Of a stretch of 64,000 bases of DNA, positions 1 to 64,000 are shown piece by piece. The DNA comes from Spirochaetia bacterium (lineage in GTDB: Bacteria; Spirochaetota; Spirochaetia; SP-2023). Each line of letters starts with the position of its first letter. Positions within the stretch are counted from its first letter, which is position 1. The DNA lies in the NCBI GenBank assembly GCA_965263295.1, contig OZ253665.1, positions 2,304,001 through 2,368,000 on the forward strand, written 5' to 3'. The notes below the pieces were generated by a model. The model was not told where the DNA came from, made no database searches, and worked only from the letters and a program-made list of their open reading frames with translations. A program made the translations under genes and the position numbers.

Positions 1-2
1 TA

Positions 3-203
3 AAACCTTCGACGCCACTTTCCGCGGCCGTGGCCGCCTGGAACTCGCGTCCCAATGGAGCCTATACCTGGTTGCAGTACGACATGCCGGATGGCTTTGG
101 CATGGGAATTCTAGGGCCAATCTTTGGCGCCTACGCCAAGGGAGACATAGATAAACAGGGGTTTATCGACCAGATCGCAACTTCAATTGAAGCTCTCAAA
201 TAA
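3..203 (+). CDS. Sugar ABC transporter substrate-binding protein, C-terminal fragment (runs off window start)
   Basis: Hand translation of frame 3: KPSTPLSAAVAAWNSRPNGAYTWLQYDMPDGFGMGILGPIFGAYAKGDIDKQGFIDQIATSIEALK*; directly upstream of two CUT1 permeases. Confidence 0.75.
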   Translation, partial: KPSTPLSAAVAAWNSRPNGAYTWLQYDMPDGFGMGILGPIFGAYAKGDIDKQGFIDQIATSIEALK

Positions 204-219
204 AATTTGCCGGTGAATT

Positions 220-271
220 GACTTATAAATTAATCAGTGCATATGCATGTGCTCCGATTAATTTATAAGTC
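220..271 (+). promoter_or_regulatory. Long intergenic hairpin after the binding-protein gene (mRNA stabiliser or attenuator)
   Basis: Perfect 16 bp inverted repeat GACTTATAAATTAATC / GATTAATTTATAAGTC; the inner segment can also pair with G-U wobble. Confidence 0.7.
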
Positions 272-308
272 CTAGCCGTCCAGCGCCCTGCAAGTCCCAG
301 GAAAATAT

Positions 309-1208
309 ATGGATAAGACCAACAAGCTTGTATTTTGGGGCTTTCTCGCTCCGGCTCTACTTGCTTTTAGTTTGGTACTTGTCGTTCCATTTTTAATGGG
401 TATTTACTACTCAATGACCGACTGGCAAGCCATTTCGGGCAATCCGGTTCATTTTATCGGCTTAGAAAACTATGCCGGCATGTTTAAAGATGTCCAGTTC
501 ATGTATTCCTTTGCCCTAACTTTTACATTTGCCGCCATTAGCATTATCCTGATCAACCTAGTGGCCCTGACACTCGCGACTCTGGTGACGCATAATTTGC
601 CTCTAAAAAATTTCTTTCGTGCCGGCTTCTTTATTCCCAACCTGATTGGTGGTCTTGTCCTCGGTTTCATTTGGCAATTCATTTACAAAAATATCACTCC
701 TGCCCTGGGTGCATTACTTGGCTGGCAAACTCTTGAGGATTTACTGATTCTGGCAGACGAACGCCTCGCTGTTATCGCCGTTATCGTGGCGTATACCTGG
801 CAGTATGCAGGTTACATCATGTTGATTTATATCGCCGCGCTGCTCAACGTTCCACAAGAGTTAGTTGAAGCTTGTGAGCTCGACGGTGCGGGCTTCCTAC
901 AGAAATTTCGCCACATAATTTTTCCGTTAATTGCCCAGGCATTCACCATCTCCTCGTTCCTGACTCTAGTCGCCTCTTTCAAACAATTTGACATCCTGAT
1001 CGCGCTGACAGCGGGAGGCCCGCCGATGCAATTTCACGGCCAGACCATCAATGCAACAGAGCTCCTCGCCCTAAATATTTACAATGTGGCTTTCAAGTTC
1101 AACCAGATGGGCCAAGGGCAGGCGCGATCTGTAATCTTCTTTGTCATCCTGGTGCTGATTGCACTGCTTCAGGTGCAATACAACAAGAGACGCGAAGTTG
1201 AAATGTAA
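309..1208 (+). CDS. Carbohydrate ABC transporter permease (CUT1, MsmF-like)
   Basis: Multiple TM helices, FIGLENY motif, EAA loop ELVEACELDGAG. Confidence 0.92.
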   Translation: MDKTNKLVFWGFLAPALLAFSLVLVVPFLMGIYYSMTDWQAISGNPVHFIGLENYAGMFKDVQFMYSFALTFTFAAISIILINLVALTLATLVTHNLPLKNFFRAGFFIPNLIGGLVLGFIWQFIYKNITPALGALLGWQTLEDLLILADERLAVIAVIVAYTWQYAGYIMLIYIAALLNVPQELVEACELDGAGFLQKFRHIIFPLIAQAFTISSFLTLVASFKQFDILIALTAGGPPMQFHGQTINATELLALNIYNVAFKFNQMGQGQARSVIFFVILVLIALLQVQYNKRREVEM

Positions 1209-1221
1209 GGAAACACCATTA

Positions 1222-2085
1222 ATGCCGCTCAGCAAAAAAAACGTACAAGAAATAATTCTGTTCGTTCTAACTGCTATTTTATTCATATTTGCGATGTATC
1301 CCTTTTTTATCGTACTAATTAATGCCTCCAAAACTTCATTGGAGATCATGACAAGCCCGGCTAAAATGCCTGCAAACTGGGGACAACTGTTCAAAAATAT
1401 CGGTGAAATATGGGGCTCGCGCTCGATTCGTTATCCTTCAAGCGTATGGAGCAGTTTCGTCATCACCACTTTGTCCTTGCTGCTCATTTGTCTGTGTTCA
1501 TCCATGGCCGCCTGGGTCCTGGTGCGCAGCAAAAGTAAAGTCTCGCATTTTTTATTCCTTATTTTTGCAGCTGGTCTGGTAGTACCGTTCCAAGTCGTCA
1601 TGTTTCCTTTAATTGAATTTTACCGCATGATTTTTGAAAGTCTTGGCCTGCGCATGCTGCGCAGCTACCACGGCATCATTTTGGCGTACATTGGTTTTGG
1701 TGCGCCATTAGCCATTTTTATGTTCCACGGCTTTATCAAGAGTGTGCCCCTGGAATTAGAAGAGGCCGCAACCATTGACGGCTGCGGCAAACCGGCCATC
1801 TTTTTCCGCATTATCGTGCCGATTATGAAACCTATTTTCATCACGATTCTGGTGCTCAACGTACTGTGGATCTGGAATGATTACCTCTTACCCGCCCTGG
1901 TCCTGGGCATAGGACAAGATTTACAGACTATTCCGCTGGCTATCCGGGCCTTTGCCGGTTCCTTTGTCAAAAAGTGGGACCTGATTATGACCGCTGTACT
2001 GATGGCGGCCATACCAATCATCGCCTTTTTCTTGATGGTACAAAGACATGTTATCCAGGGCATGGTTGCGGGCTCTATCAAATAG
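1222..2085 (+). CDS. Carbohydrate ABC transporter permease (CUT1, MsmG-like)
   Basis: EAA loop ELEEAATIDGCG, WNDYLLP motif; start moved to ATG 1222 behind AAGGA. Confidence 0.92.
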   Translation: MPLSKKNVQEIILFVLTAILFIFAMYPFFIVLINASKTSLEIMTSPAKMPANWGQLFKNIGEIWGSRSIRYPSSVWSSFVITTLSLLLICLCSSMAAWVLVRSKSKVSHFLFLIFAAGLVVPFQVVMFPLIEFYRMIFESLGLRMLRSYHGIILAYIGFGAPLAIFMFHGFIKSVPLELEEAATIDGCGKPAIFFRIIVPIMKPIFITILVLNVLWIWNDYLLPALVLGIGQDLQTIPLAIRAFAGSFVKKWDLIMTAVLMAAIPIIAFFLMVQRHVIQGMVAGSIK

Positions 2086-2392
2086 ATAGGAACAGGCTTC
2101 ACCTCTTTTGCCTGCCCGTTCTCTGTCTGCAAATCGTTTAGCAAATTTTCTACAGCTTTTTCGTACCTTTCTGCCGCAGTTATTTCGGGATCTATGACAT
2201 TCTTTGTTTTCGTCTTTTGTGTGCGGTTATGTTGGCCTTAAAATATTAGTATCCCTGATAACTTTGCCAGCAGTCTGAATGCCAGGCCAGCCTTATTGAC
2301 ATCTCTTCGTTGCGATGGCTGACATATATGTAAAAATTGACTAGAATTGAAATCTGGCCACGCGAGCGCAGTCCTAAATTTTGCGCCAAGCT

Positions 2393-2433
2393 CTGTCCCC
2401 AATTTTGTCCCCTGTTTTGTCCCCTGTTTTGTC
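2393..2433. repeat. 12 bp tandem repeat (TTTTGTCCCCTG-like, about 3.5 copies) upstream of lptC
   Basis: ctgtccccaattttgtcccctgttttgtcccctgttttgtc. Confidence 0.8.
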
Positions 2434-2437
2434 AATT

Positions 2438-3172
2438 ATGTCTAGCTTCAAAGCCCCTGCCCAACTCTGCCTGATCCTGATGAACCTTGCAGCCTTAAAC
2501 AGCTGCCGCCTCAATACCGAATCCCTGACGACTGTCGACACCTTGGCCCGCGGCCTTCCCAATATTGTCATCAAGGGCGTCATTTATAAAGAAATAGAGA
2601 ACAAACAGCTGACAAGAGAAGTGCATGCTGACGAGTTCAAAGTTTTCAGCAAAGAGAATCTTGTCCAGGTAAAAAAAGGCCACGTAACGACCTACCGTGA
2701 CGGCGAAGAGCAACTTTTGGGCGAGGCTGAATCCGCGGAGTACAACCAGGAAAGCGAAGACGCCACCGTCACAGGGCCAATTAAAGTCCGCTACTATCCT
2801 GAAGAGACCAGCATCCTGGCGCAAAAGCTTGATTGGGTGCACGAAGACCGCATTCTGAGCTCTCCGCCAGAAGGCACGGTTGAAATTAGGCAAGATAACG
2901 GCACGGAATTCCAGGGCAAGGGCTTTGCCGTCGACATGAACAGCAAAACTGTGTCTTACCAGAAAGACGTTCATGGCCAACTCTACGCCGAGAGCGATGG
3001 CGAGGGAAAAGAAGGACCTAAGAACAGTCAGGTTCTGACAGCAGAAGAACAAGTGCCAAAGAACAGAAATCCAGATAATGCGCTTGAAAACTTACTTGGG
3101 GACTCACCAGGGAACCCTGAACCGCTTGAAAGCGGCAGTCCTGCAGCGGCCATTGACGAGGTTCGGCAATGA
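2438..3172 (+). CDS. lptC: LPS export periplasmic protein LptC-like, possible lipoprotein
   Basis: Upstream of lptA-lptB; beta-jellyroll-like segments (KLDW, FQGKGFAVDMN); possible lipobox LNSC; acidic low-complexity tail; start uncertain. Confidence 0.7.
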   Translation: MSSFKAPAQLCLILMNLAALNSCRLNTESLTTVDTLARGLPNIVIKGVIYKEIENKQLTREVHADEFKVFSKENLVQVKKGHVTTYRDGEEQLLGEAESAEYNQESEDATVTGPIKVRYYPEETSILAQKLDWVHEDRILSSPPEGTVEIRQDNGTEFQGKGFAVDMNSKTVSYQKDVHGQLYAESDGEGKEGPKNSQVLTAEEQVPKNRNPDNALENLLGDSPGNPEPLESGSPAAAIDEVRQ

Positions 3173-3903
3173 AAGCGAGAGTTGGGTTCTCAAGCATTTT
3201 ACTCCTGACGACACAGTGGCGCTCGACAATATTGACCAAGCCCCAAAGCCGTGCCTTGGTCTTAATGCTGATATTCAAGTTACTGGCCCATCTACAAGAC
3301 AACGCAAGCCTTGTCCACTTGCAGGCCGATACCATTGAATTCAGTGCGGAAAAGGTCTGGTCTACGGCGGCGAAAGGTCGCGAGCAAACTCAACTACAAG
3401 GCCATGTCGCAGTCGATGTCAATAACTCCAGCATCCAGACCGAACACTTGGACATCTTTGGAGAAGACCGCGATATCCTGGTTGCCAAAGGTAATGTCTA
3501 TATTGATAATCGCGAACAAGAGCTTGAAATCAAAGGCCGCGAGTTATTTTACAACCGCAAGACCAAGTTGCTGCGCATGCACGGTGATATTGATCTTCAG
3601 GACAAGGATAACGAGGTCATCGTTTATTGCGATTTTATTGAGTATGACGAAGATGCCGACGTGGTTAAAATGCAAATTAATGCCAGAATTTTCAGTGAAG
3701 ATATTACCGCTCGTAGCGAATATGCCGTATATAACCGCAAGACCCAAATTGTCGAACTGACGGGCGCTCCGATCGTGCACAAAGGTGAAGATATCTACCA
3801 GGCTGCCCGCATTTTTGTCAACCTTGATACAAAGGATATAGACCTGGATAATGGCGTTGAAGGGCGGATTATCACTAAAGATGACGACGATAATTCAGAG
3901 TAG
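3169..3903 (+). CDS. lptA: LptA/OstA-family periplasmic lipid transport protein
   Basis: OstA-like repeats (LQGHVAV, AKGNVYI, ELTGAPIV, YQAARIFVNLD); sits between lptC and lptB. Confidence 0.8.
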   Translation: MKARVGFSSILLLTTQWRSTILTKPQSRALVLMLIFKLLAHLQDNASLVHLQADTIEFSAEKVWSTAAKGREQTQLQGHVAVDVNNSSIQTEHLDIFGEDRDILVAKGNVYIDNREQELEIKGRELFYNRKTKLLRMHGDIDLQDKDNEVIVYCDFIEYDEDADVVKMQINARIFSEDITARSEYAVYNRKTQIVELTGAPIVHKGEDIYQAARIFVNLDTKDIDLDNGVEGRIITKDDDDNSE

Positions 3904-3955
3904 TTATCGCTGCTCCCCAGCTCTTCGGAAATAATTTAGGAACAGACGGGACTCA

Positions 3956-5383
3956 ATGGCAAGACAACGAGCGCCATATGCCGGCCCAGATTCCGCGCTC
4001 GCGCGCAAGGGCCCTGGCACTAAGCGTGTTAGCTCTTTAAAAGATCGCCAATGGCAAGGCCAGAATCGCCCCCAGGCCGCCCAACGCCCGCAACTACAGC
4101 TGCGGCAGGCAGGCCGGTCCCATAGTGAGCATCATGGTGAGCGCGAGCGGCAACGCCGCATGAAAACTAGCCCGGTGGCGCCTTCGTTCCTGCCGACTGA
4201 CAACCCCGTCTTGCCGTTTCCTGGACCTGCCGGCCAGAGACGCAGCCGGAGAGACAAAAATCCTCGGCCTCCTGTTAGGGCTGATCATGTCACTAGTCAT
4301 AGATTTAGCCCTGGTGGGGCCGGCCATGCTCCCTCCCCTCCGGTGCGGCCCGTCTCCCCGACTTCCCCGCCGCCTGGCCATCCTGTGGCTCCCGCGACGG
4401 CTGAGACTCCGCAGGCGCAAGCTTTTGATAATATCTTATTTGATCAAGACCAGCATGAAGAGGCGCCGCAGAAAGACGAGCTCGGCTTGCCCAGCATCCA
4501 AGAGCTGGAGCGAGAGCAGAGGCAATTACAGCATAAACGCCGAAAGGAGGGAACGGAGGCCCTGCAGGCCCTGGAAATGGAAGCCCGCAGTCAGGAAATT
4601 GAGCGCGTCCACAGCAGTAAGATCGAAGTTCCCGAACTGGATCTGCGCATGCGTGAGGGGAATTCCTACCTGCACGCTTCTCATTTAAACAAGCGTTATG
4701 GCCGTAAAATTGCCGTGGTCGATATTTCAATCTCAGTGTGCCAAGGCGAGGTGGTCGGTCTGCTGGGCCCCAATGGCGCCGGCAAGACAACCTGTTTTTA
4801 CATGATTGCCGGTTTTGTGCATCCCACGCGCGGTCAAGTCCTGCTTGACGAACAAAATATCTCACGCTGGCCCATGTATAAACGGGCGCGCCAGGGGATT
4901 TCCTACTTGCCTCAGGAGGCCTCCATTTTCCGCTCGTTGACGGTGGAACAAAACCTGCTGGCCATTTTGGAATATCGCCGCGACATGAACCGCCGGGCTC
5001 GCATGGAAATGGCCGAATTCCTCATGCAGCGCTTGGGAGTGCTGCGCCTGCGCAAACAGAAGGCATCCACCCTGTCTGGCGGCGAGCGCCGCCGCGTCGA
5101 AGTCGCGCGCGCCTTGGTGCTGGAGCCGCGGTTTCTACTTCTCGACGAGCCGTTCGCAGGCATTGACCCGATCGCCGTGTCAGAAATCAAAGGGATCATT
5201 CGGGCATTGGCCCAGAGCAACATTGGCATCTTAATCACCGATCACAACGTCCGCGACACCCTGGACATCACAGACCGCTCCTATATCGTCAACCTCGGCG
5301 AGATTCTGGTCAGCGGCAGCCGCGCGGAACTGATTGCCTCCAAAGCCGCGCGCGAAGTTTATCTGGGTGCTGAATTTAGCTAG
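3956..5383 (+). CDS. lptB: LPS export ABC ATPase LptB with a roughly 230 aa low-complexity N-terminal extension
   Basis: GLLGPNGAGKTT, YLPQEASIFR, LSGGERRRVE, DEPFAGIDP, ITDHNVR and YLG C-terminus are diagnostic for LptB; alternative start at 4649. Confidence 0.93.
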   Translation: MARQRAPYAGPDSALARKGPGTKRVSSLKDRQWQGQNRPQAAQRPQLQLRQAGRSHSEHHGERERQRRMKTSPVAPSFLPTDNPVLPFPGPAGQRRSRRDKNPRPPVRADHVTSHRFSPGGAGHAPSPPVRPVSPTSPPPGHPVAPATAETPQAQAFDNILFDQDQHEEAPQKDELGLPSIQELEREQRQLQHKRRKEGTEALQALEMEARSQEIERVHSSKIEVPELDLRMREGNSYLHASHLNKRYGRKIAVVDISISVCQGEVVGLLGPNGAGKTTCFYMIAGFVHPTRGQVLLDEQNISRWPMYKRARQGISYLPQEASIFRSLTVEQNLLAILEYRRDMNRRARMEMAEFLMQRLGVLRLRKQKASTLSGGERRRVEVARALVLEPRFLLLDEPFAGIDPIAVSEIKGIIRALAQSNIGILITDHNVRDTLDITDRSYIVNLGEILVSGSRAELIASKAAREVYLGAEFS

Positions 5384-5412
5384 TCCCCTTCGCGATTGAG
5401 CACAATGGCAGC

Positions 5413-7110
5413 ATGAATACACACAACGCCCCCAAGTCATGCGCAAATTTTCCTGAATTGCTGCGACCCTACTGCTTCCGCAACTTAAAATATCGCTACT
5501 GGGGGCGGGATTACCATCTTGCCAGCTCACAAGAGCTGTTCAGCGCCACGCAAATTGATCGCGGCTCCCAGCTGCTGCTACAAAGCTTGTTGCCGCCGAC
5601 TGCAGCACAGGGCGCTGCCGGCCCGCTCGCGAGTCTGCTAGACAAAGCCTTTGACGCTCGCCCCTTTCAAGCCCAAGGCGCAGAACGAGCTGCGCCACAG
5701 GAAGCGCCGGACCAGGCCGGGCGAGCCCGGCTGGAAATCTGGGACTGGGGTTGCGGCATTGGCACCCTGGGACTGCTGGTCCAGGGCCACTGTGCCCAAG
5801 TATTGGCAAGGCGCAACAAGCTGCGGGCCCGCGGCGGCCTCGCAGCACAACAACTAAATTGTGAATTGCGCGTATTTGACCGCGACGCCCTGGCCCTGGC
5901 CTTCTGCGCGGCAAACTGGCGCGCCAATATCTCCCCTGAACTCGGATTTTCGCCCAGCCTGCACTTGACCCCTGGCATCTGGGGCGAAGAGCCCCTGGCC
6001 CCAGATGAGCCGGCAACGACGCAGCTGGTACTGAGCAATGTTCCCGCCAAACTTGGCGAGCCGGTACTGCGGCAAGTGCTCCCGGCCCTGGCCGCCAGTG
6101 GCGCCACTTATGTTGCGGTTGTGATCGTTGCCCCGCTGCGTCATCTCCTCGAAGCGGCCGCCGCAGCCGGACAAATTGAAATCTTGCAGCTCTCTGGTTC
6201 AGGTGACCACTGTGTGATTCATTACCGCCAGGCAAAAAACGCGCAAAACCCGGCGGCCCAGACATCAGTGCGCCAACTGCCCGCGGCCCTGAAACTCTAT
6301 AAACGCGGTGAGTCCTGTTTTGCCTTGGAGCGTCGAGGTCGCTCTTTCAATCTGCGCAAGAGCGCACGCCCCAAAGACAAGTCCCGCAAGCTAGAGGGCG
6401 AGCGGCAAGGCCCGGCCCGGCAATTGGGTGAGGCGCCCGCAAGCCCGTGCCGCAAAATTTCCAGCTGGCTGCTGCATTGGCCGTTCCGCAGTGCCTATGG
6501 CCTGCCAGATTTTGAGCGGCCGAGCTATGGCCTGGAACAGCAGGTCCGGCTACTGGCCCAGCGCAATTGGGGCGGCCGCATATTGCTGTGGCAGCCTGGG
6601 CACGGGCACTTGGCCTGTTTTTTGACCCTAAAGCCTGGTTGTCAAGTGCGGCACATTGACCTGGCGGGCCGCGACCGCCTGGGACTAATATTTGCCCAGC
6701 ACAACCTGAAAAATCTGGCCAACTTTACAGATAGACCCATTCCTGAAATGGCAATACACAGTCTAGCCTGCTGTGAAGCCATGCCCCTGGGCCCAGTTCC
6801 AGCCGATGGAAGTAGTGGACCTGGGGACAGAGATGGGGATGGAAACGGGGATAGACATGGCGGTCGGCATCAAAACAAACAAGGCTGGGACTTGATTGTA
6901 TTACCGCTGGAAGACAAATTATCGTGGCCGAAGGCCGAAGCCCTGCGCTCCTGGTTGGAACGCCAAGCCCCGCATACATGGCTCTGCATTCAAGGGCGCA
7001 GTCATAGCATTCAGCAGCTGCAGCAGCTGCCCGGCTGGACACCGCCCAAAGCCACTGCCCGTGAGGAACTGCGCGGCCATGGCCTGCGGACTCAACTCTG
7101 GCACAACTAA
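5413..7110 (+). CDS. Class I SAM-dependent methyltransferase, RsmC/MTS-like, with a second degenerate domain
   Basis: LFSATQIDRGSQLLL, DWGCGIGTLG motif I, SNVP motif IV-like; second half has ILLWQPGHGH and AGRDRLGL resembling a decayed duplicate. Confidence 0.6.
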   Translation: MNTHNAPKSCANFPELLRPYCFRNLKYRYWGRDYHLASSQELFSATQIDRGSQLLLQSLLPPTAAQGAAGPLASLLDKAFDARPFQAQGAERAAPQEAPDQAGRARLEIWDWGCGIGTLGLLVQGHCAQVLARRNKLRARGGLAAQQLNCELRVFDRDALALAFCAANWRANISPELGFSPSLHLTPGIWGEEPLAPDEPATTQLVLSNVPAKLGEPVLRQVLPALAASGATYVAVVIVAPLRHLLEAAAAAGQIEILQLSGSGDHCVIHYRQAKNAQNPAAQTSVRQLPAALKLYKRGESCFALERRGRSFNLRKSARPKDKSRKLEGERQGPARQLGEAPASPCRKISSWLLHWPFRSAYGLPDFERPSYGLEQQVRLLAQRNWGGRILLWQPGHGHLACFLTLKPGCQVRHIDLAGRDRLGLIFAQHNLKNLANFTDRPIPEMAIHSLACCEAMPLGPVPADGSSGPGDRDGDGNGDRHGGRHQNKQGWDLIVLPLEDKLSWPKAEALRSWLERQAPHTWLCIQGRSHSIQQLQQLPGWTPPKATAREELRGHGLRTQLWHN

Positions 7111-7284
7111 ATGTGTCAGGCTCGGCACGAATTGCCTCGTTCCCCCTCATGCGAGAATGGGTTGACGGCTACGGGCAGATATCCAGCGGAACAGGTTGTT
7201 GGGACGAGTTTTGGAAACGAGCTAACTCATTTATAAATTTATAGATAAAATAAGCACTTTGAAGAAGCCCTTTGGACTGTCTTT

Positions 7285-7313
7285 TTGACAGCCTCCCCGT
7301 TTATCAGTAGAAT
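7285..7313 (+). promoter_or_regulatory. Sigma70-type promoter of gyrA
   Basis: TTGACA-17 nt-TAGAAT about 115 nt upstream of the gyrA ATG. Confidence 0.75.
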
Positions 7314-7429
7314 TCTGCCAGTTTTATGGCCTTGGCCTTTCTAATCCCGTGATTGGCGCTTGACCTGCGCTTGGCTTGTCCCCGCGAACAGCCGGGAATC
7401 AGTTTTCCAAACTCAAAAAGGAATTTGCA

Positions 7430-9958
7430 ATGTCCGATGAAGCCCGAGACTCAGGCTCTGTTTATCCCATAACCATTGAAGAGGAAGTACAAAAATCCTA
7501 TCTCACTTATGCGATGTCGGTCATTGTTTCGCGCGCCTTGCCCGACGTGCGCGACGGCCTGAAACCGGTGCACCGCCGCATCCTGTATTCCATGAACGAC
7601 ATGGGGCTACACCACAGCCGCCAGCCGCGTAAAGCGGTGCGCGTGGTCGGGGACGTATTGGCCAAGTATCACCCGCACGGAGACCAGTCCGTCTACGATG
7701 CGCTGGTGCGCATGGCCCAGGATTTCTCCCTGCGCGAGCCCATGATCGAAGGCCAAGGTAACTTTGGTTCAATTGATGGCGATCCGCCGGCGGCCATGCG
7801 CTATACCGAAGCCCGGCTTGCCGCCGTCTCCGAAGCCATGCTGCGCGATCTCAAAAAGGATACGGTCGATTTCCAGCCCAACTTTGACGATACGGATAGC
7901 GAACCGGTGGTTTTGCCGGCGGCCATGCCCTTCTTGCTGGTCAACGGCGCCAGCGGCATCGCCGTGGGCATGGCCACGAATATTGCGCCCCACAACCTGC
8001 GGGAAGTTTGCCAGGCTATCTGCGCCTTGATTGCGGACCCCGAGCTCAGCGATCAGGATTTATTCGCCCATGTCCAAGGCCCCGATTTCCCAACGGGCGG
8101 CATTGTCTGCGGCCTGCGCGGCGCGCGCCAAGCCTACCTGACGGGCAAGGGCCAGGTAATCATGCGCGCGCGTCACCGGCTCGAAACTTTGCACGTCGAG
8201 CGCGAAGCCATCGTAGTCACGGAAATCCCTTACATGGTCAACAAAGCCAACATGGTCATGAAAATTGCCGAGCTGGTGCGCGACAAACGCATCGACGGCA
8301 TTGCGGATCTGCGAGACGAGTCGGATCGCAACGGTATCCGCATCGTGATTGAGCTAAAAAAAGGGTTCCCACCGGAGATACTTCTGAACCAGCTGTACAC
8401 CCTCAGCCCGCTGCAGAGCTCTTTCCATGTCAACAACCTCGCGCTTGACCATGGCCGGCCCCGACTCTTCACCCTGCGTGAGATGATCCGGGCATTCGTC
8501 TCCCACCGCTTTGAAGTTCAGCAACGTCGTATCCGCTTTGATCTGCGCAAGACCAAGGAGCGGGCACATATTTTGGAAGGCCTGAAGGTCGCGCAGGATA
8601 ATATTGATGCCGTTATTGAATTGATCCGTTCTTCGAGCACGGTGGAAGCGGCCCGGCAGGGTTTGATGCACGGTTTTGGCCTTTCCGAGCTCCAGGCCGT
8701 GGCCATTCTGGAAATGCGCCTGCAGCGTTTGACCAGCATGGAAGTGCGGAAAATCGTGGATGAGCTCAACGAGTGCTACCGTTTGATCGCGGAACTGGAA
8801 GACCTTTTGGCTCACCATGAGAAAATCTATGGCCTGGTCAGCGCCGAGACACGTGAACTCGGCGAAAAATACGGCACGCCCCGACGTACCGATATTTCGG
8901 CCGTGGAAGTCGATGGCTCAATTTCGATGGAAGATCTGATCCAGGAAGAGGAAATGGTGGTGTTGATTTCCCACCAGGGCTTTGTCAAGCGCATTCCCGC
9001 CAGCGAGTACAAGGAACAAAGCCGAGGCGGCAAGGGTATGCGCGTCTCCCAGCTCCGCGCCAACGACTTTGTCGAGCATATTTTTATCGCGAATACCCAC
9101 CACTACATTCTATTTGTCAGCACCGAAGGCAAAGCCTACCACCTGAAAGTCTACGAGCTGCCCGAGGGTTCCAAGGCGTCCAAGGGCAAGCACATACGCA
9201 ATCTCTTTGGCTTTGAGGCAGATGAAGACATTACCGCCTACGTCGTCTTGCCCGAGTTCAGGCAAGACACGTATTTGTTTATGGCCACACAGCGCGGCGT
9301 GGTTAAACGCGTCACGACGCACGAGTTCCGCAATGCCAAGGTGCGTGGCATCCGCGCCATTGAGCTGGACGAAGGGGACCACCTGGTAGGTGCCGAGTTG
9401 ACCAACGGCAACCTCGACTTGCTGCTGCTGACCCGCAAAGGCAAGGCTCTGCGCTTCAATGAAAGCGAAATCCGCGTCACTGGGCGCACAGCGCGGGGCG
9501 TGCGCGGCATGCGGCTCAAAGATGGCGACCACCTGATCAGTGTCTGCTGCCAGCACGAAGAACACTCACAATTAATGCTCATCAGCCAAAACGGCATCGG
9601 CAAGCGCCTGGCCTTTGACCTGTTTACACCCCATGCCCGCGGCACTCAGGGCCAGCGCAGCTACACGATCAACGATAAAACCGGCCCTCTGGTCGACGTC
9701 AAGACCGTCCACGACGATGACGCGGCGATCGTGACCACGGAGCAGGGCAAGGCCATCCGTATCGCGGTCGCCAAAATTTCCAGCCTGGGGCGCACAGCCT
9801 CGGGCGTGCGCCTGCTGCGTGCCGGTGCGGGCGACAATGTCGCCGGCCTGGCCATCATTGGTCCGCAGGAAGATGCAGAGAGTCCGCAAATGGAGGAAGC
9901 CGAACCGGAAAGCGAAGTCCTGGGCGGTGACGAAGTTCCACCCCCAAACGAGGACTGA
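7430..9958 (+). CDS. gyrA: DNA gyrase subunit A
   Basis: SRALPDVRDGLKPVHRR, YHPHGD, AAMRYTE catalytic Tyr, GyrA-box QSRGGKG, C-terminal pinwheel repeats; ATG 7430 behind AAGGA. Confidence 0.97.
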   Translation: MSDEARDSGSVYPITIEEEVQKSYLTYAMSVIVSRALPDVRDGLKPVHRRILYSMNDMGLHHSRQPRKAVRVVGDVLAKYHPHGDQSVYDALVRMAQDFSLREPMIEGQGNFGSIDGDPPAAMRYTEARLAAVSEAMLRDLKKDTVDFQPNFDDTDSEPVVLPAAMPFLLVNGASGIAVGMATNIAPHNLREVCQAICALIADPELSDQDLFAHVQGPDFPTGGIVCGLRGARQAYLTGKGQVIMRARHRLETLHVEREAIVVTEIPYMVNKANMVMKIAELVRDKRIDGIADLRDESDRNGIRIVIELKKGFPPEILLNQLYTLSPLQSSFHVNNLALDHGRPRLFTLREMIRAFVSHRFEVQQRRIRFDLRKTKERAHILEGLKVAQDNIDAVIELIRSSSTVEAARQGLMHGFGLSELQAVAILEMRLQRLTSMEVRKIVDELNECYRLIAELEDLLAHHEKIYGLVSAETRELGEKYGTPRRTDISAVEVDGSISMEDLIQEEEMVVLISHQGFVKRIPASEYKEQSRGGKGMRVSQLRANDFVEHIFIANTHHYILFVSTEGKAYHLKVYELPEGSKASKGKHIRNLFGFEADEDITAYVVLPEFRQDTYLFMATQRGVVKRVTTHEFRNAKVRGIRAIELDEGDHLVGAELTNGNLDLLLLTRKGKALRFNESEIRVTGRTARGVRGMRLKDGDHLISVCCQHEEHSQLMLISQNGIGKRLAFDLFTPHARGTQGQRSYTINDKTGPLVDVKTVHDDDAAIVTTEQGKAIRIAVAKISSLGRTASGVRLLRAGAGDNVAGLAIIGPQEDAESPQMEEAEPESEVLGGDEVPPPNED

Positions 9959-9998
9959 CGAGGACTGACGAGGACGGACAAAAGACTGACAAGGACTA
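9948..9998. repeat. 10 bp tandem repeat ACGAGGACTG (about 5 decaying copies) spanning the gyrA stop
   Basis: acgaggactg acgaggactg acgaggacgg acaaaagactg acaaggacta. Confidence 0.85.
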
Positions 9999-10011
9999 AA
10001 ATGACAAACCG

Positions 10012-11835
10012 ATGCTCCACCTGCTAAGACGCTTCTACCAACTTTATGGCGCAGGCTTTCGCAAACGTTTCGTCGCCAACACGGGCATGGCCATTGTTGC
10101 TGGCTTCCTTGAGGTCGCCGGCGTGGCTTTGATCTATCCGCTGTTGCACATCCTGCTGGAACCAGACTTCATATTTAAGAATACCCTGTTAAACCAAGCC
10201 TACAATTTCTTGCAGCTGCGCAATCCGAACCAGCTGGTCGCCCTGTTGGCCATCGTGATCGTTGGGGTCTTCATCCTGAAAAACCTATACATGGTCCTGT
10301 TTACCCGCCTGCAGCTCAACTTGGTGCGCGACTGGAAGATCAAAGTGCGCGGCCAGTTAATGCGTTATTACCTGCAGAGTTCCTACATTCTCTTCTTGGA
10401 ACGCAATACCGCCGTCATGGTGCGCAATATTGATTCTTTCGCGTCAAGGGCAATCAATGGTGTCGTCCTTTCGCTGATCAACCTGACTGTCAACGTCATC
10501 GTCGGCGCCTTTATCCTGCTGGCGATCAGCTCCAGCTACTTCCTGTATCTCTTGGTGATGGTCGCCGCCGCATCCGCGGTCGTTTATTTCTTGCACAGGC
10601 GGATGCGCCGCAAACTGTATCTGTTGGGCCAGCGGGAGCAGGCCGCGGCCATTGAAGAACGCAAGGTCTTGACCCAGGCCTTTTCCTCCATCAAGGAAAC
10701 CAAAGTGAGCAACGCCGAGGAATTTTTTGTCGAAAGTTTTGCTTCGGTCAACTTTGACGTGGCGGATGCGGAGAGCCGGCTTGTTTACTATCAGCGCATT
10801 CCACCGTTCATCCTTGAGGTCATTGTGATCCTGGGCATAATGGTTATGAGCGCCGGCGCCTTAATGGCCAACCAGACTGCCGGCGACGGTTCCGCCGCAG
10901 GTCTAGTGTCTTCCCTGGGCATGCTGGCCGCGGCGGCTTTTCGACTGGCGCCACTGTTCAGCCGCGTGATCGCAGCCCTGAATGGCATCAGTGCGGGCAA
11001 GCCGCACTTGCAGGTCATAATCAGGGAAGCCGAAATGCCCGGTTTTTTCGCCGCACAAACACGGGATTTGGCCACCGCCGTGGAGCAGCTGTCATTGCAG
11101 CGCGAAATCCGTTTTCAAAATGTCCGTTTTGCCTATCCCAAAGGCGAGGTTCCGGCGCTAAAGAATCTGAATCTCAGCATTCGGCGCGGGGAGTTTGTCG
11201 GTATCGTCGGGGCCTCTGGCGCCGGCAAAAGTACCTTTGCCGACTTATTGCTGGGGCTAATTGAACCGCAGGAAGGGCAAATCCTCATTGATGACGTGCC
11301 GATTGGCGCAGAAAACGTGCGCGGCTGGCGGGCCAAGATCGGCTACGTGCCACAAGCCATTGTCCTCATTGATACCACCGTGCGCGAAAGTGTCGCCTTT
11401 GGCGTCGCCCCGCAGGAAATTGACGATGAGCGCGTGACGAGTGCGCTGAAGAAGGCCAGCCTGTGGGAATTTGTCCAGACCCTGCCCGGCGGCATCTACG
11501 CCGCAGTCGGCGAAGGCGGCAAGAATTTTTCCGGCGGGCAGCGCCAGCGCATCGCCATTGCCCGCGCCTTGTATCGCGACGTCGAAGTATTGGTGCTGGA
11601 TGAGGCCACCTCGGCCCTGGATAACGTCACCGAATATGAAGTGGCTTCGGCCATAGAAGCCCTGCGCGGAGCGTGCACGATTCTAGTCATCGCTCACCGA
11701 CTTTCAACGCTCAAACGCAGCGACCGAATTTTGTTTTTCCGCGACGGCCAGTTGGTCGACAGCGGCAATTTCACCGAACTATCTCGACACAAAGACTTTG
11801 AGTATATGCTGGAGGTCTCGAAAATTGAGTTTTAA
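10012..11835 (+). CDS. ABC exporter, fused permease/ATPase, PglK/WlaB-like glycan flippase type
   Basis: N-terminal TMD (FLEVAGVALIYP, SIKETKV, AAAAFRLAP), Walker A GASGAGKST, FSGGQRQR, LDEATSALD; close to glycan synthesis genes. Confidence 0.8.
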   Translation: MLHLLRRFYQLYGAGFRKRFVANTGMAIVAGFLEVAGVALIYPLLHILLEPDFIFKNTLLNQAYNFLQLRNPNQLVALLAIVIVGVFILKNLYMVLFTRLQLNLVRDWKIKVRGQLMRYYLQSSYILFLERNTAVMVRNIDSFASRAINGVVLSLINLTVNVIVGAFILLAISSSYFLYLLVMVAAASAVVYFLHRRMRRKLYLLGQREQAAAIEERKVLTQAFSSIKETKVSNAEEFFVESFASVNFDVADAESRLVYYQRIPPFILEVIVILGIMVMSAGALMANQTAGDGSAAGLVSSLGMLAAAAFRLAPLFSRVIAALNGISAGKPHLQVIIREAEMPGFFAAQTRDLATAVEQLSLQREIRFQNVRFAYPKGEVPALKNLNLSIRRGEFVGIVGASGAGKSTFADLLLGLIEPQEGQILIDDVPIGAENVRGWRAKIGYVPQAIVLIDTTVRESVAFGVAPQEIDDERVTSALKKASLWEFVQTLPGGIYAAVGEGGKNFSGGQRQRIAIARALYRDVEVLVLDEATSALDNVTEYEVASAIEALRGACTILVIAHRLSTLKRSDRILFFRDGQLVDSGNFTELSRHKDFEYMLEVSKIEF

Positions 11836-11875
11836 CGGCAGTACCATGAATGCAAATGCAAAGGAGGGGCAGACG

Positions 11876-12655
11876 ATGAATTATCTGGCTCTGGGACAAA
11901 GAATTTCGGCCTGGCTGCGCGATTACCTCTGCGAAAGTGGCCTAAGCTGTTTTGTCGTCGGTGTTTCCGGCGGCATTGACTCGGCTGTGACCTCCACCCT
12001 GGCGGCCCAGACGGGCGCCAAGACGTATGCCCTGAATTTGCCGATCCACTCCCAGTCACAAAATAGCCGGCTGGCCGACTTACACTGCCGCCAGCTGGCC
12101 GCGCGTTTTACGAATGTGGAGCACCTGCGGCAGGATTTTAGCCATGCCTACGACGCCTTTATGCGGGCAGCCGAGCCCGCCGGCCCTGCCCATGAGCTCG
12201 CGGCGGCCAACAGTAAGTCCCGCCTGCGCATGATGGCGCTGTATTATTGGGCCGGCAAGTGCGGCGGCCTAGTCGTCGGCACCGGCAACAAGGTGGAAGA
12301 TTTTGGCGTCGGCTTTTTCACCAAGTATGGCGACGGCGGCGTGGATGTCAGCCCGATTGCCGACTTGGGCAAGACCCAAGTGCGCGAGCTGGGCCGGGCC
12401 CTGCAAGTCTGCCCGGAAATCATCGCCGCCCCGCCGACTGACGGCCTGTGGCAGGACGGGCGCAGCGACGAGCAGCAGCTCGGTGCCAGCTACGAAGAGT
12501 TGGAGCAGGCCATGGCGGCCGAGGCCGAGGGCAAGGCCCCACAGAGCGAGCGCGAGCACGAGGTGCTGAGTATCTATCGCGGCTTCCAGCGTAGAAATCG
12601 GCACAAGATGCGGGCTATTCCGGTCTTTCGCGTTGCGGAGAATAACGAAATTTAG
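11876..12655 (+). CDS. nadE: NH3-dependent NAD+ synthetase
   Basis: VVGVSGGIDSAV, NSKSRLRM, GTGNKVE, GFFTKYGDGG, PPTDGLW; ATG 11876 behind AAGGAGG. Confidence 0.95.
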   Translation: MNYLALGQRISAWLRDYLCESGLSCFVVGVSGGIDSAVTSTLAAQTGAKTYALNLPIHSQSQNSRLADLHCRQLAARFTNVEHLRQDFSHAYDAFMRAAEPAGPAHELAAANSKSRLRMMALYYWAGKCGGLVVGTGNKVEDFGVGFFTKYGDGGVDVSPIADLGKTQVRELGRALQVCPEIIAAPPTDGLWQDGRSDEQQLGASYEELEQAMAAEAEGKAPQSEREHEVLSIYRGFQRRNRHKMRAIPVFRVAENNEI

Positions 12656-12773
12656 CTGGAAGGCTTGGCTGAAATATATCACTTTTGATCTGTGTGCGAT
12701 TCTCTTGGGCAGTATGCCTATAATCTTTAAACTAGTCGTTTTTTTTATTGAAAATGCTGTAGCGGACTGATAA

Positions 12774-13463
12774 ATGAATGTCATATTAATTCCGGCAAGA
12801 GGTGGCTCAAAAGGGTTGCCGAAGAAAAATATAATACCTTTAGCAGGGAAACCTCTTATCGGTTGGACCATACTCGCAGCCATCAACAGCCAAGTTACAG
12901 ATAAAGTGTTCGTTTCAACAGAAAACGATGAAATTGCAGAAATCAGTGAAAGATTTGGCGCCGACATTATTTTAAGACCAGCAAATCTGGCTTTGGATAA
13001 TACCAGTAGTGATGAAGTAGTACAACATGCTATTGAATATTTAAAGCAGCGCTTTAACCATCTAGAGACGCTATTGCTACTTCAGCCCACGTCTCCTCTG
13101 AGAGGGGCATGTCATATAAGGGAGGCATTGGAGTTGTACAGATCTAAGAAAGCTGATAGCGTTATCAGTGTCTATGAACCAGAACATACCCCGGTAAAAG
13201 CTTATATAGAGCGAGAAGACGGTACATTGACAGGACTGTTCAGCCCAGATGCTCCCTATTCCAGAAGACAAGTCCTGCCCAGGGCGTTTCAGCCGAATGG
13301 CGCCATTTACATTGTTTCTGTCGCATGTTTTTGTTTAAATCATCAATTGCCGAGAGAAAATATTTATCCCTATGTGATGTCTATAAAAGATTCTATCGAT
13401 ATTGATACACTAGAAGACCTCAATAAAGCAGAAAAATTTTTAAAGGAAAGAAATAGTGGCTAA
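12774..13463 (+). CDS. neuA: CMP-N-acetylneuraminate synthetase (acylneuraminate cytidylyltransferase)
   Basis: [35 protein letters not shown]. Confidence 0.93.
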
Positions 13464-14502
13464 CCCGTTTTTTGAGATATCAGGGCGAAAAATTGGATTG
13501 GACTATGAACCGCTGGTGATTGCTGAAATCGGTATTAATCATGAGGGATCGCTGAAAGTTGCTTTTGAAATGGCCGATGCAGCTGTAAAAGCAGGAGCTG
13601 AAATTATAAAGCACCAAACTCATATCCTAGCAGATGAGATGAGTCAGGAAGCGAAAAGTGTCATTCCTGGAAATGAAAATGTTTCAATCTATGAAGTAAT
13701 GGAACGCTGTGCTCTTAGCGAAGAAGATGAGATAAAACTGAAAGAATATGTTGAATCTAAGGGAGCAATATTTATTAGCACGCCCTTTTCGAGGGCTGCA
13801 GCACTGCGTTTAGAACGTATGGAGGTGCCGGCCTACAAGATCGGTTCGGGCGAGTGCAATAATTATCCTCTACTGGATTTGATTGCTCGCTTTGGTAAAC
13901 CAATAATATTGAGTACTGGTATGAATAGCATTCCTTCAATCATTAAAGCCGTTAATATTTTCAAAAAATACTGTATTCCTTTCTGCCTGTTGCATACGAC
14001 AAACCTTTATCCTACTCCTGATCATTTGATCCGAATTGGAGCGATGCAGGAGCTACAAAGAAATTTTCCCGATATTGTGGTGGGCTTATCGGATCATAGC
14101 ATTGATAACTTGGCTTGTCTGGGCGCGGTAGCTGCGGGGGCCTGTGTGTTAGAGCGTCATTTTACCGATAGCAAAGAACGCCCAGGACCTGATATTTGCT
14201 GCTCCATGGATGCCAAAGAGTGTGCAGAACTGATACTGCAATCTAAAAGGATGGCTAAAATGCGCGGAGGATTTAAAAGTAAGATCAAAGAGGAGCAAGT
14301 TACTGTCGACTTCTCTAATGCCAGCGTCGTGACAATAAAAAACATTCAAAAAGGCGAAAGTTTTACTCGTGATAACCTGTGGGTCAAGCGTCCAGGTACG
14401 GGAGACTTTCTAGCCGAAGATTATCAGGGCCTATTAGGCAAATTTGCCCGGCAGGATATTGCCAGCAATGTGCAACTTAAAAAAGGACATGTGGCGCAAT
14501 AA
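13456..14502 (+). CDS. neuB: N-acetylneuraminate synthase
   Basis: [48 protein letters not shown]-terminal AFP-like domain WVKRPG. Confidence 0.95.
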
Positions 14503-15629
14503 TGAACAAGAAAATACTCTTTTTAACATCTACTAGAGCTGACTTTGGCAAGATGAAAAGCTTGATTTACAAAGCTGAACAAGAAGAATATCTTAGTTGC
14601 CATATTTTTGTAACGGGAATGCACATGCTCAGAAAATATGGTATGACAGCTAAGGAAGTTGTAGATGCGGGATTTCAATCCATTTATAAATACGTAAATC
14701 AGAATGCTCAAGACAGCATGGATATAATCCTTGCAAAAACGATTCATGGATTGTCAGACTATGTAAAAGAGCTTCAACCCGACATGATTGTAATTCATGG
14801 AGATCGTGTTGAAACTATGGCCGGAGCAATAGTCGGTGCTCTAAACAATATCTTGGTTGCCCATGTCGAGGGAGGGGAAGTATCTGGGACGATTGATGAG
14901 TTGATTCGTCATTCTGTAACCAAGATGTCTCACATACATTTTGTCTGCAATGATTCGGCAAAAGCTAGACTAGTTCAGCTAGGGGAATTGTTGAGTAGCA
15001 TATTTGTTATAGGCTCTCCCGATCTGGATGTCATGATTTCTTCAGAACTTCCGAATCTGGAAGAAACAAAGTCCAGGTATCAAATTGATTTTAAAGAATA
15101 TGCTCTGTTTATTTATCATCCTGTCACAACTGATATTCCTAATCTGAAAGAAAATATACACAATACAATTGAGGCTCTCATAGAATCTCAAAAAAATTAT
15201 ATAGTTATCTATCCCAATAATGACCACGGCACAGAAATAATTCTTGAAGAACTGAAACAATTACATGCAAATAGACGTTTTAAGATCTTTCCAAGTCTCA
15301 GGTTTGAATGTTTCCTGACTCTGCTAAAACATTCTAATTTTATGATTGGAAATTCTAGTGCAGTTGTCCGGGAAGCTCCTTTTTATGGGCTGCCTTCCAT
15401 AAATTTGGGTTCCAGACAAAACAACAGGGCCAAAGCAAAAACGATAATACACTGCAGAGAAATAAAATCAGATATCTTGTCTTCCATACAATCCATCGAG
15501 AATATTTGTTCTGAAAAAATAACAGAGTTTGGCAGGGGCGATAGCGATAAAAGATTCATCGCTGTGTTAAGGTCGACGGCGACCTGGGAGATCAGCAAAC
15601 AAAAAACTTTCGTCGATATCAGCACTTAA
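14502..15629 (+). CDS. neuC: Hydrolysing UDP-GlcNAc 2-epimerase
   Basis: TRADFGK, HGDRVE, HVEGGEVSGTIDELIRH, HPVTT, GNSS. Confidence 0.93.
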   Translation: MNKKILFLTSTRADFGKMKSLIYKAEQEEYLSCHIFVTGMHMLRKYGMTAKEVVDAGFQSIYKYVNQNAQDSMDIILAKTIHGLSDYVKELQPDMIVIHGDRVETMAGAIVGALNNILVAHVEGGEVSGTIDELIRHSVTKMSHIHFVCNDSAKARLVQLGELLSSIFVIGSPDLDVMISSELPNLEETKSRYQIDFKEYALFIYHPVTTDIPNLKENIHNTIEALIESQKNYIVIYPNNDHGTEIILEELKQLHANRRFKIFPSLRFECFLTLLKHSNFMIGNSSAVVREAPFYGLPSINLGSRQNNRAKAKTIIHCREIKSDILSSIQSIENICSEKITEFGRGDSDKRFIAVLRSTATWEISKQKTFVDIST

Positions 15630-15652
15630 AAATTTAACAAATAGGAGAAATA

Positions 15653-15718
15653 ATGAAAATTCTACATATTGCTAGTTTCTCTGGGAATATTGAAGCTTCA
15701 ACAAAATTGTTTGGTTAA
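15653..15718 (+). pseudogene. Truncated 5' remnant of a polysaccharide pyruvyl-transferase-like gene
   Basis: Strong RBS AGGAG then MKILHIASFSGNIEASTKLFG*; the first 13 residues resemble the GNxGD-type N-terminus of that family, then similarity stops. Confidence 0.55.
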
Positions 15719-15721
15719 GCA

Positions 15722-16516
15722 CTATATTTTAGTTAGCTCAAAAATACCACAGCCATATGAACAACCAAAATTAGATTCAATTTCTGAAGATTCTAAATGG
15801 ACGTCTTCATGGAGATCACCTTTACCATCTACGTAAGAAAAGCTGTCAATATTGTACTTTTCTTCAAATAATTTAATTAGATACCCTACAGAAAATACAC
15901 GATGGGCATTGAACTCAATTCTCTGTGGACCAATAGGAACTGAAAAGTATAACTTACCACTTTTCTTTAAAATTTTGTAGATATTATCCAGACCTTTTAA
16001 GTAGCCATCATAGTCCACAGAGTCACCATAGCGCCCTAATCCAAAATGCTCTAGAGCATGCAAGCAAGATAATGAATCGCAGTACTCTTCAAATTCACCT
16101 CTTAACTCTCCCATCAGATCAGCTTGCTTAAAGACAATGTTTTCAATTTTATTGGGTAGTAATCTGATATCTAGTACTTCAATAATGCGATACGTAGCCA
16201 CATGTGCCACGAAACCATCAATTCGAGATCCTACATCAACGTGAACACTTGGACTATTTCTAAATATTTTTTTTGCAACTAGTAAGTCTTGATGAAAGTA
16301 ATGTCCGCTTGCGGAACCAGAGCTCTCAAATCGGTCATGTAAACAAGGGTACCAATTGCCGAATTCGAATTCTTCATTTGAATTACTCTTTTGCTCTCTA
16401 AGTAAATTGTAATCCTTGTAAAATTGAGGGAGTCTCCTAATCGAAACAATGATCCTCTTGAACTTTATTCCATTAGTAGCCAAAATCTGGAGTAGTATTT
16501 TTACTAAATTAATCAT
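15722..16516 (-). CDS. DUF268-type putative methyltransferase
   Basis: GHYFHQDL, HVDVGSRIDGFVAHVA, SLSCLHALEHFGLGRYGD, FNAHRVF. Confidence 0.8.
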   Translation of the reverse strand: MINLVKILLQILATNGIKFKRIIVSIRRLPQFYKDYNLLREQKSNSNEEFEFGNWYPCLHDRFESSGSASGHYFHQDLLVAKKIFRNSPSVHVDVGSRIDGFVAHVATYRIIEVLDIRLLPNKIENIVFKQADLMGELRGEFEEYCDSLSCLHALEHFGLGRYGDSVDYDGYLKGLDNIYKILKKSGKLYFSVPIGPQRIEFNAHRVFSVGYLIKLFEEKYNIDSFSYVDGKGDLHEDVHLESSEIESNFGCSYGCGIFELTKI

Positions 16517-16643
16517 TGATCACTCTTGGATAAATAAATCTCTAATTCAAAAATCTTTATAAAATAATTTGCTCCAATTAGACTTTAGTATAATTTTAGG
16601 TTATAGACAAGATTAGAGACAATTTTGTTGTCCTGTTCTACTT

Positions 16644-17603
16644 CTACCCCTGTTCGCGTTTCGCTTTAGTGTGCATATCATAGATGACAGCTAAAGCAAT
16701 AATGGCGCCCCGTACAATCTGTTGTAAGTAAGAATTGACATTGGCCAGATTCATAATATTGTCGAGAACCCCAACGATAAAAGCCCCTGCGACTGTGCCG
16801 CTCGCCGTCCCGATGCCGCCAGAAAAACTAGTTCCACCGATGATGGCTGCGGTCAGGGCATCAAGCTCGTAGCCAATGGCCGCATTGGGAATTCCCGCAT
16901 TCACACGCGACATAAACAGCACACCGGCGATGCCGACAAACAGGCCATTAATCGCAAAGGCGGCTATTTTGCACTTATCAGAATTAATGCCAGAAGCAAT
17001 CGCGGCGGCTTCGTTACCTCCAATGGCAAACAGCGAACGGCCGAGGCGAGTATGCTGCAGGATGTACCAGGAGAGGAGAAATAAAAACAGTAAAAAAACC
17101 ACAGGCGTAGGAACCCCCAGGATACTGCCCTGCCCAAAAACAGTGAAGTTGCCAATCTGATATATATTTTGTCCATTGGTGTACAATAGAGATGCGCCTC
17201 TGGCCATGGCCAACATTGCCAGGGTCGCAATGAAGGCGGGAACCTTAAAGCGCACCACAATCAGGGCATTGATGACATTGGCAACGACACTAATGCCAAT
17301 AGATGTCGCAAATGCGAGGGCAAGTGAACCCGTCATTTTGAAAACGGCCACGGCAAGGACTCCAGAAAGCGCGAGGACAGAGGCACACGAGAGATCAATC
17401 AGTCCGCAGATGATGAGTAAGGTCTCGCCGAACGCCAATATGGTTGTCACCGATATCTGGCGCGAGACATTGGATAGATTCTCAAGACTCAGAAAGTTTG
17501 GATTGATAAATGAAGATACCAGCAACAATATGAAAAGCACAAACAGAATGCTGTAATGCTCTTGTATATATTGATACATATGCTTGATTTTTTTTGCTAT
17601 CAT
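16644..17603 (-). CDS. Monosaccharide/polyol ABC permease (CUT2)
   Basis: IDLS, PAFIATL, GGNEAAAIASGI, YELDALTAAIIGGTS. Confidence 0.92.
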   Translation of the reverse strand: MIAKKIKHMYQYIQEHYSILFVLFILLLVSSFINPNFLSLENLSNVSRQISVTTILAFGETLLIICGLIDLSCASVLALSGVLAVAVFKMTGSLALAFATSIGISVVANVINALIVVRFKVPAFIATLAMLAMARGASLLYTNGQNIYQIGNFTVFGQGSILGVPTPVVFLLFLFLLSWYILQHTRLGRSLFAIGGNEAAAIASGINSDKCKIAAFAINGLFVGIAGVLFMSRVNAGIPNAAIGYELDALTAAIIGGTSFSGGIGTASGTVAGAFIVGVLDNIMNLANVNSYLQQIVRGAIIALAVIYDMHTKAKREQG

Positions 17604-17624
17604 AGTTATATAGTCACCTGAACA

Positions 17625-19124
17625 TCATGCAGAATTCACCGCATATCTCATAATTTTTTCTTGTGAGAAATCTTGGCGATGCAGTTCCCCTGTTATCTTG
17701 CCGCCAGCCATTACATAGATGCGATCCGACATGCCTATTAATTCAGGCAATTCAGAAGAAATGAAAATAATTGTCTTACCCAGCTTGACGAAATCCATCA
17801 TCAGTCTATAAATCTCATATTTGGCCCCAATATCGATGCCCCTGGTTGGTTCGTCCATAATCAGGATATCGGGGTCATGTAACATCCACTTGGCTAAAAT
17901 GACCTTCTGCTGATTTCCGCCACTCAACTTATTAATGGTTTTTTCATAGTCTCCGGTATCCAAAGACATTTGCCGGCATATCTTTTTTACGCAGGCAAGC
18001 TCTTTTTGCTTATGAAAGTGCCCGCCATAAAAGAAATCCTTCAAAGATGCCAGGGTCACATTCTCGCGAATACTGCGCTCAGGAATAATGCCATAGCGCC
18101 GGCGATCTTCCGTCAACATGGCCATTCCATTGGCAATACTTTTAGCCAGGTTGATATCACGAACTTCTTCGCCATCTTTTACAATCTGGCCCGAAGCATA
18201 TTTGTCTAAGCCAACGATGGCACGCATTACCTCGGTGCGGCCGGCGCCCATTAATCCCGCAAACCCGACAATCTCGCTATGTTTGGTATAAAAACTGATA
18301 TTTTTAAAAATTTTATTATTAGATAAATCCTTGATCTCTAAAGATACCTGATTATTTTCAGGCAATATTTCCTTTGGAAATCCTGCTGATAGTTCGCGCC
18401 CTACCATCATCGCAATGACTTCCTGGATTGTAAAGTCCTCTTTTTTCCTCGTTTCAATAATCTTTCCATCGCGCAAGATACTGATATCGTCGGCAATCCG
18501 AAAAATTTCATCCATTTTATGCGAAATATAGATGATCCCGACTCCCTGCTCCCTAAGTTTGTGGATTTTTTGCAGCAACATTTCTACTTCATCATTTGTG
18601 ATGGCTGAAGTTGGCTCATCCATAATAATGATATCCGCGTTGCAAGAAACGGCTTTTAATATCTCCAAAATCTGGATATCCGCTATCGAGAGCGTTTTCA
18701 TCTTCATTTTGGGCAAATATTGCAATCCCTCTGTCCGCAGCAGCTCAGTCGTTGCCTTCCGTATTTCGCTCCACTTGACCTTGCCTAATTTATTCGTAAT
18801 CCATTCGCCTAAAAACAAATATTCCTCTATGGTCATTTCGGGAATATAATTTAATTCCTGGGAAATCATAACGATACCGGCTTTTTGCGCATCCAATGGA
18901 CTTCTGGGGGACAAGGGCTGGCCTCGCAGTAAGATCTCACCGCCGTCTGGCTGATAAATACCATGGATAATCTTCATAAGTGTCGATTTTCCGGCGCCAT
19001 TCTCGCCGCACAACACATGTACAGAACCACGCCGGACCGCAAAGCTAACCCGATCCAGGGCCTGGACGCCGGCAAACACCTTGCTTATGTTTGCAATCTG
19101 TAAAATTGGCTCAGACTGCGACAT
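17625..19124 (-). CDS. Monosaccharide/polyol ABC ATPase (two NBDs, RbsA-like)
   Basis: [36 protein letters not shown]; start placed at MSQSEP. Confidence 0.93.
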   Translation of the reverse strand: MSQSEPILQIANISKVFAGVQALDRVSFAVRRGSVHVLCGENGAGKSTLMKIIHGIYQPDGGEILLRGQPLSPRSPLDAQKAGIVMISQELNYIPEMTIEEYLFLGEWITNKLGKVKWSEIRKATTELLRTEGLQYLPKMKMKTLSIADIQILEILKAVSCNADIIIMDEPTSAITNDEVEMLLQKIHKLREQGVGIIYISHKMDEIFRIADDISILRDGKIIETRKKEDFTIQEVIAMMVGRELSAGFPKEILPENNQVSLEIKDLSNNKIFKNISFYTKHSEIVGFAGLMGAGRTEVMRAIVGLDKYASGQIVKDGEEVRDINLAKSIANGMAMLTEDRRRYGIIPERSIRENVTLASLKDFFYGGHFHKQKELACVKKICRQMSLDTGDYEKTINKLSGGNQQKVILAKWMLHDPDILIMDEPTRGIDIGAKYEIYRLMMDFVKLGKTIIFISSELPELIGMSDRIYVMAGGKITGELHRQDFSQEKIMRYAVNSA

Positions 19125-19235
19125 CAACTTTTTGTCGCAATTACCTTCTCGGTCTTTAAAATGCTTTGCAGCCACCAGAAATATACCGCACTGAAAAAGA
19201 AATTGTAGGAAGAGAAATTGTCGTTAGGAGATAAA

Positions 19236-20201
19236 TTATAAATTCCCCGCTCTCTCGTGTATTTCGATGCAGGAATCCACGTTGTTTTTATCAATGACTG
19301 GATTGCCAATATTAATGTCGATCTGGCTCTCTTCGCCCGTCAACAATTTGTGTGTCACAGATAATAGATTTTCAGCCAATTCATAGGCATTTTGAAAAGT
19401 TGTCGACGTCATTCTGCCCTCTTTGATCAATAAAGCGGCCTCGGCCGTGCCGTCAACTCCATACACCAAAACATTGGCAAATTCCGGCTTCCCTTTAATC
19501 ACTTCCAGGGCACCACTCGCCATATTGTCGTTCATGGAAATAATGGCGGCAATGTCATCATGTGCCTGAATCCAGTCTTCCATGTAGTTCATGGCCTCAT
19601 CTTTATTCCAATTGGCAATCTGCTCCGCGACAATCGTCACATCCGGGCGCTGATCAAAAAACTCCTTTTGCCAGCTGAGTCGCCTCTGGTCGGCGTGAAA
19701 GTTTCCCGAAGGACCGTTCAGAACGACGACATTGGCCCCCTGCGGAATCTGCTGTATGCCCAATCGGGCTTGCAATGCTGCCTGCTCATAAGGATCGGCA
19801 TCGACCGACGAAGCCCCGACAATTCCATCAATCCGAGCATTGGTCGTGATACAGGCAATGCCGGCTTGAACGACTTTTTCTGCATATGGCCTCTGCGATT
19901 CTCCATTGTTGGGCTGGATGATAATCGCATCGAATTGGTTGACGATTGCATTTTCAATCAAAGAATTCTGCTTGTCATCTGAAGCTTGACCATCAAAGAT
20001 AACCATTTCTATATCATCATAATTTTCGGCTTCCTTCTCGACAGAATTCGCCAACCAGGCTGCAAATGAATCGGCTTGAGCTCGCGCAATATAAGCGACG
20101 CGAAACTCTTTCTGATTAGCATTGCACCCAATTATCAGAAATATTTGCATAATCACACAAATATTTCTGACAACATTTAACTTTAAGCGTAAAAATTCCA
20201 T
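19236..20201 (-). CDS. Sugar/polyol ABC substrate-binding lipoprotein (RbsB-like)
   Basis: Lipobox-like IIGC, ANWNKDEA, SMNDNMASGA, YGVDG. Confidence 0.88.
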   Translation of the reverse strand: MEFLRLKLNVVRNICVIMQIFLIIGCNANQKEFRVAYIARAQADSFAAWLANSVEKEAENYDDIEMVIFDGQASDDKQNSLIENAIVNQFDAIIIQPNNGESQRPYAEKVVQAGIACITTNARIDGIVGASSVDADPYEQAALQARLGIQQIPQGANVVVLNGPSGNFHADQRRLSWQKEFFDQRPDVTIVAEQIANWNKDEAMNYMEDWIQAHDDIAAIISMNDNMASGALEVIKGKPEFANVLVYGVDGTAEAALLIKEGRMTSTTFQNAYELAENLLSVTHKLLTGEESQIDINIGNPVIDKNNVDSCIEIHERAGNL

Positions 20202-20411
20202 AAAAATTCCCCTTTATATACCTGATGGATAATATGTATAAAAAAGCTGTTAATGATTAAATATATTTTTGCCAATAACAAAATAGATAAAATACGAATG
20301 ACACACGGATAAAATATGAGCTGCAATCATAACAGAAAAAATCTTATTTTACCATCCCAATAATTCCCGTTTTAGTTCTTTTGCCCTCAGGCGATACAAA
20401 AAACCTGATTT

Positions 20412-21446
20412 TCAACTGCATTCTATCGCAATCTTTACTTCAGAAGGCGGCAAAGTAGCTGCATATGCGAATGCGGCACAGCCATCTTTGAAGCTATACG
20501 TTTTTGTTATCAACGGCTCTACATCCAGCATGCCGGACGCAATCAAAGCGATAACTTTGGGAAAAACGTTGGCGTATCTGAATATCGTGTCAATGTGAAT
20601 CTCTTTGACCTGCAGGCCCACGATATCTAAGGTAACAGGAGCAGACGGCATGCCGATGAGCAGCAACTTGCCCCTGGGGCGCAGCAAATCACTGACATGC
20701 TCAAATGCGTGGCGATTGCCACTGGCTTCAAATACCACGTCAAAGTCTTTTATACCGGCAGAAGCCGTCGCTTCAAGGATATTTTGTGCCGATAAATCCA
20801 TGGGAATTATGTGGTTGTAAACTCTTTTAACGAAGCGGAGCTTCTCGCGTTTGACATCAGCAATAAAAACTTTAGATGCTCCAGCTGCTTTAGCTGCAAG
20901 TGCTGTGACAATTCCAATTGTGCCCGCTCCAACGACTAAGACGCGACTTCCACAAGACAGAGCGGACCTTTGCACCGCATATAAGCCAATTGCCAGAGGT
21001 TCGACTAGAGCACCTTGCGCATTGGAAACCTGATCGGGAAGCTTAAATGTCAGAGCTGCGGGATGTACCACCGATTCCCTGAGGCAACCATGCACCGGCG
21101 GCGTAGCCCAGAATCGTAGCGTCGGATCGAGATTGTACATGCCCGAAAGAGTCTCAAAACTAGCAAAGTCGGGGACTCCGGGCTCCATGCATACTCTGTC
21201 CCCCACGGCTAGACCTTTGACATCCGAACCAATTTCAAGCACGATGCCACTTGCCTCATGACCTAAGACCATAGGCTGATCAACGACAAAATCGCCGATC
21301 CGGCCTTCGTTGTAATAGTGAACATCGCTACCGCAGATCCCGACGACCTGAGGCCTGATCCTGACACTGTCCGGGCTAAGGGTCTCGCATATATCAATTT
21401 CCCTGAGATTGACACAACCCTTCTTTTCTAGCACGATAGCCTTCAT
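20412..21446 (-). CDS. Zn-dependent polyol dehydrogenase, xylitol dehydrogenase/D-xylulose reductase type
   Basis: [23 protein letters not shown]...[17 protein letters not shown] (no structural-Zn cysteines), GAGTIG, IFRYAN; ATG 21446 behind CAGGAG. Confidence 0.85.
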
Positions 21447-21709
21447 ATTTTCTCCTGTTTTTATCCGGCAAAGCTGTGACCTAGAATGCTGCACAAACTT
21501 GAACTGCCTCCCAATCTTAACACGGGAGCATGCTTAAAATCAAAAAAAATGTTTAAAATCAAAAAAATTCTATTATGGCTTTGATCTAGGCAGAATTATG
21601 TTGAATGCCCATCATGAATATGATGAATATGATTGGGTGGCTTGCCTGTCGCCGGCAAAACATGGCGGCCTTATTTGACTTGCTCTTTGGCTTTGGTTAA
21701 GCTGCCTTC

Positions 21710-22777
21710 ATGCTAAAAATTGCCTTTGTCGGTTGTGGCCGCATCTCCAGCAAGCACTTTGACGCCCTGGACAAACTGCGGCAAGAAATTGAGGTCCAGG
21801 CCCTCTGTGACATTGATATTGAACGCGCCCGCGGCGCGCGCAGCGCGCGCGAATGCTGTCGCTCCGCCAAGATATACAACGATATCGAATCCATGCTGGC
21901 CGCCGAGAATGGCCTGGATGCCGCCGTCATAGCGCTGCCCAACGGCTTGCATGCCGCAGCTGGAGCGCTGTGCGCCCATGCCGGCCTGCACGTCATCGTG
22001 GAAAAACCGCTGGCCGTGCGCCTGGCCGACGGCGAAAAACTGCTGGCCGCCTGTCGCCAAAATCAAGTGCAGCTTTTCCTGATCCACCAAAACCGCTTCA
22101 ACCCGCCCGTGCAGCAGCTCTACTGCGCCATCGGCAGCGGGTATCTGGGCCGCATTTACAGCCTGCATGCCAACGTATTTTGGACCCGCCCCCAGAGCTA
22201 CTACGACAGCGAGGGGAGCTGGCACGGCAGCAAGGAGCTGGACGGCGGAGCCTTTTACACCCAGGCCAGCCATTATGTCGACATGGTGCAATGGCTGGCG
22301 GGAGGCCGGCCCGATCGCATCTGGAGCCAGTTGCGCACGATGGCCCGCGACATTGAAACCGAAGACTGCGGAATGGCCTTTATGGAATGGGGCACGGCTG
22401 GCAGTCCCCAAAATATCATCGCCAGCATCAATATGAGCATCTTGACCTACCCCAGGAACCTGGAAGGCTCGGTTTTAGTGCTGGGCGAAAAAGGCAGTGT
22501 CAAAATTGGCGGCACCGCCATGAATAAAGTCGAGAACTGGCAGGTGGCGGGCATGGATGCCGCGCGGCTCGAATTCGGCAGCTACGACACCGATTCCGTC
22601 TACGGCTTCGGCCATCAAAACCTTTACGCCGCCATCGCCGCCCGGCTGCGCGGCGAGAGTCAGGACGCCGGCACTGAAGCAGCTCTGGTCAATGGCCCCG
22701 ATATTCTGGACAACCTGGCCATAATTGAAGGCATTCAGCGCTCCGCTCAAGGGGGCGGCCGCATCATTAATCTGTAA
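21710..22777 (+). CDS. Gfo/Idh/MocA oxidoreductase, WlbA/WbpB-like UDP-sugar 3-dehydrogenase
   Basis: VGCGRISSKH, EKPLA, QNRFNP, WTRPQSYY, DGGAFYTQASHYVD, YPRNLEGS, SVYGFGH. Confidence 0.82.
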   Translation: MLKIAFVGCGRISSKHFDALDKLRQEIEVQALCDIDIERARGARSARECCRSAKIYNDIESMLAAENGLDAAVIALPNGLHAAAGALCAHAGLHVIVEKPLAVRLADGEKLLAACRQNQVQLFLIHQNRFNPPVQQLYCAIGSGYLGRIYSLHANVFWTRPQSYYDSEGSWHGSKELDGGAFYTQASHYVDMVQWLAGGRPDRIWSQLRTMARDIETEDCGMAFMEWGTAGSPQNIIASINMSILTYPRNLEGSVLVLGEKGSVKIGGTAMNKVENWQVAGMDAARLEFGSYDTDSVYGFGHQNLYAAIAARLRGESQDAGTEAALVNGPDILDNLAIIEGIQRSAQGGGRIINL

Positions 22778-22802
22778 AGGGCCAGGATTTTCCGGAAGAC
22801 AA

Positions 22803-23855
22803 ATGTCAATGACTGCCCCTAAAGTCCGCATTGTAATGCCCGTATACAACAGCGCCGCTTATGTAGCCGCCGGCATAGAATCCGTGCTCAAACAGGACGA
22901 GCCCCACTGGGAACTACAAATTGTGGATGACGGCAGCCAGGATGCCTCCGCGGACATTTGCCGCCGCTACGCGCAAAAAGATTCACGCATCCACTTCACG
23001 CAGCAGCAAAACGCTGGCCAGTACGGCATTGTCAACCGCTATACAGCTGCGGAAACGGCCGAGTACAGCGCTGTGCTAGACAGCGATGATCAGCTCGCGC
23101 CGGATTACCTGAGCTCCATGTGCCAGTTCGCCCAAAAGCACGACTGCGATATCGTTCTGACGACACAGCAGGTCCTGAAAAGTCGAAAGTACTTTCATAA
23201 ACACAAGCGGCAGCTGTACGAGGATTCTCTGACCCTAAAATATCTCCACGGAGTTTTTTCCATGCCCGACTGCGGCATCTTCGTGCGCAGTGCGCTGCGT
23301 TGCCAGATTGCGCCCAGACTGCCACAATTACCTCTGTATGCCGCCACAGATGACTTGCAGGGCTTTTTCCTCACAGAGGGAGCGCAGCGAATTGGGCACA
23401 TGGGCGCGGCCAAGTACTGGCGCAACTTTTCCAGCGCCGGCACCTGGCGCAACCACAACCCGGAGTTCCTTCTGCGCAAAGTATATTCCATACTGTTCAG
23501 CCTTAGCTATATTCAGTGTCAAATCGCGCAGTGGCCCAAGGAAAAACAGCAGCAGATCACGACCAATTATTTGTTGCGCTGGTTGCGTTTCAGTTTGTTA
23601 CGTTGCTTCAGCGGCCTGGGCCCCGCGGAGCAATATGAACTGCTGCGCAACGCCGTCGCCCAGATCCATGACTTACAGCGCGAAGTATTTATCAGCCCGC
23701 CAGAACAAGTAGCCCTATTGAGCGAAATGCCCGCCGCAGGGCTCAAAGGCAGTCTGGCGCGGCGTTTGCGCCGCTCCCTACGCGACCTTTTACCCTACGG
23801 CTATGTGCAAAGCAAGAAGGGCGCCGCCCCTCGGCGGGAACGCAGCTTCCCATAA
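22803..23855 (+). CDS. Glycosyltransferase family 2
   Basis: IVMPVYN, IVDDGSQD, QNAG, LDSDD. Confidence 0.88.
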   Translation: MSMTAPKVRIVMPVYNSAAYVAAGIESVLKQDEPHWELQIVDDGSQDASADICRRYAQKDSRIHFTQQQNAGQYGIVNRYTAAETAEYSAVLDSDDQLAPDYLSSMCQFAQKHDCDIVLTTQQVLKSRKYFHKHKRQLYEDSLTLKYLHGVFSMPDCGIFVRSALRCQIAPRLPQLPLYAATDDLQGFFLTEGAQRIGHMGAAKYWRNFSSAGTWRNHNPEFLLRKVYSILFSLSYIQCQIAQWPKEKQQQITTNYLLRWLRFSLLRCFSGLGPAEQYELLRNAVAQIHDLQREVFISPPEQVALLSEMPAAGLKGSLARRLRRSLRDLLPYGYVQSKKGAAPRRERSFP

Positions 23856-23909
23856 GTCTTTCCATAGGGGCCATAGGGGGGGGCATAGGGAGGCCAATAG
23901 GGGTCTGGG
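23851..23909 (+). repeat. CATAGGG-type short repeats with G-runs including G8
   Basis: cataagtctttccataggggccatagggggggg cataggg aggccaatagggg tctggg. Confidence 0.7.
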
Positions 23910-24072
23910 ACGGCATTGCAACAAATTTAGCAGATCGGGAGACTAAGACCTAGCGGCCCTGAATTATAACCTGGAATTATAAAAGCTATAAAAAAAGCTA
24001 GCCCCAAACCAATTGGCCTTTGGCCCACCGTCAATTAGCCAAGTATATCCCTTTTGTTTACTGGAGAACGCG

Positions 24073-25374
24073 ATGTTGCTGACTTTGTCTCTCCTGCTAC
24101 TGCTGGCAGCCGCATTTTATGAGTTAAATCTGCAGATTCTGAACCTACATGCCCTGGAGAAATGGTTTCGTGGTACCCCGGCGTCTAGCGACACACAACA
24201 ACGTTACAGCTACCAAAAGGCCTTGCAACTGCAGGCTATGTGCCGTTCGTCCCTGGGCTCCGCGCTACTCCTGATTTTCTTAGCCGTGCGCCTGGGCCCC
24301 TGGCTATACCTGCAACTGGAAAACCATATCGGCGCCTACCCCCTGTTGCGCGACATCGCCTTTGTCGTGGTGCTGCAGCTGACACAGTTTGCCTTTAGAC
24401 TGCCCTGGAACCTTTATCGTCGCTTTATTATCGAAGAGCGCTTCGGTTTTAACTGCATGAAGCCCAAAGACTACGCCAAGGATCTGCTAAAAGCGGCCAT
24501 ACTGAGTCTGCTGCTCGGCCTGCCCGTATTGCTCGGCCTGTTCTTCTTGATGCAAAACCTGCGCTGGTGGTGGCTCTGGGGCTTTCTCGGCCTGACGGCT
24601 TGCCAGGTCCTACTGCTTTGGCTCTATCCCATCTTCATTGCCCCGCTATTTAACCGCTTTCGCCCCCTGACGGAAGCCGGCGCAGAAGGTCGAGTAAAAC
24701 GACAACTGGAGCAACTCTTGCAACAATGCCATTTTGCGGCAAAGGGGCTATTTGTCATGGATGGCAGCAAGCGTTCGCGCCACAGCAATGCCTATTTCAC
24801 CGGCTTTGGGCGCAACCGCCGCATCGTCCTGTTTGACACCTTGCTCGACGAACTAAACCCAGAGCAACTGGCCGCCGTACTGGCCCACGAGATCGGCCAT
24901 TGCCAGAAAAAGCACATTCCCAAAATGTTGTTGCAAAGCCTATTGGGCCTCTTTCTGGGCTTTATCGGCCTCTATTTTCTCGCGCAATGGAGCGAGCTGT
25001 TTCGCAGCTTTGGCTTTAGCTTCAATCCAGGTCTCAATCCGGGCACGGGCCCCAGCCCCGCCGTGCTGCTCTTCGTCGGTCTGATCCTGGCCTCACCCCT
25101 GAACCTGGCGTGGCAACGTTTGAGCAGCCATTTCTCACGCAAGCACGAATTTGAGGCCGATGCCTATGCGGTCGCCGCCATGAAAGGGTCACAGGCTCTG
25201 GCCGGAGCGCTGCAAACCCTGCACCGCGAAAACCTGAGCAACCCGGCCCCCCATCCCGCCTATGCGGCTCTTTACTACAGTCACCCGGCTCTTCCCGAAC
25301 GCCTGCGGGCGCTCAGTACCTCCCAGAAGAATCCCACTGTGAATCCCTGGCCCAGTAACCACGAAAAACACTAA
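24073..25374 (+). CDS. M48 family zinc metalloprotease, Ste24p-like
   Basis: IEERFGFN, IAPLFNRF, MDGSKRSRHSNAYFTGFG, HEIGH, SRKHEFEAD, YSHP. Confidence 0.93.
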   Translation: MLLTLSLLLLLAAAFYELNLQILNLHALEKWFRGTPASSDTQQRYSYQKALQLQAMCRSSLGSALLLIFLAVRLGPWLYLQLENHIGAYPLLRDIAFVVVLQLTQFAFRLPWNLYRRFIIEERFGFNCMKPKDYAKDLLKAAILSLLLGLPVLLGLFFLMQNLRWWWLWGFLGLTACQVLLLWLYPIFIAPLFNRFRPLTEAGAEGRVKRQLEQLLQQCHFAAKGLFVMDGSKRSRHSNAYFTGFGRNRRIVLFDTLLDELNPEQLAAVLAHEIGHCQKKHIPKMLLQSLLGLFLGFIGLYFLAQWSELFRSFGFSFNPGLNPGTGPSPAVLLFVGLILASPLNLAWQRLSSHFSRKHEFEADAYAVAAMKGSQALAGALQTLHRENLSNPAPHPAYAALYYSHPALPERLRALSTSQKNPTVNPWPSNHEKH

Positions 25375-25450
25375 AAAAATACAAAACAACACGAAAATTC
25401 TAAAAATTCTAAAATGCCCATCGGCCTGAAAACCTCCCGCTTGAAGACGC

Positions 25451-25477
25451 AAAAAGGCTCCCCCGAAGGGGAGCCTT
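25451..25477 (-). terminator. Rho-independent terminator of the lipoprotein gene (possibly bidirectional)
   Basis: Minus strand AAGGCTCCCC-TTCG-GGGGAGCCTT followed by T-run; UUCG tetraloop. Confidence 0.9.
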
Positions 25478-25506
25478 AGTTAAAGCCGTAATGGGATTAG
25501 AAACAG

Positions 25507-26253
25507 CTAAGCTTCAACTTCGTCATAATTTACGTTAATTATAACACTTTCGACCGTTATAGCCGCAGTCTTTTCCCCTGTCTTCGGCTTATCAATTTCA
25601 ACATCTGCAGCCTTAAGCCCAGAGATATAATTAAGTTTATTCAAAGCTTCGGCTATCTTATCTTTAACCAGTTCTTCATCATCTGAAGCCTTGCCTTGGA
25701 TATTGAGGCCCAGAACTTTGGCCTTCTCTGCATTCTCTTTAGCCGCAATCTCCACAATAGCCCAAAGTTTACGTGTGTAGACCATTGGATCAGTTTCTTG
25801 ATTATACGTGATTTCCAGTTTAATGGTTTTTTCTCGCGCCCAGTCATAACTGGTCAGGGTCCTCATGTTGCGGGCGGAAATTGTGATTGTTCCTTCTTTG
25901 GGTTTAGGCTCCTCACCATTATAAACTAAATCTAAAATATGCGGCTTAAATTTTTCTGTAAAAGTGGCCTGGTCGTCTTTTGATAATTTACCATCTTGAA
26001 CTGCCTGTTCTGCCTTATACTTGGCTTTTGCTTCAACTTTTTCTAAAACCTTCTTTTTAAAATCGTCATCGGCCGTAGTAACTTGATCGCCAAGACCAAT
26101 CAGTAAAGAATTTGGGAAACCGTTCATGAACTCCGACAAGTGAGTCGGCTTAGGATCGTCAAAATTTTCGACCTGGCAAGAGAATATTAACCCGGCCACT
26201 AGAATTGATATATATATATATATATCGGTATTTAGAAAAAAATTTTTCTTCAT
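25507..26253 (-). CDS. Hypothetical lipoprotein, Lys/Glu-rich, AT-rich gene
   Basis: MKKNFF...ILVAGLIFSC signal with spirochaete-type lipobox; own terminator; no family recognised. Confidence 0.75.
   Translation of the reverse strand: MKKNFFLNTDIYIYISILVAGLIFSCQVENFDDPKPTHLSEFMNGFPNSLLIGLGDQVTTADDDFKKKVLEKVEAKAKYKAEQAVQDGKLSKDDQATFTEKFKPHILDLVYNGEEPKPKEGTITISARNMRTLTSYDWAREKTIKLEITYNQETDPMVYTRKLWAIVEIAAKENAEKAKVLGLNIQGKASDDEELVKDKIAEALNKLNYISGLKAADVEIDKPKTGEKTAAITVESVIINVNYDEVEA
26208..26225. repeat. (AT)9 dinucleotide microsatellite within the signal-peptide coding region
   Basis: g-atatatatatatatatat-c, encoding DIYIYIS. Confidence 0.95.
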
Positions 26254-26838
26254 TGTGAAATTCCTCAAAATTAAATGCAAAATATAGACGACATAAACCC
26301 TAAACAAACAACTCAGAAATTATTCCCAGAGTTATTTCTAAAAATTGCCGCTGTGGCAAACGGGTGCAAAAAACGTATTTTAAACCAATACTCATCTCTT
26401 TTTTATCATCAAGACATATCCGTACACGAAACTTCATGATAAATCCACTATATGTCATACATTGATTAAAAGTAATAATTTTGCTAAAAAATCTGAAAAA
26501 TTTGTTTAAGCCCGTTTGCGCAAAAATAATTCAAAGTTGCGGCGGCCTTGTGTGGAGCCTCCCGCAGCTCCCCCGTCTAGATTTCGTGACATTTCGCAGT
26601 CTTCGTGCCTTTCGTGGTTCCCTTGCCGACATCAACCATCCTCTGGCGCCGGCAAAATAATTTGCGACAAAGTCAGGATCTTCCAACTCCTCCAGCCACT
26701 TATATATCAAAAAATATCTATAATAATTAAAGTATTTTGAAAATATGGTTGAAATTTTGTAAAAACTAAATTATAAATATTTTAAGAAGCTTCTAGAGAT
26801 TATCTCTAAATTGTACAATTTTAAATAAGGAGTTCATT

Positions 26839-28230
26839 ATGAAATTTATCTTAGATTTCTTTACCGTGTTTGACGGTTTTGTCTGGGGTCCGGTGATGCT
26901 CGTGCTGCTCGTGGGCGGGGCACTGTTCCTGAGTATTGGCACTAAACTGATTCAGTACCGCAAACTCGGCAAAACCTTCCGCACGATGAGGGACAAAGGC
27001 GATCAGGCTGGCGACGTCAGCCCGTTCGCGGCCCTGATGGCGGCTATGTCTGCCACGGTGGGAACGGGCAACATCGTGGGTGTGGCCACGGCTGTCGCTA
27101 TGGGAGGTCCCGGTGCGGTATTCTGGATGTGGCTGCTGGCCATCTTGGGCGGTGCCACGAAATTTTCCGAGGCGGTTTTGGCGGTAAAGTTCCGCATTAC
27201 GAATGATAGGGGAGAGCGCGCCGGCGGGCCGATGTATTATTGCAGCAGGGGTATGGAAAGTCAGTACGGCGGCAACTGGAAATGGTTTGGCTGGCTATTT
27301 GCGTTGTTTGGCGGCATCGCCTGTTTTGGCATTGGCAATTTGACGCAAATCAATGCCATTACCGCCAACCTGGAATCCGCTTTTTCCTTTGACAAGTATT
27401 TTTGCGCCATTGTTGTGGCCATCTTGATCGGGGCTGTGATCATCGGCGGCATCAAGCGAATTGCCCGAGTCGCCGAGTTTTTGGTGCCGATAATGGCCAT
27501 TATTTATGTCGTTGCCGCTCTAATTGTTTTATTTTCTCACGCGAGTCATATTCCCGCTGCCTTCGGTCTGATTTTCAGCCACGCCTTTGATGGCTCCTCC
27601 GTTGTCGGCGGCCTGTTTGGCGGCGTCATTCGCTACGGTCTCGCCCGCGGAGTATTTTCCAGCGAAGCCGGCCTTGGCTCGGCCCCAATGGCTCATGCCG
27701 CCTCTTCGACCAATGATCCGGTAAAACAGGGCCTTCTGGCGGCGCTTGAACCCCTGATTGATACTCTGATTATTTGCAGCATGACGGCTTTGGTCTGCAT
27801 TATGTCGGGCTATTTGAACTTTGGTGGCGAAGGTGGGATGTTACAGACAGACTACACTGGCGACATATTGACCCAAAAGTCTTTTGACAAGGCGATCCCG
27901 TTTGGCAGTGTCGTTGTCGCGATTTCCCTCACGTTTTTTGCCTTTTCTACCAACATATCCTGGTACTATTACGGCTCTAAATGCTGGGAATATATCATTG
28001 GTCATACAAAATTTATTTTATTTTTTCAGATACTCTGGGTCGTGGTATGTTTTGTCGGTGGTATATCCAGGTTGGATGTGGTCTGGCTGATTGCCGATAC
28101 CTTTAATGGCTTGATGGCTTTTCCCAACCTGATCGCGCTCTTGGCGCTCTCTCCGCTGATCTTCAAGACGGTGCGTGACTTTGATGCCAAGGAAAAAGGC
28201 GCTGAGCTGGAAAGCAAACAGCAGGGTTAA
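26839..28230 (+). CDS. Alanine/glycine:cation symporter (AGCS/AlsT family)
   Basis: ATVGTGNIVGVATA, GGPGAVFWMW, GGPMYY, RGVFSSEAGLGS, DTLIICSMT, LMAFPNLIAL; RBS AAGGAG. Confidence 0.95.
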   Translation: MKFILDFFTVFDGFVWGPVMLVLLVGGALFLSIGTKLIQYRKLGKTFRTMRDKGDQAGDVSPFAALMAAMSATVGTGNIVGVATAVAMGGPGAVFWMWLLAILGGATKFSEAVLAVKFRITNDRGERAGGPMYYCSRGMESQYGGNWKWFGWLFALFGGIACFGIGNLTQINAITANLESAFSFDKYFCAIVVAILIGAVIIGGIKRIARVAEFLVPIMAIIYVVAALIVLFSHASHIPAAFGLIFSHAFDGSSVVGGLFGGVIRYGLARGVFSSEAGLGSAPMAHAASSTNDPVKQGLLAALEPLIDTLIICSMTALVCIMSGYLNFGGEGGMLQTDYTGDILTQKSFDKAIPFGSVVVAISLTFFAFSTNISWYYYGSKCWEYIIGHTKFILFFQILWVVVCFVGGISRLDVVWLIADTFNGLMAFPNLIALLALSPLIFKTVRDFDAKEKGAELESKQQG

Positions 28231-28260
28231 GCTCCGCACTTTTTGTCATTGTTGCATAGA

Positions 28261-28300
28261 AAGATCTAGGGTGTTTCCTAACGTAAGCCCTAGATTTTTA
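28261..28300 (+). terminator. Probable terminator after the symporter gene
   Basis: ATCTAGGG...CCCTAGAT followed by TTTT. Confidence 0.65.
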
Positions 28301-28346
28301 TGTGGATTTTTATTTTGAGTTATCCGCGGTTTTTAAGAAAAAGTCG

Positions 28347-28781
28347 TTAATTTCGGTCATTATTTCGCTGCAATTGTTTTTCCATGCCCTCAATGCGCCG
28401 GCTGACGGTATTTAGGCGTTGTTCAATGGAATGCAGAACCCAGAAATTAAAGTGGCTCATGCGGCTCAGGCTGCTAATGAGCATAATTATTTTCACGCTT
28501 ATCAGCAGGATTCCAAACTCGACCGCATAAATGGGGTCAAATAATTCAAATACAATATCGACTACGAACACAGCGATTATAACGAACAAAATCAGGACGT
28601 TAATGACTCGTTCCTTCTTGCGGCTCTGCACACCCCCTATCTTGGCCAGTATGTCATCCATAGCCCCTTGTTCTTTCTGGTAAGAATCAATTTCTTCCTG
28701 CAGAATTTTTTCGGCATCGGGCTCGGCGGCTGTACTCTCAGGGGCGTCTGTGCTGACGGGACTGCGGGGGGAGGCGTTCAT
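28347..28781 (-). CDS. Hypothetical two-TM membrane protein with coiled-coil ends
   Basis: 144 aa ORF, two hydrophobic helices, RBS-like AGGAG upstream. Confidence 0.7.
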   Translation of the reverse strand: MNASPRSPVSTDAPESTAAEPDAEKILQEEIDSYQKEQGAMDDILAKIGGVQSRKKERVINVLILFVIIAVFVVDIVFELFDPIYAVEFGILLISVKIIMLISSLSRMSHFNFWVLHSIEQRLNTVSRRIEGMEKQLQRNNDRN

Positions 28782-28917
28782 TGTTGATTCTCCTATTTTC
28801 AGCTCTTGCTCGCCGTAATTCTAATGCCTAGAATTGGGAAAGTCCAGCCGTATCTGAGCAGTAAAAAGGCTTGTAGCCATTTCAATAATTGGGGGCTTTG
28901 ACGCTTGCCGGTGTATG

Positions 28918-30360
28918 CTAGCTCATCCAGTCGACTTTATTTTCGGCGTTCCACTTGGTGCTAATCTTGCGGTGGATGGTCCACAACGGCAATGACTCTG
29001 GGCCGGTAATGTCAGCCGTGCCAAAACGCGAGGCTTTAATGCCGCCAAAGGCAAATGGGTCGCGCGGTACCGGCACGCCGACATTTAGCCCCAACATGCC
29101 GGCTTCCAATTGCCGTAGCAGTTCTGCCGCGCTGCGACCATTCTGGGTGAAAATGGCGGCGGCGTTGCCGTAGGGAGAACGTCGCTGGAGTTCCGCGGCT
29201 TCGTGGATGTTCTTTGCTCCGATGATTTCCAAAGTCGGGCCAAAGATTTCTTCGCTGGGCATCTGGGCGCCGGTTCCCCGATAATCAATAATTGATGTGC
29301 CCATGTAGTAGCCTTGTTCAGGTTTGTCTGCCTTGCGCCCATCTACAACGACATTTGCCCCCGCAGAGCTCACTTTGTCTAGGTAAGCTCCAATCCTGGC
29401 CACCGCCGTCTGCGAGATTAACGGCGGCAAGTCCTTGCCGGCCAGTTGGTTTTGCGCCGCTGCAATCAGCATATCTATGTGCTTGTGCGTATCGCCCACA
29501 GCGAGCAAGACGGAAGCCGCCATACAGCGTTGGCCACCCATGCCCGTCGCCGAGGCTAAAATGTCGCGCACCACCATGTCGGGATCGGCATCGGGCAACA
29601 GAACGATGTGGTTCTTGGCGCCGCCAAAGCTGGCTACGCGCTTGAGGTTTTGCGCGCAGCGTCGGTAGACCACTTCAGCCACGGGAGTCGAACCGACAAA
29701 AGACACGGCGGCAATGCCCGGATGATCGCAAATGCCTTCGACAATGTCTTTGGCCCCGTTGATTACTTGTAGCAAGCCATCGGGCAAGCCGGCCTTTTGC
29801 AAAAGTTCCGCGGCTTTTAGCGCACACAGCGGCGTCATTTCAGAGGGCTTGAGTATCATGGCATTACCCAAGACCAGAACTAAAGGCATTGTCCAGTGCG
29901 GCACCATGAGCGGAAAGTTAAACGGCGCTATCGAGCTGCATACGCCCACGGGGACAAACTCATCGCGGCATTCGACACCGCGGCTGACCATCTGGATGCG
30001 GCCCGTAAGCCAATTTGGCGTGGACGCGGCAAACTCTGCCAGTTCAAGTGCGCGGTCGACGCCGGCCTGGGCTTCCGCCATGGACTTTCCGTTTTCCTTG
30101 TGGCATAGCGCTGCCAGTTCGTCGCGCTGCTGTTGCAAGAGCGCGCGATAATTATACATCACTTGAGCGCGACTCTTGAGGGTGTGGCCGCTCCAGTCTT
30201 CCTGGGCTTTTGCCGCGCTCCTCACCGCGGCATTGAGCTGTTGCTTGCTGGCCAGCCTCATGTTGCCCAATATGCGGCCATCCAAAGGGCTGTCGACAGG
30301 TATTAGTGCCGCCTCGCCGGGGACGTAGGCCCCATTCATCCAGTTGCAGATTTCTTCCAT
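28918..30360 (-). CDS. iolA: CoA-acylating malonate/methylmalonate-semialdehyde dehydrogenase
   Basis: PFNFPLMVP, LKPSE, SFVGSTPVA, GGAKNH, GQRCMA, EEIFGP, NVGVPVP; inositol cluster context. Confidence 0.92.
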   Translation of the reverse strand: MEEICNWMNGAYVPGEAALIPVDSPLDGRILGNMRLASKQQLNAAVRSAAKAQEDWSGHTLKSRAQVMYNYRALLQQQRDELAALCHKENGKSMAEAQAGVDRALELAEFAASTPNWLTGRIQMVSRGVECRDEFVPVGVCSSIAPFNFPLMVPHWTMPLVLVLGNAMILKPSEMTPLCALKAAELLQKAGLPDGLLQVINGAKDIVEGICDHPGIAAVSFVGSTPVAEVVYRRCAQNLKRVASFGGAKNHIVLLPDADPDMVVRDILASATGMGGQRCMAASVLLAVGDTHKHIDMLIAAAQNQLAGKDLPPLISQTAVARIGAYLDKVSSAGANVVVDGRKADKPEQGYYMGTSIIDYRGTGAQMPSEEIFGPTLEIIGAKNIHEAAELQRRSPYGNAAAIFTQNGRSAAELLRQLEAGMLGLNVGVPVPRDPFAFGGIKASRFGTADITGPESLPLWTIHRKISTKWNAENKVDWMS

Positions 30361-30371
30361 GCTGTAAGCTC

Positions 30372-31157
30372 CTATTTGTCTGGCCAGATGACTGCGCTTT
30401 TTTCATTTAGCCAATTGTGCTGCGGGTTGATTGTGCGCTCACGCCAGGGGTCACCGGGGAGGTGGCGGATCATCCAGCAAAAATACATGGCGTAGCCAGG
30501 AGCTGAGGTTTGCGGGTGATCCTGGCCCCCCGCTATCAAGGCCGCACTGCGGTCGCGGATGGCATATGCCCGTTCGCCGATGTGGATTGAACCAAAGCCC
30601 TGCGGGTAGTTAAAGCGGTAGTAATAAATTTCTGGCTGGCGATGCGAGTGCGGGGGGTAGCTGGACCAGCGGCCCGGATGGTTAATGACTTCGCCGAGTA
30701 CCATCTGGGAATATGGCGCCGTGTCGTAGTCAAAGATGGTACAAACCGAACGGACCGCGCTGTCGTGCCATTGTCCGGCGCCAAAGACCTCTACTTTGAT
30801 GTCTTGGGGGCGGTAGTAGCGGGCCGGAAATTCCTTGGGGTTTGTGGCTTGCTGTAAGATTACCTCACTTGGCTCGTCCAGACTTTCGAGCCGTACTTCC
30901 TGTCCTTTGGAGACGTGCAGGCAGCAGGGGGCGTGATCAAAGCAATTGGGGCGCAGGATTTCTTCTGTCCGTCCTTGCCACTGCAGGCGCAGGTGGCCTT
31001 CGATCAGTAATATCGCTGACTCGCGCTGGATATCGCGCAGCACAAAACTGTCTCCCGCGCGCAGGCGCAGGAGGGAAAAGTTTTGGCGCATGCCACTGGC
31101 GTCAGATTCTTGCGTGTAAGTATTTAGTCCATCATTTATGCGGGGTTGGATGAGCAT
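30372..31157 (-). CDS. iolB: 5-deoxy-glucuronate isomerase
   Basis: LGEV..HPGRWSSYPPHSH.QPEIYYYRF, GFG, HPQTSAPGYAMY. Confidence 0.92.
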   Translation of the reverse strand: MLIQPRINDGLNTYTQESDASGMRQNFSLLRLRAGDSFVLRDIQRESAILLIEGHLRLQWQGRTEEILRPNCFDHAPCCLHVSKGQEVRLESLDEPSEVILQQATNPKEFPARYYRPQDIKVEVFGAGQWHDSAVRSVCTIFDYDTAPYSQMVLGEVINHPGRWSSYPPHSHRQPEIYYYRFNYPQGFGSIHIGERAYAIRDRSAALIAGGQDHPQTSAPGYAMYFCWMIRHLPGDPWRERTINPQHNWLNEKSAVIWPDK

Positions 31158-31177
31158 GATTTATCCTTTATCGCCGG

Positions 31178-32257
31178 CTATGCGTCGGGGTCCGAGATCA
31201 TAAAGTCGCGCACAAGGGAAAGCAGCTTGCTGTAGTCGGCGATAAAGGTGCGCAGGGTTCGCCTTGTGGCGCCAAAGTCGTCGAATTCCTCTGCGTTCAT
31301 GCCGCCGGGCTCGTAGGCGCGCACAAAGTCTGGGTATAAATCCTGCAGCTCGCGCACAATCGCGGGTTCCACAGCTTTACTCATGCGTTCTTCCACCCGG
31401 ACTTTTGACTGGTTGAAACGTTGTTGCCACTTGTGGGGAATGGTCAGGACAATATCGCCGCCAATGAATTCGCTCCAGTGGTAGTGATTGCGATAGGCCG
31501 CCGCCAGTAGGCGACAGCGGTAGCCGCGTTCCCGATAGATGCCATAGGCCCGCTTCATGGCCGCTACGCCCGCCCATTCAAGGATCTCAGGATTGGGAAC
31601 CAAACCTTGCCTGTCGGTGACGATTTTTAACCAGTCGTCCAGTCGTCCCACCATAATGGTGCAGACTGGAGTTAAATGGTCGTTCTCCTTGCCTTCAGAC
31701 TCCCGGCGTCTCAAGCCGCGTTCCACGGCTTCGGCCACGGCTAGCGCCTGTGCCACGGTAAAGCATACTGTGGCATTAATATTAACGCCTCGGTAAGTCG
31801 ACTCTTCTATCGCCGTGATCCCAGCCTGGGTCGCGGGTATTTTAACCATGATATTTGCCGCCAGCGTATCAAAATGTAGGGCCTGCTCGGTCAGTAATTT
31901 GGCCGAGCGATAGTATTGGCCGTTCGTTTGTATGCTAATACGACCTTTTTTTCCCCTTGTCGCCGCGAAAATCGGTTGCAGCAGGCTGCCGCCGGCCACA
32001 GCCATTTCTTCGTTTAATTTCCAGGCAATGTCTACCTCTGTGGCTGCGGGAGACTCGGCAATCCATGCAAGGATGCGGTCTTTCCAGAGCAATAACTCTT
32101 TTTTTAACACTCCGGTCACAATACTGGGGTTACTTGTCGCTCCGCTGGCTCCATGTTCAATAGCATAACGCAGCTCTTCTTGCGAACAGCTATCGTTCCA
32201 TAGATCCGTGGCGCTCGTAGTTACGGTTTCGTGCAATGGACTTTTGTAATTTGACAT
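31178..32257 (-). CDS. Transaldolase-family protein with a non-canonical active site
   Basis: WND, GATSNPSI, Schiff-base MVKIPAT, GVNINATVCF, MVGRLDD, AAAYRN. Confidence 0.88.
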   Translation of the reverse strand: MSNYKSPLHETVTTSATDLWNDSCSQEELRYAIEHGASGATSNPSIVTGVLKKELLLWKDRILAWIAESPAATEVDIAWKLNEEMAVAGGSLLQPIFAATRGKKGRISIQTNGQYYRSAKLLTEQALHFDTLAANIMVKIPATQAGITAIEESTYRGVNINATVCFTVAQALAVAEAVERGLRRRESEGKENDHLTPVCTIMVGRLDDWLKIVTDRQGLVPNPEILEWAGVAAMKRAYGIYRERGYRCRLLAAAYRNHYHWSEFIGGDIVLTIPHKWQQRFNQSKVRVEERMSKAVEPAIVRELQDLYPDFVRAYEPGGMNAEEFDDFGATRRTLRTFIADYSKLLSLVRDFMISDPDA

Positions 32258-32321
32258 ATTGTTTTCTCCTGTTCAGAGCATTCTAAATTTCACTCATTTT
32301 TGAACTCCATATTTATCAGAC

Positions 32322-32350
32322 ATATTATTGCAAAAATTTCAAGTTGTCAA
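32322..32350 (-). promoter_or_regulatory. Sigma70-type promoter for the transaldolase-iolB-iolA unit
   Basis: Minus strand TTGACA-17 nt-TAATAT about 65 nt upstream of the ATG. Confidence 0.65.
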
Positions 32351-32450
32351 GGTAAAGTTTAGAAGCTTTTGTCTATAAATAGGATACGTTACGCCAACAT
32401 CTAGGTTCAGGGCTATTGGGAACAACGTTTATCTTACATTAAGGCGTTTG

Positions 32451-32478
32451 GCGTTAAAATCGGCGCTGATTTTAACGC
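32451..32478 (-). terminator. Hairpin immediately after the second inositol dehydrogenase stop codon
   Basis: 11 bp perfect stem GCGTTAAAATC / GATTTTAACGC; no clear U-tract. Confidence 0.55.
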
Positions 32479-33500
32479 TAAAGTTCAGATAGCCAGACGC
32501 TGCGTTTTTCTTTCATGGAGCGAGTACAAGCTTCGGCAATTCTAGTCGCCTGTATCCCATCCTGATAGCGTATCGGAGAATTGCGCTTTTCGTTGATGCA
32601 GCTAATAAACTCGCGTACTTCCCGGCGAAACGCTTCGGCAAAACGGTCAAAAAATGTGTAGACACATTCCCCGCGCTGACCATGGGCGTCAAGGATTTCT
32701 ACATCGCAGCAGGTCGGCCGAAAACCGATGCGCAAAATACCTTTGCTGCCATAAATTTCTGCGCAGGTATTGTGGCCATGCGCGGCATTGCGGTTGGCTT
32801 GCAGGATTCCCATTTTACCGCCCTCAAACTCACAGCTGACTACGGCATTGTCCGCGTCGCCAATCTGGCCAAATTCCGGGAAAACCAGACTACTGCCCCG
32901 CGCGTGGACGCTCAATGCTTCGGAACCGAGGTACCAGCGCATCAGGTCGATATCGTGGACACTCATATCGTGGAAAATCCCGCCGGACGTGGCTGTGAAG
33001 GCTAACTGAAAAGGAGCGGAGTCGCTGTGGTCCGAGGTTTGTGAACGCACCATGTAGGGCGCACCGATCAAACCTTGCTCAATTTTTTTCTTGGCATAGC
33101 CATAGGCGGGGTCAAAACGACGCACGAAGCCCAACATGAAAATCTGTTTCTCTTGATATTCGGCAATGACTCTGGCCGTTTTCTCGCAGTCTGCGATTGA
33201 GGTCCCCAGGGGTTTTTCGCAGAATACATGCTTGCCGGCCTGCAGGGCTAAGATGATCTGCTCGCCGTGAACATTGCTGGAACTGGCCAGAAATACGGCG
33301 GAGAAATCCTGCTTCTCTAACATTTCGGTATAATTGTGCCAGAGTTGGCCCCCTTTGAGCTGCAAGTGCCCTTTCGCCCATTCGAGTTCTGCCGGCACCA
33401 CGCTGCAGGCCGCGACAATCTGGCAACCAGGTGTTTGCAGCAGATTTTCCGCGTGACTTTTGCCCATTCGTCCCAGGCCGACTATGGCCAATTTAACCAT
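32478..33500 (-). CDS. Gfo/Idh/MocA inositol-type dehydrogenase (second paralogue)
   Basis: GLGRMG, HVFCEKP, GFVRRFD, SGGIFHDMSVHDID, FFDRFAEAF. Confidence 0.85.
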   Translation of the reverse strand: MVKLAIVGLGRMGKSHAENLLQTPGCQIVAACSVVPAELEWAKGHLQLKGGQLWHNYTEMLEKQDFSAVFLASSSNVHGEQIILALQAGKHVFCEKPLGTSIADCEKTARVIAEYQEKQIFMLGFVRRFDPAYGYAKKKIEQGLIGAPYMVRSQTSDHSDSAPFQLAFTATSGGIFHDMSVHDIDLMRWYLGSEALSVHARGSSLVFPEFGQIGDADNAVVSCEFEGGKMGILQANRNAAHGHNTCAEIYGSKGILRIGFRPTCCDVEILDAHGQRGECVYTFFDRFAEAFRREVREFISCINEKRNSPIRYQDGIQATRIAEACTRSMKEKRSVWLSEL

Positions 33501-33574
33501 GCTATGTCTCCTATAAATTTTGTTTTGGGCCCGTTCCAGATTTTGCCACTGAGGGGCTGGCAGTTTGAGCGCGG

Positions 33575-34477
33575 CTAGAACCCACAGAGTTGGCGTATGT
33601 ATTCACGGCCTTGTTTGGCGTATTCGAACGGGTTGGCGAGGGCCGGGTCCTGTTCCGCCTCGACGACAATCCAACCCCGGTAGTCGGCGTTTTGCAAAAC
33701 GGCAAAAATTGTTTTAAAGTCGATATTCCCGGCATCTCCTGGCACGGTAAACAAACCTCGGCGCACGGCTTCCAGAAAACTCAAGCCCTGTTCTCGCGTC
33801 TGTCGCAGCACGGCCGGGCGCACATCCTTTAAGTGGACGTGCCCTAGGCGGCTTTGGGCGTTTTGCAGCAGGGCCAGGACATCGGCCTGGGCCGCGCAAG
33901 CGTGCCCCGAATCAAACAGGGCGGACACGTAGTCCGGGTGGGTCGCGTCCAGGTAGCGAGCGAATTCCTCTTGACTTTCGACGCAGGTTCCCAGGTGGTA
34001 GTGGAAACAAAAACGAATGCCGTACTCTTCGCGGGCAATTTTACCCAATTCATTTGAGCCCTGGCACAACTGTTTCCAAGCCGCGGCATCCAGCCGGGGG
34101 CGCTGTGCGCCAAACACCGGCACGTCTCGCCCTTGTATGCTCCCTGTCTGCTCCGAGGCGCCAATGACTCTGGCTCCCATCTCGCGCAGGAAGGCGGCCT
34201 GGCGATGTAGCAGCTGGATATTCTCCCGCAAGCTACGGCTCGTTAAAAACATGCTGAACCACTGGTTGCAGATGCGCAAGCCGCGTATTTCAAGCATCTT
34301 TCGCAGTTTCGCCGGCTGGTCGACGGGGTATTTGTTGCCGACTTCACAGCCGGCATAGCCCGCCAGGGCCATTTCTGAAATACACTGTTCGAATGGAATC
34401 TCGCCACCCAGGTCCGGCAGGTCGTCGTTGGACCAGTTGATTGGTGCGATGCCGAAAAATACGTTGTCTTTGTCCAT
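33575..34477 (-). CDS. iolE: myo-inosose-2 (2-keto-myo-inositol) dehydratase
   Basis: GIAPINWSNDD, EMALAGYAGCEVGNKYP, HVHLKD, FTVPGD, VEAEQDP. Confidence 0.95.
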   Translation of the reverse strand: MDKDNVFFGIAPINWSNDDLPDLGGEIPFEQCISEMALAGYAGCEVGNKYPVDQPAKLRKMLEIRGLRICNQWFSMFLTSRSLRENIQLLHRQAAFLREMGARVIGASEQTGSIQGRDVPVFGAQRPRLDAAAWKQLCQGSNELGKIAREEYGIRFCFHYHLGTCVESQEEFARYLDATHPDYVSALFDSGHACAAQADVLALLQNAQSRLGHVHLKDVRPAVLRQTREQGLSFLEAVRRGLFTVPGDAGNIDFKTIFAVLQNADYRGWIVVEAEQDPALANPFEYAKQGREYIRQLCGF

Positions 34478-34539
34478 TTGCGCCTCTCTTTGGCATGCTG
34501 TAAAAATTGGGCCGCTTGCAAGTCAAGTGCAAGGCCAGC

Positions 34540-36462
34540 TCAATATTGCCGGGCTTCGCGGCGGTGCTGCTCCATGTCGCGGCAGGCTGCCGCCACCTTG
34601 GGATTGCGCGAAACTTCGGGCGTGCCGGCGTTCCACCAGGTCTCGTAACCATCCGTCATCGATTTGACCACACACTTGGCGACTATAACAGCTGTCTGTG
34701 GGCTGGATCTCGCTCGGACAATGGCTCTCCGCAGTTCTTCCTCGTTGCTGGCATTCAGGCCCAAACAACCGTAGCTCTGGGCATTGAGTGCAAAATCCAC
34801 CGGCAAATAAGGGCCGTCGAGTTCGCCACTCGCGCTGCGGAATCGGCGCTCACAGCCAAAGCGGCGAATGCCTTGTGAGGTTTGTAAGTTGTCGATGCAC
34901 TGCCAGCCGCCGTTGTCGAACAGCATGACGTTAATTTTTATGCCTTCGGCGACTGCCGTGAGCAACTCCTGATGATACATCAAATAAGTTCCATCGCCGA
35001 TCAAGACCCAGACTTCCCGTTGTGCTTCGGCCTGCTCTACGGCCAGGCGAGCCCCGATGCCGCCGGGAATTTCATAACCCATGCACGAATATGCGTATTC
35101 CAGGTGGTAGCCGCCCGCGACCTCGCAGCGCCAGAGGCGCTCCAGGTCTGAAGGCAGGCTGCCGCCAGAACAGATCGCGATGGCATCTTTGGGCAGAAGC
35201 TCTTGCATAACGCCAAGTACTTGTGATTGCATGAGTTGACCCAAGGCGTTGTCACTGCCCGCGTCGCTGCTGAATTCGTCCCGCAATGCGCCCGTGTAGT
35301 GCAAGCCGTAAAGGCGCTCGACTTCGCTGTCCCACTCGGCCTTGACGGCGGCGATGGCTTGGTGGTCGCTGCGGTAGCCCTGGAGTAACGGCCTGAGCTC
35401 GGCGAGGGCCAGTTTTGCGTCTGCCAGTACCGGTAGGGCGTCCAGTTTGTACGCGTCCATGGCGTTGACGTTGATGCCAATTACCTGCAGTTCGGGGCAG
35501 CGAAAAGCCCACTTCGAGGCGGTGTGGAAGTCGTTGAGCCGGGTTCCCACGGCGATCAGGCAGTCGATATCTTTTGCGATGCGGTTGGCTGCCAGGGTGC
35601 CAGTGGTGCCGACCGCCCCAAGGTTTAGGGGGTGATTCCAGGGCACTTGCCCCTTGCCGGCCTGGGTCTCCATAATGGGAATCTGGCACTGCTCCGCCAG
35701 GGCGATGACTTCGCTGGTGGCAAAAGAATAGCGCACGCCGCCACCGATAAGCAGGGCCGGACGGCTCTTGCCGCGTATCTTGGCGGCGATCAGGCTGGCC
35801 ATGCCCGGATTCCCGCTGCAGGGCGGGGACAATGGACGTCGCTGGATTTCGTGAACGCGTTTCTGGAAAAAATGTTCTGGGTAGTTCCAGGCTTCGGCCG
35901 CCACGTCCTGTGGCAGCGACAAGGTCACCGCCCCGGTCTGGGCCGGGTCGCTGAGGATGCGCACGGCGTGGATACAGGCCGTCATTAGCTGTTGCGGACG
36001 GCTAATGCGGTCCCAGTACTTACTGACGGCGCGGAAGGCATCGTTGGATGAAATGGAATGATCGTGTTCCTGCTCGACTTGTTGCAGTACCGGATCGGGC
36101 TGGCGGTTGGCAAAGATGTCGCCGGGCAAGAACAGCACGGGGATGCGATTGGCGGTGGCTGTCGCCGCCGCCGTGACCATATTCATGGCCCCGGGGCCCA
36201 CGGAGCTGATACAGGCCATAATTTGCCGGCGCTCATTCTGCTTGGCAAAGCCAATGGCCATGTGACCGCCGCCCTGCTCGTTTTGTACGCGGTAAAATTT
36301 TAAATTGTTTTCACACTCGGCCAGAGCCTCGCCGATGCCCAATACGCAGCCGTGTCCAAAGATTCCAGCCACGCCGTGGACAAACTTGTATTCCCGGCCG
36401 TCCAGACGCAAATATTGCACGTCGAGAAAGCGGATCAAGGCTTGCGCTGTCGTCAGTTTCAT
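34540..36462 (-). CDS. iolD: 3D-(3,5/4)-trihydroxycyclohexane-1,2-dione acylhydrolase (ThDP-dependent)
   Basis: LTTAQALIRFL, GIFGHG, ANRIPVLFLPGD, PDPVLQQ, YHLEYAYSCMGYEI, GDGTYLM; ATG 36462 behind AGGAG. Confidence 0.96.
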   Translation of the reverse strand: MKLTTAQALIRFLDVQYLRLDGREYKFVHGVAGIFGHGCVLGIGEALAECENNLKFYRVQNEQGGGHMAIGFAKQNERRQIMACISSVGPGAMNMVTAAATATANRIPVLFLPGDIFANRQPDPVLQQVEQEHDHSISSNDAFRAVSKYWDRISRPQQLMTACIHAVRILSDPAQTGAVTLSLPQDVAAEAWNYPEHFFQKRVHEIQRRPLSPPCSGNPGMASLIAAKIRGKSRPALLIGGGVRYSFATSEVIALAEQCQIPIMETQAGKGQVPWNHPLNLGAVGTTGTLAANRIAKDIDCLIAVGTRLNDFHTASKWAFRCPELQVIGINVNAMDAYKLDALPVLADAKLALAELRPLLQGYRSDHQAIAAVKAEWDSEVERLYGLHYTGALRDEFSSDAGSDNALGQLMQSQVLGVMQELLPKDAIAICSGGSLPSDLERLWRCEVAGGYHLEYAYSCMGYEIPGGIGARLAVEQAEAQREVWVLIGDGTYLMYHQELLTAVAEGIKINVMLFDNGGWQCIDNLQTSQGIRRFGCERRFRSASGELDGPYLPVDFALNAQSYGCLGLNASNEEELRRAIVRARSSPQTAVIVAKCVVKSMTDGYETWWNAGTPEVSRNPKVAAACRDMEQHRREARQY

Positions 36463-36586
36463 GTTGACTCCTTTCACTATCTTTTTGTTGTCTACCAGCT
36501 ATCAAACGTATGACGTTTCGGCCCCTGAGGTACAAAATCAAATCCCGTAAATTAACTCTCTTGATTCACTTTTTTCGCAGTGATGA

Positions 36587-37594
36587 TCACAAGCGGACCA
36601 GCGAACCGCCGTTTGCCAGCGACTCTTTGGCTGCCAGCCCCAGCTCCGTGGCGCGCAGGCCATCTACGCCAGAGACTTCCACCGCGCTGTCCTCGCGCAA
36701 GGCGCGAACAAAGGATTGCAGCTCGGAGGTGTAGGCCGCCTGGTAACGTTCGAGGAAAAATGGCAAGGGCGTGTCACCTTCACTGCCATCTGCGCTGAAA
36801 TGTCGTACGTTGTGGGAATAATCGTTGTCGCACAAGGACATTCCCTTGGAGCCAAAGACTTCAATGCGCTGGTCGTAGCCGTACGCGGCCTGGCGTGAGT
36901 TGTCGATCGCGCCCAAGGCCCCGTTGCGAAATTGCAGGGTCACTAGGGCGGTGTCGATATCCCCGGCCCGGCCGATCTCAGGGGCGAGCAGGCAAGTCCC
37001 CAAAGCCTGCAATGCGGTCACTTCGCCAAACTGAAACCGGGCCATGTCGAAGTCGTGGATCATCATGTCGAGAAACAGTCCGCCTGAGACTTTGATGTAG
37101 TCAATTGGCGGCGGTGACGGGTCGCGCGAGGTGATTCTCAAAAGCTGCGGTTCGCCAATTTTCTTTGAAGTCACAGCATGGCGGAGCTGGGCGAAGTTGT
37201 GATCAAAGCGGCGGTTAAAGCCAATTTGCAGTTTGACCCCCGCATTTTCTACCGCTCTCAGTGTCTCCCCGATGCGTGCCGTGTCGAAGTCGATTGGCTT
37301 TTCGCAGAAGATGTGCTTGCCCGCGGCTGCGGCTTGCTGGATGTATTGCGCGTGCGTATCTGTCGAAGAGCAGATGAGCACGGCATCAATCGTAGGGTCT
37401 TCGATAATTTTGCGGGCTTCCAGGTGTGTGGCGACGGCACTGGCTCCGCGCGCCTGCAAGCAGTCCCGATCTTTTAGAAACGGGTCGCTAATTGCCGTCA
37501 GTTGAACTCCTTCTAATTTGTGCAAGAGGCATTGGGCATGCACCCGGCCGATGCGCCCAAAACCGATGATGCCGAATTTCAATATTTTACTCAT
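36587..37594 (-). CDS. iolG: myo-inositol 2-dehydrogenase
   Basis: GFGRIG, CSSTDTH, FCEKP, GFNRRFD, ITSRDP, SGGLFLDMMIHDFD, YGYDQRIE, FFLERY. Confidence 0.93.
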   Translation of the reverse strand: MSKILKFGIIGFGRIGRVHAQCLLHKLEGVQLTAISDPFLKDRDCLQARGASAVATHLEARKIIEDPTIDAVLICSSTDTHAQYIQQAAAAGKHIFCEKPIDFDTARIGETLRAVENAGVKLQIGFNRRFDHNFAQLRHAVTSKKIGEPQLLRITSRDPSPPPIDYIKVSGGLFLDMMIHDFDMARFQFGEVTALQALGTCLLAPEIGRAGDIDTALVTLQFRNGALGAIDNSRQAAYGYDQRIEVFGSKGMSLCDNDYSHNVRHFSADGSEGDTPLPFFLERYQAAYTSELQSFVRALREDSAVEVSGVDGLRATELGLAAKESLANGGSLVRL

Positions 37595-37753
37595 ATTTCA
37601 AAATTTCCTTAAAAAAATTCACTTTTCCAACATTCATTGGGGTGTGGATAATTCTTGTGTCATTATGCCGAGGCCATTGCCTCAAGCGGCTCCGGGTCAG
37701 CTCATTGTAAACTTCTGGGCCCTTTCTATACATTGGTACGGGATAACTTGAAA

Positions 37754-38716
37754 TCAATCCTTCTGGTTGCGCCTGAGCTGGTCGAGAAACACGGCCAATA
37801 CTATGATAAGGCCTTTGACGATTTGCTGCCAGTAGGGGTCGACACCGAGGAGGTTTAGGCCATTGTTAATGACGCCTACGATGATTGCTCCCAGAATGCA
37901 CAAGGCCACTGATCCTTTGCCGCCGCTCAAAGAGGTCCCACCTATGACTGTGGAGGCGATGGCATCCAGTTCATACATTACTCCATACGTCGGATTGGCA
38001 GCCATAGTGGTGGAAACTAGAATATTACCACTGATACCCGCAGCGATACCGGCAAACATATAAGTCAGAACCAAACACTTTTCCACGCGGACACCACAGA
38101 TGCGCGCGGCGTTTTCATTGCCGCCAATGGCGATGATATGGCGTCCATAACGCATTTTGTCAAGAAGAATAAAGGCGATAAGGGCAAAAGCCAGGTAAAC
38201 GTAGACGACGCCGGGAATGCCCAGGACAGAATTAATGCCTAACCAGGTCATTGAGGAGGGGAGTTCACCGACGGGCCGCCCATTGGAAACCACGGCAGCC
38301 ATGCCGCGTGCGGCCGTCATCATGCCCAGGCTTACGATAAATGGTGGAATCTTGCCGTAAGCGACGATTGAGCCATTGATTAAACCACATAGCAGACCGA
38401 CCAGAACCGCGACTAGAATACCGAGGAGCCCCATGGCCGTCCCGTGACCGCTGGCGACTTGGGCGCCGACAATGCCTGAAAGGGCAATGACCGATCCGAG
38501 CGAAAGATCAATGCCACCCGTGATGATGACAAAGGTTACCCCAATTGCGATAATGCCAATGGGGGTGACCTGTTCCAAGATATTGAGCAGATTCTGCAAG
38601 CGAAAAAAACGACCGCCAGACATTGCTCCCATGAACAAGACGAGTAGAAGCAAAATAACCAACATTCCAAATTTATTAAAAAAATTGCTGCGCAAGATTT
38701 TTAAGACAGAGTTCAT
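37754..38716 (-). CDS. Inositol/sugar ABC permease (CUT2)
   Basis: [37 protein letters not shown]. Confidence 0.92.
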
Positions 38717-38750
38717 TATTTTTTACACCTCTCTTTTTAAAGAACGAGAT

Positions 38751-40289
38751 TCAGCATCTATTTTTTAAGACATCGCGCACGCGCTCGCCAGTCGCCATGC
38801 GCAACACACTTTCCTGGCTGGCATAGGCGCGAGGTAATGCCCCAGAGGACTTGCCGTCGTGCAAGACTAGAATCCGGTCACTCATTGAAAGGAGTTCCAG
38901 CATGTCGGAAGAAACCATAATGATCGACTTCCCCTCGCTAACGAGTTCTTCCATGATGCTATAGATTTCATGTTTGGCCCCGACATCAATGCCTTTGGTC
39001 GGCTCGTCCATAATCAAAATGGCGGGGTCGAGGAGTAACCAGCGGGCAATCAGGGCTTTTTGCTGGTTGCCGCCGGACAGATTGTTCATTATTGTGCCCA
39101 AATTCGGAGTTTTTATGCGTAGAGATTTACAAAATTTGGTGGCTTGGCGTTTTATCTCGCGAAAATTTAACAAGTGACTGCCTTTCTTTATAAACTTATT
39201 TAAATCTGGCAGTGCAATATTGTCGCTTACACTCATATTGAGAAAACAGCCGGTGAGTTTGCGATCTTCGGTAATAATGCCTATACCGGCTTGTATGGCT
39301 TCAATCGGATTCTGGAACGGGGCTCGTTCCTTGCCATTAATCGTAATTGTGCCTTGGTCTGCCGGCACATAGCCAAATATGGCTTCCATGACTTCGCTGC
39401 GGCCCGCTCCCATTAAACCGGCGACACCTAAAATTTCACCCTTGCGCAACTGGAAGCTGATATCATTAAATCTGTCCTTGCGGCAAAGGTTCTTGACTTG
39501 AAAGGTCACTTCTTTTTGTGGTTCCGTGGTCTTGTTAAAGAAATCTTTGACTTCTCGCCCGACCATCATGCGTATCATTTCCTCTTTTGTGATGTTTGCG
39601 ACGTCGCGCGTACCCACGACTTCGCCATCGCGAAACACAGTGACTTCGTCGGCAATGTTAAAAATCTCATCGAGCTTGTGAGAAATATATATAAAAGAGA
39701 CACCACGTTTATTTACTGTTTTTACAATGCGATACAAGCGCTCGACCTCGGCTTCGGTCAGTGCCGTGGTCGGTTCGTCCAGGATGATCAGTTTGGCGTT
39801 GTAAGTCACAGCTGTCGCGAGGGAGAGCAACTGGGCCTGTGCCACTGAGACTTCACTCATGTTGACAGCGGCATTTTCGGCCATTTCGGGAATGCCTAGT
39901 TCTTGGAGTATGCGCCGGGTTGTCAAGCGCATGTTTTTCTTGTCGAGAAAAATACCGTGACTCAAAAACTCGCGGCCCAAGTACAAGTTTGCGGTCATGG
40001 TAATGTTGGGCACCGGGCTGACTTCCTGCGGAACAATTGCCACGCCGCGTTTTAGTGCGTCTAAAGGACTTTGCGGTCGGTAGGCCCGGCCATCCAGGAG
40101 CATGGTGCCACCGGGATCCGGGTTGTAGATACCGTACAGAGTCTTGACTAGTGTCGATTTTCCGGCCCCATTTTCCCCCATCAGGGCATGAACTGAACCT
40201 TTCTTCACTGTGAAGTCGATATTTTGTAAGGCCAATACGCCGGGGAAAGTCTTGGAGACATTTTTTATTTCAAGAACATTGTCAGACAT
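38751..40289 (-). CDS. Inositol/sugar ABC ATPase (two NBDs)
   Basis: [35 protein letters not shown]; start placed at MSDNVL. Confidence 0.93.
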
Positions 40290-40386
40290 ATTGTTTCTCT
40301 TTGTCACAAGGACGAACAGCCAAATGAGCTTCGGTCCAGGGCGATCGCGGGCCGGCAACTTTGCTTTGAGGTCAGATATGCAAAGA

Positions 40387-40428
40387 GGGGCAATCGGAGA
40401 GTCGGGACTCCAGTTCGCCGATTGCTCC
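40387..40428 (-). promoter_or_regulatory. Hairpin between binding-protein and ATPase genes
   Basis: GGGGCAATCGG ... CCGATTGCTCC with inner GAGTC/GACTC. Confidence 0.5.
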
Positions 40429-40467
40429 AAATTTTATCTAATTTTACCCAAGCTTCTCTAGGCGCTA

Positions 40468-41430
40468 TTAATCCTGTTTATAGTCGGAAGCATTTTCCTC
40501 GGTAACTAGCTCAAATGGAACCCAAATCCTCGCTTCTGCCTTCTCGCCTTTGGCCCATTTGTAAGCGGCTTCGGCCGCGCCGCGGCCTTGGGCCACCGCA
40601 TTTTGAAAGACCGAAAAGTCCAGACCTTGACCCAAATATTCTAAGGCATCTGGCGTTGCGTCGATACCGCCAATGATTATGTCATCATCACCCTTTCCCG
40701 CTTTCTGTGCGGCCAAAACAGCGCCAATAGCCATTTCGTCATTGTTGGCCAAAATTACGTTCATATCTGGATGAGCCTGAAACCAGTCCTGGGCTACAGC
40801 GAGTCCCTTGGCGCGATCCCATTGGCCTGTCTGTTGGGCAATTATTGTCAAGTTGGGATATTTTTGGTTGATGGTTTCTTCAATGCCTTTAGTTCGGCCA
40901 ATTTGCGCCGCCTGTCCGATTGGTCCCATCAGAATGCCAATTTTTCCCGCGGCTCCACCGAGCAACTCGGCCGTTTGATCGGCCTGGATGATACCGGCAT
41001 CTTCTTCGCGAGAACCGACATAGGTATTCACATATTGCATGCTTTCATCCGTGCCCAGACGATTTGCCAGGACCAGTGGAATTCCGGCTTTTTGGGTCTT
41101 CTGTCCGATGACCAGTACGATGTCCGGGTCGGTAGGGATTAATAATAAAGCATTGACGCCCTCTACAATAAAGTTGTCTACGTCGTTGAGTTGGCGTTTG
41201 GGATCAAGGTTGGCATCCGTCAGCTTAAAGATGACATCTGAATGTTCGGCGTCAAAGGCGCGAATCGCATCGTATAAATATGTCTGCCATTTATCCGCAA
41301 AAGAATGGGTTGGAACTCCAATGATATATTGACTCCCTCCCGCGTCGCCCGCCGCGCTTAAATTCGTGCTGGCAGTGATTCCAATTAATATTGCCAGCAA
41401 AATCCCTGACAACTTTGATTTTTTGTTCAT
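40468..41430 (-). CDS. Inositol/sugar ABC substrate-binding protein
   Basis: Signal peptide, YVGS, WDRAKG, ANNDEMAIGA, GGIDATPDAL, VFQNA, WVPFELVT; RBS GGAGG. Confidence 0.9.
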   Translation of the reverse strand: MNKKSKLSGILLAILIGITASTNLSAAGDAGGSQYIIGVPTHSFADKWQTYLYDAIRAFDAEHSDVIFKLTDANLDPKRQLNDVDNFIVEGVNALLLIPTDPDIVLVIGQKTQKAGIPLVLANRLGTDESMQYVNTYVGSREEDAGIIQADQTAELLGGAAGKIGILMGPIGQAAQIGRTKGIEETINQKYPNLTIIAQQTGQWDRAKGLAVAQDWFQAHPDMNVILANNDEMAIGAVLAAQKAGKGDDDIIIGGIDATPDALEYLGQGLDFSVFQNAVAQGRGAAEAAYKWAKGEKAEARIWVPFELVTEENASDYKQD

Positions 41431-41523
41431 ATCAACCTCCACATGAACTCCAGATGAGCCATTAATAAAGCTTACCAACGTATAAAACTATCATTGAGCT
41501 GGTACAAATGTCTTATATTTAAG

Positions 41524-41552
41524 ATTAAAACACGAAATATTTCGATTGTCAA
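41524..41552 (-). promoter_or_regulatory. Sigma70-type promoter of the inositol uptake operon
   Basis: Minus strand TTGACA-17 nt-TTTAAT. Confidence 0.65.
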
Positions 41553-41750
41553 ATACTTTTTTGAAATTTTACTATTAATTTACTGAAAATAATTTATTAT
41601 TATACTTCACCCTTGCTTAAGAGATATTCATCGGACTTAAAGGGCAAATTTGCAATAATCTTATCTCAAATAGAAATTGAACTGTTAGTATGTTAAATTG
41701 CAGATACAATTATTGCTATATTAAATACTGGGTAAAGATAGCTACAAATA

Positions 41751-42494
41751 ATGAAAAATCGGGCAGACAAACGCAATGTAACCCTGGCTGAACAGGTCTT
41801 GAATCAGATAATTCGCCGCCTGGCGGCTCAGGCGTTACCTCTGGGAAGTAAATTACCTACAGAAAAAGAGATATCAGAAGAGCTCAACGTCGGGCGTTCG
41901 AGTGTCCGCGAGGCAATTAAGACTTTGAATGCTCTGGGCTTAGTGCGCTCAACTGCCGGCTCAGGTTCTTACCTGGAGCAGACCAATGTATATGGTAAAC
42001 TGGCTTTATTTGCTTCTTTATTAAACGGGCAGGATCGCCAGGAGATGATTGATCTCAGGGCGAGTATTGAGCTCTATGCTCTGCTGCAATTTCACAGGGA
42101 TTTACATCGCGATCACAGCACGTTTTCCCAAGAATATATTCAGAATATAGAGAAAACTCTGGGGGAATTGACCCAGACCGTGAAATCCATGTTTGAGTCG
42201 GCGTCAAAAGCTGATTTTGCGGCCTTGGAACGAGAAGATTTTCAGTTTCACCAGTGTATTTTGTATTACCCGCAGAATGGCTTGATTATAGACTTGTTCC
42301 ACAATTTGGAGCAATTTATGCATGAGGAGATCAAGGAATCTTACTATAAAGTTCCAGCCAAAGAAGTTGCACGTAATCACCAGAGTTTGTTGGAGGCCAT
42401 TAAAAATCCCAATCTGGGCGACTTGATTCGCAATTTTGAGTTTCACATGAATGACACGAAGAATAAAGTTATGCGCGCCAGTCATAATCATTAG
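41751..42494 (+). CDS. GntR/FadR-family transcriptional regulator, divergent from the iol operon
   Basis: wHTH KLPTEKEISEELNVGRSSVREAIKTL; FCD domain with DFQFH. Confidence 0.93.
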   Translation: MKNRADKRNVTLAEQVLNQIIRRLAAQALPLGSKLPTEKEISEELNVGRSSVREAIKTLNALGLVRSTAGSGSYLEQTNVYGKLALFASLLNGQDRQEMIDLRASIELYALLQFHRDLHRDHSTFSQEYIQNIEKTLGELTQTVKSMFESASKADFAALEREDFQFHQCILYYPQNGLIIDLFHNLEQFMHEEIKESYYKVPAKEVARNHQSLLEAIKNPNLGDLIRNFEFHMNDTKNKVMRASHNH

Positions 42495-42565
42495 CCCTGT
42501 ATGTATGGTTTTGTCGCTACTGCCTTGATATTTGAGACTGTTTTTGAGGAGTACTTACACGCATT

Positions 42566-43690
42566 TTAAGTCATTCGCCTTACGACGCGGAGCCTGGCGC
42601 TGCGTTCTGAGGCCAGCGGGCTGTCATAAGGGGCCTGTATGGCTTTTTTGTAAATCCATTGCACTCGCCCCTCTCCTCGCCAGGCGCGAAACATTTGCTT
42701 GACCAAGCGGTCTTCCAGCGAGTGAAAAGTTATTACGGCTAGCAGGCCGTAGGGGCGCAGTTGTTCTAGGGCTGCTGGCAAGCCATTTTCAAGTTGGCCC
42801 AATTCGTCGTTCACGGCGATGCGCAGGGCCTGGAATACTTGAGTCGCGGGATGGATTTTACTTTTGTTGCGCTCCTTGGCCGGAGTGATTTGCCACAGTA
42901 AGTCAGCCAAGACTTGGGCTTTCTGTAGCTCTAGCTCAGTGCGTTTTTTGACAATAATCCTCGCCAGGCGCCGGGAATTGTGCAGCTCGGCGTAGCGCCA
43001 AAAAATATCTGCCAATTCAGTTTCGTTTAAGTCTTGGACTAGATCTGCGGCGCTAGCGCCGCCAGAGTCTGGGGCCAGGCGCATATCCAGAATTTCATCC
43101 GGGTTTTCTGGCCGAAAGCTGAAACCGCGTGCGGCTTCAGCGCCATAATGAAACAATGAAATACCTAGATCAAAAAAAATTAGGTCTGCTTGCGGCCCGG
43201 TTTGCGTTTGGTCGCCCTGCAGAGCGCGTGACGAGGCGGAGGGCGCAGCGGAACTAAAGTAGTCGAGAAAGCGCTGGCGGAAGAACTGGCAGCGCTGGCG
43301 GCATTGTTCCTCTCCCAATGCTGCAGATAAAAAATAACGGGCGCGCTCCAACATTTGCGCGTCGGCGTCAATGCCGAATAAATGGGCCTGGGGCTGTTGA
43401 GACAGCAGCAGGCGGGCATGGCCCGCTTCTCCTAGAGTCGCGTCGACGTAAAGCAGGCGAGACGAGGCATTTTGGGCGAGATCGGGGCGTATGGGTGGGT
43501 ATTTGCTCTTTAGGTGGCTTTGGCCTCTTGATTTTTGTAAGGGTTTCTGGTCGCGTTCGGGGTGGAAATAGGCTTGCCAGAGGGCCGCGACATCATTGGC
43601 CAGCACAGGCTGGTGTACTTTTGCCGGTTGTGCCACACTCTTTGGGGCCTGTTGCTTCACAGGGGTATGCCTTGAAGCAACAGTTCGCAA
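42566..43690 (-). CDS. rsmH: 16S rRNA m4C1402 methyltransferase
   Basis: HQPVL, VDATLGEAGHA, DLGISLF, RGFSF, LDMR, HPATQVFQALRIAVNDEL, ITFHSLEDRLVK, RSARLR; start uncertain. Confidence 0.93.
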   Translation of the reverse strand: MRTVASRHTPVKQQAPKSVAQPAKVHQPVLANDVAALWQAYFHPERDQKPLQKSRGQSHLKSKYPPIRPDLAQNASSRLLYVDATLGEAGHARLLLSQQPQAHLFGIDADAQMLERARYFLSAALGEEQCRQRCQFFRQRFLDYFSSAAPSASSRALQGDQTQTGPQADLIFFDLGISLFHYGAEAARGFSFRPENPDEILDMRLAPDSGGASAADLVQDLNETELADIFWRYAELHNSRRLARIIVKKRTELELQKAQVLADLLWQITPAKERNKSKIHPATQVFQALRIAVNDELGQLENGLPAALEQLRPYGLLAVITFHSLEDRLVKQMFRAWRGEGRVQWIYKKAIQAPYDSPLASERSARLRVVRRMT

Positions 43691-45189
43691 TCTTCATTGG
43701 CCACAACAGGCCGGATTTGTCGACTATCCGCACTGGCATCGGGCAGAATGTCTGGGGTATTTTGTCTGTCGGGCGCTTGTAGGCGCACGCTCAGTAGCTT
43801 GCCGGCAAACATGGTCTCGCCTGCTGTGACGCGAGTGCGTATATAATTTTCGCTATAACCCAGCCAATAGTCGCCGCACTGTTCTTCGAGCAGTACCTGG
43901 GCTTCTTGGCCCAGGCAGCGCTGCAGGTAATTCTGCCGCAATTCTACGGCCAGCGTTTGCAGGCGCTGCATCCGCTGTTTGACAATGCTATCTTGCAGTT
44001 TAGGCATGGCAAACGCATCGGTGCCGGGGCGCGGTGAGTAGCTAAATCCATGGACGGCGGCAAACTCTTTAGCGCAAAGCAGCTGGCAGGTGGCCTCAAA
44101 GTCTTCCTCGCGTTCCCCAGGGAAACCCACAATCACATCGCAAGAGAAAAAAGCTTGGGGGCGCAGTGCTTTGAGCTTGTCGATGTAGTGCAACTGTTGG
44201 GCGGCGGTGTAGCCTCGCCGCATCTGGCGCAGGATGTGCTCTGAGCCAGACTGCAGGGAAATGTGGAAGTGCGGGCAGATGCGCAGCGAGGATAGTGCAC
44301 GCAGTAATTGTTGGCTGCGCTCGCTCCCCAGTCCCTCCGGCTCAAGGGAGGAAAGCCGCAGGCGAATATTGTGGGTTTGGCGCAGTAATTCTTGCAACAG
44401 CTCTCCCAAAAAGTATGTGCGGCCGGAAGCCTCATCGCAATAATAATAAGAGTTTATGTGCACCCCTGTAATGACCGCTTCGGCGTAACCGTTGGCTTCT
44501 AATTGCTGCAATTGCTCTACCAGCAGTGGCAGCTGGAGCGAGCGCGAGGGCCCGCGCGCAATGCGGATGCGACAGAAACTACAGCTGCGATTGCAGCCAT
44601 CTTGAATTTTTAGAAAGTATCGCTGCCGTTGCTTTGTTGCTTTTGGGGCCGGAATTTTACTGGCATTGTGGCTGAGTTCTAGGGTTGCCGGTGCCGGCAG
44701 GACAGGGCGCGCCGGGCTGGTTTTGCCACGCAGCAAAGCGTCGGGGAAGTCTGTCTGGCGGGCGACACCGGCTTGAAGCCGGCGGCCGCCAGCTTCCATT
44801 TGGCTGCGGATACCACGGCGCATCAACTCCAACAGTTCGTCGCTACTGGCTACGGGGTTGGCCGCCAGCAGTTGGCAGAGCCCTGCCGGCTGATCGGGGA
44901 GGGCGCACACACGCTCGCCCAAAGACTCCAGTTTTTCGCGCTCAAGTATTGCGTAACAGCCCGCAGCTAGTATTGCGGCCCGGGGCCAGAGCTGCTGCAA
45001 TTGGCGAATTAAACGCCGGGCCTTCTGTTCGCCTTTTGTCGTGACCGTACAGGTATTGAGCAGATAAAGGTCGGCGCCAGCCTCCCATGGCACTACCTCG
45101 TAACCGGATCGGCTGAGTATGGCCAGCGCAGACTCGGTTTCACTTTGATTCAATTTGCAACCAAAGGTGTAGGAACTGACTCGCAACAT
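43657..45189 (-). CDS. mtaB: tRNA methylthiotransferase, MtaB-like radical SAM
   Basis: TFGCKLNQSET, NTCTVT, FLKIQDGCNRSCSFC, RLRLSSLEP, HFHISLQSG, IVGFPGE, YSPRPGT, TRAM-like tail. Confidence 0.85.
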   Translation of the reverse strand: MLRVSSYTFGCKLNQSETESALAILSRSGYEVVPWEAGADLYLLNTCTVTTKGEQKARRLIRQLQQLWPRAAILAAGCYAILEREKLESLGERVCALPDQPAGLCQLLAANPVASSDELLELMRRGIRSQMEAGGRRLQAGVARQTDFPDALLRGKTSPARPVLPAPATLELSHNASKIPAPKATKQRQRYFLKIQDGCNRSCSFCRIRIARGPSRSLQLPLLVEQLQQLEANGYAEAVITGVHINSYYYCDEASGRTYFLGELLQELLRQTHNIRLRLSSLEPEGLGSERSQQLLRALSSLRICPHFHISLQSGSEHILRQMRRGYTAAQQLHYIDKLKALRPQAFFSCDVIVGFPGEREEDFEATCQLLCAKEFAAVHGFSYSPRPGTDAFAMPKLQDSIVKQRMQRLQTLAVELRQNYLQRCLGQEAQVLLEEQCGDYWLGYSENYIRTRVTAGETMFAGKLLSVRLQAPDRQNTPDILPDASADSRQIRPVVANEDCELLLQGIPL

Positions 45190-45202
45190 TTCTTTCCAGC
45201 TT

Positions 45203-45571
45203 TTAGCTGAGATCCCTGAGCCTGCTGCTCATAATACTGCGGCCCTCAAAGAAGCTCCCAGGTTCAATATTTAGGTTCGGAGTGCTAATATCTCCGGTGA
45301 TGCGGGCACTGTGCTCAATTTTGACATCTTGTGAACAGTAAATGTTGCCAATGATACTACCTTGAATCTGCAGGCGGCTGGCCTGGATGTTGCCGCGAAT
45401 CTTGGCATTTTTATCGACGATGATTTCGGCTTCGGATTCCAGCGAACCTTGTATTCTACCCTTGATAAGGGCATTTTTGGGGAAGTGGATCTCGCCTTTG
45501 ATTATCACATCTTTTTGTAATAAGCTAGAAAATTTTTTTTCGTCAATTTTTTTGGCGTGTATCTCTGCCAT
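45203..45571 (-). CDS. Bactofilin (polymer-forming cytoskeletal protein)
   Basis: Beta-helix repeats IKGEI, IRGNI, IQGSIIGNI, ARITGDI, IEPGSFFEG; ATG 45571 behind AAGGA. Confidence 0.88.
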   Translation of the reverse strand: MAEIHAKKIDEKKFSSLLQKDVIIKGEIHFPKNALIKGRIQGSLESEAEIIVDKNAKIRGNIQASRLQIQGSIIGNIYCSQDVKIEHSARITGDISTPNLNIEPGSFFEGRSIMSSRLRDLS

Positions 45572-46418
45572 GATTTGTTCCTTCCAGGGCCATATAAATA
45601 ATTTCGAGCGCTTTTTGCAGTTCGCGGCGCATTGCAGGAGTATAACTATTTTGCCTTTGAAGGTCGATAAACAATTGCCAGGTGTCGTGGCATGTTTGTT
45701 CGCGCAGTTGACACAAAACTTGATAACCAGTCGTGGCCATCGCGCTTTCACGGACATCCAGGATCTGTAGCACGCGGCCCAGCAAGTGCGTCAAACCTTG
45801 GGTGTGTGCGGCCTCTCGGTCGTGCTGCTCCGCGCTCAGGATTATGACGGTCAATCCCATACGGGCAAAGCGCTGTTCCCAGAGCTCAACTTCGGCAGCC
45901 TCAATTTCGTCGGGGCAAAGGACCAATCGCAGATTCGCGCGGGCATGGCCATCGTTGACAGGAGAATTCGGTCCGGCGCCTATTGAATCCGGACCAAACA
46001 TGGGGTGTAAGCCCAATAAACGGAAAGCTGAATTAGATTTTGTCGCGCTGTTGGCATGTATTTTGCGGCAGGTGTCACGCAGCCATGCCATTGGCCTGAC
46101 TTTGACCGAGCAGGTATCCATTAGCCATAAAGTTGGGGCTTCGTGTCGCAAATAGAGCCGGAGCCTTGCGCACAGGGCAGAGTTCAGTTCCGTCAATGCA
46201 TCTTGCAGAGAAGAAATAGGCACGCAGAAAAACAGGACGTCACAGCCCTGAAGAGCTTGGTGTAAAGCCTCCCGGTTTGCGAGGCGCTGGACCCCTGAGG
46301 GCAGGGTATCGCCATTAAAGCCGCCGTTTGGATCATAGGCTCGCACCTGTCCCAGCCGGGCCATGCAACTGGACCACAGACGGCCAAAGCGCCCCAGTCC
46401 CAAGACCACAATATCCAA
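45543..46418 (-). CDS. tyrA: Prephenate/arogenate dehydrogenase family protein
   Basis: GLGRFG, DTCSVK, HPMFGPDS, EQHDREAAHTQGLTH. Confidence 0.8.
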   Translation of the reverse strand: MDIVVLGLGRFGRLWSSCMARLGQVRAYDPNGGFNGDTLPSGVQRLANREALHQALQGCDVLFFCVPISSLQDALTELNSALCARLRLYLRHEAPTLWLMDTCSVKVRPMAWLRDTCRKIHANSATKSNSAFRLLGLHPMFGPDSIGAGPNSPVNDGHARANLRLVLCPDEIEAAEVELWEQRFARMGLTVIILSAEQHDREAAHTQGLTHLLGRVLQILDVRESAMATTGYQVLCQLREQTCHDTWQLFIDLQRQNSYTPAMRRELQKALEIIYMALEGTNHGRDTRQKN

Positions 46419-46427
46419 GGTCGCACC

Positions 46428-46964
46428 TTAGTCACTCAGACGCTTTTTCAGGAGCTGAATGACTTCTTCTGTGATATCAATGGAGGCATGAAACCAGATT
46501 ATATTTTGCGTGTTCACATCCAGGATTATCGAGTACCCCTGCTCGCGGGCTACCTGACTGAGAATATCTGCAAGTATCTGCTGCATTTCACTGTTGCGAT
46601 GGCCATTAGCCGCCTTCTTCTGCAGCACCTCAATCTCTTCGTTTTTACTCTCCACATATTTACGTCCATAGTCTCGCTGTTTGGAAATCTCGTTTTGCAA
46701 TTGGCGGATCTGGCTTTCATCACCTTTGGACTCAGCTGCGGTGAGATCCTCCTGCAGTTGCATGACCTGATCTTTTAGGCGAGCCATTTCCTCGGCAACT
46801 TTGGCTTTTAAGTCCTTAATTAGCTGTAAATCACGGCTTTGCTGCGGAAATTCAAGTAGAACCTTATTGTAGTCAAGCAGGGCTACACGTGTAATTTCCT
46901 GGGCCTGTATTTGCGGTATAAAAAGAAGCGTGGCAAATAACACGAGAGGGCTATATCGCAACAT
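46428..46964 (-). CDS. skp: OmpH/Skp periplasmic chaperone
   Basis: Signal peptide, ITRVALLD, coiled coil, VAREQGYSIILD, DITEEVI; follows bamA. Confidence 0.88.
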   Translation of the reverse strand: MLRYSPLVLFATLLFIPQIQAQEITRVALLDYNKVLLEFPQQSRDLQLIKDLKAKVAEEMARLKDQVMQLQEDLTAAESKGDESQIRQLQNEISKQRDYGRKYVESKNEEIEVLQKKAANGHRNSEMQQILADILSQVAREQGYSIILDVNTQNIIWFHASIDITEEVIQLLKKRLSD

Positions 46965-47035
46965 GTCAAACTCCTGGTTGCTATTCTAAGATTTTTTCGG
47001 GTTTTAATCAATCTGCAGAGCTCAAAGGACTTGGG

Positions 47036-49720
47036 CTAGAACGAAACGTTGAATACAAAGCTGAAGGCCCAACCGTCATTCATAATCAAGTTTTCCGGTT
47101 CCGGGTCGCCATCTATGCCGCCATCCTTGATGCGGAAGTTCTTGGTGATGTAGAGGGCCAGCGGCAGTTGCGGGATACTCAGGCGCGGACCGAAACCAAT
47201 CGTGAAGCGGAAGTCTTCCAGGCTGGTATTGCCAATTTGGCTCAGCTCGCGCCATAGCATTAAGGCATCAAAGAACAGGTCGATAGTCAAAATCCGTGGG
47301 ATTAGTGGATAACGAATTTCAGCCGTACTGTTCCAGAAAGCCCGGCCGTAATCGTAAGACCAACTCCCGCGGTTGAGCATGGTGTAGCGTTGCAAAAAGC
47401 TGCCATAACGCTGGGCGTCTGGGGTCTCGTTCTTCCAGGGGTGCTGCAGCAGAATGTTAAACGAAGTTCCTAAGTGAAAGATCAGGCGGAACACGTAGTC
47501 GCTGCGACTGGCATTAGCCTCAATGATGGGTAGATAGAAGTCGATTGAACTGCGGCTTTTCAGGTAGTAGATATTCTCATCGGAAGGCATTAGGCCGCCC
47601 AAGGTGAAGCCTTGGGACAAAGAAAAGCCTCGATTAGGTTCTAAGGGCAGGTCCGTGGTGCTCCAGCCCAAGCCAAAGAACAAGGTATCGCTGAACAACC
47701 ATTTTTGAAAATTCTTGAGCGTGCGCTCGTTCAGTGGGCGGAAGACATCGTTGTCATAATCGACATAGCTAAGGCTGGTGTTATAGCTATCTTTTAGTTC
47801 AAGGCGACTGTATTGGTTAAAAATGGGGATGCGCCACATCAGACTGCTATTTAGCCCCAGGCTGAGGCTGCTAGTCTCGCTGCGCATGCCGTAATCAGTC
47901 AGGTATTGCGATATCTGCGGGGGGGGGGCGTTTGCAAAGTCATCCTGGCTGAGAAAGGGATCAAGTACGCCATTGCCGTCCAGGTCCTGTCCGACAAGGG
48001 TTCTGGTGGTGTGGTTGAAACCCAGCAATGCACCGATGCCAAAATTAGATCCGAAAATGCGCGGGTTACCAAAATTCAGATGCACTTCTTGGGAGCTCAC
48101 ACTCAGTTCCAGGCCCGTACCGATTGAATAACCGCGTCCGAGGAAGTTATTTTCCGAGAGTTGGAAGGTGCCACTGATGGGAAAGGATCCCTCAATATCA
48201 GAGGGACTGATGCGCATACCGGCTGTGACATTCATGGTCTGGCCTTCACTGACGTGCAAAATGATGCGGATCAAGCCGGGTGCCGAACCGTGGACAATTT
48301 CGGGTTCCACGGATTCAAAATATTGAGTGTAGTAGAGGTTTTGCAGGCCGCGCCGCAGCTCGGCACCGTTGAAAATGTCGCCGGGTTTAAGCGGAATCTC
48401 GCGCAGGATCACATAGTCCTTAGTTAGAGTATTGCCTTCAATCTCAATTGATTCAAGTCGATTGCGCACCTTACTTTCGAGAATCTGAATATCGTAGGCA
48501 ACGGTAAGTTTGCTTGAGTCTCTCTTTTCTTGTGGAACAATCTGGGTCTGGGCGTAGCCCAGTGAAATGTACTTTTGTTGTATGGCGTCTATACTGGCCT
48601 CAAACTGGGATAGATTGAAAGGGCTGCCTTTTTTCAAGGTAAAGAGCTGTTCAAGTTCCTCGTTATTGAATAGCTTGTTCCCGCTGATTTTTACACCATC
48701 GTATTTATACTGTGGTCCTTCGTCTATATGATAGACCAGTTTGAGGAACTTGGTTTGGGCGACTTTGTTTTTAGAAATGTGCGATTTCGTGCGATTGACG
48801 CGAAAGAGAACTTCTTCAACGCGTATGATGCGCATGTCCAGATAACCTTCCTGGCGATAAAACGCCTTGTATATCTGGCTGTCGTCCTCAATGTCGCGGG
48901 CCACGTAATCTTTGGGAAAAAAGAAGATGTTTGCCTTGTAGTTGAGCGGCCCGCCCCCTACGCCAGAGGCGCTAAACAGTTTGCTTCTCGAATAACTGCT
49001 GCCGACGAATTCCACGCCGGCGATGCGCAGGCGTTCTCCTTCATTGATAAAAAAAGTCACGATGACGGCGTTGGGCTGCTTGGAATCGTCAACAACATTG
49101 CTGTGTACCGTGGTGTTGAGGGCCCCTTTGTCAGAATAGGCCGTCTCAATGCGGCGTTCATCGGCACGCACCACAGCTTCGTCGTAGAAACTCTTGCGCT
49201 CTTGTAGTTGAATGGTGTCCTTAAGTTTGCTGCGGCTGAGCAGAGAACTGCGGCCCTGGAATTGAATGCTGGAGACCTGTTTTTTCTCTTCTACATTTAT
49301 ATACAGGCGCAAGGTGTTGGCCGACAACTTCTCATATGCCAGTTCGACGTTGGAAAAATACTCCAGGTTGAAGGTGTCGATAATGACGTTGCTAATGACA
49401 TCGTCGTTTAGCTCCTTGTCCAGATTGTTGTCGCGCAGAACTCGAATATCGCGTTCGCGTACGTTGATCAATCCCAAAAACACGACGTCGCGGATTCGCA
49501 TCCCGATAAAAGGCGCAGGGTTGTCGCTGGGAGCATTGACCCCGCTCGCCTGGGCAGCTTCCTGCTGCGCCAGCTCTTCTTGCTCTGTCTGGTCCCGTGC
49601 ATCTTCTTGGGCCAGTAGCGGCGCAGGAAGGACTAAAACCCAGGCCAGAAAATAGCTGATGCCGAGCAGTTGCAACAGTGCAGGCAAAAATTTTCGGAAA
49701 AGGGGGCAAAGAATGATCAA
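47036..49720 (-). CDS. bamA: Outer-membrane protein assembly factor BamA
   Basis: POTRA repeats (IEGNTLTKDYVILRE, DEGPQY), ENNFLGRG barrel start, terminal Phe. Confidence 0.9.
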   Translation of the reverse strand: MIILCPLFRKFLPALLQLLGISYFLAWVLVLPAPLLAQEDARDQTEQEELAQQEAAQASGVNAPSDNPAPFIGMRIRDVVFLGLINVRERDIRVLRDNNLDKELNDDVISNVIIDTFNLEYFSNVELAYEKLSANTLRLYINVEEKKQVSSIQFQGRSSLLSRSKLKDTIQLQERKSFYDEAVVRADERRIETAYSDKGALNTTVHSNVVDDSKQPNAVIVTFFINEGERLRIAGVEFVGSSYSRSKLFSASGVGGGPLNYKANIFFFPKDYVARDIEDDSQIYKAFYRQEGYLDMRIIRVEEVLFRVNRTKSHISKNKVAQTKFLKLVYHIDEGPQYKYDGVKISGNKLFNNEELEQLFTLKKGSPFNLSQFEASIDAIQQKYISLGYAQTQIVPQEKRDSSKLTVAYDIQILESKVRNRLESIEIEGNTLTKDYVILREIPLKPGDIFNGAELRRGLQNLYYTQYFESVEPEIVHGSAPGLIRIILHVSEGQTMNVTAGMRISPSDIEGSFPISGTFQLSENNFLGRGYSIGTGLELSVSSQEVHLNFGNPRIFGSNFGIGALLGFNHTTRTLVGQDLDGNGVLDPFLSQDDFANAPPPQISQYLTDYGMRSETSSLSLGLNSSLMWRIPIFNQYSRLELKDSYNTSLSYVDYDNDVFRPLNERTLKNFQKWLFSDTLFFGLGWSTTDLPLEPNRGFSLSQGFTLGGLMPSDENIYYLKSRSSIDFYLPIIEANASRSDYVFRLIFHLGTSFNILLQHPWKNETPDAQRYGSFLQRYTMLNRGSWSYDYGRAFWNSTAEIRYPLIPRILTIDLFFDALMLWRELSQIGNTSLEDFRFTIGFGPRLSIPQLPLALYITKNFRIKDGGIDGDPEPENLIMNDGWAFSFVFNVSF

Positions 49721-49763
49721 TTTTAGCTCCTATATAGGCCTTGGTCCAGCTATAGACCTAAGT

Positions 49764-52700
49764 CTACTCTTCGACGTATGGGACGATTTCATCACTGACT
49801 TTTTCATCGCTGCGCTCAAAGGCGGCCAAGCGCCTGCGGCCAAGGAAGTCGCTCAACGACCATTCGAGCAACAGGCTGCTGTCTGTGATGAAAAAGTCAT
49901 TATAATGTGCAAGACCTATATCCCAGGTTATGTCTAGCAGTGGGGTGCTAAACTTTAGTCCGAGCCCAGGAACGACTTGCAGGTCATCACGAGAAAATAA
50001 AACGGCTCTAGTGTCCTGAGGCTTGTATAGAAGGTCAATGTTGAATAATAATAAAATTGTATTATTGCGGTCAATGTAAGACCCAAAGGACATATGTGTG
50101 TTATGTAAGTATTTAACCCAGTTTGAAGCGGCCGAGTCAATCGATGCCTGCAGTTGGGAGGCGTTGCTGAATCCGGCGTTATTTCTTCTGCCAGAAAAGC
50201 GATAACTTACATTCAAATAGTCGTTTAATAAATTCCCCAGCAAGTCTGTTTTTAGATTCACTTCGTCGAATTTGAATTCTTTGCGAATGAATTCCTCTGC
50301 TGGTTTGAGTACCACGTTGCTGCCCAGTTGGGACAGGACTCCCGAAAAAAACTGATTCTGGCGCAAATTGGATTCGCCCTCAACAGTGACAGCGCCACCG
50401 GCAGTGAGCTGGCTCGCCACCAGGCTGCGCAGTTCTTGTTCGGGCTTAGGCGGTTGGGAGTGAAGGTGGGGGCTCCAATCTCGCTCGGCCAGTTTGTCCA
50501 GGTCGCCTTGATAGTCCATGTTTACCTGGATGTTCTGCCCCTCTTGTTGGTCGTAAGCGTAGAGCACGAAAAAGAGGGAAATTTCGGGAGAAAAATGGGC
50601 AAAATCCTCATCGAATATTAATTCTCCTTTGCGCAAGTTCATTTGGTTGCCCAGCAGATAGAGTTGACCGTCATAAAGTGTGATATGGCCTTCAAGGCTG
50701 CCTTTTTGGCTGTCGCCGTCGTATGAAACCCGTAATTCGTCGCGCGGGTTTAGCCGCGTAGTAAAAATGGGGCTAGCTTCCTGTGGGTAGGACAAGCGTG
50801 CCGAGCGCCCGATTTTGGCACGGATGTCGAGAGAAAATGGATAAGCAGTTGAGCTTCCCGCATTTGCCGGGGATCTTGTGGGCGCCACTCGGCTTTCGTC
50901 TGTGTCCGGCTGCACCCTGCCTGGGTCGGCTGGCGAGCCGCTAGCTCCGATAGAATTGTAGCGTTGGCTGCCCTGCATTAGCAGTTGGTTCAGTTCAAAG
51001 TCGGCATTCAGGTAGCCGCCCTGGCCGCTGCCTTCCAACGTGGCTGAGCCTTTAGCCGTGGCGGAATATTGGATACCGTAGGCATCATAAAATAGGGGGA
51101 TACCCTGTTTGCCCCGTATTCCAAAGTTTAAATAGTAGCGGGCGATTTGCAGGGATTGATGGCGTATATAGGCGGCGTCGTAGCCAGAACTGTATAGCTG
51201 GCTGTCGGGAAACTGGACCTGAAAGGGTTTGGCCATAATGACATGGTCTTTTGCGACGATTTCAATGTTCAAAGCCGGCGAGGTATCTGGGGAATATGGC
51301 AAAAGCAGGCGAACGTTCTGCAGGCGCAGCGAGCCGTCAAGCGAAGGGTTAAATACTTTGCCGTGGACGCGCAGGCGGCCTGTTATACGACCTTGTGCAA
51401 ATTGCAAGACCGGCTGTTCTATAATTGCGTCTTGGGGCATCAATACGTTGAGGGCGCGTGGTTCAATTGTCAGCTGTTCCACTTGGGCATCAATATCTTC
51501 GCCATCACTGTTGCCCTGGGCGCGGAAAGAGATGGGATAGGTACTACCGACATTTAACCAGAAATAGCGACTCTGGATGCCCATTTCCAGATCCTCTCGG
51601 CGATGACGAAAGATTTGTAGTTCGGCAGCCTGCCGGCTGTCGGTTTTTGAGACTTCAGCTGTAGCTTTACTTTCTGCCGGTTTTAAAATGATGCGCGGTT
51701 CGACGAAAATATCGAAGCCGGGGTAAACCTTGCGGCTGCTCTGGCCTTTGCCGGCGCGGCTATCGCTGAAGACATTGTTGCGTAGGTTGCTGGCAATGGC
51801 CGAAAACGAGCCGCCAGAATGTGCTTGCTCACTTTCGGCTAGCGCATAATCCCGCAGGGGATAGCTGTAGAGTCTGCCGCGCCAGCGTATTAGTTCTCGT
51901 TCCATCGGGTCAAAGTCCTCCCAGGTGTCCTGGGCGTCGACTGTGCCTGGAAGTAGCACTAACTGGTTCAAGGGGCTTTGGTGGCGCTCTAAATTAATGG
52001 CTAAAGAGCTGCTATAGTATTTGTTTGGATCAATTTGCAGGGAGTAGTTGAGCAGTCCTGCCAGTTGCTGCTCGTCCTCACCCTCAATATGGAAGCTGAA
52101 GAAGCTCCGCTCTAGTTGCAACTGACCAAAGTGCCCGCGGATGTCAGAAAATAGCCAGGAGTCAGGTTCATCGCGCCAGAGTAGATGTGAACCGAGCTCC
52201 AGAGTGCGGCCGGCGTAGCTGGCCTGAGCCAGCTGCCACTGTCCTTGGATTTCTGTAAAATGGATCTTGAAGTTTTGTGTATTTGGGGTTTTAGCCTTGG
52301 AGGTTGGCGGCCTTTGCAATCCCGCCGTTGTGCCTGCGAAGTCTGGGCCGTGATACTGGCCGCGGGTTTCGAGCGCAAGCTGCAGAATACCACTGCTCAA
52401 ACTTTGCGCTGAGCCGCCTCGCAATAGATTGAGCAGTCGGGTAAAGCGAGTCGCATCCAGGTGCCCGTTTACTTGGATACGAAAGTCTTGTCCTTCTGTG
52501 CTGAGTTGGAGTTGTAGATTCTCGTCACCCTGAATTTGGGCAGCTCCCTGGCGGGGGCCGGCTTCTCTCAATTGGCCTTGCAGACGGAAGTCCCCGAGCC
52601 AGTAGCCTGTATTTTCAGCTGGCGATCCGCCAGTCTCTGTCGATGGCTGACCCTGGTACAGAGGTCCTTCCTGGGACAAATCTTGTGGCAGAGGTAACGC

Positions 52701-55700
52701 CAAGGGTTGGTCTCGCTGCGTTTGTGCGTAAGGATTGATTTGGGGGCCCGCCGTTTGGTTGGCGGGTTGCCGGGCAAAAGGAATGGGTGTCGCCGCCGGC
52801 TCCTTGGCCTTTGGTTTATTTTTTTTGTCTGTTTGGGGCTCTTCAGCCGAGGCAAGGATGCTCCGGCTGTCTTGAGACGTGTGACCGCTGCCGGCTGGTT
52901 CTCCAGCTTCAGGAGACGCGGCGCCAGAAAATAGTTGATTTCCGGCTGCGGAGCTTGAGTTCCCTGTGTTTTCTGGCGCGGGAGGCAATGAGGGCTGCAA
53001 AGGTGGCTGGAATAGTTGATAGCTGGGAAAAACCGGAGTCATGGGGCGAATAAATTGCAAATTGCCTTGCCCTTGCAATAGGCGTTGCGGTTCCAGGAGG
53101 CTTAACTTCTGTAGCTTGAGCTGGTCGGGGTGCCAAGAGCCGGCCAAATATAGCTCGGCACCTTCTGGAAAATATGCGCCGGGAGGCAGTTCCAGGAGAA
53201 ATTCTGTAAGATCTACCTGCCAGTTCTGACGCTCTAGGCTTTGTCGCCCGTCGGAATAGGTGCCGGATAACTTGAGGCTAAGTAAGACATCGCCGAGTTC
53301 GACTTGATATTTGAAATTGGCCAGGCGCCCGGTGTCCTCAATATTATTTATATCCTTCATGACTTCTGTCGATGGTCGTCTCAGGCCTAAAACGGAGAGG
53401 CCGGGCAGCTGGGGCAAAGGCAGTTGCCGGAAATCTATTTGGTAATGTTTAGAGTCAAAATAAGCATAGAGCTCGCGATCTCCTTGTAACAACCAACCTT
53501 GTGGAGCATTTGTCGAAGCATCCTCTGTTGGGTTTTGAGAAGCGGGTGGGCTGCCGGGCAGGAAAATGTGCTGTAAGCGATATTTTACAGGTTGATCCTG
53601 TAACTTCAGTAGGCCCTGCCCATTTTGCCGCAGCAAGTTCCAGGAAAATTTGTTGTCCAGCTTTAGGGTGTCCCAGCGCAGCTGTAGTTTGTCCAGGTTG
53701 ATTTGCTGGGCGTTGGCACTGGCTTGCACCAGGAGCTTGTGTGCTCGGTCGCGACCTTGTAGTTGCAGTTCTTCCAGCCAGAGCTGGAAACTGTCAAAAT
53801 TACTCTGCAGCTTGCTGCTTAACTGCAGATAAGAATGGTTCAGGCCGGGAAAGAGGAATTCCAGGGCGGAAGGGACGCCGCGCCCCAATATGGCAATTAG
53901 CGGTATTTTTCCGTTCTCAATGCGTTGCGCCGCCGCGTCCCAGCCAAGGCTGTTGAGCTCCAGCTGCAGCGGCATTTTGCCGCCTGCTGTTTCGCCCGTA
54001 GTCCCTGTAGCCCCCGTAGTTTCAGGGGGGCGGCCTTGCAGATTGGCCGAGCCGTAGAGGCTGAATACAGGGAGGAGGAAAAAAGGAGCCTCACCGAGCC
54101 CATCCTGCTCGTCCTGAAGGTCATTGAAGAAGAGCTGTTGTGTCGCGGCTTCCCCCGCGCTAGCTGGATCTTCGAAGTTTAAAAAATTTCCCGTTTGTAA
54201 GGAGCCGGCGGAGGCCGGCGCAGAGAGTCCGAATTCAGGACCCAATTTGATGCTTTGCCGAACTTTATATTGGGCCTGGTACTGCTGTAATTCCGCTGCT
54301 GGATACAGCGGGCTGCCTCGGTAGAGAGATACTTTAGAGTTTCTTTTTCCCGTCGACAGTTCTTGCTCGCTCTGATACATTTGCTCTCGGCTTAGCGGCA
54401 AGCGCAATTGGGCGCTGATATAATAGCTCCCTTGGCGGTAGAGCAGGAAGCTGCGCAGTTGTGGTTGAGCCCAGGGCGGAAGCCCCAAACTCAGTTCTGG
54501 AATCTGGGAGTCATTTAGTTTTGCTCCTTGGCGGCTTGCTGCCGGCTGCGTGGCGCTGTCTAGATTTGCTTGAGGGAATTCTGGCGTCAGTACCCGCACG
54601 GAGGGCAATTGGCCGTTATTCGCCAAGCCCAGGCCGGAAAACTGGCTACTCAGAGTGTCTATCAGCAGCATGTCGCCGCGCGGGCCAGAGCGCTGCAAAA
54701 CAAAGCGGCCGCGGTACCCTGGTGTTTGTGAGGATTGGGTTTCCTGTCCCGCGGGCACAGAATCCCGCATAGAACCCCGCCAGGAAACTTCCACTAGGCC
54801 GTCGGGGAGAAAGTTGTCGTATGGTAGGTCTCCGTGAAACTGCAACTGCCAGTTGTCTTGTTCCAATGAGACTTGGCGCACCTGTAAACCGCCCATATCT
54901 CCTCGGCCGTCAAAATTCAGACTGAGCAACCATTGTGGCAGGTAGGCCTGCAGCCGGGCCCGGTACTGGACTTGAAGTTCGGTCTGTGTCGTCGCCGCGC
55001 GCCGGCGGGCACTACTGTGATGGTTTGACGCAGCTTGAAGATCTTGATTGGCAGATAGGACTGCGGAGCCAATTGCTCTAGGCAGCTGTATTTGCACCTG
55101 ACTGCTGCCACTGAGCTGAGCATCTAGCAGAGGCTCTAAGGTCTGCTTGAGAACGGCATTCTCTGAGTCCAGGGGGGCCAACTCCAGGTAGTCATCCAGA
55201 CGGAAATTTTTGAGCCAGAATTCAAGGTTCAGAGCTTGCTGGCGGAAGACATACTGCAGCTGCCAATCAAGGGTGCGGATCTTGGACAGAGCTTGCAGTT
55301 TCAGGTCCTGGGGTGAGTATTCAGCCCGGAACTTGACGGGGCGCAGACGGATATATTGGCTGCGTAGTTCCTGCATATCGACGATGAGATAGGCCTGGCT
55401 GAAATTGTGAGTCAGGCCGCCGCGGGCGTGGAACTGTCCCCAGAGCAGCACTGGGTCTCCGCTGCTGACGGCACTGCTCTTTGATTTTTTGGCTCCGGGT
55501 TTTTTAGTTCTGGGATCTCTAGCTCTGGAGTTGTGCGCTTTTATTTGACTGCGGAATTTGCCCCTGAGATCAAAGAGATAATTGGAAGCGACTTTGCGGG
55601 TTGTTTCGTGTCGGGATTCAGTAGAAAGAGGGGCCACTTGAATTCTTGTCTGTTGTTGCCGGCGCGTCTGCACTAGAGATGGGCTGTCGCTTACTGCGCC

Positions 55701-57851
55701 TGGCAACAATTGCAGAAACCTTTGCCACAGCTCTACAACCCTGACTTGCCAGACTTGTAGTCGTGCCGTTGCCGTCTGCTGTGGGTGGGGGGCTAGACTG
55801 TCTGCTACAAGGTGCTTGGGAGTGTTTATATCTCCAGCGTCTTGCATTAGAAAGCGGATGTCATCCGCTACAAGAAGCTGCTCCCAGAGATCAAAATCTA
55901 GCTGTAATGCTTGGATTTCTATCGGGAAGGCACGCAGTAACTGTAGAAAATCGGGCCATTCAAACGGGAATTTGTTACCTGTTTGCGGGCTGCCGGGAAT
56001 TTCTGCAGGTCCTGCTTGGCTGTCGCTGAACGTCTGCAATGAGTCCGCTGTGTATATTTTTAGCTCAACGTTTCCCAACGCTAGGTTTTCAATATTTTGC
56101 AACAATTGAAACAGCTGCCAAAAGTCGACCTCGGTGAGCTGCTGGGGGTCTTGCAACAAGTTTTGCAATAGCTCCGTGTCTGTCAGCCCAGCTTGCCGGG
56201 AAGCGGCGCTATGCGTTTGCAGTGGCCTTGCTTTAAGCCCTGTGCTTGCTTGCGGAGTGGATTGTCTTTTTAACTCGGAGCGGAGCAGTCGCCAAGCGTG
56301 GCGCAGTGTGGCGCTGAGGCTAAACTGCAGACGCAATTGGTCTGCCCGGATGTAAAGCTGCATATATAAATGCTTTGGGATTTGTTCTGAAGTGGGGGGA
56401 GCGGCTTGCTTTTGTTGGGATTGAGGCTCTTGCATCGCGGCCAGCTGGCCGAAAAATGGACTTTGCAGGCCTTGCCACTGTCGCAGAGGGAATGCCCGCT
56501 GTAGCTCGTCCAGAGCAGGTGCGAAGGCGGGGGGAAGAGATTGCTGTAGCTTCTCCCAGGTCATGAGCTTTGCGGGGCTATGGCTTACGCTTGTCCGCGC
56601 AATCGGATTTACTTGTGCGAACGGGGGACCTCGCGAGAAAGCCTTTTGGAGGGGCGGGATGGTGGGAACTTTGGGGCTGTAAGGGTCTTGAGCGCTATCT
56701 GGGTCTGGCGCGGGACGGGCACTGGGGGCTGTGCTTGGGGCAACAGTGGGGGCAACGGGGGCGACGGGGGCGACGACGGGGACTTCCAAGCGGACCTGTA
56801 TATCACTGAGTTGAATTTCATGCAACAAGTAGAGTCCTTGGAAACGGAAGCGTACTTGGATGCCGTGCTGTCTTTCCAATAGCACAAAGAGGTCTTGTAA
56901 TTTTGCCTGTAGCCTTTGCTGCCAATGCTGTGAAGCCCAAAATAGCCAGGCGGTCAGAAGGACAGCGCCAAGACAGCTCAGAGAAAAGGCGAAGTAAAAG
57001 CATTGACGCAGGAGCAGATGGCGGCGGAAATGGCTGTAGGAGCGGCGGTAGTGCCGAAAAAGCTTGGAGGGAAGTAGCAGGGAGTGCAGGCCATTGAAGA
57101 TGAATGCTCCGATATTCAGAACGGCGCTAGTGATAGTCGTCAGTCCTCGCTGTAAATGCTGCTTCAGTTTGTGCCCATATTTTTGCAGTCGGGGACTGGC
57201 TTCATGGAGTTTGGTTCGCAGCCTGGAATACAGCTGAAAATGCCGTCGATCTTTTGAGCGGTGCTTTGCAGAGCTGGTCACATGCGTGGCTACATGCCCT
57301 GGCCTGCGTTTTGCGTGGCGTTGGACGACAAAATTCCCGGCTTTGTTTTTAGACCAAGAAGCCCATTGGGCAAAAACTTTACGGCCCTGCAGCTGGAATT
57401 TATGCAGTCGCAAGATAAGTCGAAACACCCCAGCCGTTATTGATTTCTGGCGTTTGGTTTGCGTTTTATTTTGGCATTTGTCTTGTAATTTGTCTTGTAA
57501 TTTATCTTGCTGCTCTAGCGCTTTAGACACATTTTCTCTTGATTTGCTGCGATATGCATTGCGTTCTTGCTTGTTGCTCAGGGCCTTCTCGGCCGGGTTT
57601 TGCTGCGAGGATTGTGCCAACTGCCGGAATGCTTCTGTGGCCTGACGGCGAGCCGCTTCGGCCTTACTGCGTAATTTCCCGTGTATTTCCCCAGGTATTT
57701 CCCCATGTATTCTCTCGTGCATTCCCACGTGCAACTTTTCCGGTGAGTCGGGGGCTGCGGTGTTTGACTTCACTTTTTTACGCCAGTTTTTGGGTGGACT
57801 CTTAGAACTTCTCCTTAAACTAGCCCACAAACTTTCCGAACTTTTCCTCAC
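49764..57851 (-). CDS. tamB: TamB/AsmA-like translocation and assembly protein, very large (2695 aa)
   Basis: Single N-proximal TM, beta-rich body, DUF490-like C-terminal region (LRVHGKVFNPSLDG, LYLLGNQMNLRKGELIF, LHSQPP); directly upstream of bamA as in other spirochaetes; start uncertain. Confidence 0.7.
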   Translation of the reverse strand: MRKSSESLWASLRRSSKSPPKNWRKKVKSNTAAPDSPEKLHVGMHERIHGEIPGEIHGKLRSKAEAARRQATEAFRQLAQSSQQNPAEKALSNKQERNAYRSKSRENVSKALEQQDKLQDKLQDKCQNKTQTKRQKSITAGVFRLILRLHKFQLQGRKVFAQWASWSKNKAGNFVVQRHAKRRPGHVATHVTSSAKHRSKDRRHFQLYSRLRTKLHEASPRLQKYGHKLKQHLQRGLTTITSAVLNIGAFIFNGLHSLLLPSKLFRHYRRSYSHFRRHLLLRQCFYFAFSLSCLGAVLLTAWLFWASQHWQQRLQAKLQDLFVLLERQHGIQVRFRFQGLYLLHEIQLSDIQVRLEVPVVAPVAPVAPTVAPSTAPSARPAPDPDSAQDPYSPKVPTIPPLQKAFSRGPPFAQVNPIARTSVSHSPAKLMTWEKLQQSLPPAFAPALDELQRAFPLRQWQGLQSPFFGQLAAMQEPQSQQKQAAPPTSEQIPKHLYMQLYIRADQLRLQFSLSATLRHAWRLLRSELKRQSTPQASTGLKARPLQTHSAASRQAGLTDTELLQNLLQDPQQLTEVDFWQLFQLLQNIENLALGNVELKIYTADSLQTFSDSQAGPAEIPGSPQTGNKFPFEWPDFLQLLRAFPIEIQALQLDFDLWEQLLVADDIRFLMQDAGDINTPKHLVADSLAPHPQQTATARLQVWQVRVVELWQRFLQLLPGAVSDSPSLVQTRRQQQTRIQVAPLSTESRHETTRKVASNYLFDLRGKFRSQIKAHNSRARDPRTKKPGAKKSKSSAVSSGDPVLLWGQFHARGGLTHNFSQAYLIVDMQELRSQYIRLRPVKFRAEYSPQDLKLQALSKIRTLDWQLQYVFRQQALNLEFWLKNFRLDDYLELAPLDSENAVLKQTLEPLLDAQLSGSSQVQIQLPRAIGSAVLSANQDLQAASNHHSSARRRAATTQTELQVQYRARLQAYLPQWLLSLNFDGRGDMGGLQVRQVSLEQDNWQLQFHGDLPYDNFLPDGLVEVSWRGSMRDSVPAGQETQSSQTPGYRGRFVLQRSGPRGDMLLIDTLSSQFSGLGLANNGQLPSVRVLTPEFPQANLDSATQPAASRQGAKLNDSQIPELSLGLPPWAQPQLRSFLLYRQGSYYISAQLRLPLSREQMYQSEQELSTGKRNSKVSLYRGSPLYPAAELQQYQAQYKVRQSIKLGPEFGLSAPASAGSLQTGNFLNFEDPASAGEAATQQLFFNDLQDEQDGLGEAPFFLLPVFSLYGSANLQGRPPETTGATGTTGETAGGKMPLQLELNSLGWDAAAQRIENGKIPLIAILGRGVPSALEFLFPGLNHSYLQLSSKLQSNFDSFQLWLEELQLQGRDRAHKLLVQASANAQQINLDKLQLRWDTLKLDNKFSWNLLRQNGQGLLKLQDQPVKYRLQHIFLPGSPPASQNPTEDASTNAPQGWLLQGDRELYAYFDSKHYQIDFRQLPLPQLPGLSVLGLRRPSTEVMKDINNIEDTGRLANFKYQVELGDVLLSLKLSGTYSDGRQSLERQNWQVDLTEFLLELPPGAYFPEGAELYLAGSWHPDQLKLQKLSLLEPQRLLQGQGNLQFIRPMTPVFPSYQLFQPPLQPSLPPAPENTGNSSSAAGNQLFSGAASPEAGEPAGSGHTSQDSRSILASAEEPQTDKKNKPKAKEPAATPIPFARQPANQTAGPQINPYAQTQRDQPLALPLPQDLSQEGPLYQGQPSTETGGSPAENTGYWLGDFRLQGQLREAGPRQGAAQIQGDENLQLQLSTEGQDFRIQVNGHLDATRFTRLLNLLRGGSAQSLSSGILQLALETRGQYHGPDFAGTTAGLQRPPTSKAKTPNTQNFKIHFTEIQGQWQLAQASYAGRTLELGSHLLWRDEPDSWLFSDIRGHFGQLQLERSFFSFHIEGEDEQQLAGLLNYSLQIDPNKYYSSSLAINLERHQSPLNQLVLLPGTVDAQDTWEDFDPMERELIRWRGRLYSYPLRDYALAESEQAHSGGSFSAIASNLRNNVFSDSRAGKGQSSRKVYPGFDIFVEPRIILKPAESKATAEVSKTDSRQAAELQIFRHRREDLEMGIQSRYFWLNVGSTYPISFRAQGNSDGEDIDAQVEQLTIEPRALNVLMPQDAIIEQPVLQFAQGRITGRLRVHGKVFNPSLDGSLRLQNVRLLLPYSPDTSPALNIEIVAKDHVIMAKPFQVQFPDSQLYSSGYDAAYIRHQSLQIARYYLNFGIRGKQGIPLFYDAYGIQYSATAKGSATLEGSGQGGYLNADFELNQLLMQGSQRYNSIGASGSPADPGRVQPDTDESRVAPTRSPANAGSSTAYPFSLDIRAKIGRSARLSYPQEASPIFTTRLNPRDELRVSYDGDSQKGSLEGHITLYDGQLYLLGNQMNLRKGELIFDEDFAHFSPEISLFFVLYAYDQQEGQNIQVNMDYQGDLDKLAERDWSPHLHSQPPKPEQELRSLVASQLTAGGAVTVEGESNLRQNQFFSGVLSQLGSNVVLKPAEEFIRKEFKFDEVNLKTDLLGNLLNDYLNVSYRFSGRRNNAGFSNASQLQASIDSAASNWVKYLHNTHMSFGSYIDRNNTILLLFNIDLLYKPQDTRAVLFSRDDLQVVPGLGLKFSTPLLDITWDIGLAHYNDFFITDSSLLLEWSLSDFLGRRRLAAFERSDEKVSDEIVPYVEE

Positions 57852-59473
57852 TGGCGACCCTCGCGGTCTGTGTCATCGCCATCCATTTTGGGGGCTGGCT
57901 TGTGGGGGGCTGGCTTGTGCCGAATCTGGGTTGGGTTCTGGTTCTGAAGGAAGAGGAACCGCAGTTTGCCCTTTTGCAGCCATGTATCGCTTTCTTGCTG
58001 TGCATTTTGCGCCTCAAAGCGGAATTGGCCAGCCTTTTCCAGCAGCATGGAGTTGATTTGCCAATTATATGCCTGCAGTTGTGCCCCGGCAAAGCTGACG
58101 CTGACCACATTGCCGTTGGCATCGACCTGAAAAATAATCTCGACGCTTTGCTCTTTCAGCCCTTGCAGCATAGGAGCTGGGAACTGCAGGCTAGGCCAGT
58201 GAAGCAGACGGCGCTGACTTTGCCCCAGCCAGTCGAGGCTCCAGTGCAATTCGCGCCCATTCTGCAGGGGGGCGACAGAGGGCAAAGTCCCAGGGGAAGA
58301 TACGCGGGCTGCAGAGCTTTGGCTTCCCGCGCTGGCCGTGGCCGCGGCACTGTCGAGTATGCTGCCATTGAAGGCGTTAGTGGCCGGTTGGAGTGTTTGC
58401 GTCGGGACGGCAGGTTCTGCCGGGGCAGGAGTGTCGATCTGTAGGGTAACTGGCGGAGCAATTGGGTCTGTCTGACTCGTTTGGTTTATTTGATCTTCTC
58501 GCTCGCTCAAAATCGCTTCGGGCAGTGTCTTCTCTGTACTGAGCTCATATCCCGCGGGAACAATTTCGGGCAGGGGCAATGCCGCATAGTCGCGCTCATC
58601 CTTGAGTGGAGGTAAGGGGAGTAAGGCTTGATTTTTTTTCTCGTCGGCTGCTGAGATTATTGGGACTGTTGTCTCTCCTGCCTGCTCGGTCGCTTTTGCC
58701 GCCTGACTGGCTTTGGCGACATCCTGGGTTTCTAGGATTTCGTCAGCTGGTTTGGCATTTTGCTTTGTGGGCTTGGCGACATTCTGGGTCTCTAGGATTT
58801 CGTCAGCTGGTTTGTCATTTTGTTTTGTGGGCTTGGCGACATTCTGGGTTTCTGCGATTTTGTCAGCTGGTTTGTCATTTTGTTTTGTGGGCTTGGCGAC
58901 ATTCTGGGTTTCTGCGATTTCGTCAGTTGGTTTGTCATTTTGTTTTGTGGGCTTGGCGACATTCTGGGTTTCTGCGATTTTGTCAGCTGGTTTGGGATTT
59001 TGTTTTGTGGCTTTGGCGACATTCTGGGTTTCTGCGGGTTTCTCGGTCCGTTGGGATTTATTTTTTATGATTTTTCGCGGCTGGCTTTTTGCCAGCTGTT
59101 TCGCGGGATTGTGCGTGTGCTTGGTCACTGCCGCCGTCATAGGTGGACTCACAGGTGGACTCGCCGGCCTAGAGGGCTCACCGCGCCAGAATCGCACTGG
59201 GACTGGCGCGGCAACTCGTAAATTTTGTGGGTTATTGGCAGAGTTTTGTCGTGGAGAAGTTTCATTCGCTGTTGCGGCTCGGTTGCTCAATTCTTGTCGT
59301 GTTCCAGGAGTTTGGAAACTGAGGGATACTCGTTTTTGTGTCGCGGGTAGACGTGCTTTGATTTGCTGTAATCTGCTTGTCGCCCGGTTGTTGTTTTCTG
59401 GCATTTGCAGGAAAAAAAACAGGAGCAAGCCCAGATGTAAGAGGCTGACGGCAATAAAAATCTGCGGGCGCAA
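57848..59473 (-). CDS. TonB/TolA-like energy transducer with 20 aa tandem repeats
   Basis: N-terminal TM with His (VSLLHL), long Pro/Lys/Thr-rich linker, C-terminal PSLQFP...VEIIFQVDANGNV...QFRF; follows exbB-exbD. Confidence 0.72.
   Translation of the reverse strand: MRPQIFIAVSLLHLGLLLFFFLQMPENNNRATSRLQQIKARLPATQKRVSLSFQTPGTRQELSNRAATANETSPRQNSANNPQNLRVAAPVPVRFWRGEPSRPASPPVSPPMTAAVTKHTHNPAKQLAKSQPRKIIKNKSQRTEKPAETQNVAKATKQNPKPADKIAETQNVAKPTKQNDKPTDEIAETQNVAKPTKQNDKPADKIAETQNVAKPTKQNDKPADEILETQNVAKPTKQNAKPADEILETQDVAKASQAAKATEQAGETTVPIISAADEKKNQALLPLPPLKDERDYAALPLPEIVPAGYELSTEKTLPEAILSEREDQINQTSQTDPIAPPVTLQIDTPAPAEPAVPTQTLQPATNAFNGSILDSAAATASAGSQSSAARVSSPGTLPSVAPLQNGRELHWSLDWLGQSQRRLLHWPSLQFPAPMLQGLKEQSVEIIFQVDANGNVVSVSFAGAQLQAYNWQINSMLLEKAGQFRFEAQNAQQESDTWLQKGKLRFLFLQNQNPTQIRHKPAPHKPAPKMDGDDTDREGRQ
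58713..59036. repeat. 60 bp coding minisatellite, about 5.4 copies
   Basis: Consecutive 60 nt lines nearly identical; encodes ETQNVAKPTKQNDKPADKIA-type units. Confidence 0.95.
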
Positions 59474-59490
59474 GGTCTATTATCCTCTTT

Positions 59491-60078
59491 CTAGGGTTGA
59501 GAGCCACCGCCGCTTGCCTGGGTATCTTGAGATGCTTCCGGAGATACTTCCTGGGATGCTTTGGAGGTTCCACGGATACTGCTGTCGCTGACGTCTAGAT
59601 CCAGCGGCAGTTGCCAGCGGTAGAGCAGGCCGCATATGGCAATTACGGTGGCGTAGCTCAAGCTCTGGTCGGCGCGCAAGCGGATGCGTCGGACATCCTG
59701 AGACCAGAGATTTTGCAGGCTGAGCTGCAGGGCTTTGAGTAAGTGCCCTGTGTCGAGAAAAGCTGCAGAGTTGTGTGCCTCGGCCAGTATGCGCCGGTCC
59801 TGCAAACTTTGCAATTGGATGCTGTAGCTCAGGTCTGGGCGCACGGCCAGCAACAACAGCTCCCCGTCATTTTCGCGTGCGGACGGGTTTTGCTTATTTT
59901 CGGCGGCGTTAGTCATATATGGCGGCCGCACTCCGAGGCTGCGTTGCGCTGGACTATTGTTGACCATAAAAAAAATCAGGACCAAGAACATGATGTCAAT
60001 TAGTGGGGTCAGCATTGGGCCGCGGTCAAGTAGGCTGCCCAGCAAGCTGCGGCGGGCGGAAACCCTAACTCGTCGCAT
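59491..60078 (-). CDS. exbD: ExbD/TolR family protein
   Basis: LTPLIDIMFLVLIFFMV with conserved Asp, IRLRADQSLSY. Confidence 0.88.
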   Translation of the reverse strand: MRRVRVSARRSLLGSLLDRGPMLTPLIDIMFLVLIFFMVNNSPAQRSLGVRPPYMTNAAENKQNPSARENDGELLLLAVRPDLSYSIQLQSLQDRRILAEAHNSAAFLDTGHLLKALQLSLQNLWSQDVRRIRLRADQSLSYATVIAICGLLYRWQLPLDLDVSDSSIRGTSKASQEVSPEASQDTQASGGGSQP

Positions 60079-62308
60079 GGGCCTTGTTCTCCCGCTCTGG
60101 GCTGGGCTGCTCGCCCTGGGTTTCTGAACCCGATTCTGGTGGCGTGTGTGCCCGGCTGCTCAGGGAGCTGGCCCTGTGGTCGGTTGCCGCCTGACTCGTG
60201 GGAGCGGCTGCCACAGCGCTCTTTCTGCTGGCGTTTCCCTGGCCCGTCGGCTCCAGCAGCGCTTTCTTTTCCTTCCTTCCTGTTGTTTGAGGCCGGGGAT
60301 TGGGATCCTCCAGTTGGCGAAAAAGCAGGGGTACTCTGCGCTCGTCACCGCTGCGGCCCACCTGCAATTGCTGTGTGCGGGCTTTTTGACGTTCCTGTTG
60401 TAGATCGGCCAGGCGGGTGGCAAAGTTTCGGGTGTTTGCCCCCAATTGTGTTTCTGCTTCTTGGGCTGTGGCGGCTTTGGGTTTGGGTACGGCTGCAGTT
60501 TGTCCGGACGCTTGAGCTTGCGCGCCGGCACGTGGACGAATTGTTCTGTCCAGTGCATCCGGGGCATCCAAGGAATCTAAGGAATCTAAGGAATCCAGCG
60601 CACCCAAGGCATCTAAGGATTGAGATTTCGTTTGGTGCTCCGGCCTTTGGGCATCAGGTATATTTTTTGCGAGACTTACTTCCGGCTCCGGCACTTCTTT
60701 AACCGGTGTTGTCTCTGCCTGGGTGAATATGCTAGTTGAGTTCGCCTCATTTGTTGGCGCTAGGGTCCCCTGAGTGAGTAATTGCCGGGCCATGCGGCTG
60801 CGCTGCAGGCGCAGTGCGACTAAGTCCTGCTTGTTGTCTTGTCGCTCTGCCGCTGCCGTTTGCCGGGCATCCTGCGCCCCTAGATGATCTAATTGAATAT
60901 TTCTTTGGGACTTGCTTTGAGTTTCGGCTCGACTCTGGATGCCGGGTGGCGCAAAATCTTGTTTGACCGAGCTTTGAAGACTAGCGATCCGGGCGGCTTG
61001 AGCGTGCGCTTCTCTGGGTTCGGGACTTATTTTTTGCGTGGCTCTGGACGCGGAAGGCTGCTGTGTGCCCTGTGCTCCTTGGCGGATCTGCCATTCTTTC
61101 ACCTCTTGTCGCACCTCCTGTCGTCTCCCCTGATTTTTCTGGCTTTCTTTTTCTTGGGCACTTGTCCAGAATATCTGTGAATCTGCAGCCGAAGGCTCTT
61201 GTGGTCGTTCCAGAAAGACAGGGTTCGTCGCCATGTTCGTCGCCATTCTTTCGGAGGCAATGCCCTTGTCTTCTGAGGGCGTTGTTTTGCTTTGGCCTGC
61301 CTTTAGGGTCTCTCGTTCTTGCTGGTCAAGTTGTGCTAGCCTTTCAGAAGCTCGTATCTGGCCGGTCAGTGCCAGGCCGCGCTGTTGCTCCTGGCGTTTG
61401 TGCTGGAAGAGCAGGATATCGTGACCCAGCTGTTCGAGAACGGAGACTCGGCAGGCGCTGGCGTTCAGGAACAGTTGCTGGCTGATTATGGCGGGAATCG
61501 CCACAATCAGACCTCCTGCCGTCGTCCCCAGGGCCTGGGATATACCTTGAGCCAGTTGCGTACTTTGCTCAAGGGCCCCGGTGTGGAAGGCATAAATCAT
61601 ACCGGTGACGGTGCCCAGGAGACCTAAGAGCGTGGCGACATTGGCGATTAGGTGAAAAAAGTTGCAGTGTTTTTCCAGCTGCAGGCTCAGTTCTTCAATG
61701 CAAGTTTCTATCCAGTGTTCCAGGCGGCTGATCTGGCTGTTGTGTTCGGCATGAAGGGCTGTCGGAGAAAATTCTGCTTGTTGTGCCCATTGTGTCCATG
61801 GTGCCCATGGTGACCATGGTGCCCATTCGCCCTCAGGCATGGATAAGTTGGGCATGGGCAAATCAAAATCCTGTCGGGTGGGCTGGCTTTCTTCTGTTTT
61901 GGGCATTGTCTTGACTATGGGTTGGGGCTGTGCCGGCGAAAATCGGCGATCGTCCCCCATACCCCGTCCCATAACCCGTATACCCCAGGGGGCGGCTTCC
62001 AGCTCATCGCGAATAAAACGGAAACTTTGCCGGAGTAATTTGGCTTCGGGCCCTCGCTCGCGCTGCAAGAGTTGTTCCAACTCTTCTAGCTCGGCGTTTT
62101 TAAGCAGCTGTCCGGCCCGGCCCGGCAGTTGACGATGGCGCCGGCGCCAGCGGTATAAGAGTAAAAGTTTTTCGGTAATTAAACTTAACGAGCAAATGGA
62201 GAGTAGCAGCAGCAATATGAAAAATAATACGTTGAGAAAAGGGAGCTGCAGGTTGCCAGCCCGAAACAAAGCCGTAAGATTTTGCATGTTTAGAAGGTCT
62301 GGGAGCAT
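60065..62308 (-). CDS. exbB: MotA/TolQ/ExbB proton channel protein with long insertions and C-terminal tail
   Basis: ATLLGLLGTVTGMIYAF, GISQALGTTAGGLIVAIPA; start placed at MLPDLL to avoid overlap with the upstream gene. Confidence 0.85.
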   Translation of the reverse strand: MLPDLLNMQNLTALFRAGNLQLPFLNVLFFILLLLLSICSLSLITEKLLLLYRWRRRHRQLPGRAGQLLKNAELEELEQLLQRERGPEAKLLRQSFRFIRDELEAAPWGIRVMGRGMGDDRRFSPAQPQPIVKTMPKTEESQPTRQDFDLPMPNLSMPEGEWAPWSPWAPWTQWAQQAEFSPTALHAEHNSQISRLEHWIETCIEELSLQLEKHCNFFHLIANVATLLGLLGTVTGMIYAFHTGALEQSTQLAQGISQALGTTAGGLIVAIPAIISQQLFLNASACRVSVLEQLGHDILLFQHKRQEQQRGLALTGQIRASERLAQLDQQERETLKAGQSKTTPSEDKGIASERMATNMATNPVFLERPQEPSAADSQIFWTSAQEKESQKNQGRRQEVRQEVKEWQIRQGAQGTQQPSASRATQKISPEPREAHAQAARIASLQSSVKQDFAPPGIQSRAETQSKSQRNIQLDHLGAQDARQTAAAERQDNKQDLVALRLQRSRMARQLLTQGTLAPTNEANSTSIFTQAETTPVKEVPEPEVSLAKNIPDAQRPEHQTKSQSLDALGALDSLDSLDSLDAPDALDRTIRPRAGAQAQASGQTAAVPKPKAATAQEAETQLGANTRNFATRLADLQQERQKARTQQLQVGRSGDERRVPLLFRQLEDPNPRPQTTGRKEKKALLEPTGQGNASRKSAVAAAPTSQAATDHRASSLSSRAHTPPESGSETQGEQPSPERENKAHATS

Positions 62309-62372
62309 CGTTTTGGCAGTATTACATGCGACAAGGCTTTTGGGCCGCGGGCATGTCGAGGGAGTCTTGCGT

Positions 62373-62837
62373 CTAGCGCGGAAGCATGGAAATCTGTGGA
62401 ATGGGGACCAGTGATTCGTCGAGTAGGACGTCTTTCGGATTGAGGTACGGCAAGATGCGCTTGTCGGCATTGAGTAGCCGTGACGGATGCTCTTTTGGGG
62501 GATCTTTAAGTTCGGCATTGCTGCCGGATCCGTCGAGTAGCCGGGCGTTGTACCAGTCCTGAGAACTGTCTGGTACCTGCAAATAGCGATTTTCGCGGTC
62601 GTAAAGTGGTAATTCTGGCAAGCTCAGGCTGTCGACTTGCCCTGCCTGCTCCGACATGGGGGGCAGAATGACCCGAAAACTATAGTCTCTCAGGCCATCT
62701 TCACTGTTGGTCTGAGCGTCGCTACGTTGGAGTAGCAAGACAGCGCCGAACAGAAAAAACAGGCTGCTGCGGCCAGTCAAGCACTGTGGTTTGCGCCGCA
62801 AAGGTGGGCATTTGAAATATTTGTTGACAGGTGGCAT
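62373..62837 (-). CDS. Hypothetical exported protein
   Basis: 154 aa ORF with hydrophobic signal-like segment, first gene of the exbB block. Confidence 0.55.
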   Translation of the reverse strand: MPPVNKYFKCPPLRRKPQCLTGRSSLFFLFGAVLLLQRSDAQTNSEDGLRDYSFRVILPPMSEQAGQVDSLSLPELPLYDRENRYLQVPDSSQDWYNARLLDGSGSNAELKDPPKEHPSRLLNADKRILPYLNPKDVLLDESLVPIPQISMLPR

Positions 62838-63234
62838 AATTCTATTGTAACTAAATGCCGCAGTGGCGACAATTCAAAATCGCGGCGAAATCCGTTCAGA
62901 GAAAGACATTTACTTACTTTGGGATCTTTGAAAGTAATAAGAACGTAATTTTGATTTTATTTGCCTTGAGCGCTGTGAGTGCTATTTATTTCTCCAGGTT
63001 CTGATGGGAGAAAAAGTAAAGAAAAGATACTAGCCTAATTTTATTTGTGCAGGCAAAATCAATGCGTTAAGATGCCGGCATATTTTTAGTCCGGTATTGC
63101 TGTATGGCCCTATGAAAATTTTGGGAAAATTTTGGAAAATCTCGTGAAGATCCCTGTGGCCAGCAAAACTTGCTCAAAGGATAAATATGGGCGGAATTCG
63201 GAGGGTAAAATATGGGACAAAATATAGGTGAAAT

Positions 63235-63519
63235 ATGAAAAAGTGGCTGACAATACTTATATTTATTATTCCGCTAAGTATGATAATCAACGTTCACCAG
63301 AGCAAATTATATTTGCAGACGAAGACTTCAATTAACAATTTGCTGCGGCAACAAAACCAATTGCTGGAGGAAAATCAGCGCATAATTGCTGAAATTGCCC
63401 GCAACCGAGCGCCTACGGTCATTGAGCGCCGGATTCAGTCGGAAGGGGTTGGGCTGGGTAAAATTAGCCCCAATCAAGTGTTGCGCATTATGGTGCCGGA
63501 AGCCAATGAGGCACCGTGA
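63235..63519 (+). CDS. ftsL: Cell division protein FtsL-like
   Basis: Short TM plus coiled coil (LLEENQRIIAEIA, PTVIER), directly before murF. Confidence 0.75.
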   Translation: MKKWLTILIFIIPLSMIINVHQSKLYLQTKTSINNLLRQQNQLLEENQRIIAEIARNRAPTVIERRIQSEGVGLGKISPNQVLRIMVPEANEAP

Positions 63520-64000
63520 TCTTGTAGGCGAGAGGCGGCCAAGTACGAAGCCGGTAGCTCGTCACAGTTGCCAGCAAATCGTGGCGATCTTGCGCGAAGG
63601 GAACTTCGCGCCGCAGGTATTTGGCGCTTTTTCGGGCGAGGAGCCGGCAGGCGCAACTCAGGTTGTCTTGCGCGGCGCGGTCGCCGACTCGCGTGAAGCG
63701 GGTCCGGGCCTGGTTTTTGTCGCGCGCCGGGGAGAACGACAGGATGGGCACTCCTACATTCAGGCCGCTTACGAACAGGGCTGCCGTTATTTTTTGGTGG
63801 AACGGGCCTGGGCTGAGGCTCATTCCAGTATTGCGATCGGACTGGAGTCGGCCGTGTTCATTGCGGTTCGCGGCTGCTGTGACGAGGCTTTGTATGCTTG
63901 GGCTCGCGCTTATCGACAGAGTCTCAGGCACTTGTATGTGCTGGCGCTGAGTGGCAGCCATGGCAAAACCAGCACCAAGGAACTGTTGGCGCTGATGTTG
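63506..64000 (+). CDS. murF: UDP-MurNAc-tripeptide D-Ala-D-Ala ligase, N-terminal part (runs off window end)
   Basis: Hand translation: ADSREAGPGLVFVARRGERQDGHSY ... ALSGSHGKTSTKELL; absent from the ORF track because it has no stop in the window. Confidence 0.88.
   Translation, partial: MRHRDLVGERRPSTKPVARHSCQQIVAILREGNFAPQVFGAFSGEEPAGATQVVLRGAVADSREAGPGLVFVARRGERQDGHSYIQAAYEQGCRYFLVERAWAEAHSSIAIGLESAVFIAVRGCCDEALYAWARAYRQSLRHLYVLALSGSHGKTSTKELLALML

Follow-up and report, generated by a model that had tools for sequence, protein, structure and literature searches.

A transaldolase-family enzyme probably stands in for IolC and IolJ in a spirochaete inositol catabolic cluster

INTRODUCTION

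Inositol is a plant sugar-alcohol. The canonical iol systems of Bacillus subtilis and Salmonella comprise IolG, IolE, IolD, IolB and IolA, a transporter and a regulator, together with the kinase IolC and the aldolase IolJ, and they lead through malonate semialdehyde to acetyl-CoA. For Proteobacteria, an alternative IolC-DUF2090 aldolase has been described (PMC9007349). A different way of splitting a six-carbon ketose is found in the sulfo-TAL pathway of sulfoquinovose degradation, which uses the 6-deoxy-6-sulfofructose transaldolase SftT/SF-TAL (PMC7491151). In that pathway, an isomerase yields a ketose with a non-phosphate anion at its far end, a transaldolase (TAL)-family enzyme cleaves this unphosphorylated ketose, and the C3 acid-aldehyde goes to a dedicated dehydrogenase. 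The glycerone unit is passed to glyceraldehyde-3-phosphate (GAP) to give fructose-6-phosphate (F6P), and a kinase and aldolase pair is bypassed.

Here we describe a spirochaete cluster that encodes the canonical inositol set and the same proposed end of the route, but has no IolC or IolJ, either in the cluster or in the genome, and carries a TAL-family gene. We propose that the product of this gene, P0001, follows the logic of the sulfo-TAL pathway and probably splits the six-carbon intermediate, 5-dehydro-2-deoxy-D-gluconate (DKG), without prior phosphorylation. The parallel, already drawn in the original prediction for this locus, would be one of pathway logic and not of membership. P0001 is a long-type protein of 359 aa, whereas SF-TAL belongs to a different subfamily of ~226 aa; the profile of the P0001 clade matches BmSF-TAL (8bc3) only at chain residues 58-125 (E 1e-18), less strongly than it matches the C. 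glutamicum transaldolase (E 7e-36). The proposed substrate also carries a carboxylate in place of the sulfonate and is 5-deoxy. Family profiles run on the window revealed no SQ isomerase or SLA dehydrogenase near the cluster. Our literature search found no publication on an inositol cluster with a TAL-family enzyme in place of IolC and IolJ.

RESULTS

Gene content and order of the cluster

The window, i.e., the whole stretch of 64,000 nucleotides that was analysed, belongs to a genome consisting of one contig of 2,407,850 bp, whose completeness is put at 92.6% by marker genes. Its positions 28918-42494 encode an ABC transporter, the products of iolG, iolD, iolE and a second iolG, the TAL-family protein, IolB, IolA and a GntR regulator (Table 1), and both the open reading frames and their families agree with the cluster as originally predicted. 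Only the regulator gene is on the plus strand, and the remaining genes are all on the minus strand. IolG, IolE and IolD each exceed their own equivalog cut-off. The score of IolA is just under the cut-off of 448.5, and its position and family fit IolA. IolB is short and divergent relative to the canonical systems (92 bits against TIGR04378, below the cut-off of 205); this short type (32-35% identity) also occurs within canonical iolC-iolJ-iolB-iolD modules of Clostridia. As had been noted, the TAL-family gene is directly upstream of iolB-iolA, and the three are tightly packed, with 20 bp from the TAL stop to the iolB start and 11 bp from the iolB stop to the iolA start.

The inositol specificity of the substrate-binding protein is suggested by its gene context. 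The regulator differs from the canonical one in being of the GntR/FCD type; it matches no NCBIfam equivalog at its cut-off, and its position makes it a candidate iol regulator. The second iolG (iolG2), a paralogue missing from the gene list of the original prediction, may act on another inositol isomer. Its orthologues adjoin the TAL gene or an IolC block in four other loci (L012, L094, L095 and L101).

The TAL-iolB-iolA unit is preceded by a promoter-like site of its own, located in the 220 bp that separate the TAL gene from its upstream neighbour. The site overlaps one of the two exact copies of the 11-mer ATTATTGCAAA in the window, the other being in the sbp/gntR intergenic region. Allowing at most 1 mismatch, there are 3 matches of this 11-mer against 2.27 expected, a weak signal that was found post hoc.

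Table 1. Features of the inositol cluster in the window
Feature	Coordinates	Strand	Evidence
GntR/FCD-family regulator, divergent from transporter genes	41751..42494	+	PF00392 56.6 bits, PF07729 29.2 bits
11-mer ATTATTGCAAA, exact copy	41649..41659		
Sugar ABC transporter substrate-binding protein (SBP)	40468..41478	-	PF13407 163.5 bits
Sugar ABC transporter ATPase, two ABC domains	38751..40430	-	PF00005 183.9 bits, two stretches
Sugar ABC transporter permease	37754..38716	-	PF02653 151.1 bits
iolG1, inositol 2-dehydrogenase	36587..37594	-	TIGR04380 437.3 bits, cut-off 355
iolD, ThDP-dependent ring-opening hydrolase	34540..36477	-	TIGR04377 819.7 bits, cut-off 715
iolE, inosose dehydratase	33575..34477	-	TIGR04379 365.2 bits, cut-off 290
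iolG2, GFO/IDH/MocA dehydrogenase, IolG paralogue	32478..33500	-	TIGR04380 315.8 bits, below cut-off 355
Promoter-like site TTGACA, 17 nt, TAATAT	32322..32350	-	10/12 consensus positions match
11-mer ATTATTGCAAA, exact copy	32324..32334		
TAL/FSA-superfamily enzyme P0001, 359 aa	31178..32257	-	PF00923 144 bits, cut-off 27
iolB, short type, 5-deoxy-glucuronate isomerase (KduI/IolB cupin)	30372..31157	-	PF04962 199 bits
iolA, CoA-acylating (methyl)malonate-semialdehyde dehydrogenase	28918..30360	-	TIGR01722 420.1 bits, PF00171 369 bits

Absence of IolC and IolJ from the genome

The absence of IolC and IolJ, originally noted for the cluster, extends to the whole genome: we looked for genuine iolC and iolJ genes elsewhere with profiles and tblastn and found none. 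The best genome-wide score against the IolC profile TIGR04382 is ~99-100 bits (cut-off 300), and the nearest relative, at ~100 bits, is by its context a KDG kinase. Of the three PfkB genes in the genome, one encodes this KDG kinase and adjoins eda and uxaB, another is annotated as a ribokinase and belongs to an rbs operon, and the third, in a thiamine context, is annotated as ThiD. A tblastn search of the genome with the IolC proteins of relatives retrieved the KDG kinase only (24.6% identity, E 3e-7), and the IolJ of a relative retrieved nothing at E <= 1e-3. The sole class II aldolase (PF01116) of the genome is of the FbaA type (514 bits, cut-off 297) and lies in a housekeeping context, far from the iol cluster. 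All iol steps save those of IolC and IolJ appear to be encoded, and the alternative aldolase DUF2090 (PF09863) has no match in the genome either.

A distinct clade of the TAL/FSA superfamily

The PF00923 match places residues 19-297 of P0001 in the TAL/FSA superfamily. The protein is under every NCBIfam cut-off for TAL and FSA: it scores 107.7 against NF002881 (cut-off 367), 76.6 against TIGR00876 (233.75), 61.8 against TIGR00874 (396.2) and 36.9 against the FSA profile TIGR00875 (245.95). Its AF2 model (pLDDT 96.0, pTM 0.93) predicts a transaldolase-type alpha/beta barrel. In Foldseek, this model gave the fold of the long-type Neisseria and Corynebacterium transaldolases (TM 0.82 to 7oey and 3clm, the N. 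gonorrhoeae transaldolase among the matches at that value, and 0.81 to 3r5e) and of TalB (TM 0.69), with a sequence identity to the classical and long-type enzymes of ~21-22%. The clade is large, conserved and spread over many phyla, and the relatives of P0001 are named in the sources only "transaldolase" or "transaldolase family protein."

These names, the PF00923 match and the fold would fit an ordinary pentose-phosphate transaldolase, present in the cluster by chance or balancing sugar-phosphate pools during growth on inositol. We regard this as extremely improbable. P0001 is the third TAL/FSA paralogue of the genome, beside a short FSA-like gene and a canonical TalB-like gene elsewhere (300 bits, with the Glu, Phe, Ser and Arg motifs). 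P0001 is not the housekeeping transaldolase. Moreover, it is below all TAL equivalog cut-offs (at best 108 vs 367), the position of the catalytic Glu is invariably Gln, and a link with iol genes is seen repeatedly in different phyla (see below).

The active site combines shared and divergent features. Eight residues (D22, N43, Q110, K139, T163, M202, R205 and R256) are invariant in 182/182 family sequences. K139, D22, N43 and T163 align to the K, D, N and T of the genome's own TalB-like protein, HMMER alignments to PDB transaldolases agree, and K139 is by aligned position the Schiff-base lysine. The clade has in common with classical transaldolases this Lys and the Asp, the TSNP-motif Asn, an Asn/Thr pair and both arginines of the presumed phosphate site. 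The positions of TalB Asn154 and Ser176 are conserved as N161 and T200, which we take to bind a free C1 hydroxyl. The TalB site of Arg181, Ser226 and Arg228, presumably the anion (phosphate) site, retains invariant R205 and R256, whereas its Ser is replaced by an invariant Ala254. Two further differences from TalB are invariant in the 182 sequences. The Glu96 position (E96 is named as a TalB residue in PDB titles) is Gln110, a Gln shared by most of 51 full-length distant representatives; the Phe178 position, in the SPFVGR motif of TalB, is Met202 in the clade motif CTIMVGR. With Gln for the acid-base Glu and Met for Phe178, the clade therefore lacks the proton relay known from transaldolases.

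E. coli FSA has a Gln, Gln59, at the position of Gln110, and shares the donor-pocket Lys, Thr, Asp and Asn. The FSA triad holding the catalytic water is Gln59 - Thr109 - Tyr131 (PMC13259622). The clade has Gln110 and Thr163 of this triad, whereas the position of Tyr131 is the invariant Met202. It also differs in length (359 aa vs 220 aa), and its profile matches FSA structures only at ~E 1e-12. N161 and T200 are TalB-like and differ from the FSA residues, Ala at the second position and, as we presume, Leu at the first. Given Gln at Glu96 and Met at Phe178, the clade therefore fits neither TAL nor FSA chemistry.

The invariant Gln, where transaldolases have Glu, raises the possibility of an FSA-like lyase that splits DKG into malonate semialdehyde and free dihydroxyacetone, to be phosphorylated by DhaK or GlpK. 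Such a release is feasible in this genome, since Dak1 (433 bits) and GlpK (736 bits) are encoded side by side. In 5/80 related loci, GlpK is also encoded no more than 10 kb away from the TAL gene, but all five genes are divergent and behind a cardiolipin synthase gene, and a DHA kinase is not recurrent in TAL clusters. Dak1 was not found in nine of the 21 IolC-less genomes with TAL and iol genes, one of the nine being a complete chromosome, which favours transfer of the C3 unit over its free release. Together with the loss of the proton shuttle Tyr131 and the TalB-like N161 and T200, this makes the lyase a possible but unlikely reading.

Linkage to iol genes across phyla

In many phyla, members of the clade lie close to iol genes, a linkage that the original prediction requires. 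We compared 80 related loci, of which 79 served for the analysis of direct neighbours and 37 had full 10-kb flanks. At least three iol families occur in 20 of these 37. Across the 80 loci, tblastn found IolB in 33, IolD and IolG in 30 each, and IolE and IolA in 26 each; the same search found one IolC, one half IolJ, and no KdgK or FbaA. Among direct neighbours (gap <400 bp), IolB is the commonest (17), followed by IolD (10), IolA (9), acylating ALDH (5) and IolE (5). On its flanks the TAL gene has the enzyme that makes the proposed substrate and those that use the proposed product. A second product-consuming module, which pairs an acylating ALDH with an mmdA-like carboxyltransferase, recurs beside it; in one locus (L030) this module also includes a biotin carrier and a Na+-decarboxylase beta subunit. 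In Bacteroidota and Chloroflexota, the clusters have the order TAL-IolB-IolD-IolA-IolE-IolG, i.e., exactly the canonical genes other than IolC and IolJ, with the TAL gene added, and the best IolC-like scores in these genomes are 100-124 bits.

The family is not purely dedicated to iol, because IolD is missing from 20/48 genomes whose TAL copy is not linked to iol genes. This would fit another keto-sugar acid as substrate, e.g., fructuronate, tagaturonate or 5-keto-gluconate, formed through iolG2 from other isomers of inositol or by a Thermotoga-type route. The DKG branch of this genome would then be a dead end, or be finished by a promiscuous KdgK and FbaA; housekeeping class II aldolases were indeed proposed as IolJ stand-ins in Dysosmobacter (PMC13311982). 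Other TAL contexts hold gluconate-5-dehydrogenase-like SDRs, IolM-, IolN- and IolO-like genes and aldehyde:ferredoxin oxidoreductases, and iolG2 is directly upstream of the TAL gene both in the window and in L012. Still, we consider such a substrate quite improbable, given that the commonest direct neighbour makes DKG, that iolA follows iolB in one tight unit and malonate semialdehyde is expected only from DKG, and that the Bacteroidota and Chloroflexota clusters lack just IolC and IolJ and carry the TAL gene, in genomes whose IolC-like kinases do not exceed 124 bits.

Distribution relative to IolC

Among 31 genomes with an iol-linked TAL locus, IolC is above the cut-off in 9, or 10 when a 282-bit in-cluster copy is counted. 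It is absent from 21, as it is from the genome studied here. As controls, we took the IolD-positive genomes without the TAL clade from samples of two phyla (201 and 401 genomes). All 19 have IolC-like matches, 17 of them above the cut-off (8/8 in one sample, with 6 above the cut-off, and 11/11 in the other). Together, the related loci and both sets of controls show that the association between TAL and iol genes exceeds chance. Hence, the expected co-occurrence with iol genes holds, and so does the anti-correlation with IolC (9/31 vs 19/19), whereas an absolute exclusion does not, since some spirochaetes have IolC in or beside a TAL-bearing iol cluster.

Where the two coexist, the TAL enzyme might take the phosphorylated intermediate, or some other compound, as its substrate. 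The first option could be general: a class I aldolase for DKG-6-phosphate would replace IolJ alone, the kinase being IolC or, in this genome, the KDG kinase (its nearest IolC relative, ~100 bits) or another promiscuous kinase. Three spirochaete genomes (G024, G025 and G026) keep IolC (304-334 bits) in or next to the TAL-bearing cluster with an FbaA-like protein as sole class II aldolase, and L012 has an intact iolC-iolB beside a chimeric, truncated half-IolJ. This alternative is nevertheless very unlikely: 21/31 genomes with TAL and iol genes, and the one studied here, have no IolC, kinases are not recurrent in TAL clusters, and N161 and T200, at the positions of TalB Asn154 and Ser176, are conserved. 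We know of no TAL/FSA-family enzyme that accepts a ketose 1-phosphate. From their gene content, L012, then G024, G025 and G026, and then the window, without IolC and IolJ, would form a series of gene loss among spirochaetes.

DISCUSSION

Gene content, linkage and distribution support the ATP-independent cleavage by a TAL-family enzyme that was originally predicted. The best reading of these data is that unphosphorylated DKG would be converted to malonate semialdehyde, with the C3 unit either passed to GAP or freed as dihydroxyacetone. In the proposed route, IolG, IolE and IolD, followed by IolB of the short type, would turn imported myo-inositol into DKG. Viewed from the keto end, this compound would be a ketose of the 5-deoxy-hexuronate kind whose C1 hydroxyl is free. 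Lys139 of the TAL-family enzyme would form a Schiff base with this unphosphorylated ketose and the C3-C4 bond would be cleaved. The malonate semialdehyde released would be converted by the adjacent IolA to acetyl-CoA and CO2, and the enzyme-bound dihydroxyacetone unit would most likely be transferred to GAP, giving F6P as in the sulfo-TAL pathway. We infer which substrate is used, which bond is broken, with what stereochemistry and to which acceptor the unit goes, and the C1-C4 configuration of DKG, presumed to be that of F6P, is drawn from IolJ chemistry. The full bypass, from Schiff-base cleavage of DKG to the most likely transfer to GAP, has in our view about an even chance of being correct. 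Weighing against it are the altered residues Gln110 and Met202, the genomes that retain IolC beside an iol-linked TAL gene, the unlinked copies in genomes lacking IolD, the DhaK and GlpK encoded in this genome, and the IolB and IolA scores under the equivalog cut-offs. If the TAL-family enzyme cleaves unphosphorylated DKG, then a single enzyme would replace both IolC and IolJ, and inositol could be degraded by these bacteria with no dedicated kinase.

Results

ORF calls and family profiles place a single gene cluster at 28918-42494 of the window, with all genes on the minus strand save a divergent regulator. The original prediction had described here an inositol (iol) cluster with a transaldolase-family gene beside iolB and iolA, and this description is accurate, its sole omission being a second iolG. 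The gene for the transaldolase-like protein (P0001; the TAL gene hereafter) is separated from iolG2 by a 220-bp gap and closely followed by iolB (20 bp) and iolA (another 11 bp). A promoter-like site (TTGACA, 17 nt, TAATAT) precedes these three genes at 32350-32322. The 11-mer ATTATTGCAAA has exactly two copies in the 64-kb window, one overlapping the -10 box upstream of the TAL gene (32324-32334) and one in the divergent region between sbp and gntR (41649-41659). It may be an operator shared by both promoter regions, a weak hint found post hoc and not significant when up to one mismatch is allowed (3 matches, where 2.27 are expected; at least 3 in 39 of 100 shuffles). No Rfam family was over threshold in 27000-44000.

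Genes of the iol cluster, listed from the regulator to the end of the minus-strand series, with profile scores in bits
Gene	Coordinates or gene order	Strand	Remarks
GntR/FCD regulator	41751-42494	+	divergent from rest of cluster
Ribose-type ABC transporter, SBP	40468-41478	-	
Ribose-type ABC transporter, ATPase	38751-40430	-	
Ribose-type ABC transporter, permease	37754-38716	-	
iolG1	after permease	-	TIGR04380 437, cut-off 355
iolD	after iolG1	-	820, cut-off 715
iolE	after iolD	-	365, cut-off 290
iolG2, second IolG paralogue	after iolE	-	316, below cut-off
TAL/FSA-family gene, 359 aa	31178-32257	-	PF00923 144
Short KduI/IolB-family isomerase (iolB)	after TAL gene	-	PF04962 199; TIGR04378 92, cut-off 205
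IolA-type CoA-acylating semialdehyde dehydrogenase	after iolB	-	TIGR01722 420, cut-off 448.5

Other parts of the window have features of their own. Downstream of iolA, a 144-aa ORF (28347-28781) with a charged N terminus and a hydrophobic stretch matched nothing in Pfam or NCBIfam and had no homologue among the 80 related loci described below. The stretch 16644-22777, 6 kb from the iol cluster, has another ribose-type ABC transporter for sugars (permease, ATPase and SBP) and, beside it, a divergent GFO/IDH/MocA oxidoreductase and a Zn-dependent alcohol dehydrogenase, the latter with 27% identity to the IolM-like proteins that neighbour the TAL gene in other loci; together they may form an additional module for a cyclitol or sugar. 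Genes for a NeuA-like cytidylyltransferase, a NeuB-like synthase and a UDP-GlcNAc 2-epimerase (nonulosonic/sialic-acid-type biosynthesis) occupy 12774-15629, the lowest-GC part of the window (0.38 vs about 0.52), which may be an acquired island. At 47036-57851, a 2695-aa ORF whose sole match is a C-terminal TamB domain comes after a BamA/Omp85-like gene (894 aa).

The product of IolB, 5-dehydro-2-deoxy-D-gluconate (DKG), is canonically phosphorylated by IolC and then cleaved by IolJ. Whole-genome profiles, gene contexts and tblastn agree that both enzymes are missing here, as originally described for the cluster. The genome is a single contig of 2,407,850 bp, 92.6% complete by markers and with 0.08% contamination. 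The IolC model reaches at most 99 bits in it (cut-off 300), and context identifies its three PfkB genes: one adjoins eda and genes for a dehydratase and tagaturonate reductase and is a KDG kinase, one belongs to an rbsDACB-K operon and is a ribokinase, and the third, ThiD, is part of a thiamine cluster. The sole class II aldolase is of the FbaA type (514 bits, cut-off 297) and has housekeeping neighbours. Profile searches of the genome did not find DUF2090, an alternative DKG-6-phosphate aldolase proposed from fitness data (PMC9007349). Since tblastn with genuine IolC of relatives returned only the KDG kinase (24.6% identity), and nothing with their genuine IolJ, no remnants of either gene are left in this genome. 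Searching for an alternative aldolase of the DeoC/LacD type gave one DeoC-family gene, far from the cluster. After the rbs operon (L008:9225-13765), two leucine-rich-repeat proteins of 889 and 396 aa match the internalin-J and SlrP LRR models far below cut-offs, and are probably LRR surface proteins.

Three genes of the genome match PF00923: a TalB-like gene with the motifs STEVD, IKMAAT, CNLT, ISPFVGR and GASFRN, a short FSA-like gene, and P0001. We rejected P0001 as the housekeeping transaldolase because the canonical TalB-like gene lies elsewhere and P0001 is under every NCBIfam transaldolase/FSA equivalog cut-off (best 108 vs 367). The short FSA/TalC-like paralogue (245 aa; G000:C1, about 1945.7-1947.6 kb; L093:1432-2169 and 2200-3357) adjoins a GFO/IDH/MocA oxidoreductase. 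By eye it keeps the Glu and Phe but has SPFVGW, with Trp apparently at the position of TalB Arg181, in a stretch that MAFFT left unaligned. This paralogue may be another non-phosphosugar transaldolase or aldolase.

An AlphaFold model of P0001, built on 36 sequences, has a pLDDT of 96 and a pTM of 0.93. Its Foldseek TM scores are 0.82 to the long transaldolase of N. gonorrhoeae, 0.81 to that of C. glutamicum and 0.69 to TalB, and the family profile matches PDB entries 3r5e (7e-36), SF-TAL 8bc3 (1e-18) and FSA (about 1e-12). We aligned 182 family members with the TalB-like protein of the same genome, using TalB numbering, which is backed by the PDB titles of the D17A, N35A, E96A/Q, T156A, S176A, F178Y and R181E variants. 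Invariant in all 182 are D22 (TalB Asp17), N43 (Asn35), the Schiff-base lysine K139 (Lys132), T163 (Thr156), R205 (Arg181) and R256 (Arg228); N161 (Asn154) is present in 179. Three replacements are equally invariant (182/182): the acid-base residue Glu96 is Gln110, Phe178 is Met202 and Ser226 is Ala254. HMMER alignments to PDB transaldolases agree with these assignments, and most of 51 full-length representatives, with identities as low as about 30%, keep the equivalent of Gln110.

According to PMC13259622 (citing Stellmacher 2015), the proton shuttle of FSA is Tyr131, which forms a triad with Gln59 and Thr109, and swaps of these residues interconvert aldolase and transaldolase activities. The Gln/Met-type clade shares the Gln of FSA but lacks its Tyr, and shares the Asn/Thr pocket of transaldolases but lacks their Glu; it thus has a third active-site arrangement. 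Judging from the conserved residues, those kept at the free-C1-hydroxyl positions would argue against a 1-phosphorylated substrate, and R205 and R256 would fit an anionic tail, which could be the carboxylate of DKG or the phosphate of an acceptor.

The family is large. A word-index search scored 8000 candidates, all significant, of which the best 120 are 61-81% identical to P0001 and named at most "transaldolase (family protein)". An exhaustive search of 1.84 billion cluster representatives gave 317 at E <= 1e-30, 1423 at E <= 1e-10 and 3873 at E <= 1e-3. Two of these representatives are apparent fusions: P0131 (655 aa) joins a xylose-isomerase-like (AP_endonuc_2) TIM barrel to a TAL domain, and P0139 (566 aa) joins a TAL domain to a KduI/IolB domain. 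If real, they could give Rosetta-stone support to a link between the TAL-like enzyme and IolB; gene-calling run-throughs are another possibility.

We retrieved 80 related loci from Spirochaetota, Bacillota, Bacteroidota, Chloroflexota, Planctomycetota, Deinococcota, Actinomycetota and Omnitrophota. Greedy ORF calling lost true genes in GC-rich loci, and linkage counts were therefore taken from tblastn. IolB of either type is found in 33 of the 80 loci, IolD and IolG in 30 each, IolE and IolA in 26 each. IolC and IolJ are found in one, the same locus (L012), with IolJ as a half-length piece, and neither KdgK nor FbaA in any of the 80. All five iol families occur in 12 loci, four in 12, three in 4 and none in 32; at least three are present in 20 of the 37 loci whose 10-kb flanks are complete. 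In 36 of 79 loci the TAL gene lies directly (gap <400 bp) beside IolB, IolD, IolA, IolE or an acylating aldehyde dehydrogenase (17, 10, 9, 5 and 5 loci, respectively). The clusters of Bacteroidota and Chloroflexota have the order TAL-IolB-IolD-IolA-IolE-IolG, matching the canonical set except that the TAL gene takes the place of IolC and IolJ. The iol-linked copies are scattered over all major clades of a 64-sequence tree (13 changes against a shuffled mean of 17.6, with 6 of 500 shuffles as low), so that linkage characterises the family as a whole, not a single branch; monophyly of the iol-linked copies was accordingly rejected. In this tree P0001 is sister to the protein of L012 with a support of 100.

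Does the clade replace IolC? Among 31 genomes with an iol-linked TAL locus, nine have IolC over the cut-off and a tenth (G001, which holds L012) has an in-cluster IolC at 282 bits. Two samples of genomes served as controls. IolD is present in nine of 201 genomes from the phylum of the window, including its own; the other eight all lack the clade and all match IolC (six over the cut-off, a seventh at 277 bits, the eighth in two fragments at contig ends). It is present in 12 of 401 genomes from the phylum of G015, including G015 itself; the clade is absent from the other 11 (the single match has 28% identity and 75 bits), and all 11 have IolC over the cut-off. Hence, IolD-bearing genomes without the clade have an IolC-like match in 19 of 19 cases, whereas about two thirds of those with it lack IolC, in genomes that are related and not independent. 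This complementarity, together with the linkage, supports the reading first proposed from the sequence, in which a TAL-family enzyme stands in for IolC and IolJ.

Some genomes have both. Four Clostridia (G008, G010, G016 and G031) carry a separate canonical iolC-iolJ-iolB-iolD module and also a TAL cluster that has a transporter, iolG, iolD and iolE of its own. The spirochaetes G014, G024/G025 and G026 retain iolC-iolB and a xylose-isomerase-like TIM gene, in or beside the TAL-bearing cluster in G024/G025 and G026 and on another contig than the TAL locus in G014; in each of G024, G025 and G026, the only class II aldolase has the size of FbaA and is encoded away from this cluster. The closest relative of the window, L012 (74% identity), has the order iolG1-iolD-iolE-iolC-iolB-X-iolG2-TAL-iolA, in which X is a chimeric 339-aa ORF (L012:7856-8875) whose first part is the N-terminal half of a class II aldolase (positions 1-142 of 277 of PF01116) and whose second part is the C-terminal two thirds of a xylose-isomerase-like TIM barrel (positions 66-231 of 249 of AP_endonuc_2). 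X looks like the product of an in-frame deletion that destroyed IolJ and left a remnant. The window is without the entire iolC-iolB-X block, and has a short iolB between the TAL gene and iolA instead. The series fits the loss of IolJ and then of IolC once the TAL-like enzyme was present, from an intact canonical module through a half-deleted IolJ and an IolC without IolJ to neither, an order that we only infer. It equally allows that, in genomes that still have IolC, the TAL-like enzyme acts on the phosphorylated intermediate.

The TAL-like family is not purely dedicated to iol. Among 48 genomes whose TAL locus is not iol-linked, IolD lies elsewhere in 28 (22 over the cut-off) and has no match in 20, one of them a complete 5.15-Mb chromosome (L022). 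In three spirochaete loci (L025, around 7645-12000; L029:6749-9722; L030:6299-12567) the TAL gene is beside an acylating ALDH (PduP/SauS-like) and an mmdA-like carboxyltransferase, with a Na+-decarboxylase beta subunit and a biotin carrier also in L030. This looks like an energy-conserving module leading from malonate semialdehyde via malonyl-CoA to acetyl-CoA, replacing IolA. The neighbours of the TAL gene in L088 (5294-16266) include IolM-like Zn-dehydrogenases, an HpaI/GarL-type aldolase, an aldehyde:ferredoxin oxidoreductase, a sulfolactate-dehydrogenase-like gene, an IolO-like epimerase (254 bits vs 300) and an IolN-like hydrolase (176 vs 245). Its resemblance to the Thermotoga-type oxidative inositol route, with a TAL-like enzyme attached, hints at keto-uronate substrates. 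Paired SDRs occur in the contexts of L011 and L022.

Discussion

The feature is real, a putative transaldolase-type shortcut within a textbook pathway, following the same logic as sulfo-TAL. Written from its keto end, DKG would be HOCH2-CO-CHOH-CHOH-CH2-COO-. Schiff-base cleavage at C3-C4 would keep the dihydroxyacetone unit on the lysine and free OHC-CH2-COO-, i.e., malonate semialdehyde, the substrate of IolA. Since IolJ, a member of the FBP-aldolase family, forms DHAP when it acts on phosphorylated DKG, the D-threo configuration required by transaldolases would be in place. The residues do not decide the fate of the C3 unit. We give about an even chance to its passing to GAP to form F6P, and prefer this to the release of free dihydroxyacetone, which we regard as unlikely. 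Release could be accommodated in this organism, which has both DhaK and GlpK, and Dak1 is present in 12 of the 21 IolC-less genomes with TAL and iol genes. It was not found in the other nine, one a complete chromosome, and no dihydroxyacetone kinase is recurrent in TAL clusters, which argues against release. The TAL route would bring no overall ATP saving unless F6P is phosphorylated with PPi; it would make a dedicated kinase and a dedicated aldolase dispensable.

Predictions of niche adaptation in soil, gut and pathogenic bacteria draw on myo-inositol catabolism, a textbook pathway. We found no paper linking a transaldolase to the iol pathway or to inositol catabolism, in searches whose full-text coverage mostly excludes subscription journals. 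In their accessible parts, an iol-cluster survey of 2022 defines clusters by iolB, iolC, iolD and iolE and does not mention a transaldolase-like enzyme (PMC9430895); the GapMind study defines the pathway by IolC plus IolJ or DUF2090, its gap-filling having yielded DUF2090 and not the TAL-like enzyme (PMC9007349); and a Dysosmobacter paper proposes class II aldolases in place of IolJ, with no mention of a transaldolase (PMC13311982). The window adds a complete-genome case with a clean absence of IolC, IolJ and DUF2090, a series of losses from L012 through G024 to the window with a half-deleted IolJ, an invariant Gln/Met signature, two sampled controls, and counter-examples, namely genomes in which the clade coexists with IolC and 20 others that have no IolD.

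More broadly, and tentatively, the Gln/Met-type clade might be a widespread uncharacterised class of carboxylate-directed transaldolases or aldolases for unphosphorylated keto-sugar acids, with a third acid-base arrangement. Its members would turn DKG into malonate semialdehyde on the IolD route, displacing IolC and IolJ, and keto-uronates into tartronate semialdehyde on Thermotoga-type (IolM/IolN/IolO-like) or SDR routes. We hold this wider reading to be possible, at somewhat worse than even odds. Surveys and annotation tools may under-call users of the TAL variant in Spirochaetota, Bacillota, Bacteroidota, Chloroflexota, Planctomycetota and others. If true, the proposal would give a function to a large family labelled only "transaldolase family protein" (317 representatives at E <= 1e-30), and a natural third acid-base solution in the TAL/FSA fold, of interest for aldolase engineering. 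With sulfo-TAL, there would then be two cases in which transaldolases have been recruited to non-phosphorylated anionic sugars, and the pathway would have a one-enzyme, kinase-free ending, linking inositol carbon directly to F6P.

Follow-up and report, generated by a model that had tools for sequence, protein, structure and literature searches.

How does the inositol operon of this spirochaete complete the lower branch of the pathway in a genome where no IolC was found above cut-off (best match 99 bits against 300), and what does the transaldolase-family gene of the operon contribute? The window analysed here, 64,000 nucleotides of contig OZ253665.1 (positions 2,304,001 to 2,368,000 of the forward strand; assembly GCA_965263295.1) from a Spirochaetia bacterium, carries the genes in the order binding protein-ABC-permease-iolG-iolD-iolE-iolG2-P0001-iolB-iolA, with a GntR gene divergent from them (Table 1); P0001 is the gene in question. 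The iolB-like gene begins 21 bases past the P0001 stop, and the iolA/mmsA-like protein scores far higher with TIGR01722 than with other aldehyde dehydrogenase models. A sigma70-like site ahead of P0001 may drive it together with iolB and iolA; such sites, called by consensus match alone, number 25 against 11.3 +/- 3.3 in shuffles. Elsewhere in the window, positions 17625-21494 encode the ATPase and the binding protein of another sugar ABC importer together with a zinc-dependent polyol dehydrogenase, and from 56001 to 62000 the AT skew is strongly negative (-0.19 to -0.32) and the GC skew positive.

Table 1. Features of the inositol operon and its surroundings (positions in the window; DKG, 2-deoxy-5-keto-D-gluconate).
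Feature	Position	Strand	Basis or remark
iolA/mmsA-like CoA-acylating malonate-semialdehyde dehydrogenase	28918..30360	minus	TIGR01722 420 bits, cut-off 448.5
iolB-like 5-deoxy-glucuronate isomerase	30372..31157	minus	PF04962 199 bits; TIGR04378 92, cut-off 205
Gln/Met transaldolase-family gene (P0001)	31178..32257	minus	359 aa; PF00923; candidate DKG-cleaving enzyme
sigma70-like promoter match	32322..32350	minus	10/12 consensus, in 220-base gap before P0001
second inositol-dehydrogenase-like gene (iolG2)	32478..33500	minus	TIGR04380 315.8 bits, cut-off 355
iolE myo-inosose-2 dehydratase	33575..34477	minus	TIGR04379 365 bits, above cut-off
iolD trihydroxycyclohexanedione acylhydrolase	34540..36477	minus	TIGR04377 820 bits, above cut-off
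iolG inositol 2-dehydrogenase	36587..37594	minus	TIGR04380 437 bits, above cut-off
sugar ABC importer: permease, ATPase, binding protein	37754..41478	minus	PF02653, PF00005, PF13407
divergent GntR/FCD regulator	41751..42494	plus	PF00392 + PF07729

The genome itself, one contig at 92.6% completeness, gave no match to DUF2090, three PfkB-family matches and one class II aldolase, which is distant from the iol operon. Three of its genes belong to PF00923, namely P0001, a canonical TalB and a short BmSF-TAL-like gene, the last two encoded elsewhere; P0001 was considered as the housekeeping transaldolase and set aside on account of that TalB. The short gene (L083:1492-2169; G000:C1 about 1945780-1946460) matches BmSF-TAL with an E value of 8.7e-88, carries the motifs VGW and AALR and lies beside a Gfo/Idh/MocA protein in what is a probable sulfoquinovose (sulfo-TAL) locus. 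A single glycerol/dihydroxyacetone (DHA) locus (L084; G000:C1 772123-776305), far from the iol operon, contains dhaK, dhaL, an aquaglyceroporin and glycerol kinase.

In the Pfam profile search PF00923 was the sole family to match P0001 (144 bits, cut-off 27), and neither PF01116 nor PF09863, the families of the class II aldolase IolJ and of the DUF2090 aldolases, matched it. The protein falls under the cut-off of all 10 matching NCBIfam models for transaldolase and fructose-6-phosphate aldolase (FSA), the best reaching 107.7 bits against 367 and TIGR00875 36.9 against 245.95. A sequence-only reading of the gene had suggested superposing a predicted structure on TalB and FSA; the AlphaFold model (pLDDT 96.9) adopts the transaldolase fold and lies nearest the long-type enzymes of Neisseria (Z 39.5, rmsd 2.0 over 321) and Corynebacterium (Z 38.5), followed by E. 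coli TalB (Z 32.5, rmsd 2.4 over 286), BmSF-TAL (Z 21.9) and FSA (Z 20.6). Residue Q110 ends the strand 106-110, K139 lies inside the strand 136-141 and M202 ends the strand 198-202. Foldseek and VIA-align returned no solved relative closer than 21-26% identity, and a search of the ESM Atlas returned only clusters automatically named transaldolase. The Pfam score, the fold match and an invariant Schiff-base lysine, K139, place P0001 within the PF00923 superfamily.

The residues reported by the sequence-only reading (D22, N43, Q110, K139, M202, R205, A254, Y255 and R256) stand as given. Columns are named here by E. coli TalB residue numbers; the titles of PDB entries among the matches name D17, N35, E96, T156, S176, F178 and R181 as studied sites. 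The TalB sugar-binding set Asp17, Asn35, Asn154, Thr156 and Ser176 is represented in P0001 by D22, N43, N161, T163 and T200, the last a Thr for Ser that resembles transaldolase Ser176 more than FSA Ala129. Replacement of Glu96 by Gln110, of Phe178 by Met202 and of Ser226 by Ala254, as originally described, was borne out by phmmer, hhalign, the AlphaFold model and the fold matches. Alignment by phmmer with the Neisseria and Corynebacterium transaldolases pairs Q110 with the Glu of VSLEV/VSIEV and M202 with the second Phe of SFF(I/V)SR, and hhalign of a 120-sequence profile against the organism's own canonical TalB sets GRISIQTNG opposite GYVSTEVDA and LAAAYR opposite MGASFR. Gln in place of the acid/base Glu96 and Met in place of Phe178 are each found in 120/120 aligned sequences, and in the phosphate site formed in TalB by Arg181, Ser226 and Arg228 both arginines are kept (R205 and R256) and the serine has become Ala254. 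Q110 corresponds to FSA Gln59; the catalytic Tyr131 of FSA is replaced by Met202, Y255 belonging to a different column that often holds Phe, and the FSA short type has about 220 aa against 359 here. Judged by the residues that define the two types in these alignments, P0001 belongs neither with the canonical transaldolases nor with the FSA enzymes.

Two residues were examined as possible substitutes for the missing acid/base group. A plain two-sequence alignment misplaces the P0001 segment TEVD (residues 73-76, window 32030-32041) onto the catalytic STEVD of TalB, and E74 might in that case be a displaced Glu96; the column match is contradicted by the profile alignments and by the model. All core-clade sequences (120/120) have E74, but only 18 of 41 distant full-length representatives do. 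Y255, proposed earlier as a proton relay, aligns in hhalign with TalB F227. Among the 80 locus sequences covering this position it is Tyr in 66 and Phe, Leu or Ile in 14 (12, 1 and 1, respectively), and all 10 Prolixibacteraceae copies that replace iolC (see below) have Phe, reading AAFR, so that Y255F occurs naturally. The part of the earlier proposal that holds is that P0001 departs from both known types at key positions and that a carboxylate ketose without phosphate is the likely substrate; the relay through Y255 is not supported. The substrate assignment follows more strongly from gene context and from the in-place replacement of iolC than from the residues.

The residue pattern is widely shared. 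A clade alignment, likewise suggested at the outset, was made from the best 120 of at least 8000 homologue candidates (61-100% identity, P0001 included) and shows Q110, M202, A254 and R256 invariant in 120/120. In 83 sequences derived from clade loci, Q110 is present in 82/82 and M202 in 81/81 of those covering the position, and 41 full-length distant representatives of the 150 listed have Gln in 40 and Met in 30. The 80 clade loci span eight phyla according to their record titles. The alignments indicate that the Gln/Met protein is a member of a conserved clade and not a drifting copy. Two distant Gln-bearing paralogues (27-32%; L134:8538-9578 and L135:8967-10019) carry Val or Gln where P0001 has Met202, and one of them adjoins a glycyl radical enzyme, a split transketolase and a TRAP transporter; by their sequences these are further uncharacterised subfamilies.

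The distribution of the clade was compared with that of iolC in 151 Prolixibacteraceae genomes (the family of G025), sampled by family, with iolD as the sole criterion for selection. Of these, 35 contain iolD and 25 of the 35 contain iolC; the clade is found in exactly the 10 iolC-less genomes and in 0/25 of those with iolC, or in 7/7 against 0/25 when three previously known carriers are left out. None of 15 iolD-negative controls, sampled from 116, carries it. The genomes are kin and not independent, so that a Fisher value overstates the association; on a quick iolD tree (36 rows) the iolC/clade label switches 7 times, at least 4 of these being forced by well-supported branches, and one clade copy shares no more than 47-49% identity with the remaining nine. 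The order iolJ-like-iolB-iolC-iolD is seen in 23 of 24 iolC stretches, the remaining one ending at a contig edge, and in G354 iolC is on a separate contig. The 10 clade-positive stretches read iolB-clade-iolD in five cases and clade-iolB-iolD in five, contain no iolC remnant, and have the iolJ-like class II aldolase intact in 2, truncated in 1 and absent in 7. In the Prolixibacteraceae the P0001 clade is an in-place swap into the iolC or iolJ slot.

Outside the Bacteroidota the exclusion between clade and iolC is weaker. In a Clostridia sample (the class of G012; 399 scored genomes, 20 with iolD) the clade was found in 4/9 iolC-negative genomes, adjoining iolD, and in 2/11 iolC-positive ones, unlinked to iolD; five iolD genomes have neither, and the iolD-negative controls gave 0/10, or 0/25 when pooled with those above. 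In the spirochaete's own phylum only 6/251 genomes have iolD, too few to give a phylum-wide contingency test any power, and the other five comprise three with iolC only, one with the clade only and one with neither. Searches of 51 clade-positive genomes, that is, the own genome and 50 of the 80 clade loci chosen mostly for iol neighbours, found iolD in 36 and IolC above cut-off in 12. In five of these 12 iolC lies by a second iolD, i.e. in a separate canonical cluster, and G035/G036 have iolC and the clade gene together in one cluster, with iolC directly after iolD. Of the 81 stretches made up of the 80 loci and the window, iolD is present in 33 and at least one of iolD, iolE and iolB in 38; many of the 43 without any of them are short contigs. 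The closest genomic relative (74%; L002:5899-8872) has the same operon with an iolC-like gene and a second iolB. It is the only one of the 81 stretches with iolC and an iolJ piece, the latter N-terminal and fused to a xylose-isomerase-like barrel, which suggests a decaying or incoming canonical branch. Clusters with iolD but with neither the clade nor iolC above cut-off were also seen (L087 and L129-L132, in G262, G477, G677, G825 and G616) and are possibly further lower branches or incomplete genomes.

IolB acts on 5-deoxy-D-glucuronate, and its product is DKG. By our own derivation DKG, written in its ketose form, corresponds to 5-deoxy-D-fructuronate; at C3 and C4 it is configured like fructose-6-phosphate (F6P), and it has a carboxylate where F6P has its phosphate end. 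We consider it very probable that P0001 cleaves this unphosphorylated compound to malonate semialdehyde. In the proposed reaction the operon's IolB would supply DKG, Lys139 would form a Schiff base at its keto carbon, and Arg205 and Arg256 would grip its carboxylate; a retro-aldol cut between C3 and C4 would free malonate semialdehyde for the neighbouring IolA and leave the DHA unit bound to the enzyme. The bound unit would then be moved onto glyceraldehyde-3-phosphate (G3P) to give F6P, as in the sulfo-TAL pathway. Combined with a PPi-dependent phosphofructokinase, and only then, this transfer route would save one ATP per inositol; the genome encodes two phosphofructokinases, one of which has a GGND/PKTIDND motif that we take to be of the PPi type. 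We give the scheme as a whole, in which P0001 as a Schiff-base enzyme replaces IolC and IolJ and transfers the DHA unit to G3P, an even chance of being correct. The proton would most likely be handled by a water held by Gln110 and Thr163 together with Asp22, or by the substrate carboxylate, a candidate because it is beta to the hydroxyl that loses the proton, and not by equivalents of Glu96 or Tyr131; in the clade alignment no invariant residue obviously replaces either. E74 might also participate, and these relay proposals are speculative.

Transfer of the DHA unit to G3P, for which the odds appear balanced, is preferred here to its release as free DHA, which we regard as somewhat unlikely. 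Were DHA released, P0001 would be a true aldolase acting on the same substrate, the DHA would be phosphorylated by DhaKL or glycerol kinase, and there would be no ATP saving. Such an aldolase is suggested by the Gln in the Glu96 column, as in FSA, and transaldolases in which this Glu has been engineered to Gln perform poorly as transferases. On the other hand, the FSA relay requires Tyr131, and the residue there is a Met without a hydroxyl in 81/81; the transaldolase-like T200 and both arginines (R205 and R256) are retained, and the Ser-to-Ala change is common to sulfofructose transaldolase, which still uses G3P. As to the fate of DHA, DhaK is found in 39/51 clade-positive genomes and GlpK, which is able to phosphorylate DHA, in 40/48 genomes and in 7/10 clade-positive Prolixibacteraceae; the own genome has DhaK/DhaL and GlpK. 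DhaK/DhaL are nevertheless encoded in 0/81 clade stretches, DhaK is not enriched (2/10 clade-positive against 7/25 iolC-positive Prolixibacteraceae), and two possibly incomplete genomes, G417 and G425, gave no match to DhaK or GlpK. The kinases leave both outcomes possible, in keeping with the sequence-only reading, which had left transfer versus cleavage open. Aldolase action would also fit the recruitment of the clade, at least three times, into sulfoquinovose-type clusters, and the co-induction of a relative with glycerol dehydrogenase and DHA kinase reported by Borusak et al. 2024 (PMC11659671, seen in part), although glycerol derived from SQ-glycerol explains that dehydrogenase and kinase equally, as the accessible text also says.

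Two further readings assign P0001 another substrate. It could be a class I DKG-6-phosphate aldolase standing in for IolJ, with IolC or an unrecognised kinase acting before it, a reading favoured by a few clusters, in G035/G036, G002 and G024, which have iolC and the clade gene without an intact iolJ (in G002 an iolC-like gene of 282.6 bits and an N-terminal iolJ piece only). This is highly unlikely, given that in the Prolixibacteraceae it is iolC that the clade replaces, iolC being lost in 10/10 and an intact iolJ kept in 2/10, that 39/51 clade-positive genomes have no IolC above cut-off, and that N161 and T200 keep the transaldolase C1-hydroxyl site, where no basic residue has been gained that could bind a C1 phosphate. 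It is also improbable, if less so, that P0001 is a general F6P/S7P transaldolase, an F6P aldolase or an enzyme of another keto acid (e.g. 5-keto-gluconate) that balances carbon: occurrence of the clade in sulfoquinovose, AOR, xanthine-dehydrogenase-type and IolM/IolO-like loci, and as an orphan, would fit such a role, but a housekeeping function would not track iolC loss gene for gene, a TalB is already in the genome, and the iolD-negative controls are free of the clade.

Members in sulfoquinovose clusters show that the clade extends beyond inositol catabolism. In a survey of 401 genomes from the order of G050, 10 carry it; the eight stretches gained in this way comprise three linked to iol genes and five in sulfoquinovose-type clusters, and G635 supplies a sixth. 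These clusters (one on a short contig) hold GH31, an SftI-like isomerase, a BmSF-TAL-like gene, a split transketolase and an RpiB-like gene. The clade member mostly adjoins the BmSF-TAL-like gene, beside which a second transferase looks redundant. On a FastTree clade tree, which came with long-branch warnings, the sulfoquinovose-linked copies occupy at least three places among the iol-linked ones. DhaK is present in 5/5 tested genomes with such copies, and two of these members are accompanied, at 10-13 kb, by a glycerol-dehydrogenase-like gene and DhaKL. Clade members at L001, L051, L060, L069 and L078 stand beside aldehyde ferredoxin oxidoreductase, xanthine-dehydrogenase-type subunits and transketolase, or IolM/IolO-like genes, neighbours pointing to other keto-acid substrates.

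Among known systems the proposed reaction of P0001 would most resemble that of sulfofructose transaldolase transposed to a carboxylate. SqvA/SftT (BmSF-TAL, PDB 8bc2-8bc4) likewise performs a kinase-free C3+C3 split of an F6P analogue with a non-phosphate anion, and shares the Schiff-base Lys, an Ala at the Ser226 position (AALR in 8bc3) and an aldehyde dehydrogenase that follows it. It differs in being short and decameric, in keeping Glu61 and Phe and in having Trp138 in the anion site, where P0001 is long and has Gln, Met and Arg205; the Trp-Ala-Arg sulfonate motif described in the part of PMC11659671 available is Arg-Ala-Arg in P0001, with Gln for Glu61, and SqvA sits in a sulfoquinovose cluster and P0001 in an iol operon. 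TalB and the Neisseria/Corynebacterium long type have in common with P0001 the fold and the equivalents of D17, N35, K132, N154, T156, R181 and R228, and differ at 21-26% identity by the Glu, Phe and Ser replaced here. FsaA of E. coli shares the Gln, the Schiff-base Lys and Thr109 (T163), and differs in Tyr131 (Met202), Ala129 (Thr) and length (220 against 359 aa). A further relative is F2 of Faecalicatena sp. DSM22707, of about 354 aa, whose residues D23, Q111, K140, N162 and T201, as given in the accessible text (PMC11659671), follow the P0001 spacing; a clade member 51% identical to P0001 bears the same residue numbers and Met203, and we infer that F2 belongs to the clade. Unlike P0001, F2 lies in a sulfoquinovose cluster and is SQ-induced, and an F6P aldolase activity is suggested for it from a model only (PMC11659671, in part), where the accessible text does not take up the Phe/Tyr position. 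Details given here of the Glu/Tyr swap and of the BmSF-TAL structure are in part second-hand (PMC13259622, PMC11659671 and PMC12890257).

IolC with IolJ (B. subtilis) and IolC-DUF2090 (GapMind, PMC9007349) occupy the same pathway position and form the net products predicted for P0001, but in them DKG is phosphorylated before a class II or LacD-like aldolase acts; the P0001 operon gave no match to either family. IolJ and DUF2090 are the known DKG-6-phosphate aldolases in the portion of that source consulted (PMC9007349), and the available part of PMC9430895 counts iolC among the core, essential genes for breaking down inositol, a view under which clusters without it are read as incomplete. Megamonas MAGs without iolC/iolJ are described in the accessible text of PMC13617567 and Dysosmobacter without iolJ in that of PMC13311982, the latter with no mention of transaldolase in the text available. 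Within the literature found, which lies largely outside subscription journals and was available in part, no transaldolase-family enzyme is assigned to inositol catabolism; supplements could list the gene.

In FSA a water is held by Q59, T109 and Y131, and residue swaps interconvert transaldolase and aldolase activities (PMC13259622, in the part available). It is accepted that the acid/base site, Glu or Tyr, decides between transferase and aldolase, and a large natural family with neither puts that rule to a direct test. More tentatively, and at somewhat less than even odds, the clade may form a catalytic class of its own, the third in the transaldolase family, with neither Glu nor Tyr, spread over at least eight phyla of anaerobes, in which an ATP-sparing 'inositol-TAL' pathway has repeatedly displaced IolC/IolJ in place and the relay is the substrate carboxylate or a relocated acid. 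If the proposal is true, the P0001 clade would close the iolC gap with one gene, giving inositol catabolism a lower branch parallel to sulfo-TAL. The fermentation of inositol and phytate is important in guts and sediments, and the clade may be a source of aldol catalysts for carboxylate aldehydes that carry no phosphate.
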